Positions 1 to 64,000 of a stretch of 64,000 bases of DNA are shown piece after piece. The translations under genes and the position numbers were made by a program. How positions within the stretch are numbered: position 1 is the first letter of the stretch; each line of letters starts with the position of its first letter. Source of the DNA: Myxococcales bacterium (GTDB taxonomy: Bacteria > Myxococcota_A > Polyangia > Nannocystales > Nannocystaceae); the NCBI GenBank assembly GCA_020633295.1, contig JACKDW010000006.1, positions 334,181-398,180 of the forward strand. Direction: 5' to 3'. The notes beneath the pieces were generated by a model. The model made no database searches. It had not been told where the DNA came from and saw nothing but the letters and a program-made list of their open reading frames with translations.

Positions 1-225
1 AACCTCCACGACCGCTTCATCCGCACGCTGATGCGCGGCGGCGAGGAGGTCTACGGCGTCGTCGACTTCATCCTCGTCTACTACCTGCCGGGCAAGCGCT
101 GGCCGACGTTTAACATCGCCGACGTCGCGCTCGTCGTCGGCGTCGCGCTGCTGTTCCCCTTCCTGCTCCTGCACGCCCAGGATCCCGAGGAAGACGGCGA
201 GCAGGCCGCGCCGGCCAAGAGCTAG
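1..225 (+). CDS. lspA: Lipoprotein signal peptidase II, C-terminal fragment (5' end lies outside window)
   Basis: Open frame from nt 1. Translation ...VDFILVYYLPGKRWPTFNIADVALVVG... matches the conserved C-terminal FNxAD region of LspA. Confidence 0.65.
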   Translation, partial: NLHDRFIRTLMRGGEEVYGVVDFILVYYLPGKRWPTFNIADVALVVGVALLFPFLLLHAQDPEEDGEQAAPAKS

Positions 226-239
226 CGGCGAGCGGCTCC

Positions 240-327
240 GAGCGTCGCGCGGGCTACACGTCCGCGCGCTTGTTCGCCATCCCGAGCGTCGCGCGGGCTA
301 CACGTCCGCGCGCTTGTTCGCCATCCC
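240..327. repeat. Perfect 44-bp tandem duplication (copies ~240-283 and 284-327) spanning the pgsA stop codon; each copy contains a GCGCGG-N9-CCGCGC hairpin
   Basis: Unit gagcgtcgcgcgggctacacgtccgcgcgcttgttcgccatccc appears twice head-to-tail in the sequence. Confidence 0.8.
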
Positions 328-906
328 CTGGCCGAACAGCACCGTGTACTCGACCGCGCTGTAGTACGACATGATGATCGACAGCAGCAGCAGCACGAAG
401 CCGACCACGCCGAAGTCCATGGTCGTCTCGCCGACCCAGGGCATTCGGTACTGATAGTGCACCAGGATGAAGCAGATGCCGACCAGCTGCAGCGCCGTCT
501 TGGCCTTGCCGCCGGGGCCGGCCGCGATCACCACGTTCTCCGAGACCGCGATCAGCCGGATCCCTGAGATGTAGAACTCGCGCGCGAGCAGCAGCACGAC
601 GATCCAGGCCGGCACGCGCCCGTCCGCGACGAGGTAGACGAGCAGCGCCATGACCATGATCTTGTCGGCGAGCGGATCCATGAACTTGCCGAAGACCGTG
701 ACGAGCCCCTGTCGCCGCGCGAGCCAACCGTCCGCGATGTCGAGCGCCGAGGCGATCATGAACACCAGCATGGCGATCAGGCACTTGAACGGATCGGAGC
801 GATCGATCAGGAGCAGGACCGGCGGGATCATGAAGAGCCGGCCGATCGTGATCATGTTGGGGAGGTTCAAGATCTCGCGCTTGAACCGATCGAAGCGACT
901 GCTCAC
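298..906 (-). CDS. pgsA: CDP-alcohol phosphatidyltransferase (CDP-diacylglycerol--glycerol-3-phosphate 3-phosphatidyltransferase-like)
   Basis: ALDIADGWLARRQGLVTVFGKFMDPLADK matches the DGxxAR...G...D...D signature of the CDP-OH_P_transf family. Multiple hydrophobic helices. Apparent GTG start. Confidence 0.8.
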   Translation of the reverse strand: MSSRFDRFKREILNLPNMITIGRLFMIPPVLLLIDRSDPFKCLIAMLVFMIASALDIADGWLARRQGLVTVFGKFMDPLADKIMVMALLVYLVADGRVPAWIVVLLLAREFYISGIRLIAVSENVVIAAGPGGKAKTALQLVGICFILVHYQYRMPWVGETTMDFGVVGFVLLLLSIIMSYYSAVEYTVLFGQGMANKRADV

Positions 907-1580
907 CCGGGCCCCGTTCCGCTGCGCGAGGTCGCCAGGTCGAGGAGCAGCGCGCCCTCGCCCTCGCAGCGGATAAACCCGCCGCCTGGCTCAAACACCG
1001 GGATCACGCCGCCGACCCAGCCGAGCAGGCCGCGCGCGCGCACGCGCGTCGGCGACCTCGACGCGACCTTGATCGACACGCACGGGCCGCTGGAGCGCAC
1101 GACGAGCAGCCCGCTGCCCTTGAGCCGGAGGAGCGGAATCGTGCCCCGCTGCGTGTCGACGGGACCGCGCGTGCCCGGGAGCACGCCGCCCTCCCAGAGC
1201 AGCGCGCCCTCGAACGCCCAGACCGCGCTCGCCAGCAGGAAGCACGCGTCGTCGCGCAGGTGCAGCGGCTGGAAGCTCCCGTCGCCCCGGGACAGCACGA
1301 GCGCGCCGCCGCCCGTGACGCGTGACAGCCCCGTCAACGACTCGTTGCCGCCCGGGCCGCGCCCGGACATCGGCTCGATCGTCAGGGACTCGTCGCGCAC
1401 CAGCACGTCGTCGACGCGCACCAAGAGCTCTCGATCGACGTTGAGGCACAGGTGACCGCCGGGTGTGAGCGAGACGGTCGGCGCCTCGCGCCGCGGCACG
1501 ATCAGGCGGTCGAACATGAACTCGGTGAGCCCCGGGATCCCCGGAGCTCCGGCCGAGGAGGTGGAGGTCGTCTCGTTCAC
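903..1580 (-). CDS. Hypothetical protein, translationally coupled to pgsA by a GTGA overlap
   Basis: 225-aa ORF with GC3-rich codon usage whose stop overlaps the pgsA start. No motif recognised. Confidence 0.4.
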   Translation of the reverse strand: MNETTSTSSAGAPGIPGLTEFMFDRLIVPRREAPTVSLTPGGHLCLNVDRELLVRVDDVLVRDESLTIEPMSGRGPGGNESLTGLSRVTGGGALVLSRGDGSFQPLHLRDDACFLLASAVWAFEGALLWEGGVLPGTRGPVDTQRGTIPLLRLKGSGLLVVRSSGPCVSIKVASRSPTRVRARGLLGWVGGVIPVFEPGGGFIRCEGEGALLLDLATSRSGTGPG

Positions 1581-1659
1581 GATCGGCGGCAGCCTACCGC
1601 GATCGCGCGCGAGCTCGCCAGCCCCCGCGCCCTCACCGCCCGGTCGTCCTCGGGGTGGC

Positions 1660-2457
1660 CTACTCCGGCGCGCGGTCCGGCGTCACCGCGCTCGGCATGA
1701 TCTGTCGCGTCGGTTGCTGCTCGGCGCCCAGACCGACGCGACGCGCGTGAGCTTCGTAGGCGTAGTAGCGGCGCAGCACCGCCTTGACATAGCGCCGCAC
1801 GCCGGGATGGGGCGGTACCCCGCCGTACTTCTTGACCGCGCCCGCCCCTGAAAAATACCCCGCGAGCACCAAGACCATGTCGCCGTTGAAGTTGTTGGCC
1901 AGCAGCCGCAGGTACTTGCTGCCGCCGTAGATGTTCTGCATGGGGTCGAAGGGCTGCGCGACGCCGAGGTAGCGCGCGGTCGCCGGCATGAGCTGCATCA
2001 ACCCCATCGCGCCGACGTGGCTGACGGCGTCGGGGTTGTAGCGGCTCTCGGTGTGGATCACGGCGCGGATCAGCGCCTCGGGGAGCTGGTAGCGCTGCGC
2101 GGCGCCGGCGATGAACACGTCGTAGCGGTGGATGTCGCCGACGACGTCGGCGAGCGGACCGGCGCCCGAGCGCGGCTCGACGCGCTCGTCGCTGGTGCCG
2201 GCCGGCGCCGCGACGTCACGGGCCAGGCGTTCGCCGCCGCTCCCGGGGACGGCGGGCGCGGGCTTCCACGGGTCCTCGGACGCGCGCTCGACGTTGGTGA
2301 CGTGCACGATCCCCTGCGCGTCGACGAACCGCTGGTAGGTCGCCGGGCTCGCGCCTGCGGACGCCGGCACCAGCAGCCCGACGAGCAGCGCCCCGATCCC
2401 GAGCGCCCCGGCGCGACCGCGACGGACCCCAGCCCGTGTGCTCCCTCGAGTCGTCAT
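1660..2457 (-). CDS. Lytic transglycosylase (SLT domain), secreted
   Basis: Signal peptide MTTRGSTRAG...LLVPASAGA. Classic SLT motif ESRYNPDAVSHVGAMGLMQLMP...YGGSKYL. Start chosen at an internal ATG to avoid overlap with nadB. Confidence 0.85.
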   Translation of the reverse strand: MTTRGSTRAGVRRGRAGALGIGALLVGLLVPASAGASPATYQRFVDAQGIVHVTNVERASEDPWKPAPAVPGSGGERLARDVAAPAGTSDERVEPRSGAGPLADVVGDIHRYDVFIAGAAQRYQLPEALIRAVIHTESRYNPDAVSHVGAMGLMQLMPATARYLGVAQPFDPMQNIYGGSKYLRLLANNFNGDMVLVLAGYFSGAGAVKKYGGVPPHPGVRRYVKAVLRRYYAYEAHARRVGLGAEQQPTRQIMPSAVTPDRAPE

Positions 2458-2548
2458 CACGCCGGCCCTGCGCAGATTGTACCCCCTCGCGCGCTCACGA
2501 GCCGCGCGCCCGCGTCCGCGGGCTGCTACCCTGGCCCGCGCGCACCGC

Positions 2549-4165
2549 ATGAAGACGAACACCCCCGTTCACCGATGCCAATACCTGGTGCTGGGCAGCG
2601 GCCTGGCTGGTCTGTACTTCGCGCTCGAGGTCGCCGACCGCGGCACCGTCACCGTGCTCACCAAGCATCGGCGCGAGTCGTCCAACACGCGCTGGGCCCA
2701 GGGCGGCATCTCGGCGGTGTTCGCCGACGATGACTCGCTCTCGAAGCACCTCGATGACACGCTGGTCGTCGGCGCCGGGCTATGCGATCGGGACATGGTC
2801 GAGCACGCCGTGGCCCGCGGGCCTGGGCTCGTCCGTCGACTCGCCGATCGCTACGGCGTGCGCTTCGATCGCACGAGCGACGCGAAGGACGCGCCCTTCG
2901 AGCTGGGGCGCGAGGGCGGCCACACGCGCCGCCGCGTGGTGCACTACCGCGACATGACCGGCGCCGAGGTCGAGCGCGCGCTCATCGAGGCCGCGCAGGC
3001 GCACCCCAACATCACCATGCTCGAGCACCACATGGTCATCGACCTGCTCAGCTGGACCAAGGTCGACGGCACCCGCGGCTGCTTCGGCGCCTACGTGCTC
3101 GACATCGAGCGCGACCAGGTCGAGGCCCATATCGCGCCGCTCACCGTCCTGGCGACCGGGGGCGCCGGCCGCGTGTACCGCTACACCAGCAACCCGCCGG
3201 TCGCGACGGGCGACGGCGTGGCCATGGCGTACCGCATCGGCGCCTCGGTTTCGAACCTCGAGTTCATGCAGTTCCACCCGACCTGCCTGCACCACCCGGG
3301 CGCGAACACCTTCCTGATCTCGGAGGCGCTGCGGGGCGAAGGCGGGATCCTGCGCAAGAAGGGCGGCGCCGAGCTCATGAAGGACCGCCACCCCATGGGC
3401 AGCCTGGCGCCGCGCGACATCGTGGCGCGGGAGATCGACGCAGAGCTCAAGCGCTCCGGCGAGCGCTGCGTGTGGCTCGACATGACGCACCTCGACGGCG
3501 AGTTCATCGTCCGCCGCTTCCCGGGCATCCACGCCCGGCTGACGAGCCTGTCGATCGACATGCGCCGCGAGCCCATCCCGGTCGTCCCCGCCGCCCATTA
3601 CATGTGCGGCGGCGTGGTCGTCGATCGCTACGGGCGCACCGAGATCCCCGGGCTGATGGCGATCGGCGAGGTCGCCATGAGCGGCCTGCACGGCGCCTGT
3701 CGCCTCGCCTCGAACAGCCTGCTCGAGGCCGTGGTCCTGGCCTCCGGCGCCGCCGAGGTCTGTGACGACTTCGGGCGCGGGCCGCCCGATACGGTCTCCC
3801 CGTGGAACGAGGGCAACGCGGTCGACTCCGACGAGGCGGTCATGGTCAGCGCGAACTGGGAGGAAGTCCGCGGGCTCATGTGGAACTTCGTCGGCATCGT
3901 GCGCTCGAGCAAACGCCTCGAGCGCGCGCGTCGTCGCATCGAGCTGATCCGGGAGGAGATCCTCGAGTACTACTGGCGCTTTCGCATCACGCGGGACGTG
4001 CTCGAGCTGCGCAACATCTCGCTCGTCGGTCACCTGATCATCGAGTGCGCCAGGCGTCGTCGCGAGAGCCGCGGGCTGCACTACACCCTCGACCACGAGG
4101 CGACGCGGGAGCACTTCGCCAAGAACACGGTCATGGACAAGTACTCCGGGCCGCGGAGCCGTTGA
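2549..4165 (+). CDS. nadB: L-aspartate oxidase
   Basis: FAD-binding N-terminus YLVLGSGLAGLYFALEVADRG; RWAQGGISAV; the C-terminal fumarate reductase/succinate dehydrogenase flavoprotein region (...RESRGLHYTLDHEATREHF) is collinear with NadB. Confidence 0.9.
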   Translation: MKTNTPVHRCQYLVLGSGLAGLYFALEVADRGTVTVLTKHRRESSNTRWAQGGISAVFADDDSLSKHLDDTLVVGAGLCDRDMVEHAVARGPGLVRRLADRYGVRFDRTSDAKDAPFELGREGGHTRRRVVHYRDMTGAEVERALIEAAQAHPNITMLEHHMVIDLLSWTKVDGTRGCFGAYVLDIERDQVEAHIAPLTVLATGGAGRVYRYTSNPPVATGDGVAMAYRIGASVSNLEFMQFHPTCLHHPGANTFLISEALRGEGGILRKKGGAELMKDRHPMGSLAPRDIVAREIDAELKRSGERCVWLDMTHLDGEFIVRRFPGIHARLTSLSIDMRREPIPVVPAAHYMCGGVVVDRYGRTEIPGLMAIGEVAMSGLHGACRLASNSLLEAVVLASGAAEVCDDFGRGPPDTVSPWNEGNAVDSDEAVMVSANWEEVRGLMWNFVGIVRSSKRLERARRRIELIREEILEYYWRFRITRDVLELRNISLVGHLIIECARRRRESRGLHYTLDHEATREHFAKNTVMDKYSGPRSR

Positions 4166-4175
4166 TCGCCCCGTC

Positions 4176-4841
4176 ATGATCCCGATGAACGTCATCACGC
4201 ACGCCCGGCGCTGGGCGCTCGCTACGCTCGCGGTCGCGCTGCTCAGCGGCTGCGCGGGCAAGATTCGCAGCCCCGAGGCGCTGCGCTCGCGCTACGCCGA
4301 CGCGCTCCGGCGCGACGACCCGGAGGCCGCCTACGCGCTGCTCGCCCCGGAGGTGCGCGAGACGACGCCGTACGAGGAATTTCGCGAGCGCTGGAAGGCC
4401 CAGGCGACCGAGCGCGCCCAGATCCTCGAGTCCATGGACGGCGCGGGCAAGCGCGAGCAGACCGCGGTCCACGGCGGCGAGACCGTCCACGAGGGCGACG
4501 CGATCCTGCGCTGGGTCAAGGTCGACGGCGGCTACCAGATCGTCGACGGGCTGCCGGGCATGCCGAACATGTCGACGCCGGCGGCGTCCATCCGTTCGCT
4601 GGTCGCGGCGATCCGGGCCTCTGACGTGAGCGTGTTGACGCTGCTGCTCGGCGAAGACCTGACCACGATCGTCCACAACGAGTGGAAGCGACGCGCGGAT
4701 ACGCTGGAGGCGCTCGTACGAAAACCTGGGGCAATTGAATACACGCCCGATATGCGGCGCGCCCTGCTCCGCTACGAACCGGGCCGCGCACTGACACTAG
4801 AGCAGAGCGAGTACGGCTGGAAAATCATCTCGATTCAGTGA
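4176..4841 (+). CDS. Hypothetical lipoprotein
   Basis: Signal peptide with lipobox ALLSGCAG. GC3-rich coding. No recognised domain. Confidence 0.55.
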   Translation: MIPMNVITHARRWALATLAVALLSGCAGKIRSPEALRSRYADALRRDDPEAAYALLAPEVRETTPYEEFRERWKAQATERAQILESMDGAGKREQTAVHGGETVHEGDAILRWVKVDGGYQIVDGLPGMPNMSTPAASIRSLVAAIRASDVSVLTLLLGEDLTTIVHNEWKRRADTLEALVRKPGAIEYTPDMRRALLRYEPGRALTLEQSEYGWKIISIQ

Positions 4842-4863
4842 CAATTCCCGCGTTTTAGTCCGG

Positions 4864-4883
4864 AATTCGCGCGATGGCGAATT
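4864..4883. promoter_or_regulatory. Perfect 7-bp inverted repeat AATTCGC-N6-GCGAATT in the AT-richer intergenic region upstream of cdnL; candidate operator
   Basis: Palindrome read directly from the sequence. A direct repeat GGCGAATTT(c/t)TT.CG(c/t)GAC occurs at ~4876 and ~4939. Confidence 0.3.
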
Positions 4884-5184
4884 TCTTGCGCGACGATATA
4901 CACTGATAGATGGCGGCTTCGTGTCCGCTTTGAGCGAAGGCGAATTTTTTTCGTGACATCGCCGCGTTTTCGCGCGGACGAATCGTGAGCATTCGCCGCA
5001 GTTCCATGCCTGGATCTTCGCGACTTCCCTGCTAATTCCTGCAAAACGGCGTTACCCAGTTTGTACCACGGTTCCCTACCCTGGTTCGCGAACGGGAACT
5101 GCGCGTGAGACGCGACCCGCGCGGTTGCGCACATGCGCTCAAAAACGCACAATAAGCGCCGTCGAGTGGAAGAGAGAAGATCCG

Positions 5185-5682
5185 ATGCAGATGGATGCGA
5201 GTTTCACGGTTGGAGATAAGGTCGTCTACCCCACGCACGGTGTCGCCGATGTTGTCGCCCTCGAGGACAAGAAGATCGGCAACATGGCGATGGCCTTCTA
5301 CCACCTGCACGTCGTTGAGAGCGGACTCAAGATCATCGTCCCCGTCGCCAAGGCCCAGGAGAACGGGATGCGTCACGTAGCCTCGCAAGAGGCGATCGAC
5401 GAGCTGTTCAGCCTGCTCCGCGACCACAACGTCGAGCACGACCGGCAGACCTGGAACCGGCGCTACCGCGGCTTCATGGAGAAGATCCGCACCGGCTCCC
5501 TGTTCGAGGTCGGCCAGGTGTTCCGCGATCTCTCCCTCCTCAAGAACCACAAGACCCTATCTCACGGCGAGCGGCAGATGTTGAACACAGCGCGGAATCT
5601 CGTCATCCGCGAGCTCAGCACCGCGCGCAAGGCCCCTGAGTCAGAGGTTGCCGCCGAGCTCGACTCCATGTTTAAGAACTGA
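5185..5682 (+). CDS. cdnL: CarD-family transcriptional regulator (CdnL-like, RNA polymerase-interacting)
   Basis: N-terminus FTVGDKVVYPTHGVADVVALEDKKIGNMAMAFYHLHV...NGMRHV...TWNRRYRGFMEKIRTGSLFEVGQVFRDL is collinear with the CarD_CdnL_TRCF domain. Start taken at the internal ATG (MQMDASF). Confidence 0.85.
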   Translation: MQMDASFTVGDKVVYPTHGVADVVALEDKKIGNMAMAFYHLHVVESGLKIIVPVAKAQENGMRHVASQEAIDELFSLLRDHNVEHDRQTWNRRYRGFMEKIRTGSLFEVGQVFRDLSLLKNHKTLSHGERQMLNTARNLVIRELSTARKAPESEVAAELDSMFKN

Positions 5683-5683
5683 C

Positions 5684-6211
5684 GTGGCAGCCGACCCGAA
5701 CGACAATATCGAGATCCAGATCTGCACGATCCCCTGGGATCAAGTTGAAGTTGACGCGTTCGTCGTCCCGAGCAACTCGCACGGACGCATGACGCACTTC
5801 CCGGCGCTGAAGATCAAGAACCTCGCCGGTCCGAATATCGAGGACGAACTCCAGGGCCACACGCCGCTCGCCATCGGCGCCGCGCTCGTGACCCGCGCTG
5901 GCAGGATGCGCGCTCGACATCTCATCCACGCGCCGAACACCGATGAGCCCGGCGGGAAGGTCCAGGTAGAGGACGTCCTGCGCGCGACCGCGGCGGTGCT
6001 CGTCGCTTGCCAGGTCAAGGGGCTCTCGAGCGTCGCTATCCCGCTCATGGGCGCCTTCGATCGCGGGATCCCGGCCGAGGAGGCCGCCCGCGCCATCCAC
6101 AGCGAGCTGAAGTCCTATCGCGGCGATCGCCACATCAAGGTCTACTTGATGGCGAAGGACAAGAACGACATCGAGGTGTTCGAGATGGCGATGCAGGGCG
6201 GGCTCCCGTAG
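5684..6211 (+). CDS. Macro domain (Appr-1''-p processing / ADP-ribose binding) protein
   Basis: DAFVVPSNSHGRM...GAALVTRAG...HLIHAPNT...VAIPLMGAFDRGIP resembles macro-domain motifs. GTG start 1 nt after the cdnL stop. Confidence 0.7.
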   Translation: MAADPNDNIEIQICTIPWDQVEVDAFVVPSNSHGRMTHFPALKIKNLAGPNIEDELQGHTPLAIGAALVTRAGRMRARHLIHAPNTDEPGGKVQVEDVLRATAAVLVACQVKGLSSVAIPLMGAFDRGIPAEEAARAIHSELKSYRGDRHIKVYLMAKDKNDIEVFEMAMQGGLP

Positions 6212-6273
6212 CGCGACGCCACGCCGCCCGCGAACACACCGCTCCCGAACGACCGGTGAGCAGCGAAGTTGAC

Positions 6274-6516
6274 ATGGAGGTCGACGCGCGAGACGAGACG
6301 CGCGAGCCGGCGGGCCACCCGCTCCGGCGCGCGCTCGTCGTCGCCAGTGTGCTGCTCCCACTCTCGCTCGCGCTCCCGCTGCTCGTCTCCCTGCGCCCCG
6401 CTTTGGACGCGGCGACGGGGGATACGTCGCTCGCGGTGACGCTCGCGGTCACGGTCGTGCTCGTCGCCGCCGCCGCGCTCTCGCTCGCGTCTGGAACGCA
6501 GGAGCGCGCGAGGTGA
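6274..6516 (+). CDS. Possible small membrane protein
   Basis: 81-aa ORF with two hydrophobic segments, immediately upstream of and overlapping the next ORF. Weak. Confidence 0.3.
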   Translation: MEVDARDETREPAGHPLRRALVVASVLLPLSLALPLLVSLRPALDAATGDTSLAVTLAVTVVLVAAAALSLASGTQERAR

Positions 6517-8036
6517 GGCGACGCGCAGCGGCGCGGATCGTGGGCGGCGCGCTGCTCACCCTGACGGCCTGCGGCGCGCCCGAGCCCGACGACGCGCTCA
6601 CGACGTCTCCACGGATCGTCGAGTTCTCGCCCGAGCACACGGGCGCGCGCATCGAGCTCGTCAACCGCGGCGACGCGCGCGTCCAGCTGTCACAGTTCCG
6701 CGTTGACCCCAGGGACCCCGACTGGGGCTCGTTCACGATCGAGAACGAGAGCAACCCGCGCAGCGTCGGGCCTGGCGAGCGCGTCAGCCTCGAGCTGCGC
6801 GTCCACGCGAAGAACTTCCTGCGACACGGTCACGGCGGCGCGCCCGATCGCTATCACCCCGCGCGCGCGTCCCTGCTGTTCTCGGCTGACGGACGTCCGC
6901 GACGCGTCGCGCTCGAGTTCTCGAGCCCCGAGGCGCTCGCGTGGCGCCCCGGCGCGCTCGCGCTGCGGCTCGCCGCGCTGGCGTGCCTGCTGCTCGCGCT
7001 CCTGGCCCTGGGACCATCTTCCCCTTCGCGGCCGAGCGGGGCCGATCCCCTCGACCGCGCCCGAGGATCCTCGCGCCGCGCCCGGCGCTGGCCCCTGTGG
7101 ATCTCCGCAGCGCCGTTCGTCGCGCTGCTCGCTTTTGCTCCGCTCGGAGACGGGCTGTGCGGCGCGCTGCTCGACGCGTCGATCTCCCCGGCGGATATCG
7201 CCCAGTGTCGAGACGGCCGCGCGGGCCAACCGCTCGCGCTGCTGACCGGACCTGGATCGCTGCTCGTCGTGCTCGCCGCGATCGCGCTCGCCGCTGGCTC
7301 CACGCTCGGGGCGAGCGCGAGCGCGGAGGACAGACTCGATCGCCCGCGCGCCCGCGCGCTCGGGCTCCTCACGCTCTTTCCCGCGCTGCTCGCCCCTGCG
7401 TGCGCGCTCGCCAGCGCGGACCTACACGCGCTGGCGCTCGCGCAGAACGGGGCGCTGCTCGACGCCAGCCCGCTCCCGCGCTGGAGCGCCTGGACCCAGC
7501 CCGTCGCGTTCGCGCTCGCGCTGCTCGCGAGCGCGGCCGTCACGGGCGCCGGTCCTGCGCGCTGGCTATCGCGCGCGGCGCTCTCCGTCCTCCTCGCGAG
7601 CGTATTCCTCGGCGGCTGGACGATCCCCGGGGTCGCGGCGCACGGGGTCGACGCGCCGCGCGTCCTCGGCCTGCTCGCGCTCGCCTGCGCCGCGCTCGCG
7701 GCCCTCGCCACCTGGAGCCACCGCGTCCACGCGCGATCGCTACGCGCGCTCGCCACGGGCGCGGCCGCGATCGTCGCGCTCGCGCTCGCGCTCTCGCTGC
7801 TGACTGTTCATACAGGTCCTGGAGTTCCTCTTCTACTGTCGCACGCGGCCGTGGTCGCGCTCGAGCTCGTCGCGCTCGCGGCCAAGGCGATCGCGGTGGC
7901 CTGGGCGCTCACGTGGATCGAGCGCGCGGCCGCCGGCTTCGGGACCCCGAGGTCGACGGCCGCCCGCGCGCTCACCTGGGCTCCCGCGCTCGCGCTGTTG
8001 AACCTGGCGCTCACGGCCCTCTCCTGGCGGCTGTAG
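6513..8036 (+). CDS. Hypothetical polytopic membrane lipoprotein (Ala/Leu-rich)
   Basis: Lipobox LTLTACG, ~100-aa hydrophilic domain, then about 10 hydrophobic helices. No recognised family. Could in part be a high-GC artefact. Confidence 0.4.
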   Translation: MRRRAAARIVGGALLTLTACGAPEPDDALTTSPRIVEFSPEHTGARIELVNRGDARVQLSQFRVDPRDPDWGSFTIENESNPRSVGPGERVSLELRVHAKNFLRHGHGGAPDRYHPARASLLFSADGRPRRVALEFSSPEALAWRPGALALRLAALACLLLALLALGPSSPSRPSGADPLDRARGSSRRARRWPLWISAAPFVALLAFAPLGDGLCGALLDASISPADIAQCRDGRAGQPLALLTGPGSLLVVLAAIALAAGSTLGASASAEDRLDRPRARALGLLTLFPALLAPACALASADLHALALAQNGALLDASPLPRWSAWTQPVAFALALLASAAVTGAGPARWLSRAALSVLLASVFLGGWTIPGVAAHGVDAPRVLGLLALACAALAALATWSHRVHARSLRALATGAAAIVALALALSLLTVHTGPGVPLLLSHAAVVALELVALAAKAIAVAWALTWIERAAAGFGTPRSTAARALTWAPALALLNLALTALSWRL

Positions 8037-8836
8037 CCGCGGGGCGATATTCAGCCGCTCGCAGGGCTCGACGAATCCCGCCGCGAGCGCTTGGCGCTCA
8101 AGCGTCGGGGACGCGGCGCCCACGCTCCACGCCGCCGGGGCGCGCGGTTTCTGCCGCGGCGCTCCAGGTGCGCGCGTCCCCTACCCGGGCGCGGTTCCAC
8201 TCGACTTCGGCCGCCTGTCGGATCGGTCCTGTTCGCGCGCGGGTGCCAGCGCCCGACGATCAGCGCACGCCTCCGCGTGTTCGCGCGTGACGAGCCGTAT
8301 CCGCTCACCACCGACCTGACCTCTTCTTCACAACGCGCGGAGGCGTGCGCGTTCGAGCTCCACGACGCACGCGTTCGCGCTCGCGTCGCCACGCGCCGCG
8401 GTCGATCGTGCGATCATGTCACGTCTCGTCAGCGCGCCTACAAAGCGCGCCTACAAGCGGAACTCGCGTCGCGCCCTTCCGCCGCTCTCGGCCACCGAAT
8501 ATCATGGCAGAAGCATGTTCGCGGACAGCGCGCAAAATCGAGGCCGTGGCCAATCTCAGGGCGTGATGGTAGCGTGCCCTCGCGAGTTTCTCGACAATCG
8601 CTTGGCTCTGCGATCGTGTATGCAGCTGCGAACCTCTCGCCTTCCGCCACCGGCGATCACGCCGCGCGCGACCTCCTTGGTTCGAGCCTCGCTTCGAACG
8701 TTGATTCGAAGCTCGCGTCCTCCTCAAGCACCCGGGCTGTCATGCGCTCCGCGCTCCGCGACCGACACGTCCGTTCACGCCGTTGGCCCGCGCGCCAACG
8801 CCTCGCACTCGTGATGCCACCCAGGGAAGGCGGTTG

Positions 8837-9715
8837 ATGGCGACGACCATTGCGCAAATCGGTGGCTTCGAGCTCTGGGACATCCTCCAGCTGGCTCAGA
8901 CGTCGCGGATGTCGATCAAGCTGTCGGTGGAGTCGCCCTACGGCACCGGCTCGATGTACTTCGAGCACGGGCACCTGCTGCACGCCGAGGCCGAGGACAA
9001 GATCGGGGATGAGGCCGTCAACGTGATGCTGAGCTGGCGCGAGGGCAGCGTGTCGTCGTCGAAGCTCCCGGACAACACGCCCACGACCGTACGCAACAGC
9101 TCGATCAGCGCGCTGCTGCTCGAGCACGCGAGGCTCAGCGACGAGAGCGAACGCGACGCCGAGCGCGAGCGAAAGAAGGCCGCCCAGCAGCGCAAGAAAC
9201 AGGAGCAGGCGCGGCGCAGCCAACCCCCGCCCGCGCCACCACCCGCACCACCACCGGCCCCGCCCCCGCGGGCCGAGCGACGACGGCCAGCACCACCGCC
9301 GACGCCGCCCCCGCAAGAAGAGGACAGCCTGATGGACCTTCAAGCCGTGAAAGCGATCCTGGAAGAGATCGACGAGAATCTCATGGGAGGGCTGCTCGGC
9401 GTTGACATCATCAGCCGGTCGACGAGCATGTCGATCGCCGGGATCAACTCGTCGCGCCACGCGTGCGCCCTGTTCAACAGGATGTACGAGGACCTGCAGA
9501 CCGCGATGGCGTCGAAGGAGTCGCCCGCGAAGCACCTGCGCAAGCTGATCATCGAGGGCGAGAACAACACCTACATCTTCATCATCGAGATCGATAAGCG
9601 GCACCGCTGGGCGATGCTCGTCGACGGTAACCGCGCCGCGCTCGGGATGGTCCTCGCCATCGTCATCCCCGATTACCAGCCGCGGCTGGTCGACGCGCTG
9701 CAGCACTACGCGTAG
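8837..9715 (+). CDS. DUF4388-domain protein with Pro-rich linker and C-terminal roadblock/LC7-like (MglB-like) domain
   Basis: N-terminus IGGFELWDILQLAQTSRMSIKLSVESPYGTGSMYFEHGHLLHAE is DUF4388-like. Linker PPPAPPPAPPPAPPP. C-terminus GVDIISRSTSMSIAGIN...TYIFIIEI...AMLVDGNRAALGMV resembles the roadblock fold. Confidence 0.65.
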   Translation: MATTIAQIGGFELWDILQLAQTSRMSIKLSVESPYGTGSMYFEHGHLLHAEAEDKIGDEAVNVMLSWREGSVSSSKLPDNTPTTVRNSSISALLLEHARLSDESERDAERERKKAAQQRKKQEQARRSQPPPAPPPAPPPAPPPRAERRRPAPPPTPPPQEEDSLMDLQAVKAILEEIDENLMGGLLGVDIISRSTSMSIAGINSSRHACALFNRMYEDLQTAMASKESPAKHLRKLIIEGENNTYIFIIEIDKRHRWAMLVDGNRAALGMVLAIVIPDYQPRLVDALQHYA

Positions 9716-9816
9716 CGAGCGCGGCGCAGGCGGCCGTGAGGTCGCGGATCGCCGCGCGGGTTTTTAGCGCCCAGGCGTCGTGACGCGCCCCGCGTTTCGG
9801 GCTACGCCTCCGGGCG

Positions 9817-10431
9817 ATGGTCTACATCAGCAAGGTCTACACGAAGTTCGGCGACGGCGGCGACACGATGCTCGCCAGCGGCGACACGGTGTCGAAGGGC
9901 TCGCCGCGGGTCGCCGCCTATGGCGAGGTCGACGAGCTGAACGCGACGATCGGCCTGGTCCGCCTCGAGCTCACCCGCGACCCCGCGGTCGAGAGCTCGC
10001 CCGCGCGGGCCGAGTTCGCCGCGCGCCTCGACCTGACCCTCGCGACGATCCAGCAGGAGCTGTTTGATCTCGGGGCCGAGCTGTCGGAGCCCGGCGCGGT
10101 CGCCGGCAAGGCCCGGCTGAAGATCGAGGACGGGGACATCGAGGCGCTCGAGCGGGAGATCGACCGGCTCAACGAGCGCCTCGAGCCGCTGCGATCCTTC
10201 GTGCTCCCGGGTGGCGGACCGGTCGGCGCGGCCGCTCACCTCGCGCGCACCGTCTGTCGCCGCGCCGAGCGCCACGCCGTAGCCCTCGTGCGAGAGCACA
10301 ACGAGCCGATTCGCGGCCAGGCGCTGCGCTACCTCAACCGGCTCAGCGACTACCTCTTCGTCGTCGGCCGCGCCGCGTCCCACGAACTTGGCCACGCCGA
10401 GGTTTTGTGGGATCAGAGGCGTAAACGCTGA
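9817..10431 (+). CDS. ATP:cob(I)alamin adenosyltransferase, PduO-type (MMAB family)
   Basis: N-terminus MVYISKVYTKFGDGGDTMLASGDTVSKGSPRVAAYGEVDELNATIG matches the PduO/Cob_adeno_trans family. Confidence 0.85.
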   Translation: MVYISKVYTKFGDGGDTMLASGDTVSKGSPRVAAYGEVDELNATIGLVRLELTRDPAVESSPARAEFAARLDLTLATIQQELFDLGAELSEPGAVAGKARLKIEDGDIEALEREIDRLNERLEPLRSFVLPGGGPVGAAAHLARTVCRRAERHAVALVREHNEPIRGQALRYLNRLSDYLFVVGRAASHELGHAEVLWDQRRKR

Positions 10432-10446
10432 TTTGACCGTCACGGC

Positions 10447-10677
10447 GTGACAATGACCGAGAAGACCACCCGCAAATTCCGCTACGAGTTCCCCCCGATG
10501 GAGCCGCACTACCTCGAGGCGCCCGACCCCGAGTCCGCGGTGCGCTACATCCGGCGCGTCTACCCGCACAACCTCCACGAGGTCCTGCCGACGCTGCGCG
10601 AGATCCCGCGGTGGCCCGAGTTCTGGAAGGTCCTCGACCATCAGGGGCTCGTGATCCCGCTGCACCGCCGCGGATAG
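10447..10677 (+). CDS. Hypothetical small protein (76 aa)
   Basis: Strong GC3 codon bias. Palindrome GTCACGGCGTGAC overlaps the GTG/ATG start region. No homology recognised. Confidence 0.5.
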   Translation: MTMTEKTTRKFRYEFPPMEPHYLEAPDPESAVRYIRRVYPHNLHEVLPTLREIPRWPEFWKVLDHQGLVIPLHRRG

Positions 10678-10719
10678 CCTCCCTCGCCGGACGAGCGACG
10701 GGTCCTAACGGTCAGGTTC

Positions 10720-11679
10720 TCAGGCGCGCCACGGCGACGGCGCGTCCGCGGGCAGCAGCCCGACCTCGCGACCGCGGCGCAGCAGCTCGACGATCGCGGC
10801 GCGCCCCTCGGCGCCCAGCGACGACGAGTGCTCGTTGACGTAGAGCGCGATGTGCTGGCGACAGACCTCGGGGTCCATCTCCTGCGCGTGCGCGCGGATC
10901 ATCTCGGCGGGCGCCGAGGGGTTCGCCCACGCGTGCTCGATCGAGCGCCGCAGGCCGTCCTCGACGCGGTGAGTTGTCTCAGAGGACAGATCGCGTGAGG
11001 CCGCGATGATCCCCAGCGGCAGCGGCAGCCCGGTGTCGCGCTCCCACAGCGCGCCGAGGTCGGCGAGGAGCTCGAGCCCGAAGCTCGGGTACGTGAAGCG
11101 GCTCTCGTGGATGATGACGCCGGCGTCGCAGCGCCCGTCGGCGACCGCCGGCATGATCTCGTCGAAGCGCATGGGCACCACCGTCTCGGGGGAGAGCGCG
11201 CCCGGCGGGGCGAAGATCCGCAGCAGCAGGTGCGCCGTCGTCAGCGATCCGGGGATCGCCACGCGCCGACCGGCGAGCGCCGCCAGCGAGCCGAGGCCCG
11301 CGCCCCGGCGCTGAACGACGAGCGGACCGCAGCCGCGCCCGAGCGCCGCGCCGCTGTCGAGCGCGCCGTAGCGCCCCGTCAGCAGCCCGAACACGTGCAC
11401 GCTCAGCTTCGTGATCGGCAGCGGCGCGCCGGCGCCCGGCAGCGCCAGCGCCCGGCGGTTGAGCGCCTCGATGTCCTCCATCACCGACGCGAACCGGAGC
11501 CCCGGCACGGGCACGGCGCCCGAGACGAGCCCGTGGAACATGAAGGTGTCATTGGGACAGGGCGAGAAGCCCAGCTCGAGCTCGCCTGCATCGCGTGCGC
11601 GCGTCACGAGCGTGGGGCTACCTCGAGCGCGTCGGCGCGGCCAGCCGCGCGACCGCGCGTCGCGCCTCGCCCCACCCAC
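10720..11679 (-). CDS. mqnD: Menaquinone biosynthesis via futalosine, MqnA/MqnD family (probably 1,4-dihydroxy-6-naphthoate synthase)
   Basis: LELGFSPCPNDTFMFHGLV N-terminal motif typical of the VitK2_biosynth (MqnA/MqnD) family. Adjacent to mqnB as in Streptomyces. Confidence 0.65.
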   Translation of the reverse strand: MGGARRDARSRGWPRRRARGSPTLVTRARDAGELELGFSPCPNDTFMFHGLVSGAVPVPGLRFASVMEDIEALNRRALALPGAGAPLPITKLSVHVFGLLTGRYGALDSGAALGRGCGPLVVQRRGAGLGSLAALAGRRVAIPGSLTTAHLLLRIFAPPGALSPETVVPMRFDEIMPAVADGRCDAGVIIHESRFTYPSFGLELLADLGALWERDTGLPLPLGIIAASRDLSSETTHRVEDGLRRSIEHAWANPSAPAEMIRAHAQEMDPEVCRQHIALYVNEHSSSLGAEGRAAIVELLRRGREVGLLPADAPSPWRA

Positions 11680-12366
11680 TCAGACGTCGCCGGGTCCGGG
11701 GCTGCGGTGGGGGCGGAGGACGCCCTGCGTCACGAGCTCCACCACCGCGTCCTGCACGGCCGCGACCGCGCGCTTGAGATCCCAACCTCCGCGGGCGCGA
11801 TCGCCGGTCCGGTTGCTCACCGCGCGCAGCTGCACCATCGGGATTCCGCGGCGCTGGCACACGTAGGCGACGGCGGCGCCCTCCATGCTCTCGACCCGCG
11901 CCCCCGCCCGCGTCGCCAGGGCGCGCGAGCGCCCGTCGGTGCCGCTGCAGGTGCTGACCGTCGCGCCGTCGACCGCCGGCACGCCGAGCGCGGCGGCGGC
12001 GGCGACCGTCAATTCAGGATCCGCCGTGAACGGGCCGGTGACCGGGAAGCCGAGCCGCGCGAGCTCGGTGAAGCCGCGCTCGTGCTCGACCCCCTCATCC
12101 GCGAGCTGATCGCGACCCACGAGGCACACGTCGCCGACCTCGAGGGCCGGCCCGTCGCCGCCGTGGGCCGGCGGGTACACGCCGCAGATCCCGAACAGCA
12201 CCACCGCCGCGGGACGTCGCGCGGCGAGCTGCTCCACGAGGCCCGCGCACGCGGCGACCTTGCCCACGCCGATCGCCGCGAGCGCGACGTCTCCGCCGCG
12301 CGCCCAGGCCCGGAGCCGACGCGCGAGCCCCTGCCCCTCGACCTCCGCCGCGTGCACCAGCAGCAT
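11680..12366 (-). CDS. mqnB: Futalosine hydrolase (PNP_UDP_1 / MTA-SAH nucleosidase family)
   Basis: Nucleosidase motifs AIGVGKVAAC, VVLFGICG and SMEGAAVAYVC. Operon partner of the MqnA/D-family gene. Confidence 0.7.
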   Translation of the reverse strand: MLLVHAAEVEGQGLARRLRAWARGGDVALAAIGVGKVAACAGLVEQLAARRPAAVVLFGICGVYPPAHGGDGPALEVGDVCLVGRDQLADEGVEHERGFTELARLGFPVTGPFTADPELTVAAAAALGVPAVDGATVSTCSGTDGRSRALATRAGARVESMEGAAVAYVCQRRGIPMVQLRAVSNRTGDRARGGWDLKRAVAAVQDAVVELVTQGVLRPHRSPGPGDV

Positions 12367-12668
12367 CCCGCCCTACGTACCACGGGCGACTGTCGCGCGG
12401 CTCGACGTGAGGGTTACCACGCGCAGGGCGCAGTTGACCTCGCGGCGCGTGGCGAGCTCGCTGCGGGAGCGCTCGGACCCGGCGTCGAGGAGACGCCCGC
12501 AGGACCGCGCAAACGCTTTCGCGTTGGCTTGCACGGGCGCCTGCGATATTGAGGCAGCCGCGCAGGCCCCTCCGCCCCACCGCGGCGCGAGCCGCCTGAC
12601 GCCAGCATGAGCCGCTCGAATGCTGTTCGGCGGCATCCCGGGGTTCACGAGAGACGACCGCTGACACG

Positions 12669-13346
12669 ATGAACGACCGCAAGACCGCCGCCTTTTTTCG
12701 CGCCGAGGGGACCGTGCTCAAGCGCGGCGTGCTCGCGGCCTCGGCCTACCTCGCCGGCAACGCGCAGAAATTCGGTGAGCGCGCGCTCCGGCTCGGGTTC
12801 GTCGCCATGGCCGCGCCGCTGCACGGCCTGCTCGGGCAGAACGACCGCACGCTCGCGACGCGCGTCGCCAACCTCGCGTTCCGCGGGATGACCGAGGACC
12901 GCATCGCCGAGCTCAGCGAGGAGTACGCCCGCGACATCCTCCAGCACAACATCCTCGACCAGGGCGTCGAGCTGATGAAGCGAGCGCGCCGCGAGGGCCA
13001 CCGCGTCGTGCTGCTCTCGGACAACATCCGCCTGATCATGGAGCCGCTGCTGCCGCACCTGCGGCTCGTCGACGAGCTGGTCTGCAACACGCTCGAGTTC
13101 AGAGGCGGCGAGGCGACGGGCAAGCTCCAGGATCCAGTGATCGGCGGCCACGGGTGGAAGCCGTGGCTCGAGCGCTACGCGGCCGAGCATGATCTCGACC
13201 TGTCCCAGAGCGTCGCCTACGGCGCGCACGGGCCCGATCTTCTGCTGCTCTCGACCATCGGGCGCCCGTGCGCGGTCAACCCGGACTACACGCTGCGTCG
13301 CGCCGCGCGCGAAGCTGACTGGCCGGTGATCGAGTACCGCGAGTAG
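12669..13346 (+). CDS. HAD-superfamily subfamily IB hydrolase (SerB/phosphatase-like); first gene of the lipid locus
   Basis: Haloacid dehalogenase-like layout with the motif-I aspartates early in the N-terminus (MNDRKTAAFFRAEGTV, atypically spaced). VVLLSDN is motif II. C-terminal GxHGPD-like motif. 29 nt upstream of the reductase gene. Confidence 0.65.
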   Translation: MNDRKTAAFFRAEGTVLKRGVLAASAYLAGNAQKFGERALRLGFVAMAAPLHGLLGQNDRTLATRVANLAFRGMTEDRIAELSEEYARDILQHNILDQGVELMKRARREGHRVVLLSDNIRLIMEPLLPHLRLVDELVCNTLEFRGGEATGKLQDPVIGGHGWKPWLERYAAEHDLDLSQSVAYGAHGPDLLLLSTIGRPCAVNPDYTLRRAAREADWPVIEYRE

Positions 13347-13375
13347 GCGGTCGACAGCTCCCACGGGGTGAATCC

Positions 13376-15073
13376 ATGGCGAACCCAATCTCGATCCGTC
13401 GCACTTACGCCGGCCGTCACGTGCTGCTGACGGGCGCGTCCGGCTTCCTCGGCAAGGTCTGGCTCGTGATGATGCTCGACCTCGTGCCCGAGATCGGCCG
13501 GGTCTACGTGATCCTGCGCAAGAAGGCGCTGCAGCCGGCGCGCGAGCGGTTTGAGAAGATCGTCGCGAGCTCGCCCGCGTTCGCGCCGCTGCACGATCGC
13601 TACGGCGCCGACCTCGGCCGCTTCCTCGTCGAGCGCGTCGAGCTCGTCGACGGCGACCTCGCCGAGCCCGACCTCGGCCTCGACCCGGCGGTCGCGCGCC
13701 AGCTCGAGCGCGACGTCGACCTCGTCATCCACTGCGCCGGCCTCGTCGACTTCGATCCCGACATCCGCGACGCGCTCACGACCAACGTCGACGGCACCGA
13801 GCACATCGCCAACTTCGTCGAGCGCAGCGATCACGCGGCGCTGCTGCACATCTCGACCTGCTACGTCAGCGGCACGCGCAACGGCGAGATCCCCGAGCAG
13901 CTGATCCCGGACTACGCGCCCGACGGGCACCCCTTCGACACCGAGCTCGAGCGCCGCGACGCCCGGGCCTCGATCGAGCGGATCCTCGCCGACCACGAGG
14001 GCGACGAGAAGGAGACCGAGCTGCACAAGCAGGCGCTCCAGCAGATCCGCGACCGCGGGCTCAACCCCAACAACTCGATGCTGCTGCGCAACATCACGCG
14101 CCGGCTCAAGCGCCAGTCGATCAAGAACGCGATGATCGAGGAGGGCCAGCGGCGCGCGTACAAGCGCGGCTGGCCCAACATCTACACCTACTCGAAGAGC
14201 ATGGCCGAGTCCCTGCTGATCGCGCGCAAGGACCGGATCCCGCGGATGTCGATCCTGCGCCCGGCGATCGTCGAGAGCTCGATGAGCTACCCGTTCCCGG
14301 GCTGGAACCAGGGCTTTAACACCTCGGGGCCGCTCTCGTACGTGCTCGGCACCTGGTTCCGCCACCTGCCCGCGCGCAACAACAACCCCTTCGACGTGAT
14401 CCCGGTCGACTACGTCGCGCGCGCCATCACGATCGCCGGCGCCGCGCTGCTCGAGGGCTGCGCCGCGCCCGTCTACCAGTGCGGGACGTCGGACATCAAC
14501 CGCCTGACGGTCGAGCGCGCCTGCGAGCTGACCGCGCTCGCGCACCGTCGACACCTGCGCGATCGCGGCTCGACGCCGATCGAGCGCGTGCTGCTCTCGC
14601 GCTGGGACGCGGTCGCCAGCGACCCCGAGCACCTGCTCTCGACCGAGAACATCAGCTCGGTCGCCGACGGCTTCGCCAAGCTCATGCGCGGGCTGCCGAA
14701 GCGGTGGCCGACCGGGCTGCATCGCGGCGCCGAGCGCTGGGCGAAGAAAGCGGACAGCGTGCGCGACAAGCTCAACACGATCGACCGCATGCTCACGCTC
14801 TACCTGCCCTTCATCTACGAGAACCACTTCGTGTTCCACTCGAAGGCGCTGCGCGAGCACGAGATCGAGGAGCCCGAGTTCGTCGTCGACACCACCGACA
14901 TCGACTGGCGCGTCTACTGGATCGGCATCCACATGCCCGGCCTGCGCAAGTGGTGCTACCCGCTGTTCGAGGGCAAGACGCCGGAGAAGTACGTGCCCAA
15001 GATCCCGTTCTCGCTCCCCCAGCAGCCAGCCCAGGCGCCGAGCGGCGCGGGGCTGCGCGGAGAGGCCCGCTGA
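13376..15073 (+). CDS. Fatty acyl-CoA/ACP reductase (NAD_binding_4 plus C-terminal sterile/FAR_C domain), alcohol-forming FAR-like
   Basis: VLLTGASGFLGKVWLVMML Rossmann motif. YTYSKSMAESL (YxxxK). C-terminal ~150 aa resembles the FAR male-sterility C-domain. Confidence 0.8.
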   Translation: MANPISIRRTYAGRHVLLTGASGFLGKVWLVMMLDLVPEIGRVYVILRKKALQPARERFEKIVASSPAFAPLHDRYGADLGRFLVERVELVDGDLAEPDLGLDPAVARQLERDVDLVIHCAGLVDFDPDIRDALTTNVDGTEHIANFVERSDHAALLHISTCYVSGTRNGEIPEQLIPDYAPDGHPFDTELERRDARASIERILADHEGDEKETELHKQALQQIRDRGLNPNNSMLLRNITRRLKRQSIKNAMIEEGQRRAYKRGWPNIYTYSKSMAESLLIARKDRIPRMSILRPAIVESSMSYPFPGWNQGFNTSGPLSYVLGTWFRHLPARNNNPFDVIPVDYVARAITIAGAALLEGCAAPVYQCGTSDINRLTVERACELTALAHRRHLRDRGSTPIERVLLSRWDAVASDPEHLLSTENISSVADGFAKLMRGLPKRWPTGLHRGAERWAKKADSVRDKLNTIDRMLTLYLPFIYENHFVFHSKALREHEIEEPEFVVDTTDIDWRVYWIGIHMPGLRKWCYPLFEGKTPEKYVPKIPFSLPQQPAQAPSGAGLRGEAR

Positions 15074-16218
15074 TGACGATCTTCTTGACTGGCAGCAACG
15101 GCTACCTCGGCTCCTACGTCGCCCACGAGCTGCTGCGGCGCGACCCGAACACGCGGCTCGCGCTGCTCGTGCGCGCCAAGAGCCCCGCGCACGCCGAGCA
15201 GCGCCTGTGGCAGGCGTGGCAGCTGCACATGGAGTTCGAGCCGTTCATCGACCTCGTGCGCTCGCGCTGCGACATCTACCTCGGCGATCTCACGGCGCCG
15301 GAGCTCGGCCTCGAGGCGAGCGCGCGCGACCGCCTGATCAAGAGCATGAGCTCGGTGCTGCACGTCGCCGCGTCGCTCAACCGCAAGTCGTCCAAGGCGT
15401 GCTTTAACGTCAACCTGCGCGGCACCCTCTCGGTCATCAAGCTCGCGCGCGCGGCCGCCGATCACCACGGCCTGCGGCGCTTCAGCGACATCTCGACCAC
15501 CGCGGTCGCCGGCCACCGCCAGAGCGAGCTCGTCGCCGAGCACGACATGATCGACTGGTCGCGCAGCGACTACGACCCCTACGCGCGGACCAAGAAGTTC
15601 TGCGAGCACATGATCCACGAGCTGCTGCCGGACGTGCGCTGCACCGTGTTCCGCCCCAGCACCGTGCTCGGCGACAGCCGCTTCCCCGAGACCACGCAGT
15701 TCGACATGACGCGCGCGTTCGTCACGCTCGTCAAGATGCCCGTGCTGCCGCTCGCCGCCGACTGGCGCCACGACGTCGTGCCCGCCGACTACGTCTGCGA
15801 CGGCATCGTCACCGTCCACCAGAGCGACGCGCCCGCGCACGACAGCTACAACCTCAGCGCCGGCGACGCGTCGCCCGACTACCAGACGATCATCGACACG
15901 CTCGTCGCCGCCGGGCTCCCGCGCCGGCGCTTCGCGCCCTGGCTCGCCAAGCCCTTCGAGCTCACGGTCGAGGGGCTGATGGCGACCCCGCGCGGCTGGG
16001 GCGTCTCGCTGCCGGCCTCGCTGATGAAGGTGTTCTGGCCCTACCTGACCTTTAATACAGTGTTCGACAACAGCCGGGTCGTCGCGGCGCTCGGGGGCAG
16101 GCGCCCCGCGCCCTTCACCGACTACGCCTACGGGCTGTTCCGCTTCGCCAGCGAGGGCAACTTCACGTACCCGCACAAGCCCTGGCCCGAGGCCGTCAGC
16201 CCGCGGAAGGTCGCATGA
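15073..16218 (+). CDS. NAD-dependent reductase (NAD_binding_4 / thioester-reductase-like SDR), second reductase
   Basis: IFLTGSNGYLGSYVAHELL Rossmann motif. YARTKKFCEHM (YxxxK). Start ATG overlaps the upstream stop (TGATG). Confidence 0.7.
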   Translation: MTIFLTGSNGYLGSYVAHELLRRDPNTRLALLVRAKSPAHAEQRLWQAWQLHMEFEPFIDLVRSRCDIYLGDLTAPELGLEASARDRLIKSMSSVLHVAASLNRKSSKACFNVNLRGTLSVIKLARAAADHHGLRRFSDISTTAVAGHRQSELVAEHDMIDWSRSDYDPYARTKKFCEHMIHELLPDVRCTVFRPSTVLGDSRFPETTQFDMTRAFVTLVKMPVLPLAADWRHDVVPADYVCDGIVTVHQSDAPAHDSYNLSAGDASPDYQTIIDTLVAAGLPRRRFAPWLAKPFELTVEGLMATPRGWGVSLPASLMKVFWPYLTFNTVFDNSRVVAALGGRRPAPFTDYAYGLFRFASEGNFTYPHKPWPEAVSPRKVA

Positions 16219-17711
16219 CAACATCCAACGAAGTCCCGCGCCCGCGCCGGAAGCGACGCAGGCGCGGCCTGTTTGACTCCCTCAAGGAGGCGCTCGATCC
16301 CGATCGCGCGCTCATGGCGAGCGTCGACGCGCTGATCGAGGCGGTCGCGGTCAAGCACGCGCTCAACGTCGACCAGGAGCGCTGGGCGCCCGGCAAGCCG
16401 CTGAAGCTGCTGCTCACGGGGCACGTCGGCACGCGCAACACCGGCGCCGACGTGCGCGTCGGCGAGATGATCCGGCAGATGCGTCACGTCATCGGCGACG
16501 ACGACCTGCAGCTGACGATCAGCACCTCGGACCCGAGGTGGTCGAGCGGCTACTTCCGCTCGGTCCACCAGGTGCTCCTGCCCCAGGTGTTCCCGCCGTT
16601 TCTGTACCGCGAGTGCCCCAAGCACCACGGCGTGATCGCGTGCGAGGGCTCGATGTTCAAGTCGAAGTTCGCCAGCGCGCTGACCTGCTTCATGGCGGGC
16701 TCGCTGGGGATGGCCGCGGCCGAGCGCAAGCTCGGCGTCGGCTACGGCGCCGAGGCCGGGAGCATGACGCCGGCGCTGCGCAGCTTCGTCAAGCGCCACT
16801 GCAAGGACTCGCTGGTGATGTGCCGCAACCTGCCGTCGCGCGACGTGCTCGGCAAGCTCGGCGTCCGCACCACGCACGGCGCCGACACGGCCTGGACCTT
16901 CGAGCCGGCGCCGCCCGCCGTCGGCCAGAAGCTGCTGCGCGAGGCCGGCTGGGACGGCGAGAAGAAGGTCCTGGCGATCGCGCCGATCAACCCGTTCTGG
17001 TGGCCGGTCAAGCCCGACCTCGTCAAGGCGGCCGCGCGCACCTTCGGCGGGCAGTACCGCGTCGAGCACTACAAGTCGATCTACTTCCACGCGGCCTCGT
17101 CGAAGATCGACCAGGCGCTCGACGACTACCTCCAGGGCATCGCCGACGCGGTCAACGCGTTCTGCCGCGACCGCGACGTGTTCGTGGTGCTCATCGGCAT
17201 GGAGAAGCTCGACCGCCGCGCGGCCGAGCGCCTCAACCCGCTGCTCGATCGCCCGGCGCCGCTGTTCATCAGCGACACCTACGACATGTTCGAGATGATC
17301 AGCGTGCTGCGCAGCTGCGCCATGCTCGTCAGCTCGCGCTTCCACGCGATCGTCTGCTCGATGCCCGGCTTCGTCGCGTCGGCCGGCGTGACGATGGACG
17401 AGCGGATCCGCAACATCATGAACGACCGCGGCACGCCCGACCTGTTCCTCGAGGTCGACGACCCCAACCTCGGCGACAAGCTGCTGCAGATCCTCCACAA
17501 GCTGCACGACGAGCGCGACGCGCTGCGCGACACCATCGGCAAGGCGATCCCCGCGCAGCTCGAGCTCATGGGTCAGATGGGCCTCGACTTCATGGACGAG
17601 GTGTGCCGCGTCTACCCCGAGTTCCCGCGCAAGCAGCTGCCGCGCACGTGGGAGGCCCACCTCCCGCCGATGCCCCCGAACGTGCAGGGCATCCTGGAGC
17701 GCTACGGATGA
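16215..17711 (+). CDS. Polysaccharide pyruvyl transferase-family (PF04230-like) protein
   Basis: C-terminal motif LVSSRFHAIVCSM resembles the pyruvyl-transferase RxHAxI signature. ATGA overlaps at both ends. Function in lipid context unknown. Confidence 0.5.
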   Translation: MTTSNEVPRPRRKRRRRGLFDSLKEALDPDRALMASVDALIEAVAVKHALNVDQERWAPGKPLKLLLTGHVGTRNTGADVRVGEMIRQMRHVIGDDDLQLTISTSDPRWSSGYFRSVHQVLLPQVFPPFLYRECPKHHGVIACEGSMFKSKFASALTCFMAGSLGMAAAERKLGVGYGAEAGSMTPALRSFVKRHCKDSLVMCRNLPSRDVLGKLGVRTTHGADTAWTFEPAPPAVGQKLLREAGWDGEKKVLAIAPINPFWWPVKPDLVKAAARTFGGQYRVEHYKSIYFHAASSKIDQALDDYLQGIADAVNAFCRDRDVFVVLIGMEKLDRRAAERLNPLLDRPAPLFISDTYDMFEMISVLRSCAMLVSSRFHAIVCSMPGFVASAGVTMDERIRNIMNDRGTPDLFLEVDDPNLGDKLLQILHKLHDERDALRDTIGKAIPAQLELMGQMGLDFMDEVCRVYPEFPRKQLPRTWEAHLPPMPPNVQGILERYG

Positions 17712-18517
17712 CCGAGGACGCGAGGATCGGCGACGTGCTCGGGTGGACCTTCCAAGACGGCGTGTACGAGCTGACGCTCGACCAGGCGCCGTGCAACGAG
17801 ATCGGCGCGCGGATGCTCGAGGCGCTCGAGGGCTTCCTCGACAGCATCACGCCGAACCTCGACAGCGCCCACGCGCTCATCATCCGCAGCGCGCTGCGCA
17901 GCGGCTTCTGCGCTGGCGCCGACCTGCGCGCGCTCTACCGCGGCCTGCAGGAGGCCGAGTCGGCGAGCGGCCGCCGCCAGCTCGCGCAGTTCATCGACCG
18001 CATCCACGCGGTCATGGATCGCCTCGACACGCTCCCGCTCGTCACCGTCGGCGTGATCAACGGCATCTGCTTCGGCGGCGGCCTCGAGCTCGCGCTGACC
18101 TGCGACATCCTGATCGCCGAGAAGTCCGCGCGCTTCGCCTTCCCCGAGCTGCGGCTCGGCATCGTGCCTGGCTTCGGGGGCATCCCCCGGCTCAAGCGCG
18201 AGGTCGGCAACGCGGTCGTCCGCGACCTGCTGCTGACCGGCCGCAGCGTCAACGCCCGCAAGGCGCAGGCGGTCGGCCTCGTGAGCCAGCTGGTGCCCGT
18301 GGGCGAGGGCCTCACGGCCGCGCGCGCGCTGGCCAAGCAGGCCGCGAAGTTCGACCCGACCGCGCGCGTCGCCGCCAAGCGCTTCATCAAGCCGCTCCCA
18401 CGCGCGGAGCTGCACGAGGAGAAGCGCCTGTTCCTCGAGCTGGCGAGCCGGCCCACGCTCATGGAGGCGCTCAAGCGCTTCGTCGAGAGCGAGGACGTCC
18501 GCCCCTACCTGCCCTGA
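17708..18517 (+). CDS. Enoyl-CoA hydratase/isomerase (crotonase fold)
   Basis: FCAGADL oxyanion motif, GICFGGGLELALTCD, and FPELRLGIVPGFGG. Confidence 0.85.
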   Translation: MTEDARIGDVLGWTFQDGVYELTLDQAPCNEIGARMLEALEGFLDSITPNLDSAHALIIRSALRSGFCAGADLRALYRGLQEAESASGRRQLAQFIDRIHAVMDRLDTLPLVTVGVINGICFGGGLELALTCDILIAEKSARFAFPELRLGIVPGFGGIPRLKREVGNAVVRDLLLTGRSVNARKAQAVGLVSQLVPVGEGLTAARALAKQAAKFDPTARVAAKRFIKPLPRAELHEEKRLFLELASRPTLMEALKRFVESEDVRPYLP

Positions 18518-18539
18518 TCAAGCCCCCGCGAGCAGCACC

Positions 18540-18767
18540 ATGACCGCAACAAAACTGATCGAGCTGGCCGCCCGTCGCTTCGGCGCCGACCCCCGCCAGC
18601 TCAAGCCCGCAGACGACATGTTCGAGACGCTCGGCATCGACAGCTTCCAGGCCGCCGACCTGATGACCGAGGTCGAGCTCGAGTTCGACGTCGAGATCCC
18701 CGACTACGAGCTGCAGGGCATCAAGACGTTCCAGGCGCTGGCAGACAAGATCGACGCGAGGCGCTGA
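18540..18767 (+). CDS. Acyl carrier protein (dedicated, non-FAS)
   Basis: 75-aa four-helix ACP-like protein with LGIDSFQAADL (phosphopantetheine-attachment Ser in a DSF variant of DSL). Confidence 0.7.
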   Translation: MTATKLIELAARRFGADPRQLKPADDMFETLGIDSFQAADLMTEVELEFDVEIPDYELQGIKTFQALADKIDARR

Positions 18768-20503
18768 TGCTCGACTTCTCCCGCCTGCCGTCCATCGGCG
18801 CCGCCCTGCGCGACTCGACCGTCGCGTACAAGAGCCACGTCGCGCTGATCGAGGCCGACCGTCACCGCGAGAACGGGCGCTGGACCTACCGCGAATTTCG
18901 CGACGAGTCCGAGCGCTTCGCCGCGCTGCTCGCCCGCCGCGGCGTCGAGCCGGGCGATCGCTGCGCGATCCTGATGCAGAACCAGGCCAAGTGGCTGATC
19001 AGCGCCACGGGCGCGATGTGGACGGGCTGCGCGCTCGTGCCGCTCGACTACAAGCTGACCGCGCGCGAGCAGCTCGAGCTGATCGGCCTGTGCCGCCCGC
19101 GGGTGCTCGTCACCGAGTACCACAGCTGGCATCAGCTCTGCCGCGAGGAGCAGCGCCACGTCCTCGAGCGCACGCTCGTGCTCGTCACCGAGCCGCCGCG
19201 CGACGCCGAGCTCGGGCCCGCCAGCGAGTGGCGATTGCCGGAGCGCGCAGACGACTTTCGCTACCACGAGCCGGCGCGCGACGACGTCGCGTGCATCGTC
19301 TACTCCTCCGGCACCGGCGGGCGCCCCAAGGGCTGCCAGCTGACCCACGAGGCCTACCTGTGTCAGGCCGAGGTGCTCGGCAACATGTACCCGATGGACG
19401 AAGGCGACCGGTTCTTCTCGGTCCTGCCGACCAACCACGCCATCGACTTCATGTGCGGCTTCCTGCTCCCGCTGCTCATGGGCGGCGCGGTCGTCCACCA
19501 GCGTACGCTGCGCTCGGAGTTCCTCGCGTCGACCATGCAGCGCTACGGCGTCACCCAGATCGCGCTGGTGCCTCGCCTGCTCAAGGCCATGAAGGAGAAG
19601 ATCGAGGAGAACCTCGACGACCTCCCGAAGTGGCAGCGCGCGGTCGTCGACGGGCTGATCGAGGCCAACGTCCGCGCGACCCGGCGCGCGCCCAACCACG
19701 CGCTCTCGCGCCGCCTGCTGCGGCCGATCCACGACCGCTTCGGCGGCAAGCTGCGCCTCATCGTCACCGGCGGCGCGTTCTGTGAGCGCGAGACCGCGGA
19801 GTTCTTCAACCGCCTCGGCTTCCCGCTCGCGATCGGCTACGGCCTGACCGAGGCCTGCACGGTGCTCACGCTCAACGACCTGAAGCCGTTCCGGGCCGAC
19901 AGCGTGGGCGCGCCCGTCGAGGGCGTCGAGCTCGAGCTGCGCGACAAGAACGCGGCCGGCGTCGGCGAGGTCTGGGTGCGCGCGCCGACCGTCATGAAGG
20001 GCTACCTCGATCAGCCCGAGCTGACCGAGGAGGCGATCGTCGACGGTTGGCTGCGGACCGGCGATCTCGGGGTCATCGACGCCGCCGGGCACCTCAAGCT
20101 CGTCGGGCGGGCCAAGAACATGATCGTCACCTCGGGCGGCAAGAACGTGTACCCCGAGGACATCGAGGCCGCGTTCACCGAGCTCGACGGCTGCGAGGAG
20201 CTGTGCGTGTTCGCGGCCAACTACATCTGGCCGACCGGCTCGCTCACCGGCGAGCAGCTCATCGTCGTCCTGCGCCGCAAGGCCCCCGGCCCGCGCGAGA
20301 CCGGCGAGTCGCTCGACGAGGCCATGATCGCCGATCTCCAGCGCCGCAACCGGCGGCTCTCGGACTTCAAGCGCCTGTCCGCCTTCGTGCGCTGGGACGA
20401 GGAGTTCCCCCGCACCGCCTCGCTCAAGATCAAGCGTCAGGCGCTGGCGGTGCAGCTGCGGGAGCAGCTCACGCGCGAGGAGGCGCTCCAGGAGCTCCGC
20501 TGA
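18767..20503 (+). CDS. AMP-dependent synthetase/ligase (fatty acyl-AMP / acyl-ACP or acyl-CoA ligase)
   Basis: AMP-binding signature IVYSSGTGGRPKG and YGLTE; TGDLG. Start ATG overlaps the ACP stop (TGATG). Confidence 0.85.
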   Translation: MLDFSRLPSIGAALRDSTVAYKSHVALIEADRHRENGRWTYREFRDESERFAALLARRGVEPGDRCAILMQNQAKWLISATGAMWTGCALVPLDYKLTAREQLELIGLCRPRVLVTEYHSWHQLCREEQRHVLERTLVLVTEPPRDAELGPASEWRLPERADDFRYHEPARDDVACIVYSSGTGGRPKGCQLTHEAYLCQAEVLGNMYPMDEGDRFFSVLPTNHAIDFMCGFLLPLLMGGAVVHQRTLRSEFLASTMQRYGVTQIALVPRLLKAMKEKIEENLDDLPKWQRAVVDGLIEANVRATRRAPNHALSRRLLRPIHDRFGGKLRLIVTGGAFCERETAEFFNRLGFPLAIGYGLTEACTVLTLNDLKPFRADSVGAPVEGVELELRDKNAAGVGEVWVRAPTVMKGYLDQPELTEEAIVDGWLRTGDLGVIDAAGHLKLVGRAKNMIVTSGGKNVYPEDIEAAFTELDGCEELCVFAANYIWPTGSLTGEQLIVVLRRKAPGPRETGESLDEAMIADLQRRNRRLSDFKRLSAFVRWDEEFPRTASLKIKRQALAVQLREQLTREEALQELR

Positions 20504-20597
20504 GGACAGCCGCCCCGATGCCCGCCCGGCGCGGTACCCTGGGCGCGCCACGGACGACCGCGTCTGCACGTGGTCGGCGCCACGAGGACACACGACG

Positions 20598-21539
20598 ATG
20601 GCCAACGACACCACCCGCGGAGACCGACGCTACGTCGCCATCTTCAACCCGGCCGCCGGCGGCGGGCGCTGCGGCGCGCGGGCGCCCGCGGCGATCGAGC
20701 GGCTGCGCGGCGCCGGGCTCGAGATCGAGGTGCGCGAGACCGCGGCCGCCGGCGACGGCGAGCGCATCACCCGTGAGGCGGTCCAGTCCGGCGCCCGGAA
20801 CTTCATCGCCATCGGCGGCGACGGCACCACCTACGAGATCATCAACGGGCTGTTCTCGCCGGCGTCCGGCGACGAGCTGCCGCCGCCCATCGCCGAGCCC
20901 GTCAGCGTCGGCTTCCTGCCCATGGGCACCGGCAACTCGTTCCTGCGCGACTTCAGCGACCGCGGCGCGGACTACTCGATCGACGCGCTCGCCGCGGGCG
21001 CGCGGCGCCCCTGCGACGTCATCCGCGTCCGCCACACCCGCGGCGTCCTGCACTTCATCAACATCTTCAGCATCGGCTTCGTCGCCGACGTCGCCGCGCT
21101 GCGCAACAACCGGTTCTCCGCGCTCGGCGAGTTCGGCTACATCGTCGCCGTCGTCGCCAAGGTCGCCGCGCTCGCGCCCACGCGCTTCCCGATGGCGCTC
21201 GACGACGGCCCGCGCGATCGCGCGCCGGTCACCTTCATCTCGATCAACAACAGCAAGTTCACCGGCGGCAAGATGATGATGGCGCCCGGCGCCGAGACCG
21301 GCGACGGCAAGCTCGACGTCATCCGCGTCGGCGAGATGGGCCGGCTGTCGCTGCTGGCGACCTTCCCCAAGATCTTCAAGGGCACGCACCTCGAGCACCC
21401 GGCCGTCAGCGCCGTGCAGGCCCGCGAGATCCACTTCGAACTCGAGGGCGAGCTCGACGTCATGATCGACGGCGAGATGCTGCGAATTCAGCCGACGCAC
21501 CTCGAGGTCGTCCCGGAGGCCGTGAATGTCATCGCCTGA
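20598..21539 (+). CDS. Lipid kinase, DAGK catalytic domain (YegS/sphingosine kinase-like)
   Basis: YVAIFNPAAGGG...NFIAIGGDGTTYEIINGL matches the DAGK_cat GGDG motif. Confidence 0.75.
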   Translation: MANDTTRGDRRYVAIFNPAAGGGRCGARAPAAIERLRGAGLEIEVRETAAAGDGERITREAVQSGARNFIAIGGDGTTYEIINGLFSPASGDELPPPIAEPVSVGFLPMGTGNSFLRDFSDRGADYSIDALAAGARRPCDVIRVRHTRGVLHFINIFSIGFVADVAALRNNRFSALGEFGYIVAVVAKVAALAPTRFPMALDDGPRDRAPVTFISINNSKFTGGKMMMAPGAETGDGKLDVIRVGEMGRLSLLATFPKIFKGTHLEHPAVSAVQAREIHFELEGELDVMIDGEMLRIQPTHLEVVPEAVNVIA

Positions 21540-22470
21540 ACCCGCTCCCAACCCGCCCAAGGGCCAGCCAGAGGACAAGCTCGAGGACAAGCTCGAGGAC
21601 AAGCTCGAGGACAAGCCCGCGCGAAGCCGCCCGGCGCCGCTGCCCCTGCGCGCGCTCAAGGGCGCGGTCGAGATCGCGCACTCGACCGCGGTCTGGTCCG
21701 CGTCCTTCGCCGTGATGAGCGGCGTCGTCGTGTTCGGCGGCGGGCTCAGCCCCGTCATCCCGTTCCGCAAGACCCACACCTATATCGGCGGGCCCGGGAT
21801 GGGTCTGTGCCTGCGGCTCGCCGCGCGCACGCTCGACATCACCTACCACGAGGACTTCGATCCCGAGCGTCGCGGCGTGTTCATGCAGAACCACGTCAAC
21901 CTCATGGACGCCCACGCCGCCTGCGCCGCGATCCCGCACGCGTTCTGCGGGCTGATGAACGCCTGGCAGTTCAAGATCCCCGTCTACGGGCAGATCATGC
22001 GCCTCGCCGACGGCATCGCGGTGCACCCCGGCAAGGCCGGTCGCTTCAAGCAGGTCGCCCAGGACGCGCAGGATCGCGCGGCCAAGGGCATCTCGATCCT
22101 CGCCTTCCCCGAGGCCCACCGCACGCGCACCGGCGACGTCCAGCCGTTCAAGCGCGGCGTGTTCTTCATGGCCCGCGACGCCGGCCTGCCGATCATCCCG
22201 CTGTGCACGCACGGGATGTTCAACCTGATGCGCAAGGGCTCGATGCGGATCCGCCGCTCGCACGTCAAGATCTTCGTCGGCCCGCAGATCGAGACCAAGG
22301 GGCTGAACAAGGGGCAGCTCTCCGAGCTGATCACGCGCACCCACGCGGTCGTCGCGAGCTTCTCGGAGACCGGACAGGTGCCCCAGGACGCCGTGCGTCG
22401 CCTCCAGCGGCTCCGCGAGGACATCCCCGGGGGCGAGTCGTCGCGCGACGGAGACCGCGACGTCGGCTAG
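21526..22470 (+). CDS. 1-acyl-sn-glycerol-3-phosphate acyltransferase family (PlsC/AGPAT), with N-terminal (EDKL)x4 repeat
   Basis: HxxxxD motif HVNLMD. FPEAHRT (motif III, FPEGTR-like). Overlaps the kinase gene by 14 nt. Confidence 0.75.
   Translation: MSSPEPAPNPPKGQPEDKLEDKLEDKLEDKPARSRPAPLPLRALKGAVEIAHSTAVWSASFAVMSGVVVFGGGLSPVIPFRKTHTYIGGPGMGLCLRLAARTLDITYHEDFDPERRGVFMQNHVNLMDAHAACAAIPHAFCGLMNAWQFKIPVYGQIMRLADGIAVHPGKAGRFKQVAQDAQDRAAKGISILAFPEAHRTRTGDVQPFKRGVFFMARDAGLPIIPLCTHGMFNLMRKGSMRIRRSHVKIFVGPQIETKGLNKGQLSELITRTHAVVASFSETGQVPQDAVRRLQRLREDIPGGESSRDGDRDVG
21571..21618. repeat. 12-bp tandem repeat gaggacaagctc x4 (encodes EDKL x4)
   Basis: Read directly from the sequence. Confidence 0.8.
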
Positions 22471-22493
22471 CTCGCCGCGCTCAGCCGCGCTGC

Positions 22494-22865
22494 TCAGCCG
22501 CGCTGCTCAGCCGCCGCGCGCTCGCGCTCCAGGATCACGCACGAGGCCGCGAGCGCCTCGAGAATCGCGTTCACCCGCGCGTTCGCGTTGGCGACCGGGC
22601 CGCGCTTGGCGTCCTTCTCGAGCGCCGCGCACAATTCGACGACCGTCTTGACGCCGACGTTCGCCGAGCTGCCCTTGAGCCTGTGCGCGGCGTTCCCGAG
22701 CTTGGCCCAGTCCCCCGACGCGACCGCGTCGCGGAGGTTCTTGGAGTCGACCTCGCTCTCCTCGAGGTAGGCGCCGACGATCTCGACGACGAGACTCGGC
22801 TCGCCCGGCATCGAGTATTCGTCCAGCTCGCGCAGCGAGCTGAGGTCCACGACCACGTTCGGCAT
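22494..22865 (-). CDS. Histidine phosphotransfer (Hpt) domain protein, stand-alone
   Basis: AHRLKGSSANVGV contains the phospho-accepting His in the canonical HxxKG context. Start taken at MPNVVVDL. Confidence 0.65.
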   Translation of the reverse strand: MPNVVVDLSSLRELDEYSMPGEPSLVVEIVGAYLEESEVDSKNLRDAVASGDWAKLGNAAHRLKGSSANVGVKTVVELCAALEKDAKRGPVANANARVNAILEALAASCVILERERAAAEQRG

Positions 22866-23225
22866 CCGGCCCCCTCCAATCGAAGATACCACCGGGCTCG
22901 CGCGTGAAGCCAGCGACCCGGGGTCGCGCGCGTGAGAACCCGCGGCCCGCCTCGCCGCGCGCGATGAAACCCGACCGCGCGCGGCCTCGCCTGTCCCGCG
23001 CGCGACGCCGTGTCGCGCCGCGCTGGGCGGAGACGCCCGCTCGCCCGCGCACGCGCGTCGCGAGCTCGCCGATCGCTCGCCGTCACCGTCGCCCTCTCGT
23101 CGTCACGACGCGCGCGGTCGCGCCTCGAGCCCGTGAAACCGGGCGGTTTTCGCCTCAGTCATATCGATGTCGCGCGGGTGGTACACGGGATCCCGAGGCA
23201 CACACCGCGCCGACGGAGAGGACCG

Positions 23226-24119
<894 letters not shown>

Positions 24120-24135
24120 ACCGGAGGACACGTCG

Positions 24136-27100
24136 ATGTTCCGCGAGTTCTTCCGCTTCGAAAGCGGGTTCCGGTTCCGGAGCCTGATGTTCTGGATCTT
24201 CTCCCTGCTGTTCTTCGGCCTCACGCTGCTGGTGACCGGCTGGGACGAGACCTTCCTGCCGGGCGCCGGCGGCAAGATCGCGCGCAACGCCCCGTTCGCG
24301 ATCTCGATCTTCTTCATTATTATCAGCCAGCTCGGGATGTTCGTCGCGGCGGCCTTCGTCGCCAACTCGGTCAGCCGCGACGACGCGCTCAAGACCGACT
24401 CGCTGTTCTTCTCGAGCCCCGTCAGCCGCCACGGCTACCTCGCCGGGCGCTTCCTGGGCTCGCTCTTGCCGGCGATCGTGATCGTCGTGTTCGCGGCGCT
24501 GGGCCACATGCTCGGCTCGATCGGCCCGCTGCACCCGCCCGAGAAGCTCGTCCCGATCACGCTCGGGCCCTACGCGGCCGCGATCGGGCTGTTCGTGATC
24601 CCCAACTTCTTCGTCATGGGCGCGCTCGCGTTCACGCTCGCTACCCTGACGCGCCGGGTGCTCAACGCGTACATCGGGCTCATCGTCGTGTTCGTGCTCG
24701 TGTTCCTGGCCGACAGCGCGCTCAGCGATCTCGACTACCGGACCACGCTCGCGCTCATCGATCCCTTCGGCGGCACCGCGTGGAGCTACGTCACCAAGTA
24801 CTGGACGGTCGCCGAGAAGAACACGCAGGTCGTGCTGCTCGACAGCTACCTGCTGCTCAACCGCGCGATCTGGATCGGCGTCGGCGTCGCGCTGCTCGCG
24901 TTCACGCACGCGCGCTTCCGCATGCAGATCGCCGGCGGCGGCAAGCGCCGCAAGCCGCCCGCGCCCGAGGTCACCGAGGCGCCGAGCCGCGCGGCCAACG
25001 TGCCGGTGCCGAAGGCCGCGCTCGACTTCTCGGCGCGCGCCCAGCTCGCGCAGCTGCTGAGCCAGACCTGGCTCGAGCTGCGCTGGGTCACGCGCCGCAT
25101 CGGCTTCGTCGTGCTCGTCGGCTTCGGCATGTTCAACGTGCTCGCCGGCGTCTACCTGCAGAGCCGTCAGGCCTACGCCACGCCGATCTGGCCGGTCACG
25201 CGCTTCGTGCTCGAGACCGTCAGCGGCGGCTTCAGCGTGTTCCTGCTCGCGATCATCACGGTCTACTCGGGGCAGATGGTCTGGCGCGAGCGCGAGGCCA
25301 AGATGGGCCAGATCTTCGACGCGACGCCGATCCCGACCTGGATCCCGCTCGCGTCCAAGGTCTTCGCGCTGATGCTCGCGGTCGTCGTGCTGCTGCTCGC
25401 GAGCATGGTCGCGGGCGTCTCCTACCAGCTCGCCAGCGGCTTCCTCGAGGTCGAGTTCGGGCTGTTCCTCAAGGGCCTGCTGCTCATCCAGTTCCCCGGC
25501 TGGGCCGAGCTGGTCGTGCTCGCGTTCGCCGTCCAGGTGCTGGTCAACCACAAGTACCTCGGGTTCGGCGTGATGGTCCTGTACTACATCGCGCTGGCGA
25601 TCCTCCCGAACGTCGGCGTCGAGCACAACCTGCTGCTGTTCGGGCAGACGCCGCCGGCGCCGTACTCGGACATGAACGACTACGGGCACTTCCTGACGCC
25701 GTTCTTCTGGTTCAACCTCTACTGGCTGTGCGCGATCGCGATCCTCGGGCTCGTCTCGAGCCTGTTCTGGGTGCGCGGCACCGACACGCGCTTCCGCCTG
25801 CGCGCCCGCGAGGCCCGGCGCCGCGTGACGCCGGCCCACAGCGTGTTCCTGATGACGATGGTCACCTGCTTCATCGGCAGCGGCGCGTACATCTACTACA
25901 ACACCAACGTCCTCAACACGTTCAAGACCAGCGACCAGCAGGAGCAGGAGCAGGTCGACTTCGAGCGCAAGTACAAGAAGTACGAGGACGCCCCGCAGCC
26001 GCGCCTGACCGCGGTCAAGCTCGACGTCGACATCTACCCGGACCAGCGCTACGTGCACGCGCGCGGCACGATGACGCTGGTCAACAAGACCGACGCGCCG
26101 ATCGCCGAGCTCCACCTGATCATCGACCCGGAGATCGAGCTGCTCTCGCTCAGCGTGCCCGAGTCCGCGCGCACGCTCCACGACGAGGCGCTCGGCTTCT
26201 CGATCTACGCGCTGCCCGAGCCGCTCGCGCCCGGGCAGACGCTGCCGCTCGAGTTCGAGACCAAGCGTCACAACCGCGGCTTCACCAACGGGCGCGGCAA
26301 CATCAACGTCGTGCACAACGGCACCTTCTTCCACGGCGGCGAGATCGTGCCGAGCGTCGGCTACAACCGCGACTTCGAGATCGCCGACGACGAGAAGCGC
26401 CGCGAGTATGACCTCCCCGAGCGCCCGCGCATGCTCCCGGTCGACGACATGGCCGCGCGGATGAACACCTACATCTCGACGGAGGCCGACTGGATCGACT
26501 TCGAGACCACGGTCAGCACCGTCGCCGACCAGGTCGCGATCGCGCCGGGCTACCTGCAGAAAGAGTGGACCGAGGACGGGCGGCGCTACTTCCACTACAA
26601 GATGGACGCGCCGATCCTGAACCTCTACGGGTTCCTCTCAGCGCGCTTCACCGTCGTGCGCGACAGCTGGAAGGACGTCTCGATCGAGGTCTACCACCAC
26701 GCGCCGCACGACTACAACGTCGAGAAGATGATCCAGTCGGTCAAGGACTCGCTCGAGTACTACACCGCGAACTTCAGCCCCTACCAGCACCGGCAGGTGC
26801 GGATCATCGAGTTCCCGCGCTACCGCAACTTCGCGCAGTCGCTGCCCAACACGATCCCCTACTCCGAGGGCATCGGCTTCATCGCCAAGCTCGTCGACCC
26901 CGACGACATCGACTACGTGTACTACGTCACCGCCCACGAGATCGCGCACCAGTGGTGGGCGCACCAGGTCATCGGCGGCAACGTCCAGGGCAGCACGCTG
27001 CTGGTCGAGAGCATGGCGCAGTACTCCGCGCTGATGGTGATGGAGCAGAAGTACGGGCGCGACAAGATGAAGCGCTTCCTGCGTCACGAGCTCGACTCGT

Positions 27101-27729
27101 ACCTGCGCGCCCGCGGCGGCGAGCGGATCAAGGAGAACTCGCTGATGCTCAACGAGAACCAGCAGTACCTCCACTACAACAAGGGCAGCGTCGTCCTGTA
27201 CGCGCTGCGCGAGTACATCGGCGAGGACGTGCTCAACGCGGCGCTCGCCAGGTTCATCGAGGCGCACAAGTTCGAGCGGCCGCCGTTCACGACCGCGGTC
27301 GAGTTCGTCGACGCGCTCGAGGCCGCGACCCCGGCGGACCGCAAGTACATCATCGACGACTGGTTCCGGACCATCACGCTGTACGACAACAAGGTCACGT
27401 CCGCGCGCGCCGAGCCGCTCGGCGACGACCGCTACAAGGTCACGCTCGAGATCGAGTCCCGCAAGCTCCGCTCGGACGGCCTCGGCGAGGAGCAGGAGAT
27501 CCCGCTGCACGAGGGCGGCGAGCGCGTCGAGCTCGGCGTGCTCGGCCCCGACGACGCGGACGGCGACGAGACCGTGCTGTACCGCGGCTTCCACACGATC
27601 ACGGGGCCGTCGTCGACCTTCGAGCTCGAGGTCCGCGGCGAGCCCAAGAAGGCCGGCGTCGACCCGATGGTGCTGCTGATCGACCGCAACCCGGACGACA
27701 ACGTGAAGCCGGTCGAGCTGATCAAGTAG
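24136..27729 (+). CDS. ABC-2-type permease fused to a C-terminal M1-family zinc metallopeptidase domain (1197 aa)
   Basis: N-terminal ~600 aa has 10 or more TM helices. C-terminal HEIAHQWW...(X19)...E gluzincin motif (HExxH + E). No GAMEN exopeptidase motif recognised. Confidence 0.8.
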   Translation: MFREFFRFESGFRFRSLMFWIFSLLFFGLTLLVTGWDETFLPGAGGKIARNAPFAISIFFIIISQLGMFVAAAFVANSVSRDDALKTDSLFFSSPVSRHGYLAGRFLGSLLPAIVIVVFAALGHMLGSIGPLHPPEKLVPITLGPYAAAIGLFVIPNFFVMGALAFTLATLTRRVLNAYIGLIVVFVLVFLADSALSDLDYRTTLALIDPFGGTAWSYVTKYWTVAEKNTQVVLLDSYLLLNRAIWIGVGVALLAFTHARFRMQIAGGGKRRKPPAPEVTEAPSRAANVPVPKAALDFSARAQLAQLLSQTWLELRWVTRRIGFVVLVGFGMFNVLAGVYLQSRQAYATPIWPVTRFVLETVSGGFSVFLLAIITVYSGQMVWREREAKMGQIFDATPIPTWIPLASKVFALMLAVVVLLLASMVAGVSYQLASGFLEVEFGLFLKGLLLIQFPGWAELVVLAFAVQVLVNHKYLGFGVMVLYYIALAILPNVGVEHNLLLFGQTPPAPYSDMNDYGHFLTPFFWFNLYWLCAIAILGLVSSLFWVRGTDTRFRLRAREARRRVTPAHSVFLMTMVTCFIGSGAYIYYNTNVLNTFKTSDQQEQEQVDFERKYKKYEDAPQPRLTAVKLDVDIYPDQRYVHARGTMTLVNKTDAPIAELHLIIDPEIELLSLSVPESARTLHDEALGFSIYALPEPLAPGQTLPLEFETKRHNRGFTNGRGNINVVHNGTFFHGGEIVPSVGYNRDFEIADDEKRREYDLPERPRMLPVDDMAARMNTYISTEADWIDFETTVSTVADQVAIAPGYLQKEWTEDGRRYFHYKMDAPILNLYGFLSARFTVVRDSWKDVSIEVYHHAPHDYNVEKMIQSVKDSLEYYTANFSPYQHRQVRIIEFPRYRNFAQSLPNTIPYSEGIGFIAKLVDPDDIDYVYYVTAHEIAHQWWAHQVIGGNVQGSTLLVESMAQYSALMVMEQKYGRDKMKRFLRHELDSYLRARGGERIKENSLMLNENQQYLHYNKGSVVLYALREYIGEDVLNAALARFIEAHKFERPPFTTAVEFVDALEAATPADRKYIIDDWFRTITLYDNKVTSARAEPLGDDRYKVTLEIESRKLRSDGLGEEQEIPLHEGGERVELGVLGPDDADGDETVLYRGFHTITGPSSTFELEVRGEPKKAGVDPMVLLIDRNPDDNVKPVELIK

Positions 27730-27758
27730 CGACGCGGTCCGCGTCGCCGCGACGACGA

Positions 27759-27794
27759 AAGAGACACCGCCTCCGACCGGAGGCGGTGTCTCTT
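27759..27794. terminator. Perfect 16-bp-stem hairpin between convergent genes (probable bidirectional terminator)
   Basis: aagagacaccgcctcc-gacc-ggaggcggtgtctctt, flanked by a short T/A run. Lies between the stop at 27729 (+) and the stop at 27817 (-). Confidence 0.5.
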
Positions 27795-27816
27795 CTTGGT
27801 GGACGAGCGCGACGGG

Positions 27817-28179
27817 CTACGCGTCGCGCTTCTCGTCGCTGGCCGACTCGCCGGCGCCCTCGTCCGCGGCGCCCTCGCCCGCGTCAGCGCCCTCGGCCGG
27901 CGCCTCGCCGGGCTGCTTGCCGCCGGCCTTGAGATCGCCGAGGAGCTTCTGGAAGGCGGTGCGCGTCTCGTTGAGCATCTCGCCGGCGCGCGAGTAGGCG
28001 CCCTCGCCGATCTGCTCGATCTCGTGCTCGATCTTGCGCAGCTGCGGCTCGTACTCCTGCCAGCGCTTGCGCGCCTCCATACCGCCGAGGTTGATCTTCA
28101 GCTTGATCTCGTCACGCAGCCGCTTGGCGTCGGTGAGGCTGTCTTGGAACTTCTTACGGACATCATCGGTGATCGACAT
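27817..28179 (-). CDS. Hypothetical coiled-coil protein with acidic Gly/Ala/Glu-rich C-terminal tail
   Basis: 120-aa ORF. Heptad-like KRLRDEIKLKINLGGMEARKRWQEYEPQLRKIEHEIEQ. GC3-rich. Confidence 0.5.
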   Translation of the reverse strand: MSITDDVRKKFQDSLTDAKRLRDEIKLKINLGGMEARKRWQEYEPQLRKIEHEIEQIGEGAYSRAGEMLNETRTAFQKLLGDLKAGGKQPGEAPAEGADAGEGAADEGAGESASDEKRDA

Positions 28180-28242
28180 GGACGGGACCTCTCGCGCGCG
28201 AAGGTAGCACACCGCAGCCGGCGGCTGACGGCCCGCGCGGCT

Positions 28243-29103
28243 TCACGCGCCCGGGACGAGCCCGACCTTCGGGATCGCCGACGGCATGACGCGCGGCGGC
28301 TCGTGGTCGGGGTCGCAGCGGTAGCGCGCGAAGTCGGTCCAGCCGCGCTCGCGCAGGAAGTCCTCGTCGAGCAGCGCGCGCCCGGTCAACGCGGGCGGCG
28401 GCGTCGTCAGGATCTCGAGCGCGGCGTCGGCCAGGATCTCCGGCTTGCGCCACACCTCGGGCCCGCCGATCTTGAAGTTGATCGTCGCCAGGCTCTCGAC
28501 CAGCGTCACCGGCCACAGCGCGTTGACGGAGACGCGCTGCGCCCTGACCTCCTCGGCGAGCCCGTGGGCGAGCAGCGTCATGCCGAGCTTGCTCATCATG
28601 TAGCCGGTCTTGCCGCCGAGGCCCTCAAGCTGCACCGGCGGCGAGCAGACGAGGATGTGCCCGCCGCCGCCCTCGATCATCGCCGGCAGCGCCGCCTGGG
28701 CGCACAGGAACGCGGCGCGGGCGTTGACGCCGTGCATCAGGTCAAAGCGCTTCAGCGGCGTGTCGAGCACGTCCTGCCACCACAGCGCGCCGGCGTTGTT
28801 GATCAGCGCGTCGATCCGCCCGAACCGCTGGAGCGTCTTGTCGACCATCGCGCGCACGTCGTCCTCGCTGCGCACGTCGACCCGCACCGGCAGCGCGTCG
28901 CCGCCGGCGCGGCGGATCTCCTCCGCGACGGTGTGGATCGTCCCCGGGAGCTCCGGGCGCGCGTTCACGGTCTTGGCCGCGACGACGATCCGCGCCCCCT
29001 CGCGCGCGAAGGTGAGCGCCATGCAGCGGCCGATCCCGCGGCTCGCTCCGGTGATGATCACGACCTTGTCCTGCAGTCGCCCTGCTGTCATGCGCGCGAG
29101 CAT
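28243..29103 (-). CDS. Short-chain dehydrogenase/reductase (SDR) family oxidoreductase
   Basis: TGASRGIG cofactor motif, NNAG, and catalytic YMMSK (YxxxK). Confidence 0.85.
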   Translation of the reverse strand: MLARMTAGRLQDKVVIITGASRGIGRCMALTFAREGARIVVAAKTVNARPELPGTIHTVAEEIRRAGGDALPVRVDVRSEDDVRAMVDKTLQRFGRIDALINNAGALWWQDVLDTPLKRFDLMHGVNARAAFLCAQAALPAMIEGGGGHILVCSPPVQLEGLGGKTGYMMSKLGMTLLAHGLAEEVRAQRVSVNALWPVTLVESLATINFKIGGPEVWRKPEILADAALEILTTPPPALTGRALLDEDFLRERGWTDFARYRCDPDHEPPRVMPSAIPKVGLVPGA

Positions 29104-29163
29104 ACCCGAGCGCGTCGCCGGGCCGCGGGGGCGCGCGCGCGCGCCCGCCCGCCCGCAGCGATC

Positions 29164-30579
29164 TCAGTGCACCGAGATCATCAGCGCGCCCTCGACCTGC
29201 GGGTCGGCGAGCTCGCGCGGCAGCTTGACCTTGAAGCTCGAGCCCGCGCCGAGCTCGCTCTCGACCGAGATCACGCCGCCGAGCATCTCGGTGAAGTGGC
29301 GCACGAGCGCGAGCCCGAGCCCGGTGCCGCCGTACTTGCGCGTCGACGACTCGTCGGCCTGGGTGAACGGCGCGAACAGGCGATCCACCTTCTCGCGCGC
29401 GATCCCGATCCCGGAGTCGCTGACGGTGAACACGAACCAGGGCGTGCCGCTCTCCATCTTGAGATCGACGCGCAGCTCGATCCGCCCCTTGTGGGTGAAC
29501 TTGCACGCGTTCGCCAGCAGGTTGAGCAGGATCTGCCGCAGCTTGCCGCGGTCGGTCTTGATCTTCCCGAGCAGCCGCGAGTACGTCAGCTTGAAGGTGT
29601 TGCGCTGGCGCATCGCCAGCGGCGTCGTCGTCTTGGCGAGCTCCTCGAGCAGCTCGCCGACCGGGAAGGTCTCGACGCGCACGTCCATCTTGCCCGCCTC
29701 GATCTTCGACAGGTCGAGGATGTCGTTGACGATCTCGAGCAGGTTCTCGGCCGACTTCCGCACGGTGTGCAGGTCGTTGCCGATGCTCTCGCGGTCGAAC
29801 TCGTCGATGCCGTCGAGGATCATGTCTGTGTAGCCGATGATCGCGTTCAGCGGCGTCCGCAGCTCGTGGCTCATGTTGGCCAAGAACGAGCTCTTCGTCC
29901 GGCTCGCCTCGATCGCCTCGGCCTCGGCGACGCGGCGCTCCTCGACCTCGCGCGTCAGCGCGGCGTTGGCCTCGGCGAGCTCGCGCGTGCGCTCCTCGAC
30001 GTGCCGCTCGAGATCGACGCGCTCGGCCCTCAGCTCCTCCTGTGACCGCTCGCGGCGCGCTGCCTCCAGGCGCAGGCGATCGAGCGTCGCGTGGGCCTCC
30101 GCGCGCTCACGCAGCGCCTGCGCGAGCACGACGCCCGCGACCAGCCCGGCCGCGACCAGCGCCACCGCCACCGCCACCGCGAACGCCGGCGACGCGCCCG
30201 CCGCGAGCGCTCCGCCGGCCGCCGCGAGCGACACGAGCACGACCACGACCGTCGTGCCGGTGGTCGACCAGCCGCCGAGCGCGGCGCACAGCACCACGGG
30301 GAGCGCGAGCTGCCACGCGTGCGCGTCTGGGCCGATCACGAGCGGCGCGGCCGCGACCACGAGCCCGCTGACCGCGTGCCGAAGCGGCTCGCCCCAGCCC
30401 GAGCCCGCGCGCGAGCCCGCGCGCGACAAGAACACGCTGGCGAGCGCGTTGACGGCGAGCAGCGGCAGGCACAGCAGCGCCGCAGCGCCGGCTCGGGGAC
30501 CCGCGAGCGCCGCGACGACGACGCACTGCGCCGTGAGCACGACCGTCGTCGTGAGAGCGATGCGCTGGGGGACATCCAT
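29164..30579 (-). CDS. Membrane-bound sensor histidine kinase (HisKA + HATPase_c), no receiver domain
   Basis: H-box MSHELRTPLNAIIGY. G-boxes DSGIGI, GGTGLGLALV. About six N-terminal TM segments. Confidence 0.85.
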   Translation of the reverse strand: MDVPQRIALTTTVVLTAQCVVVAALAGPRAGAAALLCLPLLAVNALASVFLSRAGSRAGSGWGEPLRHAVSGLVVAAAPLVIGPDAHAWQLALPVVLCAALGGWSTTGTTVVVVLVSLAAAGGALAAGASPAFAVAVAVALVAAGLVAGVVLAQALRERAEAHATLDRLRLEAARRERSQEELRAERVDLERHVEERTRELAEANAALTREVEERRVAEAEAIEASRTKSSFLANMSHELRTPLNAIIGYTDMILDGIDEFDRESIGNDLHTVRKSAENLLEIVNDILDLSKIEAGKMDVRVETFPVGELLEELAKTTTPLAMRQRNTFKLTYSRLLGKIKTDRGKLRQILLNLLANACKFTHKGRIELRVDLKMESGTPWFVFTVSDSGIGIAREKVDRLFAPFTQADESSTRKYGGTGLGLALVRHFTEMLGGVISVESELGAGSSFKVKLPRELADPQVEGALMISVH

Positions 30580-30909
30580 CCCGGGTTGACTACCCTCGCG
30601 GCCGCGGCTGGCCTCTTCGACAGACCGTGCCCAGGCTACAGCCTAGCGAATGACCGAGGTCGTTTATGCACAACGCATGACTTTCTGGCCACGTAGCTCG
30701 CGACGCGCAGGTTCGACGTCGACCTCTCGTCGGCGCGCGCTCGTTCGCTTGCCGCTACATCGACCGCGCTGGGGCGTAGCGCCACAGCGCGCCGAGGTCA
30801 CGACGCGCGCGGTGCCTGTGTTATGATCTCGTCGCTCACATTCGCGCGCTGAGTCGCCTGGTCCTGCGAGCAGGCGTGTGGAACCGTGATCTGAGCCGGC
30901 GCGGCGCGA

Positions 30910-34857
<3,948 letters not shown>

Positions 34858-34908
34858 CTTTGGCGCGCGCGCCCCGGCGCGCGCGCTCGACCGTCAGGCT
34901 CGGGGCGC

Positions 34909-35559
34909 TCAGGGGGCGAGGATGCGTCCGGGCGCGCCGTTCGCCCCCTGCTCCGTGTGACAGCTGTTGCAGTCGCCCGTCGCCTGCGGCGTGTTCATGA
35001 CGTTCTCCTGGTCGCCGCGCCTGACCTTCGCGGTGATCGGGAAGGTGATCGCGGGGCTCTCCTCGAGGTCGTAGAGGAAGTTGCCCGCCGCGTTGACGGG
35101 GAGGCTGAGCACTGCGTTGTCGGCCGTCGTGATCTCGACCGTGATCGGGCCCGCCTCGCTCGACGACCCGTTGCAGTCATCCGGCTCATGCAGGGTCGGG
35201 AACACGGTCCCGGCGATCGCTAGGCGACCGATGATGTCCTCGCCCGGCTCGGCCATGTTGTGGCACGTGAGACAGGCGCCGCCCGGGTGCATCAGCGGCG
35301 ACTCGAAGTCGCCCATGGTCCAGTACTGCTGGCTCGAGCACTGCACGCCGTCGCCGGTCGTCGCGCCGCCGCTCTCGCTCCCGCCGCCGCTGGCCGCGCT
35401 GGCGCTCCCGCTGGTGCCGGCATCGGTGCTCCCGCCGCTGTCGGTCCCGGCGTCGCTCCCGCTGGCGCTCCCGCCCCCGCTGTCACCGCAGCCCGTGGGC
35501 ACGAGGAGCGCGGCGAACAGGAGCGTCACCGCTGCCAGCCTGCGAGCGAGACAAGCCAT
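34909..35559 (-). CDS. Lipoprotein with two CxxCH motifs (putative dihaem c-type cytochrome), Gly/Ser-rich linker
   Basis: Lipobox LVPTGCG. CLTCH and CNSCH motifs. Start taken at internal ATG (MACLARRL). Confidence 0.5.
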   Translation of the reverse strand: MACLARRLAAVTLLFAALLVPTGCGDSGGGSASGSDAGTDSGGSTDAGTSGSASAASGGGSESGGATTGDGVQCSSQQYWTMGDFESPLMHPGGACLTCHNMAEPGEDIIGRLAIAGTVFPTLHEPDDCNGSSSEAGPITVEITTADNAVLSLPVNAAGNFLYDLEESPAITFPITAKVRRGDQENVMNTPQATGDCNSCHTEQGANGAPGRILAP

Positions 35560-36492
35560 GGGAGCTACATTATCCCCGGTCGGCGCGCGCGCCAAGCTGA
35601 GAGGGGTCACGCGCGCGTGCCGAGGCGAAGCTCGTGCGTACTTCTCGTCGCCCGAGCGCCGCGGACCCGTGGATCCCATCGTTCGTGACGCGTAGACCGA
35701 GCGAAGCGAGCCCCCGCAGCCCGGCGGCCCGCGAACCGACGCTCGGTCGTCCCCCGCGCGGCGACCAGGAAACGCCGACCAACGCGCATCTCCCACGCGC
35801 GCGTACATCGACCTGGGTTCGCGCCACGCGGCGCCGGCGCGACCCGCTGAGCGCGAACCGAAAACATGTCTTTTGGAACATGCAAAGTATTCCGTCAGGA
35901 GCGTCGACCGTGCGCGCGCGGGGGCTCGACGCGCTCAGGGGAGCTCGCCGCGGCGACGCGCGCGTCGCCAAGACATGTCCTAATCGCCAGATACGATGAA
36001 TCCCTACACGCGTCGCGCGAGCGCGTGTCGACAACTGGGACGCGCGGAATGTGCCAGCTCTGCGCTCCGGCCCGAAGACCGCCGCGCGCCGCCTCGTCCG
36101 CTGGGGCCGCGCGCCACGGGCCTGCGTGACACGACAATGACAGTGAGCGCCACGACGGGCTCTCGTGGGCAGGACACGCGCGCGATCGTGGCGCGACGAC
36201 ACACCGGCAAGGCTGCAGCGGCCAGCGTCGACGACGACGCAAATCTGACAGCGATCGAACAGCTCGCCGCGATCACCTCCGCAGTGTGGCGTAACAGGAC
36301 GAGGCCAATCAGCGACAGTGTGTCGATTGTTGGCGTCCGCCGCACCGCGCACGGTGTAGGCCAATCCCGCCCAAAACAGCATTGGAACGGCCGTGGCGCG
36401 CTTGCGGAATCCACGACATCCCATACAGTAATGACGTGTCGTGGACGATCGCGCGGAGGGTACCGCGCGAACCCGCGGCGGGAGCGACAGTG

Positions 36493-37431
36493 ATGACGGC
36501 GATCGGCACGCGCGTATTTGGAATTCTGACGGGGCTCGCGCTCGTGACGGGATGCGACACGCCCGACGACGATCAGTTCGTCGAGCCATCGCCGCTGCAG
36601 AACGAGGTCATCCGCACGGTCGTCGGCGGAAAAGAGCTCGTCTCGTACCGCGCGATCAAGACGAACGGTCTCTCCTTCAACGGCATCTCGTTCAACGGCA
36701 TCTCCTTCAACGGCGTCTCCTTCAACGGCCCGAATTTCGACGACTGGCACCTCAACGAGGTCCCCGACATCATCGGGCTCGAGATCGGCGCCGACGGCAC
36801 GCTCTCCGTCGTGAAGCCGAACGGGAAGCCGAAGGTCTCGAGCAGCGACAAGATCAAGGTCAAGTTCGTTCACGAGGGCGTGACCTACCAAGTCAAGATC
36901 TCGGAGCTCGAGGATGGCGTAGACCTCCAGTTCATGCGCGTCCAGTGGCGCGTGTTCGGGGACCCCGATTGGATCGACACGTGCTTCGACGTCGACAGCA
37001 ACCCGGTCAAGGCCGTGCTGCTGACCGGCGGATACGACACCACGACGGGCGATCGCACCAACAACCCCGACGAGCTGATGTGGGCCTGCCGCGGGACGTC
37101 GATCGCGAAGGCCACCGAGCTCGGCTACAGCGAGAATGACCCCCACCACGAGGCGCTGGTGCGCGCGTTTCGGGCTGACTACTGCGGCGACGGGACGGGG
37201 AACACGACGACCGGAACGCCGATCGATCTCGGGTCGAACGACGGGCTCCTGACGCACGAGACTACCTGGGCCGTCGAGGCCGCGTGGAGCAATTCAGGCG
37301 CGATCTGCCTCAACAACCCGCGCAAGACTTGGCTCGACCCGAGCACCCTGCCCTGCGAGCCCCCGCCTTGCACCGAGGAGCTGCTTGCCGATCCCGACGC
37401 GCTGATCGTCACCCGCGCGACGCCGACCTGA
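36493..37431 (+). CDS. Hypothetical lipoprotein with (S/I)FNG pentapeptide-like repeats
   Basis: Lipobox LVTGCD. LSFNGISFNGISFNGVSFNG encoded by a 15-bp x4 tandem repeat at ~36668-36729. Cys-rich C-terminal part. Confidence 0.55.
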   Translation: MTAIGTRVFGILTGLALVTGCDTPDDDQFVEPSPLQNEVIRTVVGGKELVSYRAIKTNGLSFNGISFNGISFNGVSFNGPNFDDWHLNEVPDIIGLEIGADGTLSVVKPNGKPKVSSSDKIKVKFVHEGVTYQVKISELEDGVDLQFMRVQWRVFGDPDWIDTCFDVDSNPVKAVLLTGGYDTTTGDRTNNPDELMWACRGTSIAKATELGYSENDPHHEALVRAFRADYCGDGTGNTTTGTPIDLGSNDGLLTHETTWAVEAAWSNSGAICLNNPRKTWLDPSTLPCEPPPCTEELLADPDALIVTRATPT

Positions 37432-37530
37432 GCCCACGATCGACCTCGACTGTAGCGATACGACGCAGGACCCCGCGAGCCGCCGCTCTCGGGGTCCTGG
37501 CCGTTAAGCCAGCCTTTTGGCGCCGGTCGC

Positions 37531-38838
37531 TCAGGCGAACAGCGCCATCGGCTGCTCGAGCAGGGCTCGCAGCGTGGCGAGGAACTGGGCGTTGTCGGCC
37601 CCGTCAAAGGCGCGGTGGTCGCTGCACAGCGTCACGCGCATGCGCTGCTGAATCGTCACCTGGCCGTTCTCGGGCACGCACTCGTCGACGATCGCGCCCA
37701 CGGCGAGGATGCCCCCCTCGCCCGGGTTGATCACCGCCATGAACTCCTCGACGCCGAACATGCCGAGGTTGGTCACCGTGAAGGTGCTGCCCGTCATCTC
37801 GGCGGGCTTGAGCTTGCGCTCCTTGGCCCGCGTCGCCAGGTCGCGGACCTCGAGCGCGATCGCCTTGATGCTCTTCTGCTCCGCGTGGCGCAGCACCGGC
37901 ACGATCAGGCCGTCGTCGAGCGCGACCGCGACGCCGACGTGCACGTCGCCGTACTCGACGATCCCGTCGGGGGTGTAGGTCGCGTTCACGCGCGGGTGCA
38001 CACGCAGCGCCCGCGCGACCGCCTTGAGGATGAAGTCGTTGAAGCTGACCTTGACGCCCTCCGCCTTGAGCGCGGCGTTGAGCTCCGCGCGCATGGCGAC
38101 GACCCGATCCATGCGGATCGGCATCGTGAGGTAGATGTGCGGCGCCTCGCGCTTGCTCTGGCCCATGCGCTTGACGATCGTCTTGCGCATCTGGGACAGC
38201 GCGACGCGGCGGTCCTGCTTGCTGACGTAGGGTCGGCCGTGCTCGTCGGTCTCCGACGAGATGGTGACGCCCGCAGGCGCGGCGACCTCGGCCGGCTTCG
38301 ACGGCGCGCGCGCCCCCTCCGTGATCGCGCGCTCGACATCGGCCTTGATCACGCGCCCGTGCGGGCCGGAGCCCTGGATGTCGGCCAGCGCGATACCTGC
38401 CTCTCGCGCCATCTTTCGGGCGAGCGGGGACGCGGGGATGCGGTCGCCGCCGGGCGCCGGCTCGCTCGCCTCGGGCGCCGGCGCCGGCTCGGGCTCCTCG
38501 GGGGCCTCCACCGCCTCGTCCTCGGCGCCCCCGTCGCTCGACGCGGCGCCCTCGGCCTCGCTGGGCTTGAAGGCCGCGAGCGCGGCCTCGGGGTCCTCCC
38601 CCTCCTTGCCCAGCACCGCGATCGGGGCGCCGAGCGCGAGCGTCTCGCCCTCCTCGGCCACGAGCTTGAGGACGTAGCCGGCGTCGAAGGACTCGAACTC
38701 CATCGTCGCCTTGTCGGTCTCGATCTCGGCGATGACCTGACCGCGCTTGACCTTCTCGCCAACGGCCACGCGCCACTGCGCGATGACCCCTTCTTCCATC
38801 GTGTCGGTGAGGCGGGGCAGCTCGACTACTGTTGCCAT
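37531..38838 (-). CDS. pdhC: Dihydrolipoamide acetyltransferase, E2 component of pyruvate dehydrogenase
   Basis: Lipoyl domain AEIETDKATMEFE. Ala/Pro linker. E3-binding domain. Catalytic DHRxxDG (LCSDHRAFDGA). Confidence 0.9.
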   Translation of the reverse strand: MATVVELPRLTDTMEEGVIAQWRVAVGEKVKRGQVIAEIETDKATMEFESFDAGYVLKLVAEEGETLALGAPIAVLGKEGEDPEAALAAFKPSEAEGAASSDGGAEDEAVEAPEEPEPAPAPEASEPAPGGDRIPASPLARKMAREAGIALADIQGSGPHGRVIKADVERAITEGARAPSKPAEVAAPAGVTISSETDEHGRPYVSKQDRRVALSQMRKTIVKRMGQSKREAPHIYLTMPIRMDRVVAMRAELNAALKAEGVKVSFNDFILKAVARALRVHPRVNATYTPDGIVEYGDVHVGVAVALDDGLIVPVLRHAEQKSIKAIALEVRDLATRAKERKLKPAEMTGSTFTVTNLGMFGVEEFMAVINPGEGGILAVGAIVDECVPENGQVTIQQRMRVTLCSDHRAFDGADNAQFLATLRALLEQPMALFA

Positions 38839-38913
38839 GGTGGGTGATGCTCGCTGTGGGAGTCGTCGCGCGGGGCGATGGTTCGGGGCGGAGATGCGGG
38901 GGCCGCGACCGGC

Positions 38914-39894
38914 TCAGGTCCGGTAGCAGACCTTCTTGATCGCCGCGAGCGCGCGCTCGGGCGACGGCAGCGACAGGTTCTCGAGGTTCTCGGCGTAGGC
39001 GAAGGGTACGTCCTCGTAGCACGCGCGGGCGACCGGCGCGTCGAGCCAGTCGAACGCGAGGTCCTGCACGCGCGTGGCGACCTCGGCCCCGACGCCGCCG
39101 TAGGGCCAGCCGTGATAGACGAGCGCGCAGCGGTTGGTCTTCTTGACGCTCTCGATGACCGCGGCGTCGTCGAGCGGGCGCAGGGTGCGGAGATCGATGA
39201 CCTCGGCGTCGATGCCTTCCTTCTCGGCCAGCGCGGCGGCGTCGAGCGCGACGGGGACGCCCTGCCCCCAGGTCACGACCGTGACGTCGGCGCCGGGGCG
39301 CTTGATGTCGGCCTTGCCGATCTCGATGAGGTACTCCTCCTCGGGCACCTCGCCGCGCTTGGAGTACATCAGCTCGCTCTCGAGGAAGATCACCGGGTTG
39401 TCGTCCCGGATCGCGCTCTTGAGCAGGCCCTTGGCGTCGTAGGCCGTGGCGACCGCGATGACCTTGAGCCCGGGGATGTGGGCGTAGAACGCCTCGAAGG
39501 CCTGGCTGTGGGTGGAGCCGAGCATGTGCGCGGCCGCGTTGGGCCCGCGGAACACGATCGGGACCGAGAATTGCCCGTTGGTCATGTGCCGGATCTTGCT
39601 CGCGTTGTTCAAGATCTGGTCGAAGGCCACGGCCGAGAAGTTGAAGGTCATGAACTCGATGATCGGCCGCAGGCCGCACATCGCCGCGCCGATGCCGACG
39701 CCGGCGAAGCCGGTCTCGACGATCGGCGTGTCGACCACGCGCCGCTCGCCGAACTCCTCGAGCAGCCCCTCGCTGGCCTTGTAGGCGCCGTTGTAGTGAC
39801 CGACCTCCTCGCCCATGAGGAACACGCGCTCGTCGCGCCGCATCTCCTCGCGCATGGCGTCCCGGATGGCTTCACGGATCTGAATGTTTGCCAT
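38914..39894 (-). CDS. pdhB: Pyruvate dehydrogenase E1 component, beta subunit
   Basis: Transketolase-like pyrimidine-binding domain; N-terminus MANIQIREAIRDAM...VFLMGEEVG matches E1-beta. Confidence 0.9.
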   Translation of the reverse strand: MANIQIREAIRDAMREEMRRDERVFLMGEEVGHYNGAYKASEGLLEEFGERRVVDTPIVETGFAGVGIGAAMCGLRPIIEFMTFNFSAVAFDQILNNASKIRHMTNGQFSVPIVFRGPNAAAHMLGSTHSQAFEAFYAHIPGLKVIAVATAYDAKGLLKSAIRDDNPVIFLESELMYSKRGEVPEEEYLIEIGKADIKRPGADVTVVTWGQGVPVALDAAALAEKEGIDAEVIDLRTLRPLDDAAVIESVKKTNRCALVYHGWPYGGVGAEVATRVQDLAFDWLDAPVARACYEDVPFAYAENLENLSLPSPERALAAIKKVCYRT

Positions 39895-39933
39895 GATGAC
39901 GTGGCTCCTTAGCTCTCGACGGCTCCCACAGGC

Positions 39934-40959
39934 CTACACGATGATGTTGGCGAACCGGGCCTCGGGGTCAGGCGGCGGCGACTCCTCGGCGAAGCGCATG
40001 GCCGCGTCCATCTCGCTGACGACCTCCTCGTCGATCGCCTCGAGCTCGTCCTCGGTCATGTTGTAGAGGGACTGCAGCGCGTCGATGGCCCGCTCGAGCG
40101 GGTCCTGCTTGCGCCACGCGCTGACCTCGTCCTTCTGGCGGTACTTCGCGGGATCGCTCATCGAGTGCCCGCGGAAGCGGTAGGTGATCATCTCGATCAG
40201 GGTCGGCTGCCGCCGCGCGCGCGCGCGCTCGATCGCCTCCTTGAGGCGGTCGCGCGTCTCGGTGACGCTGGTCACGCGGAAGCGGTCGGAGGCGAAGCCG
40301 TAGCCCTCGGCGCGCGCGGTGATGTCCTCGACCGGGACGGTCCGGTGCAGCGGGGTGCCCATGGAGAAGCGGTTGTTCTCGACGATGAAGACGATCGGCA
40401 GGTCCCACAGCCCCGACAGCGTCATGCCCTCGTGGACAGGTCCGATGCCGACGGCGCCGTCGCCCATGAAGCACAGCGTGACCTTGCCGTCGCCGGTGTA
40501 CTTCGACGCGAACGCGTGCCCGGCCGCGACCGGGATGTGATTGCCGACGATCGCGTAGCCGCCCCACATGCCGCGATCGCGGTCGAAGAAGTGCATCGAG
40601 CCGCCGATCCCCCCGACCAGCCCGTCCTTCTTGCCGTACAGCTCCGCCATGCACGGCCCCGGGGGCGAGCCCAGCGCGAGCGCCATGCCGTGGGTGCGAT
40701 AGGTGGAGACCACGCGATCCCCGGGCGAGATCGCCTCGGCGGTCGCCACCGCGATCGCCTCTTGCCCGATGTACAGGTGGAGGAAGCCGCTGATCTTCCC
40801 GCGCGTGTAGGCCCGCGCCGCGGTCTCCTCGAAGCGCCGGATCCGCAGCATCTCGCGGTAGTGCTTGAGCACCTCCTCCTTGTCGGGGAAGTGGCGCTTG
40901 AGGTCGTCCGACGACAGCTCGGTGGGGGGAAAATCCGGGCCTTTTGCGGGTTTGGTCAT
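39934..40959 (-). CDS. pdhA: Pyruvate dehydrogenase E1 component, alpha subunit
   Basis: TPP-binding motif GDGAVGIG...NN and YRTHGMALALG. Start at internal ATG (MTKPAKG). Confidence 0.9.
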   Translation of the reverse strand: MTKPAKGPDFPPTELSSDDLKRHFPDKEEVLKHYREMLRIRRFEETAARAYTRGKISGFLHLYIGQEAIAVATAEAISPGDRVVSTYRTHGMALALGSPPGPCMAELYGKKDGLVGGIGGSMHFFDRDRGMWGGYAIVGNHIPVAAGHAFASKYTGDGKVTLCFMGDGAVGIGPVHEGMTLSGLWDLPIVFIVENNRFSMGTPLHRTVPVEDITARAEGYGFASDRFRVTSVTETRDRLKEAIERARARRQPTLIEMITYRFRGHSMSDPAKYRQKDEVSAWRKQDPLERAIDALQSLYNMTEDELEAIDEEVVSEMDAAMRFAEESPPPDPEARFANIIV

Positions 40960-41168
40960 GGGCGGTCGGCAAAATAGCACCGGCCCGACACGCGTGGAAC
41001 CCTCGCGCACGCGCGGCGCCGAGCGCTTCTGAGCCGGCGCGCACGCGCCTGCACACGCGCGTGACGACGCGAGGCGAGCCAGCGCGCGAGGAACACCGGC
41101 TCCGTCGGCGGTGACCTCGCGGCGAGCTCCACCGTGCGCGGACGCGCTGGGGTATACCTCGCGCCATC

Positions 41169-42281
41169 ATGATGCAGACGTCGGAAACGCACCTGTCCGC
41201 AGACGTGATCGCGCCAGCCCGGATCGCGGACCAGATCCTCGGGACCGACGGCGCGGCGCCTCAGCAAAACGCGCTCGATCACGCCACGATGACGGCGTAC
41301 CTGTCGGGCGCCGCCTCGGTGTGGGACCTGATGGCCGCGGCCGATCGACTCCGACGCGCGCGCTTCGGCGACGAGGTCCACCTGTGCTCGATCGTCAACG
41401 CCAAGCGCGGCGGCTGCCCCGAGGACTGCGGGTTCTGCTCGCAATCGCGACACTTCTCGACCGGCATCAAGGCCGAGAAGTTCCTCGGCACCGACGAGAT
41501 CACGGCCGCGAGCGCCAAGGCTCGGGCCCAGGGCGCGACCGCGCTCGGCCTCGTGACGGCGACGCGCGGCATGGAGGACGAGGGCGCGGCGCTCGAGCGC
41601 ATGATCGAGGGCGTGCGAGCGGTCCGCGACGCCGGGCACACCGAGGCCCACGCGTCGCTCGGCTTCCTGAGCGCGCGCGCGCTCCAGCGGCTCAAGGACG
41701 CGGGCCTCACCGAGCTCAACCACAACCTCGAGAGCGGGCGCAGCTTCTTCTCGAAGATCGTCTCGACGCACACCTACGACGAGCGGATCGCGACGATCCG
41801 GCGCGCCAAGGAGATCGGGCTGCGGACCTGCGTCGGCGGGATCTTCGGCATGGGCGAGACGCCCTCGGATCGCGCCGAGCTGGCCATGGAGCTGCGCGCG
41901 CTCGACGTCGACGAGGTGCCGCTCAACTTCCTCGTCAGCATCGACGGCACGCGCCTCGAGCGAGTCGAGCCGCTGGCGCCGCTCGAGATGCTGCGGATCA
42001 TCGCGTGCTTCCGGCTCGCGCTGCCGCGCCAGAACATCTTCATCGCGGCCGGCCGCACCCACCTCGGGCAGCTCGTGTCGATGATGTTCGCGGCGGGCGC
42101 CTCGGGCATGATGGTCGGCGACTTCCTGACGACGCCGAACCGCACGGTCGAGGACGACCTGCGGCTGCTCGACGAGCTCGGGCTCAAGGGGCGCTCGTGC
42201 GGCGCGCCGCGCCCGGAGCTGCGACGCGAGCCGGTCGCGCTCGAGCAGCCCGTCGCGCGTCGGCTGCCGGTCGTCGCCTGA
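41169..42281 (+). CDS. bioB: Biotin synthase (radical SAM)
   Basis: CPEDCGFCSQS (CxxxCxxC radical-SAM cluster in BioB context) and NHNLES. An alternative start at ~41289 would give a typical ~330-aa BioB. Confidence 0.75.
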   Translation: MMQTSETHLSADVIAPARIADQILGTDGAAPQQNALDHATMTAYLSGAASVWDLMAAADRLRRARFGDEVHLCSIVNAKRGGCPEDCGFCSQSRHFSTGIKAEKFLGTDEITAASAKARAQGATALGLVTATRGMEDEGAALERMIEGVRAVRDAGHTEAHASLGFLSARALQRLKDAGLTELNHNLESGRSFFSKIVSTHTYDERIATIRRAKEIGLRTCVGGIFGMGETPSDRAELAMELRALDVDEVPLNFLVSIDGTRLERVEPLAPLEMLRIIACFRLALPRQNIFIAAGRTHLGQLVSMMFAAGASGMMVGDFLTTPNRTVEDDLRLLDELGLKGRSCGAPRPELRREPVALEQPVARRLPVVA

Positions 42282-42491
42282 CGGGCCGCGCGTGTTCGAC
42301 ACGTCCTTTCGGACACCTGCGACCTACGAGGCTCGGGTCGCCGAGCGGCGTGGTCTCCTCGAGCTCCCGGCTGGTGGGCGCCTGGGCGCGTGAAGAGAGC
42401 GGGGACCTCCGCGCCCGCGCTCCTGGGTCGTCGCTCGGGCGAGGCGTGGGCACCACGCGCGCGTCTCGGCTGGTATGCTCGCGTCCCGACG

Positions 42492-43970
42492 ATGTGGACG
42501 CCCCCCGAGCGAATTCGTCACCGCGTCGCCGAGACGCGCTGGCCGAGCGAAGACGAGGCGGGCGCGAGCCTGTGGTTCTCGCCGCTGCGCGTCGGCGCGA
42601 TGCAGCTCGCGCAGCGCACCTGGGTGCCGGCGATGGTCCCCTGGCGCGCGACCGAGGACGGGCTCGTGACCGAGGACGTGATCGGCTGGTACCGCCGCTT
42701 CGCCGCCGGTCGCCCGGGCGCGATCGTGGTCGAGGCCACGGGCATCCGCGACATCCCCAGCGGGCCGCTGCTGCGCGCGGGCGATGACCGCTTCGTCCCG
42801 GGCCTGCGCGCGCTCGTGGACGCCGTGCGCGAGGCGAGCGACGGGAAGACGCGGCTGCTGATCCAGCTCATCGACTTCCTCGCGGTCAAGCGCCGCCCGC
42901 CGCCGGAGAAGTTCTTCTCGCGGTTTCTGCGGGTCGACGCGGGGCACCGCGCGCGCATGGTCGATGCGACAGGTGATACCCGCTGGCGCGACGCGGACGA
43001 GCACGCGCTGCGGCGCGCGCTGCTGGCGGGCGATCGCGCGCTGCGGGCCGCCGTGCTCACGCCCCGCGAGCTGCGGGACCTCGAGGTCGGCTATCGCGAG
43101 GAGGTCAGCGACCTGCACCTGCCGCACATCCGCGCGCTGCCGCAGACGCTGCCCGGGCTGTTCGCCGACGCGGCCGCGCGCGCGCGCGCGGCGGGCTTCG
43201 ACGGCGTCGAGCTGCACTACGCCCACGCGTACACGATGGCGAGCTTCCTCTCGCGCACCAACCTCCGCAGCGACGGCTACGGCGGCTCCCGCGAGGGCCG
43301 CGTGCGCCTGCCGCTCGAGGTGTACGCGGCCGTGCGCGCGCGCGTGGGCCAAGGCTACCCGGTGGGCTGCCGCATGCTCGGCGACGAGGTGATCGAGGGC
43401 GGCAGCGACCTCGACGACGCGACCGCGTACGCGACCGCGTTCGCGCGCGCGGGCATGGACTTCATCAGCGTGTCGAAGGGCGGCAAGTTCGACGACGCGA
43501 AGCAGCCGAAGGTCGGTCAGGCGGTCTACCCGTACACGGGGCAGAGCGGCTACGAGTGCATGCCCACGGTCTTCAGCGACGCGCGCGGGCCGTTTGGGCG
43601 CAACGTGCCGCTCGCCAGCACGATCCGCCAGGCGCTGCGCGAGGCCGGGCTCGAGACGCCGGTGGTCGCGGCCGGCGGGATCAACAGCTTCGAACAGGCC
43701 GAGGGCGCGCTGCGCCGCGGCGAGGCGGACATCGTGGCTGCGGCGAGGCAGTCGCTCGCGGACCCCGACTGGTTTCGCAAGATTCGCCTTGGGCGCGGCG
43801 CCGAGATCCGGCGCTGCAAGTTCACGAATTACTGCGAGGCGCTCGACAACCACCACAAGCAGGTGACCTGCCAGCTGTGGGACCGCGTGGAGCTCGACGC
43901 GCCGGACGTGCCGCTTTCGAAGGACGGACGCCGGCGCCTGCTCGCGCCGCGCTGGGACCCCCTCGAGTAG
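42492..43970 (+). CDS. NADH:flavin oxidoreductase, Old Yellow Enzyme family
   Basis: LWFSPLRVGAMQLAQRTWVPAM N-terminus. TIM-barrel motif GFDGVELHYAHAYTMASFLSRTNLRSDGYGGS. Start uncertain. Confidence 0.75.
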   Translation: MWTPPERIRHRVAETRWPSEDEAGASLWFSPLRVGAMQLAQRTWVPAMVPWRATEDGLVTEDVIGWYRRFAAGRPGAIVVEATGIRDIPSGPLLRAGDDRFVPGLRALVDAVREASDGKTRLLIQLIDFLAVKRRPPPEKFFSRFLRVDAGHRARMVDATGDTRWRDADEHALRRALLAGDRALRAAVLTPRELRDLEVGYREEVSDLHLPHIRALPQTLPGLFADAAARARAAGFDGVELHYAHAYTMASFLSRTNLRSDGYGGSREGRVRLPLEVYAAVRARVGQGYPVGCRMLGDEVIEGGSDLDDATAYATAFARAGMDFISVSKGGKFDDAKQPKVGQAVYPYTGQSGYECMPTVFSDARGPFGRNVPLASTIRQALREAGLETPVVAAGGINSFEQAEGALRRGEADIVAAARQSLADPDWFRKIRLGRGAEIRRCKFTNYCEALDNHHKQVTCQLWDRVELDAPDVPLSKDGRRRLLAPRWDPLE

Positions 43971-44070
43971 ACCGCGAGTCGACGCTACGCGTCCTCACGG
44001 GGACGCGAACGCCGTCTCGGCGGGGCCACGGCCCGCTCTGCGCGCCCGCGTTCCCCCCGGTAACCTGGAC

Positions 44071-44712
44071 GTGATGCGGTGGCGTGAAACAACAGGCCTG
44101 CTCGCGGTCGCGTGGACCCTCGCCGGCTGCGGGATCGATGAGTCCAACTTCGACGAGAACCTCTGCTCCGGGCCGGTGCTCCACCTGCTCGGCGGCATCT
44201 CGCCGGCCGAGCCGGTCGACTACGTGGAGCTGCGAGGCGTCTCGCAGGTCCCGGGCGAGGGCGACTTCGACGAGCGCGAGCTCCTCGACGTCGCCGGGCT
44301 GAAGTGCGCCTCAGCGGGCGACGCGCTCGCCTGCGCGGAGGCCTTCGAAGCGCTGCCGCTCCACTCCACGTTCAGCCAAGGCGACTTCTTCTCGATCCTC
44401 GACGTCTCGCTCGCCTGGACACGCGGCGACGAGGTGGGCGCGGCGAACTACCAGGAGGCGACGCTGCAGTTCCTCGGCGAGCTCGACACGCCCGAGGAGG
44501 CCGCGCTGTGGGTGGGGCTCAACCAGCACGTCTTGCAGTGTGACGGCCGCGAGAACGCGGGGACGACCGAGGGCGGCTTCTTCCTGCTCACGCGCACGGG
44601 CAACGGCTGTATGGAGGACCTGCGCGAGAACCTCACCTTCGTCGCCGCGGACGGCGCGATCGAGGTCGTGCAGAGCCGGATGATCGAGCGCGCCCAGAGC
44701 AGTTGCCCGTGA
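44071..44712 (+). CDS. Hypothetical Cys-rich lipoprotein
   Basis: Lipobox TLAGCG. Eight Cys residues. No recognised domain. Confidence 0.5.
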   Translation: MMRWRETTGLLAVAWTLAGCGIDESNFDENLCSGPVLHLLGGISPAEPVDYVELRGVSQVPGEGDFDERELLDVAGLKCASAGDALACAEAFEALPLHSTFSQGDFFSILDVSLAWTRGDEVGAANYQEATLQFLGELDTPEEAALWVGLNQHVLQCDGRENAGTTEGGFFLLTRTGNGCMEDLRENLTFVAADGAIEVVQSRMIERAQSSCP

Positions 44713-44803
44713 CCGTCGCTGCGAGCTGCGCGCTCGCGCGCCGCGCTCCTGACCTGTCCCGAGGTGCACCGCGCGTTCGCCTCGGGCGACGCCCCGCGTG
44801 TCG

Positions 44804-47293
44804 CTACGGCGCGACCTTGGTCTCGAGCACGCCGGCGACGATGTCGCGCTCGAGGTGCGCGTGCGCGAGCAGCTGCACCGCCGGCAGCCCGGCGACCTCG
44901 ACCACGTGGGCCCCGGCCTCGGCGTCGAACTCGACGGTCATCGCCTCGGTGACGGCCTCGCCGTCGAGCGTGAACCACACGCGCAGCGGCGCGCGCACGG
45001 TCTGGACGGCGTCGGGCGAGGCCTGGGGATCGAGCAGGCGATAGCCGCCGATCGGGTAGCTGAGCTCGTACTCGGCGGGTGGCGGCGCGACGGTGAAGCG
45101 CAGCTCCACGCGGTCGCCCTGGCGCGTTCCTTCGAGCAGCGAGCTCGCGGCCGGCTGCACGAGCACGGGGCTCGAGGTGACCTCGTAGGGCGCCGTCGTC
45201 TGCCCGTCGAAGGCCTCGCCGCGCGCGACGAGGCGGACGCGCGCGCCCGGGAAGTCGAGCGGGATCTGCCAGTCGACGAACCAGTCGTGATCGCGGGTCT
45301 CGGCGACCTGACCGTTGGGCGCCGGGTTCGGGGCGTAGTGCGTCAGCATGTGGTAGCGGGTGTTGTCGAGGCCGGTGCCGGGCCAACCGCTGGGCGACGG
45401 GAACAGCGTCCACGAGCCGTCGCCGGGATCGACCTCGACGCTGACGAGCGGCGAGCCGATCGACGGGTCGCCGCCGCCCCAGCCGAAGCGCAGGGTCTGC
45501 CCGCGCTCGATCGTCTCCGGCAGGTTCTGGGTGAGCGCGCCGGCGTTGGTGCTGCGCTCGATCCCGCGGGGCTCGAAGCTCGACGGCCCCGAGAGGTCCT
45601 CGGAGTCGCTGTCGAACACGGGCCCGTCCTCCTCGGCGAGGATGCCGTCGACCTGCTCGAGCTGACGATCGACGATGTACTTGGCGCCGAGCGGCCCCCA
45701 CAGCGACATCTCGGTCTCGTAGCCGCCCTGGTACCAGTCGTCGGGGTGCGTCAGGTACAGCAGGTGATCCTGCGAGTAGCCGAACGCGAGCGTCTCGATC
45801 GGCTCGCCGCCGGGCAGCGCGCGCGTGGCCATGGACTCGCGCAGGTACTTGATCACGGAGTACGCCGGCTCGCCGGGCAAGCTGACCATAAAGACATTAC
45901 CGACGCGCGCGGTCGTGACGTAGGCCTGGTGCATCTGGCCGTTCGGGATCGGCTGCTGGAGGCTCGTCAGCAGCCCGCCGATGTCGGTGCAGAACTTCGG
46001 CCGCCCCTCCATGCTGGTCTCGGGGTTGTCGCTGTCGGTGACGTCGTCGTCCTTGCACTGCCAGCCGCCCCACGTGTAGGGGATGCCCGACGGGCCCTTG
46101 AACTCGGGGAGCTCGGCGTAGCCCATCAGCTCGTAGCGCAGGTCGATGCGCCGCGAGCGGACCGCGAGCGTCGCGTCGCGCTCCCACGCGAGCGACTTGT
46201 ACAGATCGTAGACGCGCGGCGCCGCGACCTCGCCGACCAGCTCGGCGCGGGCCGGCGGCGCGTGCCCGAGCTGATCGCCGCCAGGCGACGCGTCGCCGCC
46301 ACCGGACTGAATGAACATGCCGAGGATCGGCTGCTGCTCGCGGGCGAAGAAGAACTCCTCGAACTTCATCTCGAGGCCGCCGGCGGAGTCCTCGGTGAGC
46401 AGCTCGTTGTCCTCACTAAAGAGGGTGCCGTGCATGCCGAAGTTGATGAGCGTCGCCATCGGCGCTCCGCCGGCGCGCCGGACCGCGAACAGCGTGAGCC
46501 GCGGGTCCTTGCCGTAGGTCGGGTTGTTCTCGCCCCGGCGGTCGCGATAGACGAGGTTGTCGGGATCCCAGTCGTCCGCGTAGCCGAAGCCCCACTCGGC
46601 CTCGTCGAGGTCGTCGACGGCGCGCTTGATCGCGAGCGCGAAGGCGGAGGTCAGGCGATCGATCACCTCCTCGTCAGGCGAGTCGGCGCCGACGGCCGCG
46701 AGCTGCTGGGGCAGCCGCCAGTAGCGCGCGTGGGTGTGGTGCGAGTGCGTCGCGCCCGTCATCACGCGACCTTCGAAGTCGAGGCCGTGGTCCTCCTTGA
46801 GCTTGCGGATCGTGCCCTCGGTCAGCGAGTCCTCGCTGCTCATGGTCGGCAGCTTGACGAGCGCGAGGCGCTCGCCCTCGACCTCGAGCACCATCGCCTT
46901 GATCGTCATGTAGCCGTAGAAGCCGCGCGTGCCGTTGAGCACGTCCATCCACGGCGTCTTGACCTTCGGCGTGCGCAGGCCGTAGCCGGCCATCGAGATC
47001 CCCACGGGATCGGCGAGGTACTCGACGGCCACGCCGGCGCGCAGCGGGCCGTGCGGGAACGCGAAGGCGCCCTCGGTGTCGCTCGTCTCCGACGTCGAGC
47101 TCGTCGACGCCTCGGCGTCGCTGCCCGACGACGTGCTCGCCCCGGTCTCCGCGCCGGTCGTGCCGTCCGTGCTGCTCGTGCCGTCGCCCGCGTCGCCGCA
47201 CGCCGCCGCGAGCACACACGCGAGCCCTGCCCTGCCCAGCCAGCGCCCGCTGAGCGTGCGCGCGTCACCGACGATCCGTGTCCGTGTTGTCAT
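44804..47293 (-). CDS. Large secreted hypothetical lipoprotein (829 aa), possible hydrolase
   Basis: Lipobox LAAACGD. Ser/Thr/Gly-rich linker. Long GC3-biased ORF. Start at internal ATG (MTTRTRIV) that avoids overlap. Family not recognised. Confidence 0.55.
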   Translation of the reverse strand: MTTRTRIVGDARTLSGRWLGRAGLACVLAAACGDAGDGTSSTDGTTGAETGASTSSGSDAEASTSSTSETSDTEGAFAFPHGPLRAGVAVEYLADPVGISMAGYGLRTPKVKTPWMDVLNGTRGFYGYMTIKAMVLEVEGERLALVKLPTMSSEDSLTEGTIRKLKEDHGLDFEGRVMTGATHSHHTHARYWRLPQQLAAVGADSPDEEVIDRLTSAFALAIKRAVDDLDEAEWGFGYADDWDPDNLVYRDRRGENNPTYGKDPRLTLFAVRRAGGAPMATLINFGMHGTLFSEDNELLTEDSAGGLEMKFEEFFFAREQQPILGMFIQSGGGDASPGGDQLGHAPPARAELVGEVAAPRVYDLYKSLAWERDATLAVRSRRIDLRYELMGYAELPEFKGPSGIPYTWGGWQCKDDDVTDSDNPETSMEGRPKFCTDIGGLLTSLQQPIPNGQMHQAYVTTARVGNVFMVSLPGEPAYSVIKYLRESMATRALPGGEPIETLAFGYSQDHLLYLTHPDDWYQGGYETEMSLWGPLGAKYIVDRQLEQVDGILAEEDGPVFDSDSEDLSGPSSFEPRGIERSTNAGALTQNLPETIERGQTLRFGWGGGDPSIGSPLVSVEVDPGDGSWTLFPSPSGWPGTGLDNTRYHMLTHYAPNPAPNGQVAETRDHDWFVDWQIPLDFPGARVRLVARGEAFDGQTTAPYEVTSSPVLVQPAASSLLEGTRQGDRVELRFTVAPPPAEYELSYPIGGYRLLDPQASPDAVQTVRAPLRVWFTLDGEAVTEAMTVEFDAEAGAHVVEVAGLPAVQLLAHAHLERDIVAGVLETKVAP

Positions 47294-47448
47294 CGCGGAT
47301 TCGAGCTTAGGAGCCCGACGCGCGCGGTACAAGCCCACAGGCGCGCGGACGCGGCCGCCGCGACGGAGACGCCGCCGTGGACTCCGCAGCGCGGTGACCG
47401 TCGACGACCGCCGGCGCGCGACCGCAGTATGATGGCGACCGCTCCACC

Positions 47449-48948
47449 GTGACGCGCGACGCAGCACAGACGAGCCGCGCCTGGCGCTGGCTGTTCGCGT
47501 CGCTCGTGCACGTCGTGTGGCTCGGGGCGCCGAGCTGGGCGCACGCCGAGCCCGCGCCCCAATCGGAACACGATCGTGGGCCGCCGACGCAGCCTGGTGG
47601 GAACCGCGAGCCGGCCGACTCAACCAAGAACGACCGGGTCGACGACGCGCAGGAGTCCGCGACGCCACGAACCACGCGCGCGCCTCGCCGAGCGCGCCGC
47701 CAAGACGACCTCCACGAGCCGATCACCGGCGAGCCCCCGCGGCCGCATCACCCGGGTGACTTCCACCACCACTCGCCGTCGATCCTCCCCGAATGGTTCG
47801 TGGCCGCCGACCTCCGCACGCCGCGACCCGTGCCACCCGACGGCGAGCTGGTCTCGACGCGCCTGAGCGAGAAGAAGGTCCACAGCTTCCTGCCGCTGCC
47901 GGTCGTGCGCGCCGAGCCGCTGGTCGGCTTCCAGCTCGGCGCACGCCTCGCCTACGCCTATCGCCCCGACGATCAGCTGAAGGTGCTCGCCACGCTGTCG
48001 GCGCGCGTCTCGCTCCGCAACGTCCACATGTACGGCATGAACTTCGTGCTGTGGGACCTGCTCAACCGCAACGAGCGCTTCCTGTTCAACCTCAACTTCC
48101 GCTACGACCCGGTGTTCCCCTACTTCGGCCTCGATCAGCGACAGTCGGTGGAGGAGATCACGAAGGACGGCGAGGAGCGCATCTACAGCCAGGTGACGAC
48201 GGTCGACGCCCGCTTGCAGTACCAGCAGCCGATCGCCGCGTACGGGCCCGGCACGCTGCGCGCGCTGTTCGGCTTCAACTACGCGTTCGACAACATCCGC
48301 GGCTACCCGGACACGCTGCTGGTGCGGGAGCAGCTCGAGCACGTCGGCGACACCCACCGCCTCCCGCTGCACACGGGCCTCAACTGGGACAGCCGCGACA
48401 ACGTCTACAGCCCGCGCGCGGGCGGCCTCCACGACGTGATCTTCGCCGCCGCGCCGCCGCTCGGCCGCCGCGACGCCTGGGGGCTGATCGGCGTGAGCTT
48501 CCGCTGGTACCGCACGCTCGGCCTCGACGAGATCATCCTCGCCACGCGCATCGCGGCCGAGGGGCTCTACGGCGACGCCCCCTTCGTCCCGCTCGGGCAG
48601 CTGTTCGGCTTCCCCTCGCCCGACGCCTACGGCGGGAGCACGATCGGCCGCGGCTACCTGCGCCGTCGCTACATCGGCCGCTTCAAGGGCCTGTGGAGCA
48701 CCGAGCTGCGCTTTGAGCCCGTCGAGCTGTCGCTGCTCAAGGGCAAGCGCACGCTCGCGCTCGGCTTCAAGGGCTCCCTCGAGCTCGGACGTGTCCTCCA
48801 GGACAGCGAGCCGATCTTCGCCGACATCCACGTCTCGGGCGGCCCGGGCCTGTACATCATCTGGGATCGCTTCGCGGTCGTCCGCTTCGATGTCGGCATC
48901 AGCGACGAATTCGTCGGCTTCTACCTGCTGACCGGCCACTCGTTCTAG
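47449..48948 (+). CDS. Outer-membrane beta-barrel protein (Omp85/Bac_surface_Ag-like)
   Basis: Signal peptide ...APSWAHA. Alternating amphipathic strands. C-terminal ...LLTGHSF ending in Phe, a beta-barrel OMP signature. Confidence 0.55.
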   Translation: MTRDAAQTSRAWRWLFASLVHVVWLGAPSWAHAEPAPQSEHDRGPPTQPGGNREPADSTKNDRVDDAQESATPRTTRAPRRARRQDDLHEPITGEPPRPHHPGDFHHHSPSILPEWFVAADLRTPRPVPPDGELVSTRLSEKKVHSFLPLPVVRAEPLVGFQLGARLAYAYRPDDQLKVLATLSARVSLRNVHMYGMNFVLWDLLNRNERFLFNLNFRYDPVFPYFGLDQRQSVEEITKDGEERIYSQVTTVDARLQYQQPIAAYGPGTLRALFGFNYAFDNIRGYPDTLLVREQLEHVGDTHRLPLHTGLNWDSRDNVYSPRAGGLHDVIFAAAPPLGRRDAWGLIGVSFRWYRTLGLDEIILATRIAAEGLYGDAPFVPLGQLFGFPSPDAYGGSTIGRGYLRRRYIGRFKGLWSTELRFEPVELSLLKGKRTLALGFKGSLELGRVLQDSEPIFADIHVSGGPGLYIIWDRFAVVRFDVGISDEFVGFYLLTGHSF

Positions 48949-49016
48949 CCGACCAAAGCTCGCGCGGCCGCGTAGCGGGCGGGCCCAGGTTCGCGGGCGG
49001 CTGGCGAAGACGGCCG

Positions 49017-49703
49017 TCAGCGCCCGTGCGCGAGCGTCCGGACCGCGCCGTCGGCGAAGCGGACCTGGATCTTGTCCCCGCCGGCGAGCGCGATGACCTC
49101 GCCGAGGCCGAACTTCGCGTGCGACAGGATCTCGCCGACCGCGAAGCGCTCGCGGAGCGTCCACGTCCGCGCGCTGTCGCGGGCGGCCTCCAGTCGCGCG
49201 CGCTCGGCCTCCGCCTCGCGCGCCCGGAGCTCGTCGCGCTCGCGGCAGATGGCCGCCGCGCGCTCGACGTGCGGGGCGAGGAGCGCGTGCGAGGCGCGCG
49301 CTTGCGCGATCAGCCGTACGTCCACCTGCTCCCGCGCCATGTAGCGCTCGAGCGCGCGGCTCGCGTCCTGGGACGCCACGAGATCGAGCCGCAGCCGCCC
49401 GTCGCGGACCTCAACCGCCCGCTCGACGGCGGCGAACATGTTCCCGACGTCGAGCTCATCGAGCAGCTCGCAGGCCCGCGCGACGCCCTCGACGAACGCG
49501 CGCGGCTCGTCCTCGATAAACGCCATCACGCCGTTGCGCAGCACCTGCGTGTACAGGGTCTCGAGCACCACGAGCCCGCGCGCGAGCGGGGGCAAGGAGT
49601 CAAAGAACCCGCGCGTGCTGTGGCTCGCCACGACCAGCGGCTCGATCACCGCGCCCCGAATCTCGTTGTCGTCTCTCGGTGGTTGTCCCGTGCTCATGAT
49701 CAA
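49017..49703 (-). CDS. Hypothetical protein
   Basis: 228-aa GC3-biased ORF whose start overlaps the upstream gene stop by 4 nt. No domain recognised. Confidence 0.5.
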   Translation of the reverse strand: MIMSTGQPPRDDNEIRGAVIEPLVVASHSTRGFFDSLPPLARGLVVLETLYTQVLRNGVMAFIEDEPRAFVEGVARACELLDELDVGNMFAAVERAVEVRDGRLRLDLVASQDASRALERYMAREQVDVRLIAQARASHALLAPHVERAAAICRERDELRAREAEAERARLEAARDSARTWTLRERFAVGEILSHAKFGLGEVIALAGGDKIQVRFADGAVRTLAHGR

Positions 49704-50728
49704 CCTCGTGTCGGGTCGCCGGCGCAGCGCGGCCGGCAGCTGTCATTATGGCGATCAATCCCCGCTTCGCTCGCCTCGGGCGCGAAATCATCCTCGAGCA
49801 CCCGACCGTCGGTGGGCCCGCGGCCCTCGGCCTCGAGACGCGCGAGCAGCCCGCGCGTGTGCAGCCCGTAGTCGGCGAGCAGGGTGTCCGCGTTCGCTGA
49901 CAGCTCCACGTCGGTCAGTCGACGCTCGGCGCGCGTCGCCACCAGCGACGCCTCGAGATCCGTCGCGCTGTGGAACACGTAGATCTGCGGGAACACGGCC
50001 GCGAAGGTCGCGCGATCGTCGGGGTAGCGGGCCGAGCGGCTGTGCAGGTTCGCGATCACGACGCCATCGTCCGGCAGGCGCGCGGCGCAGCCCTCGAGGT
50101 GCTGCCGCGAGCGCAGGTGCAGCGGGACGGTGGTGCCGCGGTAGGCGTCGAGCACGATCACGTCCCAGCGCGCGTCGGCCGGGCGCTCGGCGATGAACCG
50201 GCGACCGTCGGCGACGTGCAGCCGGTAGCGAGGATCGTCGGGGACCCCGAAGTGCGCGCGCGCCAGCTCGACGACCGCCGGGCAGATGTCCACGGCGTCG
50301 ATCTCGATCCCCGGCACGTGGTGAAACAGGTAGTTGGTGACCTGGCCGCCGCCGACCCCGATCATGAGCACGCGGCGCGGCTTGGGGTGCACGAGCAGCA
50401 CCGAGGTCATGGCCTGAAGGACAGGTAACTTCAGGGTGTAAGGGTCGCGGGCGTCGTAGACCGACTCGGTCACGCGGCGCCCGTCGACCATGAAGTACAT
50501 CGTGCGGATCGAGCCCCGCTCGGTGACGACGACGTGATTGAAGCGCGAGCGCTGCTCCCCGATCACGCGCTCGGGCTCCGGCTCCGGCTCCGGCTCCGCC
50601 CCCGCGTCGGCGCGGCGCGGCGCGTCCGTCGGCTGGCGCGCGGCGCAGCCACCCACGAGCGCGGGCAGCAGCCCAGGGACCACGACCAAACCCGGGACCG
50701 CGTGGAGCAAGTCGCGTCGACGGATCAC
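49700..50728 (-). CDS. Spermidine synthase-like methyltransferase-fold lipoprotein with Tat-like signal
   Basis: GTG start. RRRDLL twin-Arg motif plus lipobox LVGGC. (EP)n low-complexity linker. VLMIGVGGGQVTNYL and DVIVLDAY match the spermidine synthase/polyamine aminopropyltransferase fold. Confidence 0.6.
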   Translation of the reverse strand: MIRRRDLLHAVPGLVVVPGLLPALVGGCAARQPTDAPRRADAGAEPEPEPEPERVIGEQRSRFNHVVVTERGSIRTMYFMVDGRRVTESVYDARDPYTLKLPVLQAMTSVLLVHPKPRRVLMIGVGGGQVTNYLFHHVPGIEIDAVDICPAVVELARAHFGVPDDPRYRLHVADGRRFIAERPADARWDVIVLDAYRGTTVPLHLRSRQHLEGCAARLPDDGVVIANLHSRSARYPDDRATFAAVFPQIYVFHSATDLEASLVATRAERRLTDVELSANADTLLADYGLHTRGLLARLEAEGRGPTDGRVLEDDFAPEASEAGIDRHNDSCRPRCAGDPTRG

Positions 50729-50849
50729 TCGTCCTCCTCCGCGCTGAGAGTACCGAGTTCCGTCGCGGGCCGCCGGCGCGAACAAATTAGCGCCGTCCAC
50801 GCGCGCGCCGTCGGGCGCTTTCGCCCCGGGGCTGTGGTACTCGTCGCCC

Positions 50850-51611
50850 ATGAGAGCAGACGGTCGCAGCCCCGAGCAGCTTCGTCGATACACCATCGAG
50901 CCCGGCTTCATCCGCGCCTCCCTCGGCTCAGCGCTGATCTCCGCCGGTCGCACCCGCGTCATCTGCACCGCGAACCTCGAGGCGAAGCCGCCTGGGTGGC
51001 TGAAATCCGGCGGATGGGTGACCGCGGAGTACTCGATGCTGCCGGGCGCGACGCGCCCGCGGGGGCGGCGAGATCCCGGCGGCCGCGGCAAGGAGATCCA
51101 GCGGCTCATCGGGCGATCGCTGCGGGCCGCCGTCAACCTCAGCGCGCTCGTCGACGACGCGCAGGCGCAGCCGCTCTCGCTCATCATCGACTGCGACGTC
51201 ATCGAAGCGGACGGCGGTACGCGCACGGCGTCGATCACCGGCGGCTACGTGGCGCTCGCGCTGGCGGTCGCCTCCCTCCGTCGGCAGGGTCGCCTGCAGC
51301 GCTCACCGCTCTCCGGGGCCGTCGCCGCGGTCTCGGTCGGCCTCGTCGCGCTCGGGGCCGACGCGCCGCCGTCGCCGGTGCTCGATCTCCCGTATGAAGA
51401 AGACAGCCGAGCCCACGCCGACGTCAACATCGTCATGCGCGCCGGCGGCGGGCTCATCGAGGTCCAGGGGACGGCCGAGAACGGGACGTTTGACCGCGCC
51501 GAGCTCTCGCGCATGCTCGACCTCGCGACCGCCGGCTGTAACCAGCTGTTCGCGCTGCAGTCCGACGCGATCGAGCGCGGCTTGGCCAGCGCCTCGGGGG
51601 ACGCGCCATGA
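50850..51611 (+). CDS. rph: Ribonuclease PH
   Basis: MRADGRSPEQLRRYTIEPGFIRASLGSALISAGRTRVICTA and GGTRTASITGGYVAL are collinear with RNase PH. Confidence 0.9.
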   Translation: MRADGRSPEQLRRYTIEPGFIRASLGSALISAGRTRVICTANLEAKPPGWLKSGGWVTAEYSMLPGATRPRGRRDPGGRGKEIQRLIGRSLRAAVNLSALVDDAQAQPLSLIIDCDVIEADGGTRTASITGGYVALALAVASLRRQGRLQRSPLSGAVAAVSVGLVALGADAPPSPVLDLPYEEDSRAHADVNIVMRAGGGLIEVQGTAENGTFDRAELSRMLDLATAGCNQLFALQSDAIERGLASASGDAP

Positions 51612-52294
51612 ACCAGTCCCAGTCCCAGTCCCAGTCCCCGCGCCACCTCGTCATCGCCAGCGGCAACCGTCACAAGGTCATCGAGCTGCGGGCGATGGCC
51701 GCGGCTCGCTCGCTCTCCGTCGCCGTGAGCGCCATGGCCGACCACGGCGACGCGCCCGAGATCGTCGAGGACCGCGACACCTTCACCGGCAACGCGGTGC
51801 TCAAGGCCGAGGGGATCGCCCGCTGGCTGCGCGAGATGACGTCCCTCCCGGGCGACACCCTGGTCGTGGCCGATGACTCGGGCATCGTGATCGAGGCGCT
51901 CGACGGTGCGCCCGGGGTCTACTCGGCCCGCTACGCCGGCTCCCCGACCGATGACGACGCGAACAACGCCAAGATGGTCCAGGAGCTGCGCGCGCGCGGC
52001 GTCAGCGAGTCGCCGGCGCACTATGTCTGCGTGCTCGCGGTCGTCCGGCTGGACGGACAGCCGGTCGACAACGGCGAGGCGCTCGTGCTCTTCCGCGGCC
52101 GCTGGGACGGGACCGCGCGGGTCGAGCACCGCGGCACCGGCGGCTTCGGCTACGACCCCTACGTGTGGATCGACTGGCCGAGCCCGACCAGCCAGACGGT
52201 CGCCGAGCTGAGCCGCGAGGAGAAGGCGGCGCGGTCCCACCGCGGCCAGGCGATGCGCGCGTTCATGGACGCGCTCGCCAGCTGGCTGGCGTGA
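51608..52294 (+). CDS. rdgB: Non-canonical purine NTP pyrophosphatase (RdgB/HAM1 family)
   Basis: LVIASGNRHKVIEL and SGIVIEALDGAPGVYSARYAG match the Ham1 family. ATGA overlap with rph, the usual rph-rdgB arrangement. Confidence 0.85.
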   Translation: MNQSQSQSQSPRHLVIASGNRHKVIELRAMAAARSLSVAVSAMADHGDAPEIVEDRDTFTGNAVLKAEGIARWLREMTSLPGDTLVVADDSGIVIEALDGAPGVYSARYAGSPTDDDANNAKMVQELRARGVSESPAHYVCVLAVVRLDGQPVDNGEALVLFRGRWDGTARVEHRGTGGFGYDPYVWIDWPSPTSQTVAELSREEKAARSHRGQAMRAFMDALASWLA

Positions 52295-52354
52295 ACCGGC
52301 GCGACCGCGGTCTGGACCCGAGCGCGTCCGTCGGCTATGGTGCGCGTCCCGTAT

Positions 52355-52428
52355 CGGGGCGTAGCGCAGCCTGGTAGCGCGCCTGCTTTGGGTGCAGGAT
52401 GTCGGAGGTTCAAATCCTCTCGCCCCGA
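52355..52428 (+). tRNA. tRNA-Pro (anticodon TGG)
   Basis: Cloverleaf folded by hand: acceptor cggggcg/cgccccg, anticodon stem cctgc/gcagg, loop ttTGGgt, T-loop ggttcaaatcc. No CCA encoded. Confidence 0.85.
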
Positions 52429-52446
52429 TTCAACCCGCATCGCGGG

Positions 52447-52520
52447 GCACCCATAGCTCAGATGGATAGAGCATCGGTCTTCTAAACCGACGGTCACAGG
52501 TTCGAATCCTGTTGGGTGCG
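52447..52520 (+). tRNA. tRNA-Arg (anticodon TCT)
   Basis: Acceptor gcaccca/tgggtgc, D-arm gctcagatggatagagc, anticodon loop ctTCTaa, T-arm acaggttcgaatcctgt. Confidence 0.85.
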
Positions 52521-52612
52521 CTTTTGTGCTCCCGGCGTTCGGGCCTGGGGCTCGTGTAGGACCCGACCGTCCATCAGGCCGCGGCCGAACAGCCGCTCGG
52601 GATTTGGGTCCA

Positions 52613-52660
52613 CAAAAAAGGGCGAGGCGCCCCCGGATGGGAGCGCCTCGCCGTTTTGCT
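52613..52660. terminator. Rho-independent terminator hairpin (10-bp GC stem). The T-run is on the minus strand (terminating the acidic lipoprotein gene), with a weaker T-run on the plus strand after the tRNAs
   Basis: aaaaaag-ggcgaggcgc-N12-gcgcctcgcc-gttttg. Confidence 0.55.
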
Positions 52661-52683
52661 TGGTGACTTTGTTGGATGGCGGC

Positions 52684-52983
52684 TTACTTGGCCTTGGCTT
52701 CGCCTTCGCCTTCGCCTTCGCCTTCAGCGCCGCCCTCGGCGTCGTCGCCCTCGGCCTTGGCGTCATCGCCCTCAGCCTTGGCGTCGTCGCCGGCCTTCTC
52801 GTCGCCGCCGGCCTTCTCGTCGCCGCCGGCCTTGGCGTCAGCCTCCTGCTTGGTGTCCTTCGCACCGTCCTTCGCGTCGGCTCCGGCCTTGTTGTCTTCG
52901 GTCTTCTTGTCGCCACCACACGCCGGGGCCGAAAGGGCCACGGCGGTAAGAGCGGCGAGCACGAACTTGCTGTTGAGCTTCAT
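52684..52983 (-). CDS. Small acidic low-complexity lipoprotein (Lys/Asp/Ala/Glu-rich repeats)
   Basis: MKLNSKFVLAALTAVALSAPACGG lipobox. Repeats GDEKAG x2, AEGDDAKAEGDDA, (GE)n. GGAG RBS. Strong terminator downstream. Confidence 0.6.
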   Translation of the reverse strand: MKLNSKFVLAALTAVALSAPACGGDKKTEDNKAGADAKDGAKDTKQEADAKAGGDEKAGGDEKAGDDAKAEGDDAKAEGDDAEGGAEGEGEGEGEAKAK

Positions 52984-53217
52984 GAACTGAATCTCCCTGG
53001 TGGGTTCGAGTCGTGTTGCGATGTTAAGCCAAACGCCAATCCAAGAGCAATGATCGCGTAGTTCCAGCAGGCGCACTATACGCTCTCACGCAATTGATGC
53101 GATCGCCAGGGTGCCTGTGGTTCCACTGCACACGCACGAGGTCTGCGCTCGGTTCACGTACACCGGAGCCAGCCCCGCAGCCGCCTGCCGATGGACGCTT
53201 TCGCGCGCCCGTTCGCG

Positions 53218-56178
53218 CTATCCGGATGTCGGGCCGCCGCCGGTAAACACCGGTTCCATGCCACGCAGCGGGACAAAATCGCCTTGCTCGAGCGCGGGTG
53301 CTTCGGCCAGGAGGCGCTCGCGCGCGAACCGATGATCCGAGATCAATTCACCCACCAACGCGCGCGCGACTTCGCGCGGTCGCGCGCTCGCTACCCCTGG
53401 CTGCATCCGCAGGCGAAAGCGCAGACGTTGGGCTTCGTTGTCCAGCCACGCGTCGACGATGGAGGGACGAATATTGAAGGTGACCGGGCCGCTGGCCGGC
53501 GGCGCGGACCGTCCCCGCCCCTTGCGCTTCTTGGACCGCTTCGCCGGCCGTTCGACGAGCAGCTCGTCGGCCGCGAGCTGCTCGGCGAGCCGCGGGCCGA
53601 CGCGCGCGAGCTGTTCACCGTCGAGCTGCACGCTGTAGTCGGCACCCGCCACGAGCGAGCCGGCCTTGCGTTCTCCCGGCGCGAGCACACGCAGCGTGAC
53701 GATCTCGAGTCCGGGCGGGGCGACGCGGCGAAGCCGCGAGAGCAGCTCCTCGGCCTTGGCCTGTCGATGGGCGTCCGTCCAGGCGCCGGCCATGTCCTGC
53801 GCGGAGTCCGGGAGGATGATGTCGAGATCGACGACCTCCTCGTGGGCCGCCATCCCGAGCGGCAGCGCCGGCCCGAGGCTCATGCGCGGGGTCGGGTTAA
53901 AGCCGCGCGTAAAGCCGATCTCGAGACCCGCGCGACGGAGCATCCGCGGGATTACGCGCACGAGGTCGAGATGGCCCATGAAGCACATGCTGCCGCGCTT
54001 GGCGAAGAACACGCGCACGCGGCTGAAGGGCGACTCGGCGTTCTCGCGCATCATGTGCCCGGCGTCGAGCTTGCTGGCGTTGAGCCGGCCCTTGATCGCG
54101 TCCGAGATCGCGTCCTGCTCGTCCGCGGCGGCGGCCTCCTCGCGCCGGCTCGTCAGGGCGGAAACGGGCACGATCGCCGGGGCTTCGCGCGCGAGCGCGC
54201 GCAGGGCGTCGATCCGCTCCGCGCGCATGTCGGACATATCGCAGGCGATCCCGCAGTCGTAGCAGACGAGCCGGCGCTCATCGGCCTCGGCGGCGGCCAC
54301 CGTCTTGTTGTGAACCTGGGCGCCGAAGGGCTTGCCGCAGGGGGGCGACGCGCGCCCGCGCAGCGCCTTGCGGTACTCGCTGGCGAGGAAGCCGGGCTCG
54401 AGCCCGATGTCGATGTGATCCCAGGGCAAGCGGGCGTCGACCGGGATCGTCTGGGTGTACAGCGACGGCTCGATCCCGGCCTGCTCGAGCGCGGTGAGCC
54501 AGCGCTCGAACGAGAAGCACTCGCGCCAGCCGTCGAAGCGCGCCCCGGCCCGGTAGGCGCGCTCGAGCGCCGCGCCCATGCGTCGATCGCCGCGGGCGAA
54601 CAGGCACTCGAGCCAGCTCTCCTCGCGGTTGTGGGTCTTGAGGTTGACGCGCGCGCGCTTGGCCATCTCGCGCAGCACGCTGACCTTGCTGGCGAGCTCG
54701 GGCAGCCCGTCCATGGCCGCCCACTGAAACGGGGTGTGCGGCTTGGGCACGTGCTGCGAGACGCTGCAGGTGACCGAGGGCATCCGCGACAGCTTCAGCT
54801 CGCGCGCGAGCTCGCGGACGCGGCGACCGGTCTCGATGATCCCGGCGATGTCGGCCTCCGTCTCCGTCGGCAGGCCCATGATGAAGTACATCTTGATGCG
54901 GTCGTAGCCGCGCTCGAAGATCCGCCGCGCCGAGCTCAGGATGTCCTCGTCGGAGACGTTCTTGTTGATGACGTCGCGCATCCGCTGGGTCCCGGCCTCG
55001 GGCGCGAAGGTCAGGCCGGTGATGCCGACGCTCTTGATCTCGTCGAGCAGCTCCTCGCCGAGCCCGTAGGCGCGCAGGCTCGCGACGCCGAGCTTGACCT
55101 TGCGCTTGCGCAGCTCGGGCGTGAGCGACTTGATGAGCGGATCGATGCAGGAGACGTCCGCGGTGCTGAGCGCGGTCAGGCTGGTCTCGGCGTAGCCCGC
55201 GTTGTCGACCCCCTCGAGGATCGCGGCCTTGATCGCCTCCGGCGCGCGCTCGCGGACGGGGCGATAGATGATGCCCGCCTGGCAGAACCGGCAGCCCTCG
55301 GTGCAGCCGCGCGTGATCTCGACGGCCGCGCGCTCGAAGATCGCCTCGGCGTAGGGCACGGGGAACTGCGTCGGGAACGGGTACGCGTCGAGATCCCGCA
55401 CCCACACGCGGCCGATTCGCGTGGGAGCGTCGGCCGCCTGCCCGTCCTCGCTGAGCCCCGCGACGTACTGCAGCCCGGAGCGCTCATCGAGGGCCACCCG
55501 GTAGAATTGCGGCACGTAGACGCCCGGGAGGCGCGCGCACGCGGCCAGGATCTCGAGCCGCGGCCGGTCCTCGCGGCGCAGGCGACCGATGGTCCGCAGC
55601 AGCGTGGGCAGGACCTCCTCGGCCTCGCCAACCAGGAAGATGTCGATGAAGTCGGCGAGCGGCTCGGGGTGCGTGGCCGTGGGTCCGCCGGCGATGACGA
55701 CCGGCTCGCGTCCGCGTCGCTCGCTCGCGCGCAGCGGGATCCCGCCCAGCTCGAGGTTGAGCAGCACGTTCGTGTAGCTCAGCTCGTACTGCAGGCTCAC
55801 GCCGACCGCGTCGAACTCGCGCAGCGGCAGGTGATTCTCGAGGCTGACGAGCGGCAGATCGCGGGCGCGCAGCTCGGCCTCGAGGTCGCCCCAGGGGCTG
55901 AACGCGCGCTCGCAGGCGAGATCCTCGGCCTGGTTGATCAGGTTGTAGATGATCTTGGTGCCGAGGTGGCTCATGCCGACCTCGTAGAGGTCCGGGAACG
56001 CGAGCACGAAGCGGCAGGTAAGCGGCGCGTCCAGGGGCTTGCGGATCTGCTGCTCTTCGCCCCCGAGGTAGCGCCCGGGTTTCTGCATACGCGCGAGGAA
56101 CTCGGCGTAGGGGTGGCCCGCGTGGATGTCGCCGGCGGGCGGCTCCGCGCGGCTCTGGGCTGATCTGGCTCCCGACAT
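53218..56178 (-). CDS. B12-binding radical SAM protein (TIGR03960-like) fused to C-terminal DUF2344/TIGR03936-like domain (986 aa)
   Basis: CTEGCRFCQAG radical-SAM CxxxCxxC. N-terminal B12-binding-like region. C-terminal ~250 aa resembles the radical-SAM-associated DUF2344 protein usually encoded by a separate adjacent gene. Confidence 0.8.
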   Translation of the reverse strand: MSGARSAQSRAEPPAGDIHAGHPYAEFLARMQKPGRYLGGEEQQIRKPLDAPLTCRFVLAFPDLYEVGMSHLGTKIIYNLINQAEDLACERAFSPWGDLEAELRARDLPLVSLENHLPLREFDAVGVSLQYELSYTNVLLNLELGGIPLRASERRGREPVVIAGGPTATHPEPLADFIDIFLVGEAEEVLPTLLRTIGRLRREDRPRLEILAACARLPGVYVPQFYRVALDERSGLQYVAGLSEDGQAADAPTRIGRVWVRDLDAYPFPTQFPVPYAEAIFERAAVEITRGCTEGCRFCQAGIIYRPVRERAPEAIKAAILEGVDNAGYAETSLTALSTADVSCIDPLIKSLTPELRKRKVKLGVASLRAYGLGEELLDEIKSVGITGLTFAPEAGTQRMRDVINKNVSDEDILSSARRIFERGYDRIKMYFIMGLPTETEADIAGIIETGRRVRELARELKLSRMPSVTCSVSQHVPKPHTPFQWAAMDGLPELASKVSVLREMAKRARVNLKTHNREESWLECLFARGDRRMGAALERAYRAGARFDGWRECFSFERWLTALEQAGIEPSLYTQTIPVDARLPWDHIDIGLEPGFLASEYRKALRGRASPPCGKPFGAQVHNKTVAAAEADERRLVCYDCGIACDMSDMRAERIDALRALAREAPAIVPVSALTSRREEAAAADEQDAISDAIKGRLNASKLDAGHMMRENAESPFSRVRVFFAKRGSMCFMGHLDLVRVIPRMLRRAGLEIGFTRGFNPTPRMSLGPALPLGMAAHEEVVDLDIILPDSAQDMAGAWTDAHRQAKAEELLSRLRRVAPPGLEIVTLRVLAPGERKAGSLVAGADYSVQLDGEQLARVGPRLAEQLAADELLVERPAKRSKKRKGRGRSAPPASGPVTFNIRPSIVDAWLDNEAQRLRFRLRMQPGVASARPREVARALVGELISDHRFARERLLAEAPALEQGDFVPLRGMEPVFTGGGPTSG

Positions 56179-56343
56179 GACGATGCGTCAGGTTGTGCCA
56201 TACCCGCCCGGATCTGGCCACGCTCGCCAGCGGCGCTGGGTCACACGGGCGGCCGGCCGGGCGGCCGCAACGCGGAGAGTCTCTGTCCACGACGCCTCGC
56301 GCAGCCCTTGCGCGGCTCCAGCCCGAGCTTATTGTGAACAGCG

Positions 56344-57324
56344 GTGAAGGACCTCTATCAATCGCTTGGCGTCAACCGCGACGCGTCGAAGACCGACATC
56401 AAGAAGGCCTTCCGCAAGCTCACGCAGCAGTTCCACCCCGACAAGAACCCCGGGGACGCGAAGGCCGAGGAGCGCTTCAAGGAGGTCTCCACGGCCTACG
56501 AGGTGCTCGGCGACGAGGACAAGCGCAAGCTCTACGACGAGTTCGGCGAGATGAGCTTGACCCAGGGTTTCGACCCCGAGCGCGCGCGCGCGTACAAGCA
56601 GGCGCGCAGCGGGTTCGGCGGCCGCGGGGGCGCTGGCGGGTTCCCGGGCGGCAACTTCTCGAGCTTCGGCGACGCGCGCGGGACCAACTTCGACGACCTC
56701 CTCTCACAGCTGTTCGGCGGCGGGCAAGTGCGCGACGCCGACGACCTGCTCGGCAACGTGCGGGGCCGCCGGCGGCGAACCACCCACGACATCGAGGGCG
56801 AGATCACCGTGAGCTTCACGGACGCGCTGTTCGGGACCACCGTGCCGCTGCAGGTCACCTCGAGCGGCGGCGGCAGCAAGCGCACCCTCGACGTGCGCGT
56901 GCCCCAGGGGATGCGCGACGGCGGCAAGCTGCGCCTGCGCGGTCAGGGCGGCGGCGATCCGGCGGGCGACATCCTGCTGACCGTCAAGGTCCGCGGCCAC
57001 CGCCTGCTGCGGCGCGAGGGCGACAACCTGCACATGGAGCTGCCCGTGACCGCGCTCGAGGCCTATCGCGGGGGCAAGATCGACGTGCCGACGCCGTGGG
57101 GCCCGGTCACGCTCAAGCTCCCGGCCGGGGCCCAGAGCGGGCAGCAGGTCCGGCTCAAGGGGCGCGGCGTCAAGCAGGCCCGCAAGCCCGACGGCGACCT
57201 GATGCTGACGCTCTCGGTCAAGCTCCCGGCCAAGGGCGACGAGCAGCTGCTCGCCGCGCTCGAGCGCCTGCAGCAGGATCAGGACCTGCGCGAGAACCTG
57301 GTCCTCGAGCAAGCTGAGACGTAG
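56344..57324 (+). CDS. DnaJ-class co-chaperone lacking zinc finger (CbpA-like, type II)
   Basis: J-domain with HPDKN. G/F-rich region. Two C-terminal substrate-binding domains. No CxxCxGxG repeats. Confidence 0.85.
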   Translation: MKDLYQSLGVNRDASKTDIKKAFRKLTQQFHPDKNPGDAKAEERFKEVSTAYEVLGDEDKRKLYDEFGEMSLTQGFDPERARAYKQARSGFGGRGGAGGFPGGNFSSFGDARGTNFDDLLSQLFGGGQVRDADDLLGNVRGRRRRTTHDIEGEITVSFTDALFGTTVPLQVTSSGGGSKRTLDVRVPQGMRDGGKLRLRGQGGGDPAGDILLTVKVRGHRLLRREGDNLHMELPVTALEAYRGGKIDVPTPWGPVTLKLPAGAQSGQQVRLKGRGVKQARKPDGDLMLTLSVKLPAKGDEQLLAALERLQQDQDLRENLVLEQAET

Positions 57325-57552
57325 CGGGCCCGCGCGCCGGCACAGCGCGTCGTCGCGCGCGCGGCCCCGTCGCGCGCGCTCGGCTGGTGCTCCGCGCATG
57401 TCTCTTCGGACTCACGCGAGCGGTCGCCCCCTGCCCCGCGAGCGCGCGCGCGATCGAGCGCGCTCCCCGCGGTTCAAGGACCTGCGGCGCCGACGCGCGC
57501 GCGGCCGCCGTCACGCGCGGCGACCGCGGGCGCGCGTCGCGGGCGCGCGCCG

Positions 57553-58548
57553 GTGTGCTATTCCAGGGCCGTGACCGTCCGGCTCCCGATCGTCGACGGC
57601 GCCTCGGCGCCTGCACCCTCGTCCGACGCGCCTGCGGGCAAGCGTCGTCGCCGGCACCCGAGTTGGCTCAAGGTGCCGATGCCCGCCGGCGAGGGCTACC
57701 GCGACGTCCGTCGCATGGTCAAAGAGCTCGGGCTGCACACGGTCTGCCAGAGCGCGAGCTGCCCCAACATCGGCGAGTGCTGGAACAACCGCGCGCTGAC
57801 GATCATGATCCTCGGCGAGATCTGCACGCGCTCGTGTCGGTTCTGCGACGTCGCCACGGGTCGCCCGCTGCCCGTGGATGAGGACGAGCCGCGCCGCGTC
57901 GCCGAGATGCTCGCGGCCCTCGAGCTCAGCCACACCGTGATCACCTCGGTCGACCGCGATGACCTCGCGGACGGCGGCGCGCGCATCTGGGCCGAGACCC
58001 TGCGGGCCTGCCACGAGCTCGCGCCGCGCATGACCGTCGAGGTCCTCGTGCCCGACTTCAAGGGGGCGCTCGCGGACGTCGACACGGTGCTCGACGCCAA
58101 CCCCGACGTGTTCGCCCACAACCTCGAGACCGTCCCTCGCCTCAGCCGCCAGGTCCGCGTGCAGGCCCGCTACGATCGCTCCTTCGCGGTGCTGCGGCGC
58201 GCGCGAGAGCGGGGCGCGCTGACCAAGACGGGGCTGATGCTCGGGCTCGGGGAGGAGCTCCTGGAGGTCCGCGATGTCCTCGACCAGCTCGCCGAGCTCG
58301 GCTTGACGATCCTGACCCTTGGGCAATACCTCCAGCCGAGCAAGCGCCACCTCGAGATCGCGCGCTACGTCCACCCCGACGAGTTCGCGGCGCTGGCCGA
58401 GCACGCGCGCGCTCGCGGGATCGCCCACGTCGAGAGCGGCCCGCTCGTGCGCAGCAGCTATCACGCCGAGGGCCAGGCCGAGCTGATCCACCGACTGCAG
58501 CGCGATCCCGGCCACGGGCGCGTGGGCTTCGCGTCGCTCGCCTCCTGA
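57553..58548 (+). CDS. lipA: Lipoyl synthase
   Basis: Auxiliary cluster CQSASCPNIGEC. Radical-SAM CTRSCRFC. N-terminal PSWLKVPMP. C-terminal SSY. Confidence 0.9.
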   Translation: MCYSRAVTVRLPIVDGASAPAPSSDAPAGKRRRRHPSWLKVPMPAGEGYRDVRRMVKELGLHTVCQSASCPNIGECWNNRALTIMILGEICTRSCRFCDVATGRPLPVDEDEPRRVAEMLAALELSHTVITSVDRDDLADGGARIWAETLRACHELAPRMTVEVLVPDFKGALADVDTVLDANPDVFAHNLETVPRLSRQVRVQARYDRSFAVLRRARERGALTKTGLMLGLGEELLEVRDVLDQLAELGLTILTLGQYLQPSKRHLEIARYVHPDEFAALAEHARARGIAHVESGPLVRSSYHAEGQAELIHRLQRDPGHGRVGFASLAS

Positions 58549-58751
58549 GCCCGATCGCGCGCACGCGTGTTCGCGCCCACATGCGCGGACCGAGCGGGCG
58601 GTATACCGACGCATCGCACCGCGCATTCATAACAATCCTACGGTCCTGTGGGCTGAGATTGTGGGTGCCAGCTCGCTGAGGACATTCACGGGCTTGGGGG
58701 AATTGTTATCGGCGTTCTCGACACGCAACCAGTGGAAGCTTCGAACCTCGG

Positions 58752-60527
58752 ATGGATCCGCACATGCTTGTACACGCCCGCCGCCCCTCCCCTGCGCTTT
58801 CCCTCTCCCCTGCGCTCGCGCTCCTGCTCTGCTTCGCCGCGCTGCCCGCGTGTGACGACGGCGGGCGCGACACCGCTGGCGACAGCGGCGACGGCATCAA
58901 CGTCGGCGACAGCGGCGACAGCGGTGATGACAACATGGTCCCCGAGCCAGGCGACGACGGGGACCCCGGGGAGCCCGGAGACGACGGCGCGATCGACGAG
59001 CCGACCGAGACGCTCGACCAGATCTTCGCGGCGGCGAGCAAGGAGTTCGACGTCCCCGTCGAGATCCTCAAGGCCATCTCGCTGGTCGAGACGCAGTGGC
59101 AGATGGTCGACGGCGCCGCGGAGTTCGACGGGCAGGAGCCCGGCTACGGCGTCATGGCGCTGCGCGGCTACTGGCTCGAGGAGGGCTCGGCGCGCGCGGG
59201 CGTGACCCTCGAGGAGGCCAAGACGGACGCGCTCGCCAACGTCCGCTCGGCGGCCTCGCTGCTCTCGGCGCTCGCCGACCAGGAGGGCCTCAACGACCGC
59301 ACGAACATCGCCGGCTGGGCGCCGATCGTCGCCATCATGAGCGGCATCGAGGACATCGACGCGCAGGCCAGCTACATCCACGACGAGGTCTACACCGCGC
59401 TCGCGGCCGGCTACGCGATCGAGAACGCGTCGCTCTCGCCCGTCGTCGCGCTGCCCGACTTCCAGTTCCCGCCCAAGCCCTCGGCCTCCCCCAACTACGC
59501 GGCCGCGGTCTGGCGCCCCTCGCCGAACTTCAGCTCGCGCCCCGGCGGCAGCATCGGCGAGCCGGCGATGGTCATCATCCACACCTGCGAGGGCTCGTAC
59601 AGCGGCTGCTGGAGCTGGCTCGCCAACGGCGCGTCGGGCGTCAGCGCCCACTACGTCGTCAACAACACGGGCAGCGAGATCTCGCAGCTCGTCGACGAGA
59701 GCAAGAAGGCCTGGCACATCGCCGCCAAGTACAAGTGCAGCCTCAACAACAGCCTCGACTGCTGGCGCGACGGCTACAGCAACAACAACTTCACCATCGG
59801 CATCGAGCACGCCGGCTACGCGAACCAGAACTCCTGGGACAGCGGGCTGATCCAGGCGTCGGCGAAGCTGGTCTGCGACATCACCAAGGACCAGGGCATC
59901 CCGCGCGACAAGTACCACATCGTCGGTCACGGCCAGCTGCAGCCGTACAACCGCGTCGACCCCGGCCCGAACTGGCCGTGGACGCAGTACCTCAACCTGG
60001 TCAAGAGCTACTGTGGTGAGGGACAGGCGCCGGATCCCGATCCGCAGCCCGATCCCGATCCGCAGCCCGATCCCGATCCCGATCCGCCGAACAACGGCGA
60101 CCTCTCGATCATCATCGACAGCAACAACGCGAAGAACGGCGCCGACGCGGAGATCATCGTCTCGGGCAACTGGAACGCCGCGAACTCGACGCCGGGCTAC
60201 TACAACACCGGCTACTGGTGGCAAAACACGGACTCGCGCTCCGACGCGGCGCGCTTCCGCTTCCACCTCGACCAGGCCGCGACGCTCAAGGTCGAGGGCT
60301 GGTGGACGGCCGGCACCAACCGCTCGGACGCCGCGCCCTTCGTCATGTTCAACGCCGGCGGGACCAAGCTCGGGACCAAGTACGCGAACCAGCAGATCAA
60401 CGGCAAGCAGTGGGTCGACCTGGGCACGTACAACTTCACGGCCGGCTGGAACGAGGTCGATCTCTCGATCTGGGCCGCGGCTGGCTCGGTCGTGATCGCG
60501 GACGCCGTCCGCGTGCGCACGCCGTGA
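58752..60527 (+). CDS. N-acetylmuramoyl-L-alanine amidase (Amidase_2/PGRP domain) lipoprotein with (PD)n linker and C-terminal beta-rich domain
   Basis: Lipobox ALPACDD. Asp/Gly-rich N-terminus. Amidase_2 motifs SAHYVV, GIEHAG, HGQL. Linker PDPDPQPDPDPQPDPDPDP. Confidence 0.75.
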   Translation: MDPHMLVHARRPSPALSLSPALALLLCFAALPACDDGGRDTAGDSGDGINVGDSGDSGDDNMVPEPGDDGDPGEPGDDGAIDEPTETLDQIFAAASKEFDVPVEILKAISLVETQWQMVDGAAEFDGQEPGYGVMALRGYWLEEGSARAGVTLEEAKTDALANVRSAASLLSALADQEGLNDRTNIAGWAPIVAIMSGIEDIDAQASYIHDEVYTALAAGYAIENASLSPVVALPDFQFPPKPSASPNYAAAVWRPSPNFSSRPGGSIGEPAMVIIHTCEGSYSGCWSWLANGASGVSAHYVVNNTGSEISQLVDESKKAWHIAAKYKCSLNNSLDCWRDGYSNNNFTIGIEHAGYANQNSWDSGLIQASAKLVCDITKDQGIPRDKYHIVGHGQLQPYNRVDPGPNWPWTQYLNLVKSYCGEGQAPDPDPQPDPDPQPDPDPDPPNNGDLSIIIDSNNAKNGADAEIIVSGNWNAANSTPGYYNTGYWWQNTDSRSDAARFRFHLDQAATLKVEGWWTAGTNRSDAAPFVMFNAGGTKLGTKYANQQINGKQWVDLGTYNFTAGWNEVDLSIWAAAGSVVIADAVRVRTP

Positions 60528-61690
60528 GACGCTCCCCGCGACTCGCTCGCAGCGCGTCGGCGATCCTCGCCGGCGCGTTGCTCGTTGGATGCCAGGGCGA
60601 CGCGACGCCGCGTGAGGCCCCGGCGCCCGCGCCGGCGGCAGGCCCGGTGACCGAGACGCCGCGCGCCGCGACGGAGTCCCCTTGGTGCGGCGTGATCGCG
60701 TTCGTCTCCGAGCGCGACGGCAACCCGGAGATCTACGCGCTGCGGCCAGACGGCGCGCCCGCGCGGCTCACCGAGCATCCGGCCGGGGACTTCGTCACGC
60801 CGCTCGAGGCGCCGGTCGACGGCGCGCGCGCGCTCGTGATGATCCGCGCCGAGGAGCTCCCGGGCGGCGCGCATCGCGAGCGCCTCGGGCTCCTGTCCCT
60901 CGAGGCTGGTGAACAGCCGCGCTTCATCGGTCCGCCGAGCGGCCGGCTGCGCAACCCGAGCGCCGGGCCGGGCGGCGCGTGGCTCGTGCTCGAGAGCGAC
61001 GCCCACAGCTTTCGCGACCTGTACCGCGTCGAGCTGACGGGGGCCTCCGAGGGGCGCGCGCCGCTGCGGCTGACCGACAACCTCGAGGGCAACTTCGAAC
61101 CTGCGGTCTCGCCCGACGGGCAGCGGATCGCGTTCGTCTCGAGCCGCGACGGCGACGCCGAGCTGTACCTCATGCAGGCCGACGGCTCGCGACCGCATCG
61201 CCTGACCAATAGGCCAGGTGATGACACCGCGCCGAGCTGGTCTCCCGACGGGCGCGCGCTCGCGTTCACGCGCGCCGACGCGGACGGCTCGCGCGTGTTC
61301 CTGCTCGCCCTCGAGGGCGCGGACGTGGCCGGTGAGCCACGTCCGCTGCGGTCCAGCGCCCCCGCCCGCGGTGAGGATCGCGACGTCAGCTGGTCGCCCG
61401 ACGGCGCCCGGATCGCGCTGAGCGAGGCGGCCCCGGGGCGCGCGGAGGTCGTCGTCTTCGACGTCGCGACCGGCGCCGCGCTGCGCCGCTCGGGCGCGCT
61501 CAAGATCGACGAGCAGCCGGCCTGGGCGCCGCGCGGCCCGTGGATCGCGTTCGTCTCCGATCGCGAGGGCGACGCCGAGCTGTTTCGCCTGAACGTTGAG
61601 ACTGGCGAGATCGCGCGGCTGACCCGTTCGCCAGGCGCGGACTGGCTGCCGCGCTGGCTCCCGGGTCCCGACTGCGCGGCGCCGGCGTAG
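60524..61690 (+). CDS. TolB-like periplasmic beta-propeller lipoprotein (PD40/WD40-like repeats)
   Basis: GTG start overlapping the amidase stop (GTGA). Lipobox LLVGCQG. Repeated ...PDG..IAF.S.RDG..EL. PD40 motifs. Confidence 0.75.
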   Translation: MRRSPRLARSASAILAGALLVGCQGDATPREAPAPAPAAGPVTETPRAATESPWCGVIAFVSERDGNPEIYALRPDGAPARLTEHPAGDFVTPLEAPVDGARALVMIRAEELPGGAHRERLGLLSLEAGEQPRFIGPPSGRLRNPSAGPGGAWLVLESDAHSFRDLYRVELTGASEGRAPLRLTDNLEGNFEPAVSPDGQRIAFVSSRDGDAELYLMQADGSRPHRLTNRPGDDTAPSWSPDGRALAFTRADADGSRVFLLALEGADVAGEPRPLRSSAPARGEDRDVSWSPDGARIALSEAAPGRAEVVVFDVATGAALRRSGALKIDEQPAWAPRGPWIAFVSDREGDAELFRLNVETGEIARLTRSPGADWLPRWLPGPDCAAPA

Positions 61691-61756
61691 TCAAGCGCGC
61701 GCGTCCACGGGATACTGAGGCGCGCGCGTCATGCGAGCGCGCCGGGAGAGAGACGG

Positions 61757-62533
61757 ATGCGAAGCTCACGATCGATTGCTGGGGCCCTGATGACCACCGC
61801 CGCGACCATCGGGCTCGTCACGCTGGGCGCCTGCGGGCAGCCCGCGGAGCGCGACGGTCACGGCGGCGACTACGGCCGGGCCTCGATGGGCGGCCCGGGG
61901 AGCGCGACAGGGCCCAAGGGAAAGGTCGCGGCCGAGCCGATCTCGTGGCTCGTGTCCTTCAACCGCCTGCACACGGCCGACAAGCTCGAGCAGGCGCTGA
62001 ACAAGAAGCCCGGGCAATTCAGCTCCATCGACCTCGACAACGACGGCATCGTCGATCGCCTGACGGTCCGCAAGCTCGACCACGACGGCGGGCCCGCCTT
62101 CGAGCTGACCGCGCGCGCGAGCGGGGGCAAGCAGCAGGTGGTCTCGACGCTGCTGTTTGACGACTCGTGGGACTTCCTCGGCAGCTACAACGGCGCGATG
62201 CCCGGGGCGCCGCCGCTGCCTGCGGTCGCGGCCGCGCCAGCGGCCCCCCCCGCGGTCGCGGCCGCCCCGCCCCTGTCGCCGCCCCGCCCGCGGCTGCGGC
62301 CCGGCTGTCGCCGCGGCGCCGACGCTCGGGAGCAGCCGCGACCACTCGAAGGACCTCGCCATGGAGCCCATCTCGTGGCTCGTGCGCTTCAACAAGCTGC
62401 ACAGCGCGTCGGCGATCGAGCAGGCGATCAACGGCACGCCCGGCCAGTTCAGCAAGGTCGACACCAACACCGACGGCACGCCGGACTACATCGCGGTGGC
62501 CGAGAAGTCGCGGGACGACGGCCGCGCCTTTGA
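61757..62533 (+). CDS. Lipoprotein carrying copy 1 of a ~90-aa domain; the reading frame runs into an aberrant Arg-rich tail beyond the Pro/Ala linker (probable frameshift)
   Basis: Lipobox LVTLGACG. Domain EPISWLVSFNRLHTADKLEQALNKKPGQFSSIDLDNDG...LLFDDSWDFLGSYNG, then (PA)-rich linker and a C8 homopolymer at ~62244-62251. Confidence 0.45.
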   Translation: MRSSRSIAGALMTTAATIGLVTLGACGQPAERDGHGGDYGRASMGGPGSATGPKGKVAAEPISWLVSFNRLHTADKLEQALNKKPGQFSSIDLDNDGIVDRLTVRKLDHDGGPAFELTARASGGKQQVVSTLLFDDSWDFLGSYNGAMPGAPPLPAVAAAPAAPPAVAAAPPLSPPRPRLRPGCRRGADAREQPRPLEGPRHGAHLVARALQQAAQRVGDRAGDQRHARPVQQGRHQHRRHAGLHRGGREVAGRRPRL

Positions 62534-62639
62534 GCTGCGCGCCAAGGCCGACAAGGGCGACGGCGTGGTCGTCGCGACCATGCTGTTCGACGACTCCTGG
62601 TCGCTCGTCGGCTGGTACAACGGCGTCGCGCCGCGCTGA
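62361..62639 (+). CDS. Second copy of the same ~90-aa domain in the +1 frame (separate ORF or the frameshifted C-terminal half of the preceding gene)
   Basis: MEPISWLVRFNKLHSASAIEQAINGTPGQFSKVDTNTDG...MLFDDSWSLVGWYNG is about 50% identical to copy 1 and begins exactly at the domain boundary, with no signal peptide. Confidence 0.4.
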   Translation: MEPISWLVRFNKLHSASAIEQAINGTPGQFSKVDTNTDGTPDYIAVAEKSRDDGRAFELRAKADKGDGVVVATMLFDDSWSLVGWYNGVAPR

Positions 62640-62661
62640 GGACGACCGAGGCCCGACGCGC

Positions 62662-63984
62662 TCACGCGCGCGGTCGACCGCTCGCCGCCCGACGCTCGCG
62701 CGCGCGGCGGTCCTGGGCCCGCGCGCGCCGGACGACCTCCGGGGGCTTGCCGAGGAAGAACGCGGCCGAGGGCACCCGGACCTCGGCGGCGACGCGACGC
62801 TGTCGCCAGCGGACGACGACCGGGGTCATCGCGGCGCCGAACATGAAGCCGCCGATGTGCGCGTACCAGGCGAAGTCGACCTCGCTCGAGAACGCGGCCA
62901 TCACGACCTGGCAGCCGATCCAGATGAGGACGTAGACCCAGACGGGGATCTTGACCTGGACGAAGATGAACGGGACGGTCTGCAGCAGGCGCGCGCGCGG
63001 GAACAGCCACAGGTAGGCCGCGAGCACGCCGGCGATCGCCCCGGACGCGCCGATCACCGGCGGGGACCCGGGGCTCGCGAGCAGGATCTGCAAGAGCGCG
63101 CCCGTCATGGCCGCGCCGAGCAGCAGCAGCGAGTAGCGCAGGCGCCCGAACAGGTGCTCGACGTTGTCGCCGAAGACGTAGAGGAAGTAGAGGTTGACGA
63201 GCAGGTGGGCCGCGTCGGCGTGGAACCACACGTGCGTCAGCGCCGTGTAGAGCAGCCGCGGATCGCTGCGGACCTCGGCGCCGACCAGCGCCCAGTCGCG
63301 CGCGTAGAAGATCCCGAACACCGAGAGCTGGTAGAGCACGAGCAGCGCGCCGCCGAAGATGTAGACGACCCACGGGGTCCCGCGCGCCGGGTTCTCGACC
63401 TCGACGGGGAGCTGCGTGAGCAGCTGCGCCGCCCAGATGAAGCCGCGCTTGGCGAGCTTCAGGCTGCGCTCCTCCTGGCCCTCGCGCGTCGACGAGCCGG
63501 CGAGCTCGCGGCGCTCGTCGCCGTCGAGCCAGAGCCCGCGGCAGCGCGGGCAGCGATCGACCGGCGTGCGCAGCAGCCCGGGCAGCGCGTGCTCGTTCAT
63601 GAATCCATGTCCTCTGGGACACATGCGATGGGCCGAGCGCCCCATCAGCGTCTTCAGCAGCCCCGGGTCGACCTCGGCGTCGCCGAGCGTGTCGAGCTCG
63701 CCCTGGTCGAACCACACGCCGAAGCACACGGGGCACGCGTCGAGCTCGAGCGTGCCCTCGGGCAGCGCGTCGGCGTCCTTGAGCTGCCGCCAGCGCCCGC
63801 GCGCGTCGCGATGCAGGTAGATCGGCACGAGCTCGTGCAGGCTGCACGCGGGGCACTGCGCCGAGAGCGTGTCGCGGCCGTCTCGGTTGACGTCCGCGCC
63901 GCGCGTCGCCGCGTTCACGCGCGGCGGTCCTGCTCGCGCGTCTCGCTCGTCTCGCTCGTCCTGCTCGGCTCGCTCGTCGCCCAC
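62662..63984 (-). CDS. Rhomboid-family intramembrane serine protease with two N-terminal zinc-ribbon (zf-TFIIB-like) domains
   Basis: Two CPxC...CPxC ribbons (CPACS...CPVCF; CPRGH...CPRCRGLWLD). Rhomboid GASGAIAG (GxSG) and catalytic His in HIGGF. Six TM helices. Confidence 0.8.
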   Translation of the reverse strand: MGDERAEQDERDERDARAGPPRVNAATRGADVNRDGRDTLSAQCPACSLHELVPIYLHRDARGRWRQLKDADALPEGTLELDACPVCFGVWFDQGELDTLGDAEVDPGLLKTLMGRSAHRMCPRGHGFMNEHALPGLLRTPVDRCPRCRGLWLDGDERRELAGSSTREGQEERSLKLAKRGFIWAAQLLTQLPVEVENPARGTPWVVYIFGGALLVLYQLSVFGIFYARDWALVGAEVRSDPRLLYTALTHVWFHADAAHLLVNLYFLYVFGDNVEHLFGRLRYSLLLLGAAMTGALLQILLASPGSPPVIGASGAIAGVLAAYLWLFPRARLLQTVPFIFVQVKIPVWVYVLIWIGCQVVMAAFSSEVDFAWYAHIGGFMFGAAMTPVVVRWRQRRVAAEVRVPSAAFFLGKPPEVVRRARAQDRRARERRAASGRPRA

Positions 63985-64000
63985 GTCTCGCTCGAGGTTC

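Follow-up and report, generated by a model that had tools for sequence, protein, structure and literature searches.

The nine genes that lie together in a 64,000-nucleotide stretch of Nannocystaceae DNA (the window) raise the question of whether they are a split form of the myxobacterial ether-lipid enzyme ElbD, as a preliminary description had proposed, or encode a pathway of their own, and what lipid this pathway would make. Gene calls and Pfam searches showed that positions 12669–22470 were filled by nine genes (g1–g9), all on the plus strand, and the Pfam search agreed with the domain content first described for all nine. The successive junctions from g1 to g9 measured +29, -1, -4, -4, +22, -1, +94, and -14 nt. 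Five of the eight overlapped and the remaining gaps were 22–94 nt, in agreement with the translational coupling claimed for a dedicated lipid operon. Public gene calls made independently on contigs that were identical or 94% identical gave the same products of 565, 381, 498, 269, and 75 aa. A long GTG-initiated ORF from 14479 was rejected as g3, the start of which was placed at 15073. An ORF at 17743–18543 was rejected as the crotonase gene, being an off-frame artefact rich in Arg, Pro, and Ala; the true crotonase gene, g5, started with the ATG at 17708, overlapping the g4 stop codon. Upstream, the locus was bounded by divergent futalosine-pathway (mqn) genes on the minus strand (10720–12366), and downstream by a convergent Hpt gene, also on the minus strand (22494–22892). 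Within the divergent intergenic/promoter region from the mqnB-like gene to g1 (12367–12668, plus strand), one stretch was conserved with the closest relative, locus L088, and contained an imperfect palindrome, CGCAAACGCTTTCGCGTTGG, at about 12507–12527. Searches of this intergenic region for a sigma-70 consensus and for an Rfam family found neither. These results indicated that g1–g9 form a single operon dedicated to a lipid pathway.

Sixty-two related loci from the Myxococcota (Nannocystis, Paraliomyxa, and Polyangiales), Bradymonadia, Bdellovibrionota, and Acidobacteriota were collinear, without inversion or permutation, and 23 of them had the full nine-gene set. The synteny check proposed among other Myxococcota thus found the same-order operon, and found it in at least four phyla; the lineages that keep this order included predatory bacteria. 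The consensus order was g1-g2-g3-g4-[ACSL]-g5-g6-g7-g8-g9, where the tenth gene, encoding a long-chain acyl-CoA synthetase (ACSL), was present in most related loci and absent from the window; no other conserved flanking gene was found around the related loci. Acidobacterial versions of the cluster had an inserted FabH gene. A relative of g4 was present in at least 595 species-representative genomes, unlinked g4 was found among housekeeping genes, and thousands of protein clusters came from soil and marine metagenomes. Split clusters in other genomes were divided into g1-g2-g3, g4 alone, and ACSL-g5-g6-g7 with further genes, and an isolated operon elsewhere consisted of g4, an ECH-ligase fusion, and an ACP, without a FAR. 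Members were also fused to one another: a HAD-like-FAR (g1-g2 type) fusion occurred in about 29 acidobacterial loci, an ECH-ligase (g5-g7 type) fusion in protein P0128, and a g4-ACSL fusion in one case. The proposal that the genes are unrelated neighbours from ordinary fatty-acid metabolism, adjacent by accident, can practically be dismissed. Housekeeping members do exist in each of the gene families, but no member reached a housekeeping-enzyme equivalog cut-off, five junctions had overlapping starts and stops, members are fused in relatives, and collinearity in 62 loci over four phyla makes the operon order more than chance. Scattered, non-syntenic homologues of fatty-acid metabolism were rejected as contradicted by the synteny data.

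The first gene, g1 (12669–13346; HAD PF12710, 79.7 bits), encoded a HAD-IB-fold protein related to ElbB, with 30% identity over its full length to an ElbB-like HAD protein carrying DVDGT. The motif I of HAD phosphatases, DxDx[T/V] with a nucleophilic Asp, was not found in g1: FFRAEGT stood in place of DxDGT, so that the nucleophile was lost, and motif IV read GAHGPD where ElbB-like proteins keep GDSxxD. Nearly all of 55 g1 orthologues had R-[AV]-E-G-[TS] at motif I, and a few from Terriglobia had SADGG. Because the nucleophile was lost and the protein is fused to the FAR in Acidobacteriota, g1 is probably not a phosphatase and probably serves as a non-catalytic FAR partner; its earlier designation as a HAD-IB phosphatase was right about the family but not about the activity, the catalytic motif of which is missing. 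The product of g2 (13376–15073; NAD_binding_4, 186 bits) was of the FAR type, as first assigned, with the Rossmann GxxGxxG and YxxxK motifs in the NAD_binding_4 domain and a Sterile-like C-terminal region. It aligned end to end with the FAR and Sterile half of ElbD-type proteins with 27–33% identity over approximately 560 aa. The PF03015 Sterile profile exceeded its cut-off in acidobacterial orthologues (L033), but not in g2 itself.

A motif check showed intact motifs in g2, g3, g5, g6, g7, g8, and g9. The g3 protein (15073–16218; NAD_binding_4, 147 bits) retained YxxxK and scored 121.8 bits against TIGR01746, under the cut-off of 213. Its best solved relatives were the R domains of MxaA, M. 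tuberculosis Nrp, and CARs, and its similarity to the ElbE-like SDR was no more than remote. These similarities suggested a stand-alone terminal thioester reductase of the carrier-protein-dependent R-domain type; some carrier-dependent R domains catalyze a four-electron reduction to alcohols. The g5 protein (17708–18517; ECH_1, 135 bits) had both catalytic Glu residues, in GGGLE and FPE, and is a predicted crotonase-fold enoyl-thioester hydratase. The best PDB relatives were short-chain hydratases, headed by 3-hydroxypropionyl-CoA dehydratase (acryloyl-CoA/3-hydroxypropionyl-CoA hydratase). A dedicated acyl carrier protein with GIDSF and Ser35 was encoded by g6 (18540–18767; PP-binding, 46 bits), and an adenylate-forming ligase with every core motif intact, which would load this ACP, by g7 (18767–20503; AMP-binding, 247 bits). 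Among 1.84 billion representatives, the nearest non-orthologous relatives of g7 were the ElbD-type A domains of FAR-Sterile-AMP-PP-AT proteins (34–36% identity); the fused ElbD-type proteins formed a distinct and more distant set, with 33–37% identity. The g8 protein (20598–21539; DAGK_cat and YegS_C) scored 140.9 bits against TIGR00147, over the cut-off of 118.65, and had GGDG at residue 73, which points to a soluble lipid kinase of the YegS/BmrU/DgkB type. The g9 protein (21526–22470; Acyltransferase PF01553, 65.3 bits) had a hydrophobic N-terminal segment and the HX4D (HVNLMD) and FPE (FPEAHR) motifs; it scored under the AGP_acyltrn subfamily cut-off, showed weak local similarity to the ElbD-type AT domain, and is a putative PlsC/AGPAT-type acyltransferase.

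The remaining protein, g4 (16215–17711), has a GT-B fold and matched the PF04230 (PS_pyruv_trans) profile with 39.4 bits, over the curated cut-off of 25.3. Across the family R204, R375, H377, and R397 did not vary; the first three were identical in Escherichia coli WcaK, where R397 aligned with a Lys. The motifs common to g4 and WcaK were GS.F, R204, DTAW, R375-x-H377, and a basic residue at +20. Mutagenesis of CsaB has identified R148, R306, H308, and K328 as PEP-binding residues, and the g4 residues matched these by motif and spacing rather than by direct alignment, suggesting that the PEP-binding residues are conserved. The fold, Pfam family, and motifs are those of CsaB, WcaK, and Pvg1p; however, g4 was only about 20% identical to WcaK, fell well short of the equivalog cut-offs for CsaB and WcaK, was about 100 aa longer than these enzymes with additional N- and C-terminal helices, and is encoded within an operon for lipids, not polysaccharides. 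The surrounding genes, all for lipids and none for glycans, speak for an acceptor other than a sugar, and the 50% identity of g4 across phyla would fit a fixed small or lipid acceptor; a sugar repeat unit is very unlikely. In this cluster, C-O-C bond formation belongs to the family chemistry of g4 alone, which makes g4 the candidate enzyme for this step. ChtnH, a pyruvyl transferase for which ketalisation of a lipid 1,3-diol has been proposed in the chitinimine pathway, and the megapolipeptin pyruvyl transferase resemble g4, by description only, as PF04230 enzymes proposed to act on long-alkyl-chain hydroxyls in a lipid pathway, but they are accessory tailoring enzymes of Burkholderiales PUFA-synthase/PKS-NRPS clusters. 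MurA and EPSP synthase, the folds of which are unrelated to that of g4, offer a chemical analogy only: in their reactions the PEP carboxyvinyl group passes to an alcohol and an enol ether results, as is proposed for g4 with a mono-alcohol.

The Elb system of Myxococcus xanthus comprises elbB-elbE, with ElbD being a FAR-ACS-ACP-AT protein (MIBiG BGC0000871). For comparison we used metagenomic proteins of ElbD architecture with elbB/C/E-like neighbours, rather than the M. xanthus proteins. Both systems have a FAR with a Sterile-type C-terminus, an adenylating enzyme, an ACP, an AGPAT-type acyltransferase, and a HAD-IB protein, and a DAGK-type kinase gene often, as well as an AT gene, lies beside ElbD-type genes. 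In contrast, the ElbD activities were here divided among four genes (g2, g7, g6, and g9), of which g9 was marginally similar to the ElbD AT domain; three obligatory enzymes were additional (the thioester reductase g3, the pyruvyl transferase g4, and the crotonase g5); a second, ACSL-type ligase was usual in relatives of the present cluster; and g1 lacked the nucleophile, whereas ElbB-like proteins had DxDGT. Lar_N (ElbC) and epimerase-type SDR (ElbE) genes flanked ElbD-type genes in loci L081 and L082, and a tblastn search for both across the 64-kb window found nothing. On this sequence evidence the operon is a distinct, deeply conserved sister system of Elb and not merely a split ElbD. The label "split ElbD-type" holds in that g7, g2, and g1 are true Elb relatives, but fails in that they belong to a separate orthologous system without ElbC and ElbE and with g3–g5. 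The canonical elb cluster has been reported to be absent from Nannocystis, Polyangium, Sorangium, Enhygromyxa, and Sandaracinus, and the present cluster occurred in lineages so described. The case for a complementary distribution is weakened by some reports that homologues of elbD exist in every myxobacterial suborder.

The product of the operon is most likely a fatty-alcohol (ether-type) membrane lipid that has not been characterised previously. For its synthesis we tentatively favor, with rather less than even confidence, a PEP-based route, in which the enzyme families and their intact motifs are observed and we infer the order of the steps. The substrates are assigned from family chemistry, and the preliminary description was correct that the specific product cannot be deduced. 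In this route, g2, helped by the catalytically dead g1, would form a fatty alcohol by reduction of a long-chain acyl thioester; the acyl-CoA would come in most relatives from the in-cluster ACSL, which the window lacks. From phosphoenolpyruvate, g4 would then place a three-carbon carboxyvinyl or pyruvyl unit on the lipid hydroxyl, forming the C-O-C linkage (ether or ketal). The new carboxylate would be activated by g7 and put onto the private ACP g6, and the resulting 2-alkoxy-acryloyl thioester would be hydrated by the crotonase g5, for which the hydration of methacrylyl-CoA or acryloyl-CoA is a known analogue. Release by the carrier-dependent reductase g3 would yield a lipid alcohol resembling an alkyl glycerol, which g8 would phosphorylate and g9 acylate to a phosphatidic-acid-like ether lipid entering ordinary phospholipid synthesis. 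The presence of g8 suggests that the lipid alcohol is made unphosphorylated, since a kinase would otherwise not be needed; in mammals, alkylglycerol kinase functions in ether-lipid salvage. The route would resemble the eukaryotic route and salvage (FAR1, alkylglycerol kinase, and AGPAT) in the FAR-derived alcohol, alkylglycerol phosphorylation, and acylation, but there is no AGPS or GNPAT equivalent here and the ether bond would need another enzyme family. Where the cluster is broken into modules, the ligase and ACP go with g4 and g5 and not with the FAR. This pattern and the operon of g4, ECH-ligase, and ACP alone argue against the earlier suggestion that a fatty acid on the private ACP is reduced by the FAR.

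Several points weigh against the PEP-based route. Known ketal-pyruvyl transferases require a diol acceptor, and we know of no PF04230-fold enzyme shown to end at an enol ether. By this route the predicted alkyl glycerol would be of the 2-O-alkyl type, whereas the ether lipids known from myxobacteria are of the 1-O-alkyl type; in broken-up clusters g3 goes with g1-g2 and not with g5–g7; and the ElbD A domains nearest to g7 are reported to activate plain fatty acids. A possible but doubtful alternative would be functionally equivalent to Elb, with the same product class: g7 would load a fatty acid on g6, g2 and/or g3 would reduce it to an aldehyde or alcohol that becomes joined to a glycerol-derived backbone as a 1-O-alkyl ether, and g8 and g9 would finish the phospholipid, g4 and g5 only tailoring it, for example by adding a pyruvate ketal to a head group or to the free vicinal diol of 1-O-alkylglycerol. 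The homology of g7 and g2 to ElbD domains and of g1 to ElbB, the handling of fatty acids in vitro by the ElbD A domain and ACP, the DAGK and AT genes beside ElbD-type genes, and the occurrence of the cluster where canonical elb is reported missing all favor it. However, it names no ether-forming enzyme and leaves a crotonase with intact Glu residues idle, with no acyl dehydrogenase to supply an enoyl thioester; moreover, g4, g5, g6, and g7 can form an operon alone without the FAR, and g4 and g5 are conserved as strictly as the core genes, which is unusual for tailoring enzymes.

The diol requirement of the ketal formation typical of the g4 family would be satisfied if a 3-hydroxyacyl or 2-enoyl acid on the ACP were interconverted by g5 and reduced by g3 to a long-chain 1,3-diol, which g4 would close as a cyclic pyruvate ketal or which phosphorylation and acylation would turn into a diol phospholipid, with a second alkyl part coming from the FAR. 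Such a non-glycerol diol lipid or specialised metabolite is quite unlikely. The ChtnH-type ketalisation proposed for a lipid 1,3-diol is a precedent, 3-hydroxyacyl chemistry suits an ECH, an ACP, and a terminal reductase, and the FabH inserted in acidobacterial versions agrees with it, but the ketal would compete with the kinase and acyltransferase for the same hydroxyls, the FAR and ACSL would be left without a clear role, and the housekeeping context of unlinked g4 and the very wide spread of the cluster, with a g4 relative in at least 595 species genomes, resemble core membrane biology more than a specialised metabolite. It is highly improbable that g4 is a nucleotide-sugar glycosyltransferase and the product an ether or fatty-alcohol glycolipid: the GT-B fold is common to all pyruvyl transferases and hence does not by itself discriminate, the profile places g4 in PS_pyruv_trans and in no GT family, and the PEP-binding set of Arg, Arg-x-His, and basic residue, with DTAW and GS.F as in WcaK, is invariant.

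A literature search for a characterised operon with this gene content found none, as the preliminary description had expected, and a pyruvate-transferring enzyme is not known to have been linked previously to fatty-alcohol or ether lipids of this type. To our knowledge, no ether-forming enzyme of the Elb pathway has yet been identified and the PlsAR/Ger enzymes are confined to anaerobes. The origin of the ether bond in acidobacterial lipids, which underlie the brGDGT palaeoclimate proxies, is debated. The cluster is a concrete candidate for non-isoprenoid ether-lipid synthesis in aerobic bacteria. It is unlikely, though worth stating, that the operon represents a third ether-lipid mechanism, oxygen-independent in its chemistry yet compatible with aerobes, in which a pyruvyl-transferase-family enzyme forms the ether bond from a fatty alcohol and PEP and a glycerol-like backbone is then assembled on the spot out of PEP carbons by way of the ligase and ACP, crotonase hydration, and thioester reduction. 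[quoted passage not shown] Even with a product other than an ether lipid, the ten-gene pathway common to several phyla would still make a new lipid class and carry the chemistry of pyruvyl transferases beyond glycans into core lipid metabolism. A search for a cultured acidobacterium of known lipid composition bearing the cluster found none; cultured hosts of the cluster were Nannocystis exedens DSM 71, N. pusilla Na p29, and Paraliomyxa miuraensis SMH-27-4.

The nine genes, g1 to g9, all lay on the plus strand. Because the G+C content of the window was approximately 70%, mechanical ORF lists were full of shadow frames, as exemplified by a plus-strand ORF at 17743–18543 (266 aa), which was rejected as the crotonase gene because it was an off-frame, Arg/Pro/Ala-rich shadow without a family match; the true crotonase frame begins at 17708. 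Genes were called from Pfam and NCBIfam matches and from reading the junctions. This gave a HAD protein (g1, 12669–13346, 225 aa), two NAD_binding_4 proteins (g2, 13376–15073, 565 aa; g3, 15073–16218, 381 aa), a PS_pyruv_trans protein (g4, 16215–17711, 498 aa), an ECH_1 crotonase (g5, 17708–18517, 269 aa), an ACP (g6, 18540–18767, 75 aa), an AMP-binding ligase (g7, 18767–20503, 578 aa), a protein with DAGK_cat and YegS_C domains (g8, 20598–21539, 313 aa), and a PlsC-type acyltransferase (g9, 21526–22470, 314 aa). The successive junctions from g1 to g9 were +29, −1, −4, −4, +22, −1, +94, and −14 nt, and gene lengths were the same in public calls on contigs carrying an identical or 94%-identical g4. 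Upstream, two minus-strand genes of the futalosine (menaquinone) pathway diverged from the operon, one of the VitK2_biosynth (MqnA/MqnD) family at 10720–11679 and one of the PNP_UDP_1 family (MqnB-like) at 11680–12366; downstream, a minus-strand gene at 22494–22892 for a small, free-standing histidine phosphotransfer (Hpt) domain converged on its end. From the gene calls and these flanking genes, the limits of 12669–22470 proposed in the preliminary description proved to be exactly those of the operon. No NCBIfam equivalog was found for any of g1–g9, among which only a generic lipid-kinase subfamily exceeded its cut-off; g8 scored above the cut-off for YegS/BmrU lipid kinases.

More than 7000 homologous clusters at 90% identity were found for g4. 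Scanning a single genome for each species turned up at least 595 places encoding a g4 relative, from which the best 80 loci were taken with 10-kb flanks and searched with the nine proteins by tblastn. The order in these best 80 loci was g1-g2-g3-g4-[X]-g5-g6-g7-g8-g9, where X encodes a long-chain acyl-CoA synthetase-type protein of about 550 aa (AMP-binding plus AMP-binding_C_3) with 26% identity to g7. This order was seen in Nannocystis exedens, N. pusilla, Paraliomyxa miuraensis, and MAGs of Polyangiales and Sandaracinaceae, and also in Bradymonadia, Bdellovibrionota, and many Blastocatellia and Terriglobia. None of the 62 loci among the best 80 that carried both g4 and g5 was non-collinear, so that the synteny comparison suggested for Myxococcota bore out the operon there and beyond. 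All nine genes were present in 23 of these 62 loci and g1–g8 in 32; X occurred in 53; the window and nine other loci lacked it. All-against-all clustering of the flanking ORFs of the fetched loci revealed no further widely conserved gene except for an inserted FabH between g5 and g6 (13 acidobacterial loci) and a TetR between g8 and g9 (11 loci). From the uniform order and the lack of any other widely conserved flanking gene in these sequences, the conserved unit is an operon of nine to ten genes common to several phyla. Cultured Acidobacteria with the operon were also sought, so that its presence could be correlated with ether-lipid profiles in the literature; none was found among the 120 best acidobacterial g4 homologues, all of which came from metagenomes or MAGs.

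The g4 protein scored above the PF04230 cut-off. In an alignment of its family with the ketal-pyruvyl transferase WcaK of Escherichia coli, GS.F, R204, DTAW, and R375-x-H377 were kept, and R397 of g4 lay 20 residues past the His, at a position where WcaK has Lys. Mutagenesis of another ketal-pyruvyl transferase, CsaB, placed R148, R306, H308, and K328 (20 residues past H308) in its phosphoenolpyruvate (PEP) site. From the match between the g4 residues and this set, g4 is most probably PEP-dependent. Both crotonase glutamates were present in g5, the best solved relatives of which were short-chain hydratases, with 3-hydroxypropionyl-CoA dehydratase first. The best solved relatives of g3 were the reductase domains of MxaA, Nrp, and CAR, all with phosphopantetheine thioesters as substrates. 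The motifs of g2, g6, g7, g8, and g9 were intact. The g1 protein, previously described as a HAD-IB phosphatase, retained the HAD fold (full-length similarity to an ElbB-like HAD at 30% identity), but its motif I read FFRAEGT in place of the nucleophile motif DxDGT and its motif IV GAHGPD in place of GDSxxD, which argues against phosphatase activity. R-[AV]-E-G-[TS] was found in almost all of 55 g1 orthologues, whereas ElbB-like HADs retain DVDGT and GDSISD. In approximately 29 acidobacterial loci, g1 and g2 formed a single ORF of about 790 aa with a HAD-NAD_binding_4-Sterile architecture. The degenerate motifs and this fusion favor a non-catalytic role for g1, as a domain or partner of the fatty acyl reductase (FAR), over a role as a phosphatase.

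To compare the operon with the ether-lipid (Elb) system of Myxococcus xanthus, we used ElbD-type relatives found by search rather than the M. xanthus proteins. When g7 was compared with 1.84 billion representatives by full HMMER, orthologues came first (40–52% identity), followed by proteins of 1350–1640 aa that matched mid-protein at 33–37% identity. By Pfam, the latter were NAD_binding_4-Sterile-AMP-binding-PP-binding-Acyltransferase proteins, that is, of the ElbD architecture or truncated or split forms of it. Their neighborhoods mirrored the elbB-C-D-E layout of M. xanthus: one such locus (L082) had the order HAD, Lar_N, ElbD-type, and epimerase-type SDR, and another (L081) acyltransferase, ElbD-type, HAD, ADH, Lar_N, and DAGK. 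The g2 protein aligned with the FAR-plus-Sterile half of ElbD-type proteins over 560 residues at 27–33% identity (up to 293 bits), and the similarity of g9 to their acyltransferase domain was only local. There was no Lar_N or ElbE-like gene anywhere in the window, and neither a pyruvyl transferase nor a crotonase in the ElbD-type neighborhoods examined. Homology of ElbC to g4 was rejected, as the genes beside ElbD-type proteins belong to the Lar_N family and none there is of PS_pyruv_trans. From these domain matches and neighborhoods, the two systems share a FAR, a ligase, an ACP, an acyltransferase, a HAD-IB protein, and often a kinase, and differ in a variable module, which is Lar_N plus SDR in Elb and g3, g4, and g5 in the operon of the window.

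According to a 2025 survey, conservation of the canonical elb cluster does not extend to Nannocystis, Polyangium, or Sorangium, and Enhygromyxa salina and Sandaracinus amylolyticus lack the cluster; the g4 cluster was present in lineages related to these. A complementary distribution is only hinted at, because an older report placed elbD homologues in all suborders. Surveys of elb-like clusters report split elbD genes and adjacent DAG kinases; one of them, on sponge clusters, mentions no crotonase or pyruvyl transferase. Pyruvyl transferases are reported in PUFA-type lipid gene clusters. Full-text searches on pyruvyl transferase, ether lipid, FAR, crotonase, DAG kinase, enolpyruvyl, and brGDGT returned no description of the g1–g9 gene set; the statement that it matches no characterized operon thus held against a literature containing Elb and split-elbD clusters.

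In two loci (L008 and L010) the cluster was interrupted and split into [g1-g2-g3], [g4], and [X-g5-g6-g7...]. On one metagenomic contig, g4 stood in a compact operon together with genes for an ECH-ligase fusion protein and an ACP, and no FAR gene lay close by. In one MAG (L015, 9968–13150), a single 1060-aa ORF joined a g4-type pyruvyl transferase to an ACSL-type ligase, which could be a real fusion or an artefact of assembly or frameshift; tandem ACSL-ligase fusions also exist. These arrangements link the ligase and ACP with g4 and g5 no less closely than with the FAR. The neighbors of unlinked g4 genes were housekeeping genes (SecDF, RecJ, MiaB-like, PFK) and uninformative.

We tentatively propose a PEP-based route to an ether lipid, to which as a whole we assign somewhat less than an even chance. 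Within the cluster, g4 is the sole enzyme whose family chemistry makes a C–O–C bond, and its product, with a free carboxylate, would be a natural substrate of the ligase/ACP pair. If the acceptor were a mono-alcohol produced by the FAR, its reaction with PEP would give a 2-alkoxyacrylate, the ACP thioester of which could be hydrated by the crotonase to a 2-O-alkyl-glyceroyl thioester, by analogy with methacrylyl-CoA and acryloyl-CoA. The R-domain reductase g3 would then free the thioester as an alkylglycerol. Release of a free lipid alcohol would account for the requirement for a kinase, and the lyso-lipid formed in this way for the PlsC-type enzyme. The scheme gives every conserved gene a reaction typical of its family, with substrates that we infer throughout; the 2-O-alkyl lipid that it predicts is not the usual regioisomer. 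In its most specific form, with the ether bond made from fatty alcohol and PEP and the backbone built on the PEP carbons, it is unlikely. The core shared with Elb is also consistent with a pathway equivalent to Elb, with g4 and g5 serving only in lipid tailoring, a reading we consider rather doubtful; it would have to accommodate the close association of g4 and g5 with the ligase and ACP. A pyruvylated long-chain diol lipid, for which a parallel has been proposed for chitinimines, is quite unlikely, and glycolipid formation by a genuine glycosyltransferase very improbable.

Foreign genes were observed inside otherwise collinear operons in loci L024 (17349–19441), L033 (14181–16308), and L004 (16921–18579); the inserts were a defence-system-like pair of an AAA_15/AAA_21 ATPase and DUF4435, a PIN-domain gene beside FabH, and a GT87 glycosyltransferase (in Paraliomyxa). 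In the long-read assemblies of N. exedens and N. pusilla (L003 and L021), g3, g5, and the extra ligase gene looked frameshift-split, probably by sequencing indels rather than as pseudogenes.

Stretches of the g1 leader, at approximately 12503–12560 and at 12620–12668, were conserved in a 94%-related contig (L088), but not in Nannocystis. One of these stretches contained the imperfect palindrome CGCAAACGCTTTCGCGTTGG, which could be an operator. Neither a sigma-70 promoter nor a convincing terminator was found, and Rfam gave no riboswitch or known RNA in the leader or operon; a weak match to the Mycobacterium sRNA npcTB_6715 within the g7 coding sequence (19983–20145, plus strand) reached 23 bits, below the gathering score of 72, and was regarded as chance. 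Futalosine genes also adjoined the operon in the Nannocystis loci L001, L003, L021, and L088, and a VitK2_biosynth gene lay beside the minimal g4-ECH/ligase-ACP operon (L090). The product of MqnA is itself an enolpyruvyl ether. A functional tie was rejected, since the adjacency was confined to close Nannocystaceae relatives and one other contig; it is probably a lineage-specific neighborhood. Beyond the operon, at 23010–27729 on the plus strand, an ABC ATPase gene with an uncertain start was followed by a gene for a 1197-aa protein, in which several ABC-2 permease domains were joined to a C-terminal Peptidase_M1 domain in an unusual fusion.

Follow-up and report, generated by a model that had tools for sequence, protein, structure and literature searches.

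In Myxococcus xanthus, the ether lipid operon elbA-E (MXAN_1531-1527) encodes a HAD protein (ElbB), a multidomain protein (ElbD) with a FAR-like reductase and ACS, ACP, and AGPAT domains, two NAD-dependent epimerase-type reductases (ElbE and ElbA), and a protein of unknown function (ElbC); the ether-bond-forming step of this pathway has no assigned enzyme (PMC9131029, PMC13012113, PMC9426513). Ether lipids are also made by a route comprising FAR, GNPAT, AGPS, and alkyl-DHAP reductase, with salvage by an alkylglycerol kinase (PMC9131029). Pyruvyl transferases of family PF04230, such as CsaB, WcaK, and Pvg1p, belong to a different setting: all characterized enzymes of the family act on saccharides, and in CsaB the residues R148, R306, H308, and K328 are required for PEP binding or activity (PMC10435577). 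No report tying pyruvyl transferases to lipids was found in the literature searched.

The window, the whole 64,000-nucleotide stretch of DNA from a Myxococcales bacterium that was analyzed here, contains a PF04230 gene among lipid genes. As the first-pass annotation had proposed, three genes (FAR, TR, and PvT) occupy positions 13376-17711 of the forward strand. They are the center of a self-contained lipid assembly operon of nine genes (12669-22470), in the following order:

12669..13346, forward strand: HAD-IB family hydrolase/phosphatase (HAD), 225 aa, opening the operon (PF12710, E 4.9e-22)
13376..15073, forward strand: fatty acyl reductase (FAR), 565 aa, with an NAD_binding_4 Rossmann domain followed by a 'sterile' C-terminal domain that is divergent (PF07993, E 6.9e-55)
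15073..16218, forward strand: stand-alone thioester-reductase-like SDR (TR), 381 aa (PF07993, E 2.5e-43)
16215..17711, forward strand: PvT, 498 aa, a divergent member of the polysaccharide pyruvyl transferase family with a GT-B fold and with its PEP-binding residues intact (PF04230, E 8.6e-10)
17708..18517, forward strand: crotonase-family enoyl-thioester hydratase (ECH), 269 aa (PF00378, E 3.6e-39)
18540..18767, forward strand: acyl carrier protein (ACP), 75 aa (PF00550, E 5.7e-12)
18767..20503, forward strand: adenylate-forming acyl ligase, 578 aa, immediately 3' of ACP (PF00501, E 3.5e-73)
20598..21539, forward strand: YegS/DAGK-family lipid kinase, 313 aa (PF00781, PF19279; TIGR00147, 140.9 bits)
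21526..22470, forward strand: PlsC-type (lyso)phosphatidate acyltransferase (PlsC), 314 aa, closing the operon (PF01553, E 6.4e-18)

Starts within the operon are overlapping or tightly spaced. Read directly, the FAR stop and TR start form TGATG and therefore overlap by 1 nt, as had been noted previously, and the TR stop overlaps the PvT start as ATGA, an overlap that recurs between PvT and ECH. PvT is an integral part of an acyl-reduction/lipid operon, coupled in translation to both thioester reductases and to the crotonase. No glycosyltransferase, flippase, or polymerase genes were found in the nine genes and no polysaccharide genes nearby, and the AGPS flavoenzyme was absent from the operon and from all window ORFs scanned. 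The earlier description of a lipid operon stood for the three coupled genes, but the unit is larger. The placement of a pyruvyl-transferase-like enzyme inside an acyl-reduction operon was likewise upheld, whereas ECH, ACP, the ligase, the kinase, PlsC, the gene order shared across phyla, and the likeness to elb had been missed.

Judged by its sequence, PvT truly belongs to the family of PEP-dependent pyruvyl transferases, although it has diverged strongly, and it has kept the PEP-binding residues. The first-pass annotation had called this protein PF04230-like and proposed a structural comparison with CsaB/WcaK; the Pfam gathering score (39.4 bits; cutoff, 25.3), a profile match to E. coli WcaK (97.6%), a two-domain GT-B-like fold, and the PEP residues all agree with that assignment. 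The motif SRFHAIV singled out earlier is present, within SSRFHAIV at residues 373-380. R204, R375-x-H377, and R397 are invariant in 34 family sequences (25-70% identity) and are the counterparts of CsaB R148, R306, H308, and K328, a mapping made via the WcaK alignment and motif spacing rather than by direct alignment with CsaB. PvT shares with CsaB, WcaK, and Pvg1p the R...R-x-H...K/R PEP-binding set, together with a conserved G-x-D-x-A-W motif. It differs from them in a family-specific insertion (residues 257-292, PINPFWWPVKPD...), in its acceptor-side residues, and in its context of lipid rather than polysaccharide biosynthesis, and its length exceeds that of CsaB (396 aa) by ∼100 residues (WcaK, ∼426 aa).

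At least 593 genome stretches share this gene order; they belong to Myxococcota (among them Nannocystis exedens DSM 71), Acidobacteriota, and Bdellovibrionota. Neighborhoods were counted in the best 80 related loci, many of them from Blastocatellia and none from Myxococcus or its close relatives; 60 had enough upstream and 48 enough downstream sequence. On the 5' side of PvT, TR was present in 53/60 loci, FAR in 52/60, and HAD in 51/60. On the 3' side, ECH was present in 40/48 loci, the ligase in 36, the lipid kinase in 32, and PlsC in 23 (tblastn threshold, 1e-8). Because TR, FAR, HAD, and ECH flank PvT in most related loci, the arrangement is not due to chance. In other genomes, PvT is found fused to the FAR C-domain (P0133/L091) and to an AMP-binding adenylating enzyme (P0180). 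In most genomes an AMP-binding gene for a second ligase (ACS2) lies directly 3' of PvT, its start codon overlapping the PvT stop; the window lacks this gene. One variant (L092) has PvT, a ligase, and TR but no crotonase.

The closest solved relative of FAR, which carries GASGFLG and YTYSK motifs, is a fatty acyl-CoA reductase (PDB 7eoz; E 9e-38). Its earlier designation as a full FAR holds for the NAD_binding_4 domain and less firmly for the 'sterile' C-domain, which was weakly detected (PF03015, E 0.031; 14.9 bits compared to a 35.4-bit cutoff). The region is supported by homology to the N-terminal part of P0133 (29% identity; E 3e-14), whose own Sterile match (34.8 bits) is itself slightly below that cutoff. 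TR proved to be a second Rossmann thioester-reductase-like protein, as predicted. Its best solved relatives are the reductase domains of MxaA (4u7w), the Mtb NRP (NRPS) R-domain (4dqv), and CAR (5msc), and its score against the TIGR01746 thioester reductase model was 123 bits, below the 213-bit cutoff.

Among the other products, HAD is of the same family type as ElbB and matched the HAD-IB models TIGR01490 and TIGR01488 below their cutoffs. ECH has both catalytic Glu residues and the motifs GGGLELAL and FPELRLG; its best PDB match, 3-hydroxypropionyl-CoA dehydratase (5zai; E 1.4e-29), interconverts acryloyl-CoA and 3-hydroxypropionyl-CoA, and several other hydratases score about equally. In ACP, the Ser of the LGIDSF motif is placed where phosphopantetheine would be expected to attach. 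The lipid kinase exceeded the TIGR00147 cutoff (118.65 bits), and PlsC was below that of TIGR00530.

These features suggest that PvT most likely modifies a fatty alcohol with the C3 unit of PEP. We give roughly 0.5 as the probability that PvT uses PEP in a transfer reaction whose acceptor is a lipid alcohol made by a reductase. The acceptor is probably FAR derived because P0133/L091 carries a fusion of PvT with the FAR C-domain, and the product is probably a carboxylic acid because an AMP-binding gene overlaps the 3' end of PvT in most genomes and is fused to it in P0180. With an adenylating enzyme adjacent or fused to PvT, a crotonase with both Glu residues next, and genes for a thioester reductase and a lipid kinase in the operon, the context points to formation of a carboxylate from PEP, followed by its thioesterification, hydration, and reduction. 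The first-pass annotation had offered a head-group or ketal modification, or a repurposed fold; of these, head-group decoration fits this context less well than does attachment to a fatty alcohol through an ether or enolpyruvyl bond.

A possible route can be written in full. FAR would make a fatty alcohol, which PvT would join to C2 of PEP with departure of phosphate; since only a single hydroxyl would be available, no ketal would be expected but instead an enolpyruvyl ether (2-alkoxyacrylate). The new carboxylate would be thioesterified by the ligase and ACP (a step for which ACS2 also adjoins PvT in most other genomes), the crotonase would add water across the acrylate double bond, yielding a 2-O-alkyl-glyceroyl thioester, and TR would reduce this to an alkylglycerol. 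The two reductases would match the two thioester substrates of the route. Phosphorylation by the lipid kinase, a dedicated enzyme that a backbone assembled in unphosphorylated form would call for, would yield alkyl-glycerol phosphate. Acylation by PlsC would give an ether analogue of phosphatidic acid, which the HAD phosphatase could convert back to a neutral lipid. That every one of these steps is correct seems rather doubtful. The absence of ACS2 from the window, the absence of crotonase from L092, and the near-equal scores of other hydratases for ECH count against the route, as does the predicted sn-2 (prochiral C2) alkyl ether, the characterized myxobacterial ether lipids being sn-1 (PMC9131029).

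The proposed PvT step would be analogous to formation of the lactyl ether of muramic acid by MurA and MurB, in that an alcohol is joined to C2 of PEP, phosphate leaves, and the enol ether is processed by a second enzyme. MurA has a catalytic cysteine and a fold unrelated to that of PvT. Thioesterification and hydration would take the place of the flavin-dependent reduction, and the enolpyruvyl transfer chemistry of MurA has been discussed (PMC10435577). With the FAR/GNPAT/AGPS/alkyl-DHAP reductase route and alkylglycerol kinase salvage, the operon shares the supply of fatty alcohol by a FAR, together with an acyltransferase of the PlsC family, an NAD(P)H reductase, and a kinase step of the alkylglycerol type (PMC9131029). 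Unlike in the eukaryotic and myxobacterial AGPS route, the functional place of AGPS is taken by PvT, the ligase, and the crotonase.

It is possible, as a tentative reading that overlaps with the preferred one, that the operon is the Polyangia/Acidobacteria version of elbA-E, with each ElbD domain encoded by a gene of its own and PvT corresponding to ElbC. Both operons have a HAD protein, a FAR-like reductase, an adenylating enzyme, ACP, PlsC/AGPAT, and an NAD-dependent SDR. Split elbD variants and elb-like clusters adjoining DAG kinase and acyltransferase genes are on record (preprint 10.64898/2026.06.23.733905). Published reports place elb in Myxococcota and Acidobacteria, in both of which the PvT operon occurs as well, and within the latter in subdivision 4; many PvT loci are from Blastocatellia. 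However, the order of genes and domains differs (ACP is 5' of the ligase, and four genes lie between the latter and the reductase), all activities are on separate genes, and a crotonase and a lipid kinase that are not in elbA-E are added around a central PF04230-type enzyme. The lack of Myxococcus among the best 80 loci also speaks against this identity, and the elb literature searched, from which ElbC is known by description only, makes no mention of a pyruvyl transferase domain.

An unlikely alternative is that a long-chain 1,3-diol (or a monoalkyl- or monoacyl-glycerol) is the product of the crotonase and reductases and that PvT closes a pyruvate ketal over its two hydroxyls, giving a carboxylated acidic lipid. 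CsaB and WcaK work on a sugar 4,6-diol, and the ketals made by characterized PF04230 enzymes bridge 1,3-related hydroxyls (PMC10435577). The PEP site of PvT is conserved, ECH and a thioester reductase could yield a 3-hydroxy aldehyde or 1,3-diol, and the adenylating enzyme beside PvT could activate the carboxylate of the ketal. However, there is no dehydrogenase to make the enoyl substrate of ECH, the lipid kinase, PlsC, and HAD are left without a clear role, and the tight order of PvT, ligase, and ECH points to ECH acting later than PvT, not earlier.

It is still less probable that PvT has lost PEP chemistry and serves as a GT-B-type glycosyl- or phospho-alcohol transferase adding a head group, or as a noncatalytic scaffold for the reductases. 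PvT does score far below the cutoffs of the CsaB and WcaK equivalog models, and many family members have no precomputed Pfam match, but exactly the PEP-binding residues of CsaB and Pvg1p are invariant down to 25% identity, and Pfam assigns PvT to PF04230 rather than to a glycosyltransferase family. That PvT pyruvylates a polysaccharide, as the saccharide substrates of its characterized relatives might imply, and merely sits among lipid genes is close to refuted by its flanks, conserved in several phyla, and its fusions, and is further contradicted by the ATGA overlaps on both sides and the lack of polysaccharide genes in the operon.

If the route from fatty alcohol and PEP to alkylglycerol is true, the PvT operon may represent an unrecognized way of making ether lipids.

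A co-directional run of nine genes, extending from position 12669 to position 22470 of the window (G+C content, ∼70%), was delineated by reading the DNA together with Pfam and NCBIfam scans.

Genes of the nine-gene operon (position in the window, strand, product, length)
12669-13346, +, HAD-IB hydrolase, 225 aa
13376-15073, +, fatty acyl reductase (FAR), 565 aa
15073-16218, +, stand-alone thioester-reductase-like SDR (TR), 381 aa
16215-17711, +, divergent PF04230 protein (PvT), 498 aa
17708-18517, +, crotonase (ECH), 269 aa
18540-18767, +, ACP, 75 aa
18767-20503, +, adenylating ligase, 578 aa
20598-21539, +, YegS/DAGK lipid kinase, 313 aa
21526-22470, +, PlsC acyltransferase, 314 aa

The first-pass annotation had drawn attention to the FAR, TR, and PvT genes, and the genes themselves, their coordinates, the 1-nt overlap between the reductase genes, and the SRFHAIV motif had all been read correctly. 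The FAR and TR genes overlap by one base (TGATG), and ATGA overlaps are present at both the TR/PvT and PvT/ECH junctions. The possibility that TR was a mis-called extension of FAR was considered and rejected. No glycosyltransferase, flippase, or polymerase was detected in the operon by Pfam scans, in which all eight neighbors of PvT were lipid or acyl enzymes. A promoter and terminator scan across the operon gave no informative signal.

Upstream of the operon, and divergent from it, are futalosine-type menaquinone genes (10720-12366, minus strand) encoding VitK2_biosynth (MqnA-like) and PNP_UDP_1 (MqnB-like) proteins; the 300-nt gap at 12367-12668 is likely a promoter region common to these genes and the lipid operon. 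Directly 3′ of the operon (23010-27729, plus strand) are an ABC ATPase gene and then a gene for a 1304-aa fusion of ABC-2 permease domains with an M1 peptidase domain. Other genes in the window encode a 1320-aa protein with Ser/Thr kinase, nSTAND1 NTPase, and FGE-sulfatase-like domains (30895-34857, plus strand) and a 989-aa radical SAM protein (Radical_SAM_N2, Radical_SAM, and DUF2344; 53218-56187, minus strand). A further lipid-related gene (44804-47722, minus strand) encodes a 972-aa protein with a neutral/alkaline ceramidase N-terminal domain (E = 2.4e-13). An operon for the E1-alpha, E1-beta, and E2 subunits of a 2-oxoacid dehydrogenase (37531-41166, minus strand) may bear on the chains used by the lipid operon; myxobacterial complexes of this kind provide primers for iso-branched fatty acids.

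The proposal that the 498-aa protein is PF04230-like was borne out. PvT matched PF04230 over residues 155 to 383 with 39.4 bits (gathering cutoff, 25.3 bits; E = 8.6e-10), and a profile (A2) built from 34 members of the PvT family, with 25 to 70% identity, aligned in hhalign with WcaK of Escherichia coli K-12 over 249 columns (probability, 97.6%; E = 4.4e-12). PvT has the two Rossmann domains of a GT-B-like fold. The R, R-x-H, and K of WcaK are matched in this alignment by R204, R375, H377, and R397 of PvT, and R204, a G-T-D-T-A-W motif, R375-x-H377, and R397 are invariant among the 34 family members. When PvT was mapped to CsaB, by motif rather than by direct alignment, these positions corresponded to the PEP-binding residues R148, R306, H308, and K328 of CsaB, which are equivalent to R217, R337, H339, and K361 of Pvg1p (PMC10435577). 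Activity of CsaB is lost in R148 and H308 mutants, K328R lowers kcat about eightfold, and R306 and K328 contact PEP in docking (PMC10435577). PvT scored far below the equivalog cutoffs for CsaB (TIGR03609, 51.5 versus 213.1 bits) and WcaK (TIGR04006, 19.0 versus 727.1 bits), and PDB sequence searches with the family profiles A1 and A2 returned nothing significant (Pvg1p, E = 1.6). Compared with WcaK, PvT carries an insertion that is rich in aromatic residues and specific to the family (residues 257 to 292, PINPFWWPVKPD...). Judged from these comparisons, PvT is a true but distant relative of the pyruvyl transferases in which the predicted PEP site has been kept. The family lies at the margin of the Pfam PF04230 model and is under-annotated; a sizeable share of clear PvT orthologs (>60% identical) have no precomputed PF04230 match and are named "hypothetical protein."

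FAR had been described as an NAD_binding_4 reductase with a sterile C-terminal domain. The first part of this description held firmly (PF07993, E = 6.9e-55; GASGFLG [GxxGxxG] and YTYSK [YxxxK] motifs; E = 9e-38 to the fatty acyl reductase 7eoz in the PDB); the Sterile domain was only weakly detected (PF03015, E = 0.031, 14.9 bits against a cutoff of 35.4 bits). The C-terminal region of FAR does, however, share homology (E = 3e-14) with the N terminus of the PvT homolog P0133, a Sterile-like region that itself falls slightly below the PF03015 cutoff (34.8 bits). TR scored below the cutoff of the thioester reductase model TIGR01746 (123.3 versus 213.35 bits, covering positions 1 to 283 of 371), contains a YARTK (YxxxK) motif, and has the reductase domains of MxaA, 4dqv, and CAR as its best solved relatives. 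ECH (PF00378, E = 3.6e-39) retains both catalytic glutamates (GGGLELAL and FPELRLG motifs); among solved structures, 3-hydroxypropionyl-CoA dehydratase ranks first, but the ranking does not discriminate among hydratases.

More than 7,000 PvT homologs were recovered in each protein search, and a library of representatives at 50% identity contained 719 clusters. When a single genome of each species was scanned, at least 593 stretches were recovered; the scan was seeded with the closer alignment A3, since A2, the diverse one, was too variable. Among the best 80 stretches are Nannocystis exedens DSM 71, N. pusilla, and Paraliomyxa miuraensis, as well as Polyangiales, Sandaracinaceae, Bradymonadia, Bdellovibrionota, and many Blastocatellia and Terriglobia; no Myxococcus locus was found among them. 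Protein searches for cultured ether-lipid producers, seeded with Blastocatellia and Terriglobales orthologs, returned uncultured MAGs only. A sequence identical to PvT is present on contigs of the uncultured Myxococcota genome GCA_020431325.1.

Gene order, as traced by tblastn with the window proteins, was nearly uniform across the best 80 loci, and the lipid/acyl context free of polysaccharide genes was found there as well. Neighbors were counted at loci with enough flanking sequence (60 upstream and 48 downstream).

Neighbors of PvT in related loci
TR, upstream, 53/60
FAR, upstream, 52/60
HAD, upstream, 51/60
ECH, downstream, 40/48
Ligase, downstream, 36/48
ACP, downstream, 34/48
Kinase, downstream, 32/48
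PlsC, downstream, 23/48

In most of the orthologous operons at loci L005-L084 (e.g., L007:11596-13086; 32 of the 48 loci counted), a second AMP-binding ligase of ∼555 aa with an AMP-binding_C_3 domain (ACS2) is encoded in the interval from PvT to ECH, where start and stop codons overlap. It is missing from about ten other loci and from the window, where the sole match was the main ligase.

Gene fusions were also found. In locus L091 (5754-11519; P0133), the FAR is split and its C-terminal domain is fused to PvT; this locus has no TR, a separate 355-aa Rossmann reductase precedes the fusion, and ECH, ACP, and ligase genes follow it. In L092 (553-9478; P0180), PvT is fused to an ACS2-type ligase and followed by TR, beyond which are an uncharacterized 240-aa protein, an SDR, and a 1093-aa enzyme with AMP-binding and NAD_binding_4 domains, without a crotonase. 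Distant PvT paralogs (28 to 29% identity) occur in unrelated contexts, and the one in Deltaproteobacteria is a stand-alone gene. Because relatives at ∼28% identity are found in such contexts, the lipid role is limited to the orthologous subfamily. In Massilia aurea (L085:10001-14595), a 28% identical paralog is translationally coupled to genes for a TPP-dependent enzyme, a DCC1-like thiol-disulfide oxidoreductase, and an AurF-like di-iron protein, which appear to make up a different, uncharacterized small-molecule cluster.

The coupling of PvT extends in both directions, to FAR on one side and, on the other, to enzymes of adenylating, crotonase, and thioester-reductase type. Formation of C-O-C bonds from PEP is the only known chemistry of the PF04230 family, and the operon carries exactly the accessory enzymes for processing a PEP-derived carboxylate. 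We put at about even odds (probability, ∼0.5) that PvT is a PEP-dependent transferase acting on the lipid alcohol made by the reductase. The first-pass interpretation was supported in part: the Pfam and WcaK matches and the synteny bear out a PF04230-like enzyme in an acyl-reduction operon, and the suggestion of a head-group or ketal modification, or a repurposed fold, can be sharpened towards a possible PEP-derived ether.

A possible route gives each gene of the operon a role. FAR would supply a mono-alcohol acceptor, and PvT would join this fatty alcohol to PEP with elimination of phosphate, by analogy with MurA-like chemistry, to give an enol ether, 2-alkoxyacrylate. Products derived from PEP would retain its carboxylate, which would account for the adenylating enzyme adjoining or fused to PvT. 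The ligase and ACP would convert the carboxylate to an α,β-unsaturated thioester, a crotonase substrate, hydration of which would yield a 2-O-alkyl-glyceroyl thioester that TR would reduce to an alkylglycerol. The two reductases would thus serve two thioesters, fatty acyl and alkoxy-hydroxypropanoyl. Since the alkylglycerol backbone would carry no phosphate, a dedicated lipid kinase would be required ahead of acylation by PlsC, accounting for a kinase that is unneeded in the glycerol-3-phosphate route. The full route from fatty alcohol and PEP to an acylated ether lipid is highly tentative. Against it are the lack of ACS2 in the window and of a crotonase in L092, and the predicted position of the ether at the central carbon, whereas the known myxobacterial ether lipids are sn-1 ethers (PMC9131029). 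It is likewise rather unlikely, if worth stating, that PvT forms ether bonds independently of oxygen and of AGPS (the flavoenzyme of the alternative ether-lipid route), with the PEP-derived unit becoming the glycerol backbone and the kinase and PlsC completing an ether phosphatidic acid.

The closest described system is the elbA-E ether-lipid operon of Myxococcus xanthus, in which ElbB is a HAD protein, ElbA and ElbE act as NAD-dependent reductases, ElbC has no known function, and ElbD combines reductase, adenylation, ACP, and AGPAT domains (PMC9131029, PMC13012113, PMC9426513). The pathway is genetically defined in Myxococcus, and its ether-forming step is unknown (PMC9131029). Split-elbD variants and clusters with neighboring DAG kinase and acyltransferase genes have been reported (10.64898/2026.06.23.733905), as has an elb cluster from subdivision-4 Acidobacteria (PMC10087280). 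The window operon shares the elb parts list, including a HAD-IB hydrolase and a stand-alone NAD_binding_4/Epimerase-type reductase like ElbB and ElbE (a match at the family level only). However, it differs in architecture and order and adds the crotonase, the kinase, and PvT. In place of the single multidomain ElbD it has four activities as separate genes, with ACP before the ligase, and a check of the large ORFs of the window gave none with an ElbD-like multidomain architecture. The operon is an elb-like, fatty-alcohol-based lipid operon centered on a lipid-associated PF04230 subfamily. Within the library searched, no paper linked a pyruvyl transferase to ether lipids or to Myxococcus lipid genes. 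It is possible, at less than even odds, that the operon is the form that elb takes in Polyangia and Acidobacteria, with PvT as the counterpart of ElbC, an explanation compatible with transfer from PEP to a lipid alcohol.

If PvT instead formed a pyruvate ketal, with a 1,3-diol lipid or a monoalkylglycerol as acceptor, the known chemistry of the PF04230 family would be preserved; this reading is distinctly unlikely and gives the kinase, PlsC, and HAD nothing to do. The ranking of folds favors PvT as a repurposed GT-B transferase or scaffold, which we regard as improbable given the invariant PEP residues. Chance proximity of PvT to lipid genes is effectively excluded by the overlaps, the synteny, and the fusions.

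How alkyl ether bonds are formed in aerobic bacteria other than AGPS users is an open question, and the biosynthesis of ether lipids and brGDGTs in Acidobacteria is unresolved (PMC10087280; PMC11868695). Among Myxococcota and Acidobacteriota from soils and aquatic habitats, the operon is very widely distributed. It provides a specific hypothesis on AGPS-independent ether-bond formation that can be put to experiment directly, since the cultured N. exedens DSM 71, N. pusilla, and P. miuraensis carry the operon. If PvT does form ether bonds without oxygen or AGPS and the PEP-derived unit does become the glycerol backbone, a glycerolipid would be built in a new way, from the lipid tail outward, with the ether at the central carbon. 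Such a position could explain why, in aerobic Acidobacteria, dialkyl glycerol ethers and branched tetraethers have ether bonds at sn-2. Should the details of the route prove incorrect, the PvT group would still be the first subfamily of PF04230 to be associated with the metabolism of lipids instead of polysaccharides.

Follow-up and report, generated by a model that had tools for sequence, protein, structure and literature searches.

An apparent two-domain lipoprotein gene of a Myxococcales bacterium, seemingly interrupted by two single-cytosine losses in its Pro/Ala-rich linker, probably through a consensus error

Introduction

A metagenome-assembled genome (MAG) of a Myxococcales bacterium carries, on one strand, two tandem copies of a domain of about 90 amino acids that are read in different frames. 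The first copy follows a lipoprotein signal peptide, and the second is entered in GenBank as part of a lone hypothetical protein. A first-pass annotation of the surrounding 64,000 nucleotides, referred to here as the window, traced this arrangement either to one two-domain lipoprotein disrupted by slipped-strand insertion next to a run of eight cytosines (by phase variation, as a pseudogene or through sequencing error), or to a recent duplication that had created a leaderless second open reading frame (ORF). The locus raises the question of whether one gene or two are present and, if there is one, where its frame is broken and whether the break belongs to the organism or to the assembly.

Organization of the locus

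The window has a GC content of 70.6%. The features of the locus, counted from the first nucleotide of the window, are as follows.

61757-62533, plus strand: ORF1, 258 aa, with signal peptide, lipobox, domain copy 1, Pro/Ala linker and an out-of-frame Arg-rich tail of ~80 aa that overlaps copy 2
61757-61834, plus strand: lipoprotein signal peptide up to the lipobox L-G-A-C (Cys26), a reading of the sequence
~61916-62194, plus strand: domain copy 1, KGKVAAEPISWLVSFNRLH...DDSWDFLGSYNG, in frame 0
62195-62342, plus strand: Pro/Ala-rich interdomain linker, 88% GC, whose path follows frame 0 to ~62265, frame 2 to ~62301 and then frame 1
62222-62235 and 62252-62265, plus strand: two copies of gcggtcgcggccgc, 30 nt apart and in frame, each giving AVAAA in the linker
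62343-62636, plus strand: domain copy 2 and a short C-terminal tail, HSKDLAMEPISWLVRFNKLH...DDSWSLVGWYNGVAPR, in frame +1, with the stop at 62637-62639
62361-62639, plus strand: the 92-aa coding sequence of MCB9752581.1, hypothetical protein H6713_21720 of the Myxococcales bacterium MAG

ORF1 begins with MRSSRSIAGALMTTAATIGLVTLGAC, a signal peptide with the lipobox L23-G24-A25-C26 as read from the sequence. The lipobox agrees with the rule [LVI][ASTVI][GAS]C, which would place the product in the predicted substrate class of signal peptidase II, and both Cys26 and the subsequent G-x-PAER motif are invariant across the four-protein alignment. Past the linker, frame 0 becomes the Arg-rich nonsense tail that had been described for the original frame and runs to the stop at 62531-62533. 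In the GC3 profile the coding signal of frame 0 fades at ~62290-62300, and frame +1 shows a GC3 of ~1.0 from ~62300 on.

The tandem copies of the ~90-aa lipoprotein domain are present as first described. Copy 1 (EPISWLVSFNRLH...GSYNG) and the domain of copy 2 (EPISWLVRFNKLH...GWYNG, ~62343-62624) have 50 of 93 residues in common (54%, E=1e-36). As DNA they form direct repeats that are 73-78% identical, and their start-to-start distance of 430 nt equals 3n+1, in keeping with the earlier placement of copy 2 in the +1 frame with a clean stop. Copy 2 is intact, with 0 stops, a GC3 of ~1.0 and every family-invariant residue kept. A scan of 61500-62800 returned no promoter-like or terminator-like site and hence none between the copies.

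In the GenBank record, the PD40 protein MCB9752580.1, the 92-aa protein MCB9752581.1 and the rhomboid MCB9752582.1 bear consecutive accessions, so ORF1, the first half of the gene, is without a protein product there. The 258-aa ORF1 sequence, including versions started at M12 or M44, matched no protein in the protein collection, and exact protein look-up of the 258-aa, 92-aa, 160-aa and 591-aa products of the window gave no contig on record. A literature search by run, assembly and locus-tag identifiers yielded nothing relevant.

Orthologs with both domains in one reading frame

With a provisionally repaired window protein as the query, three two-domain proteins were found along with the one-domain relatives described below, and an exhaustive profile search supplied a fourth.

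P0001, from the Polyangia MAG Co_bin.371 (JAUIKS010000008): 304 aa, both copies in one ORF, 66% identity at 100% coverage
P0002: 287 aa, both copies in one ORF
P0003 (KC636_13725): 282 aa, both copies in one ORF
P0011, from the exhaustive profile search: 242 aa, N-terminally cut, both copies in one ORF

These proteins are annotated as hypothetical and come from Polyangia and Myxococcales MAGs. Identity between the repaired window protein and the two-domain orthologs is 50-66% in the best segment, and 56-76% over the whole MAFFT alignment with P0001, P0002 and P0003. All four share the window architecture of lipobox, copy 1, Pro/Ala- or Ser-rich linker, DHSK motif and copy 2. They are single ORFs, whereas in the window the linker shifts the frame by a net +1. 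The check for a single two-domain protein among orthologs, which the first-pass annotation had proposed, is thereby positive in four cases.

Gene order supports the same assignment. The 591-aa protein, the PD40 protein, the lipoprotein and the convergent rhomboid occur in this order in both the window and the P0001 locus, and between the window and Co_bin371 the neighbors are 78% (591-aa protein), 65% (PD40 beta-propeller protein) and 86% (rhomboid protease) identical. The P0003 gene is likewise adjoined by a convergent rhomboid. In scans of genome and metagenome contig collections, the only matches were the Co_bin371 ortholog (66%) and one-domain homologs (41-50%).

Several features of the neighborhood may be recorded here. 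The stop codons of the lipoprotein gene and of the convergent rhomboid gene (62662-63984, minus strand) are 22 nt apart (62639-62662), and no hairpin of the terminator type was detected between the two genes, whose pairing is kept in Co_bin371 and at the P0003 locus. The rhomboid product has an N-terminal zinc-ribbon-like region, according to Pfam on its orthologs. The 591-aa upstream protein (58752-60527), which has its 78% identical syntenic counterpart in Co_bin371, contains an Asp/Pro-rich low-complexity region (PDPDPQPDPDPQPDPDPDPP) and motifs that by eye resemble a cell-wall amidase domain.

The copies themselves give an indication of the age of the duplication. Copy 1 of the window is 86% identical to copy 1 of P0001, and copy 2 is 81-82% identical to copy 2 of P0001 and 52-54% identical to copy 1 sequences, such that each window copy groups with its counterpart in the orthologs. 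The duplication is old and predates the divergence of the four orthologs, given the 54% identity between the copies and their separate grouping with the ortholog counterparts. The recent duplication offered in the first-pass annotation is at variance with these identities. The orthologs show the ancestral state to be one two-domain lipoprotein.

The linker and the enumeration of repairs

With 88% GC (99.98th percentile), the linker is the 150-nt stretch of the window richest in GC. Its earlier description as a (PA)-rich segment with a run of 8 C and two repeats is accurate, with C8 at 62244-62251 and gcggtcgcggccgc at 62222 and 62252. C8 is the longest homopolymer of the window, in which 1 C/G run of at least 8 is observed against 1.6 expected per 64 kb under a first-order Markov model. 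In a DNA alignment with the Co_bin371 ortholog, C8 stands opposite C5AC4 with no gap. Since that ortholog has one C9 and five C4-C5 runs, all in frame, C runs of this kind follow from coding Pro by CCC or CCG and Ala by GCC in a genome of 70% GC.

The GC3 profile is blind inside the linker, where all three codon positions are 80-100% GC, and possible repairs were therefore enumerated instead. The linkers of P0001 and P0002, the closest orthologs, and of the sibling contig L028 described below are without Arg or Cys, and that of P0003 has two Arg near copy 2. With the removal of any single nucleotide from the window linker, at least 2 Arg or Cys remain. Shortening C8 to C7 would insert RSRPPRPCRRPARGCG in the linker, and the sibling contig disagrees with it. 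The addition of one C within 62265-62274 and of another within 62297-62303 yields the clean linker ...PAVAAAPAPVAAPPAAAAPAVAAAPTLGSSRDHSK, with the frame passing from 0 to 2 to 1. This was the only enumerated repair that gave a linker free of both Arg and Cys, and it was predicted before L028 was retrieved. The gap-free alignment of C8 with the Co_bin371 ortholog points to it as well.

Sibling contigs and the position of the break

Sibling contigs were reached in Logan assemblies through a member of the cluster, at 90% identity or more, of the neighboring PD40 protein MCB9752580.1. Three contigs cover parts of the locus.

L028, Logan assembly SRR12358675: covers 59911-62310 at 99.58% identity over 2,398 nt
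L029, SRR12358676: covers 59911-62178 at 99.82% identity
L030, from another MAG (JAGQIM010000042): covers 62546-64000 at 99.93% identity, with 1 mismatch and no gap

L028 and L029 show the same 4 SNPs relative to the window over 59911-62243 (2.3 kb), a span free of gaps. As these are real SNPs common to two independent runs, the two contigs appear to represent a sibling strain distinct from that of the window. All three gaps between L028 and the window fall in the linker, where the differences are as follows.

62244-62251, plus strand: C8 homopolymer (Pro-Pro codons) in the window, C5 in L028 (62244-62246 absent); an in-frame difference of 3 nt and not a frameshift site
62265-62268, plus strand: frameshift site 1, C4 in the window and C5 in L028, taking frame 0 to frame 2
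62274, plus strand: linker SNP, T62274C in L028
62300-62302, plus strand: frameshift site 2, C3 in the window and C4 in L028, taking frame 2 to frame 1

The ORF of L028 (MRSS...GAMPGAPPLPAVAAAPAAPAVAAAPAPVAAPPAAAAPAV) continues in a single frame through both frameshift sites to the end of the contig. Its linker, which also holds both gcggtcgcggccgc copies, reads ...PAVAAAPAAPAVAAAPAPVAAPPAAAAPAV in one frame, and the final codons of the ORF, CCG GCT GTC, match the phase of window frame +1, which leads into copy 2. The allele agrees with the two-site repair predicted beforehand. This comparison places the break of the window frame at two single-C losses in short runs and not at C8. The earlier reading of one two-domain lipoprotein disrupted by slipped-strand insertion therefore holds in part: the orthologs and L028 support a single disrupted gene, but an insertion at C8 is contradicted by the C5 of L028, which differs in frame. 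In both domain copies, the linker, the DHSK motif, their order and the gene neighbors, the window locus matches the ortholog group. It departs from the group in lacking an uninterrupted single frame (0 to 2 to 1), which L028 possesses.

The differences between L028 and the window sit in the last 70 nt of the contig. It is unlikely that end-of-contig errors would by chance have made a clean single frame joining both domains. Over the ~3.7 kb of flanks compared with L028, L029 and L030 there are 0 indels.

L029, L028 and L030, three independent short-contig assemblies of near-identical strains, end inside the lipoprotein gene, at 62178, 62310 and 62546. Coverage dropout in the ~90% GC linker and the duplicated domain, or tangles of the assembly graph there, may account for this, and the ends also suggest poor short-read coverage where polishing would be needed.

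Origin of the frameshifts

We consider it probable that the break arose as an error in the assembly or consensus of the MAG and that the locus is an ordinary two-domain lipoprotein gene. The gene is most probably a single one for a predicted secreted lipoprotein, made up of a signal peptide, a lipobox and two paralogous domains of ~90 aa on either side of a Pro/Ala linker of ~40 aa. Two C runs of the linker, each one base shorter than in L028, shift the frame from 0 to 2 to 1 and leave a 258-aa ORF and a leaderless 92-aa ORF. The error would consist of two single-C undercalls in a C-run-dense stretch, the most GC-rich of the window, and in that case the organism would make the intact two-domain protein. 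The correct model would be one lipoprotein of ~295 aa in place of a lone 92-aa hypothetical protein.

The distribution of differences favors an error, with three run-length differences within 60 nt and none in ~3.7 kb of flanks. Among the same-strand frame switches checked in the 64 kb, the linker junction is the only one without a stop at the junction. No other frameshift was found in the window by a GC3 frame scan, which covered all plus-strand switches, or when the open frames of both strands were surveyed more coarsely. A stop that seemed to lie in frame between the open frames 9784-10431 and 10432-10677 proved to separate two ordinary adjacent genes. The source contig measures 514,895 bp in a MAG of a 70% GC genome, and this length at such a GC content hints at a long-read origin. 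Three considerations weigh against an error. The sibling contigs are different DNA (4 SNPs in 2.3 kb), and their divergence in the linker could thus be genuine variation between strains. Errors are not a general feature of the window, the remainder of which looks well polished. The +3 difference (C8 versus C5), moreover, is atypical of long-read undercalling. We infer that the missing bases are errors and not real mutations, beside the observed single-gene architecture of the orthologs, the intact sibling allele, the positions of the two missing bases and the indel-free flanks.

A genuine and recent strain-specific pseudogene, in which both single-C deletions are real, is rather unlikely. The cell would then make a domain-1 lipoprotein with a nonsense tail, and domain 2 would be silent or produced at a low level, without a signal, from the internal ATG. 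Such a reading is in line with the SNPs common to two independent runs, by which the MAG and the sibling contigs are distinct strains, and with a repetitive linker that may evolve fast, given its extra in-frame 3-nt difference and its SNP. The absence of a protein accession for ORF1 would fit a pseudogene flag or no call. The pseudogene would, however, require two independent frameshifts within 35 nt next to 300 nt of copy 2 and ~3.7 kb of flanks that are free of indels. A rate of 4 SNPs in 2.3 kb scales to ~0.1 substitutions per 60 nt, with indels expected to be much rarer still, against 3 indels observed, and runs of C3-C5 are not known to be hypermutable. The two frameshifts lie 35 nt apart, and copy 2, with no stop and all invariant residues, shows no sign of relaxed constraint: its dN to the ortholog (0.128) is similar to that of copy 1 (0.111). 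The dN/dS values are only weakly informative, synonymous sites being constrained by a GC3 of ~1.0.

It is very unlikely that this is a phase-variable contingency locus, at which slipped-strand changes in C runs would switch between a two-domain and a one-domain lipoprotein. The lengths C8/C5, C4/C5 and C3/C4 do differ between genomes that are otherwise 99.6-99.8% identical, C8 tops the homopolymers of the window, and its contraction to C7 would open the frame through copy 2. The product is predicted to be a surface or periplasmic lipoprotein, a class in which phase variation is common among other bacteria. However, the frame-breaking runs are of 3-4 bases, too short for classical contingency tracts, and C8 differs from its counterpart by 3 nt, which keeps the frame. 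A run of this length is also within chance expectation, the Co_bin371 ortholog keeps its C9 and five C4-C5 runs in frame, and C7 would introduce RSRPPRPCRRPARGCG, where the linkers of P0001, P0002 and L028 contain neither Arg nor Cys. A contingency locus has a long tract in which a change of ±1 unit toggles the native frame, and the break found here is at C4 and C3. The variant in which a myxobacterium would have a real hypervariable tract composed of several short runs, not one long tract, is equally hard to credit. Of the causes listed in the first-pass annotation, sequencing or consensus error and pseudogene formation stay under consideration, and phase variation is poorly supported in view of the shortness of the C4 and C3 runs.

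Two independent genes, namely a one-domain lipoprotein and a leaderless 92-aa protein born of a duplication, are exceedingly improbable. The proposal draws on the ATG at 62361 with AAGGA 7 nt upstream and on the listing of the 92-aa product as a protein in GenBank. Against it, the start of MCB9752581.1 is an internal conserved Met, and the AAGGA is formed by codons for S-K-D; both the Met and these residues are conserved and internal in the single-ORF orthologs. The window residues SSRDHSKDLAM before the internal ATG correspond to TKDHSKDIAM and similar internal segments of the orthologs, in which the motif DHSK(D/G)(L/I)A(M/I) is conserved, and the stretch upstream of that ATG is thus conserved coding sequence. 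The first frame-0 stop past domain 1, at 62531, is inside copy 2, no promoter- or terminator-like site separates the copies, and L028 is in one frame throughout. All other retrieved family members that begin with an N-terminus have a signal peptide or membrane anchor, and the duplication is older than the divergence of the four orthologs. The single-ORF orthologs, the conserved DHSKDLAM and the old duplication together rule out a recent duplication with a leaderless ORF.

Programmed ribosomal frameshifting or transcriptional slippage was rejected, as all four orthologs and L028 are single-frame and two -1 steps would be needed; by eye, no canonical X XXY YYZ heptamer was seen at 62265 or 62300.

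The domain family

Neither domain of the window matched a Pfam family at E <= 1. NCBIfam had no match to window copy 2 or to P0005, and P0001 and P0004 gave only chance matches far below cutoff. A profile search of 1.84 billion representatives returned ~15 clusters (50% identity) at E <= 1e-10, and the family members that are named or placed belong to Myxococcota (Polyangia, Myxococcales, Nannocystis). Weaker profile matches are multi-repeat proteins that align through PGQFSxVDxDxDGxxD, at profile positions ~30-70. One lineage has the domain in duplicate; elsewhere it is single, with other C-terminal extensions.

An AlphaFold2 model of copy 1 (pLDDT 80-90) combines two helices with a four-stranded sheet, and in a confident model of the domain (pLDDT 88, pTM 0.79) a loop is present beside the two helices, and the four strands of the sheet are antiparallel. 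Foldseek, run with the two-domain model against the PDB, found no match at E <= 0.001 and no convincing neighbor of solved structure. On these models, the domain appears to be an uncharacterized alpha+beta type with a loop of the DxDxDG type, for which the motif alone suggests a putative role in calcium binding.

Among the relatives, P0004 and P0007 (L004 and the Nannocystis loci L005-L012) are one-domain proteins of Nannocystaceae with a prefix of the copy-2 type, DHSKxLAMTPISWLV. Beyond the Pro/Ala linker these proteins continue into an additional C-terminal helical region, ...AKQAYLQASQSFHASNSDEALEIMAKTAC..., and no rhomboid gene is found within 4 kb of their loci. P0027 (72 aa) departs from the domain sequence right past GQFSK into an Arg/Ser-rich tail, ending ...LNRKPGQFSKSCPPSAASTRSACSSRRSSF, and looks like a second frameshifted or truncated family member, from a different assembly.

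Comparison with known systems

The PGQFSxVDxDxDGxxD motif resembles the DxDxDG loop of the FG-GAP/VCBS calcium-binding repeats (PF01839, PF13517), and a faint precomputed match to PF01839 exists on the ortholog P0002. Those repeats differ in forming the blade of a beta-propeller, whereas two helices and a four-stranded sheet are predicted here, and neither half of the window protein gave a gathering-score match to PF01839 or PF13517.

In Neisseria, Haemophilus and Campylobacter, contingency loci include surface lipoprotein genes made phase variable by poly-C or poly-G tracts. The window gene is like them in being a lipoprotein gene whose coding sequence contains C runs that vary in length between close relatives. 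It is unlike them in that the frame-breaking runs are 3-4 nt long instead of at least 7, the long C8 differs in frame, and its orthologs hold similar runs in frame.

Homopolymer-length consensus errors that split genes are a known class of artefact in long-read, hybrid and metagenome assemblies. The window locus resembles this class in its one-base differences, which are confined to short C runs of an extreme-GC stretch with clean flanks, in the intact downstream half of a gene split into two annotated ORFs, and in the independent assembly of a near-identical strain that is in frame. It differs in that one of the three changes is a +3 expansion and not a contraction, and in that the sequence used for comparison is a sibling strain, apparently not from the same sample. 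C-run-dense Pro/Ala linkers at ~90% GC would be an example of a site at which the consensus of a MAG fails, and an independently assembled near-identical strain can resolve such a case without recourse to reads.
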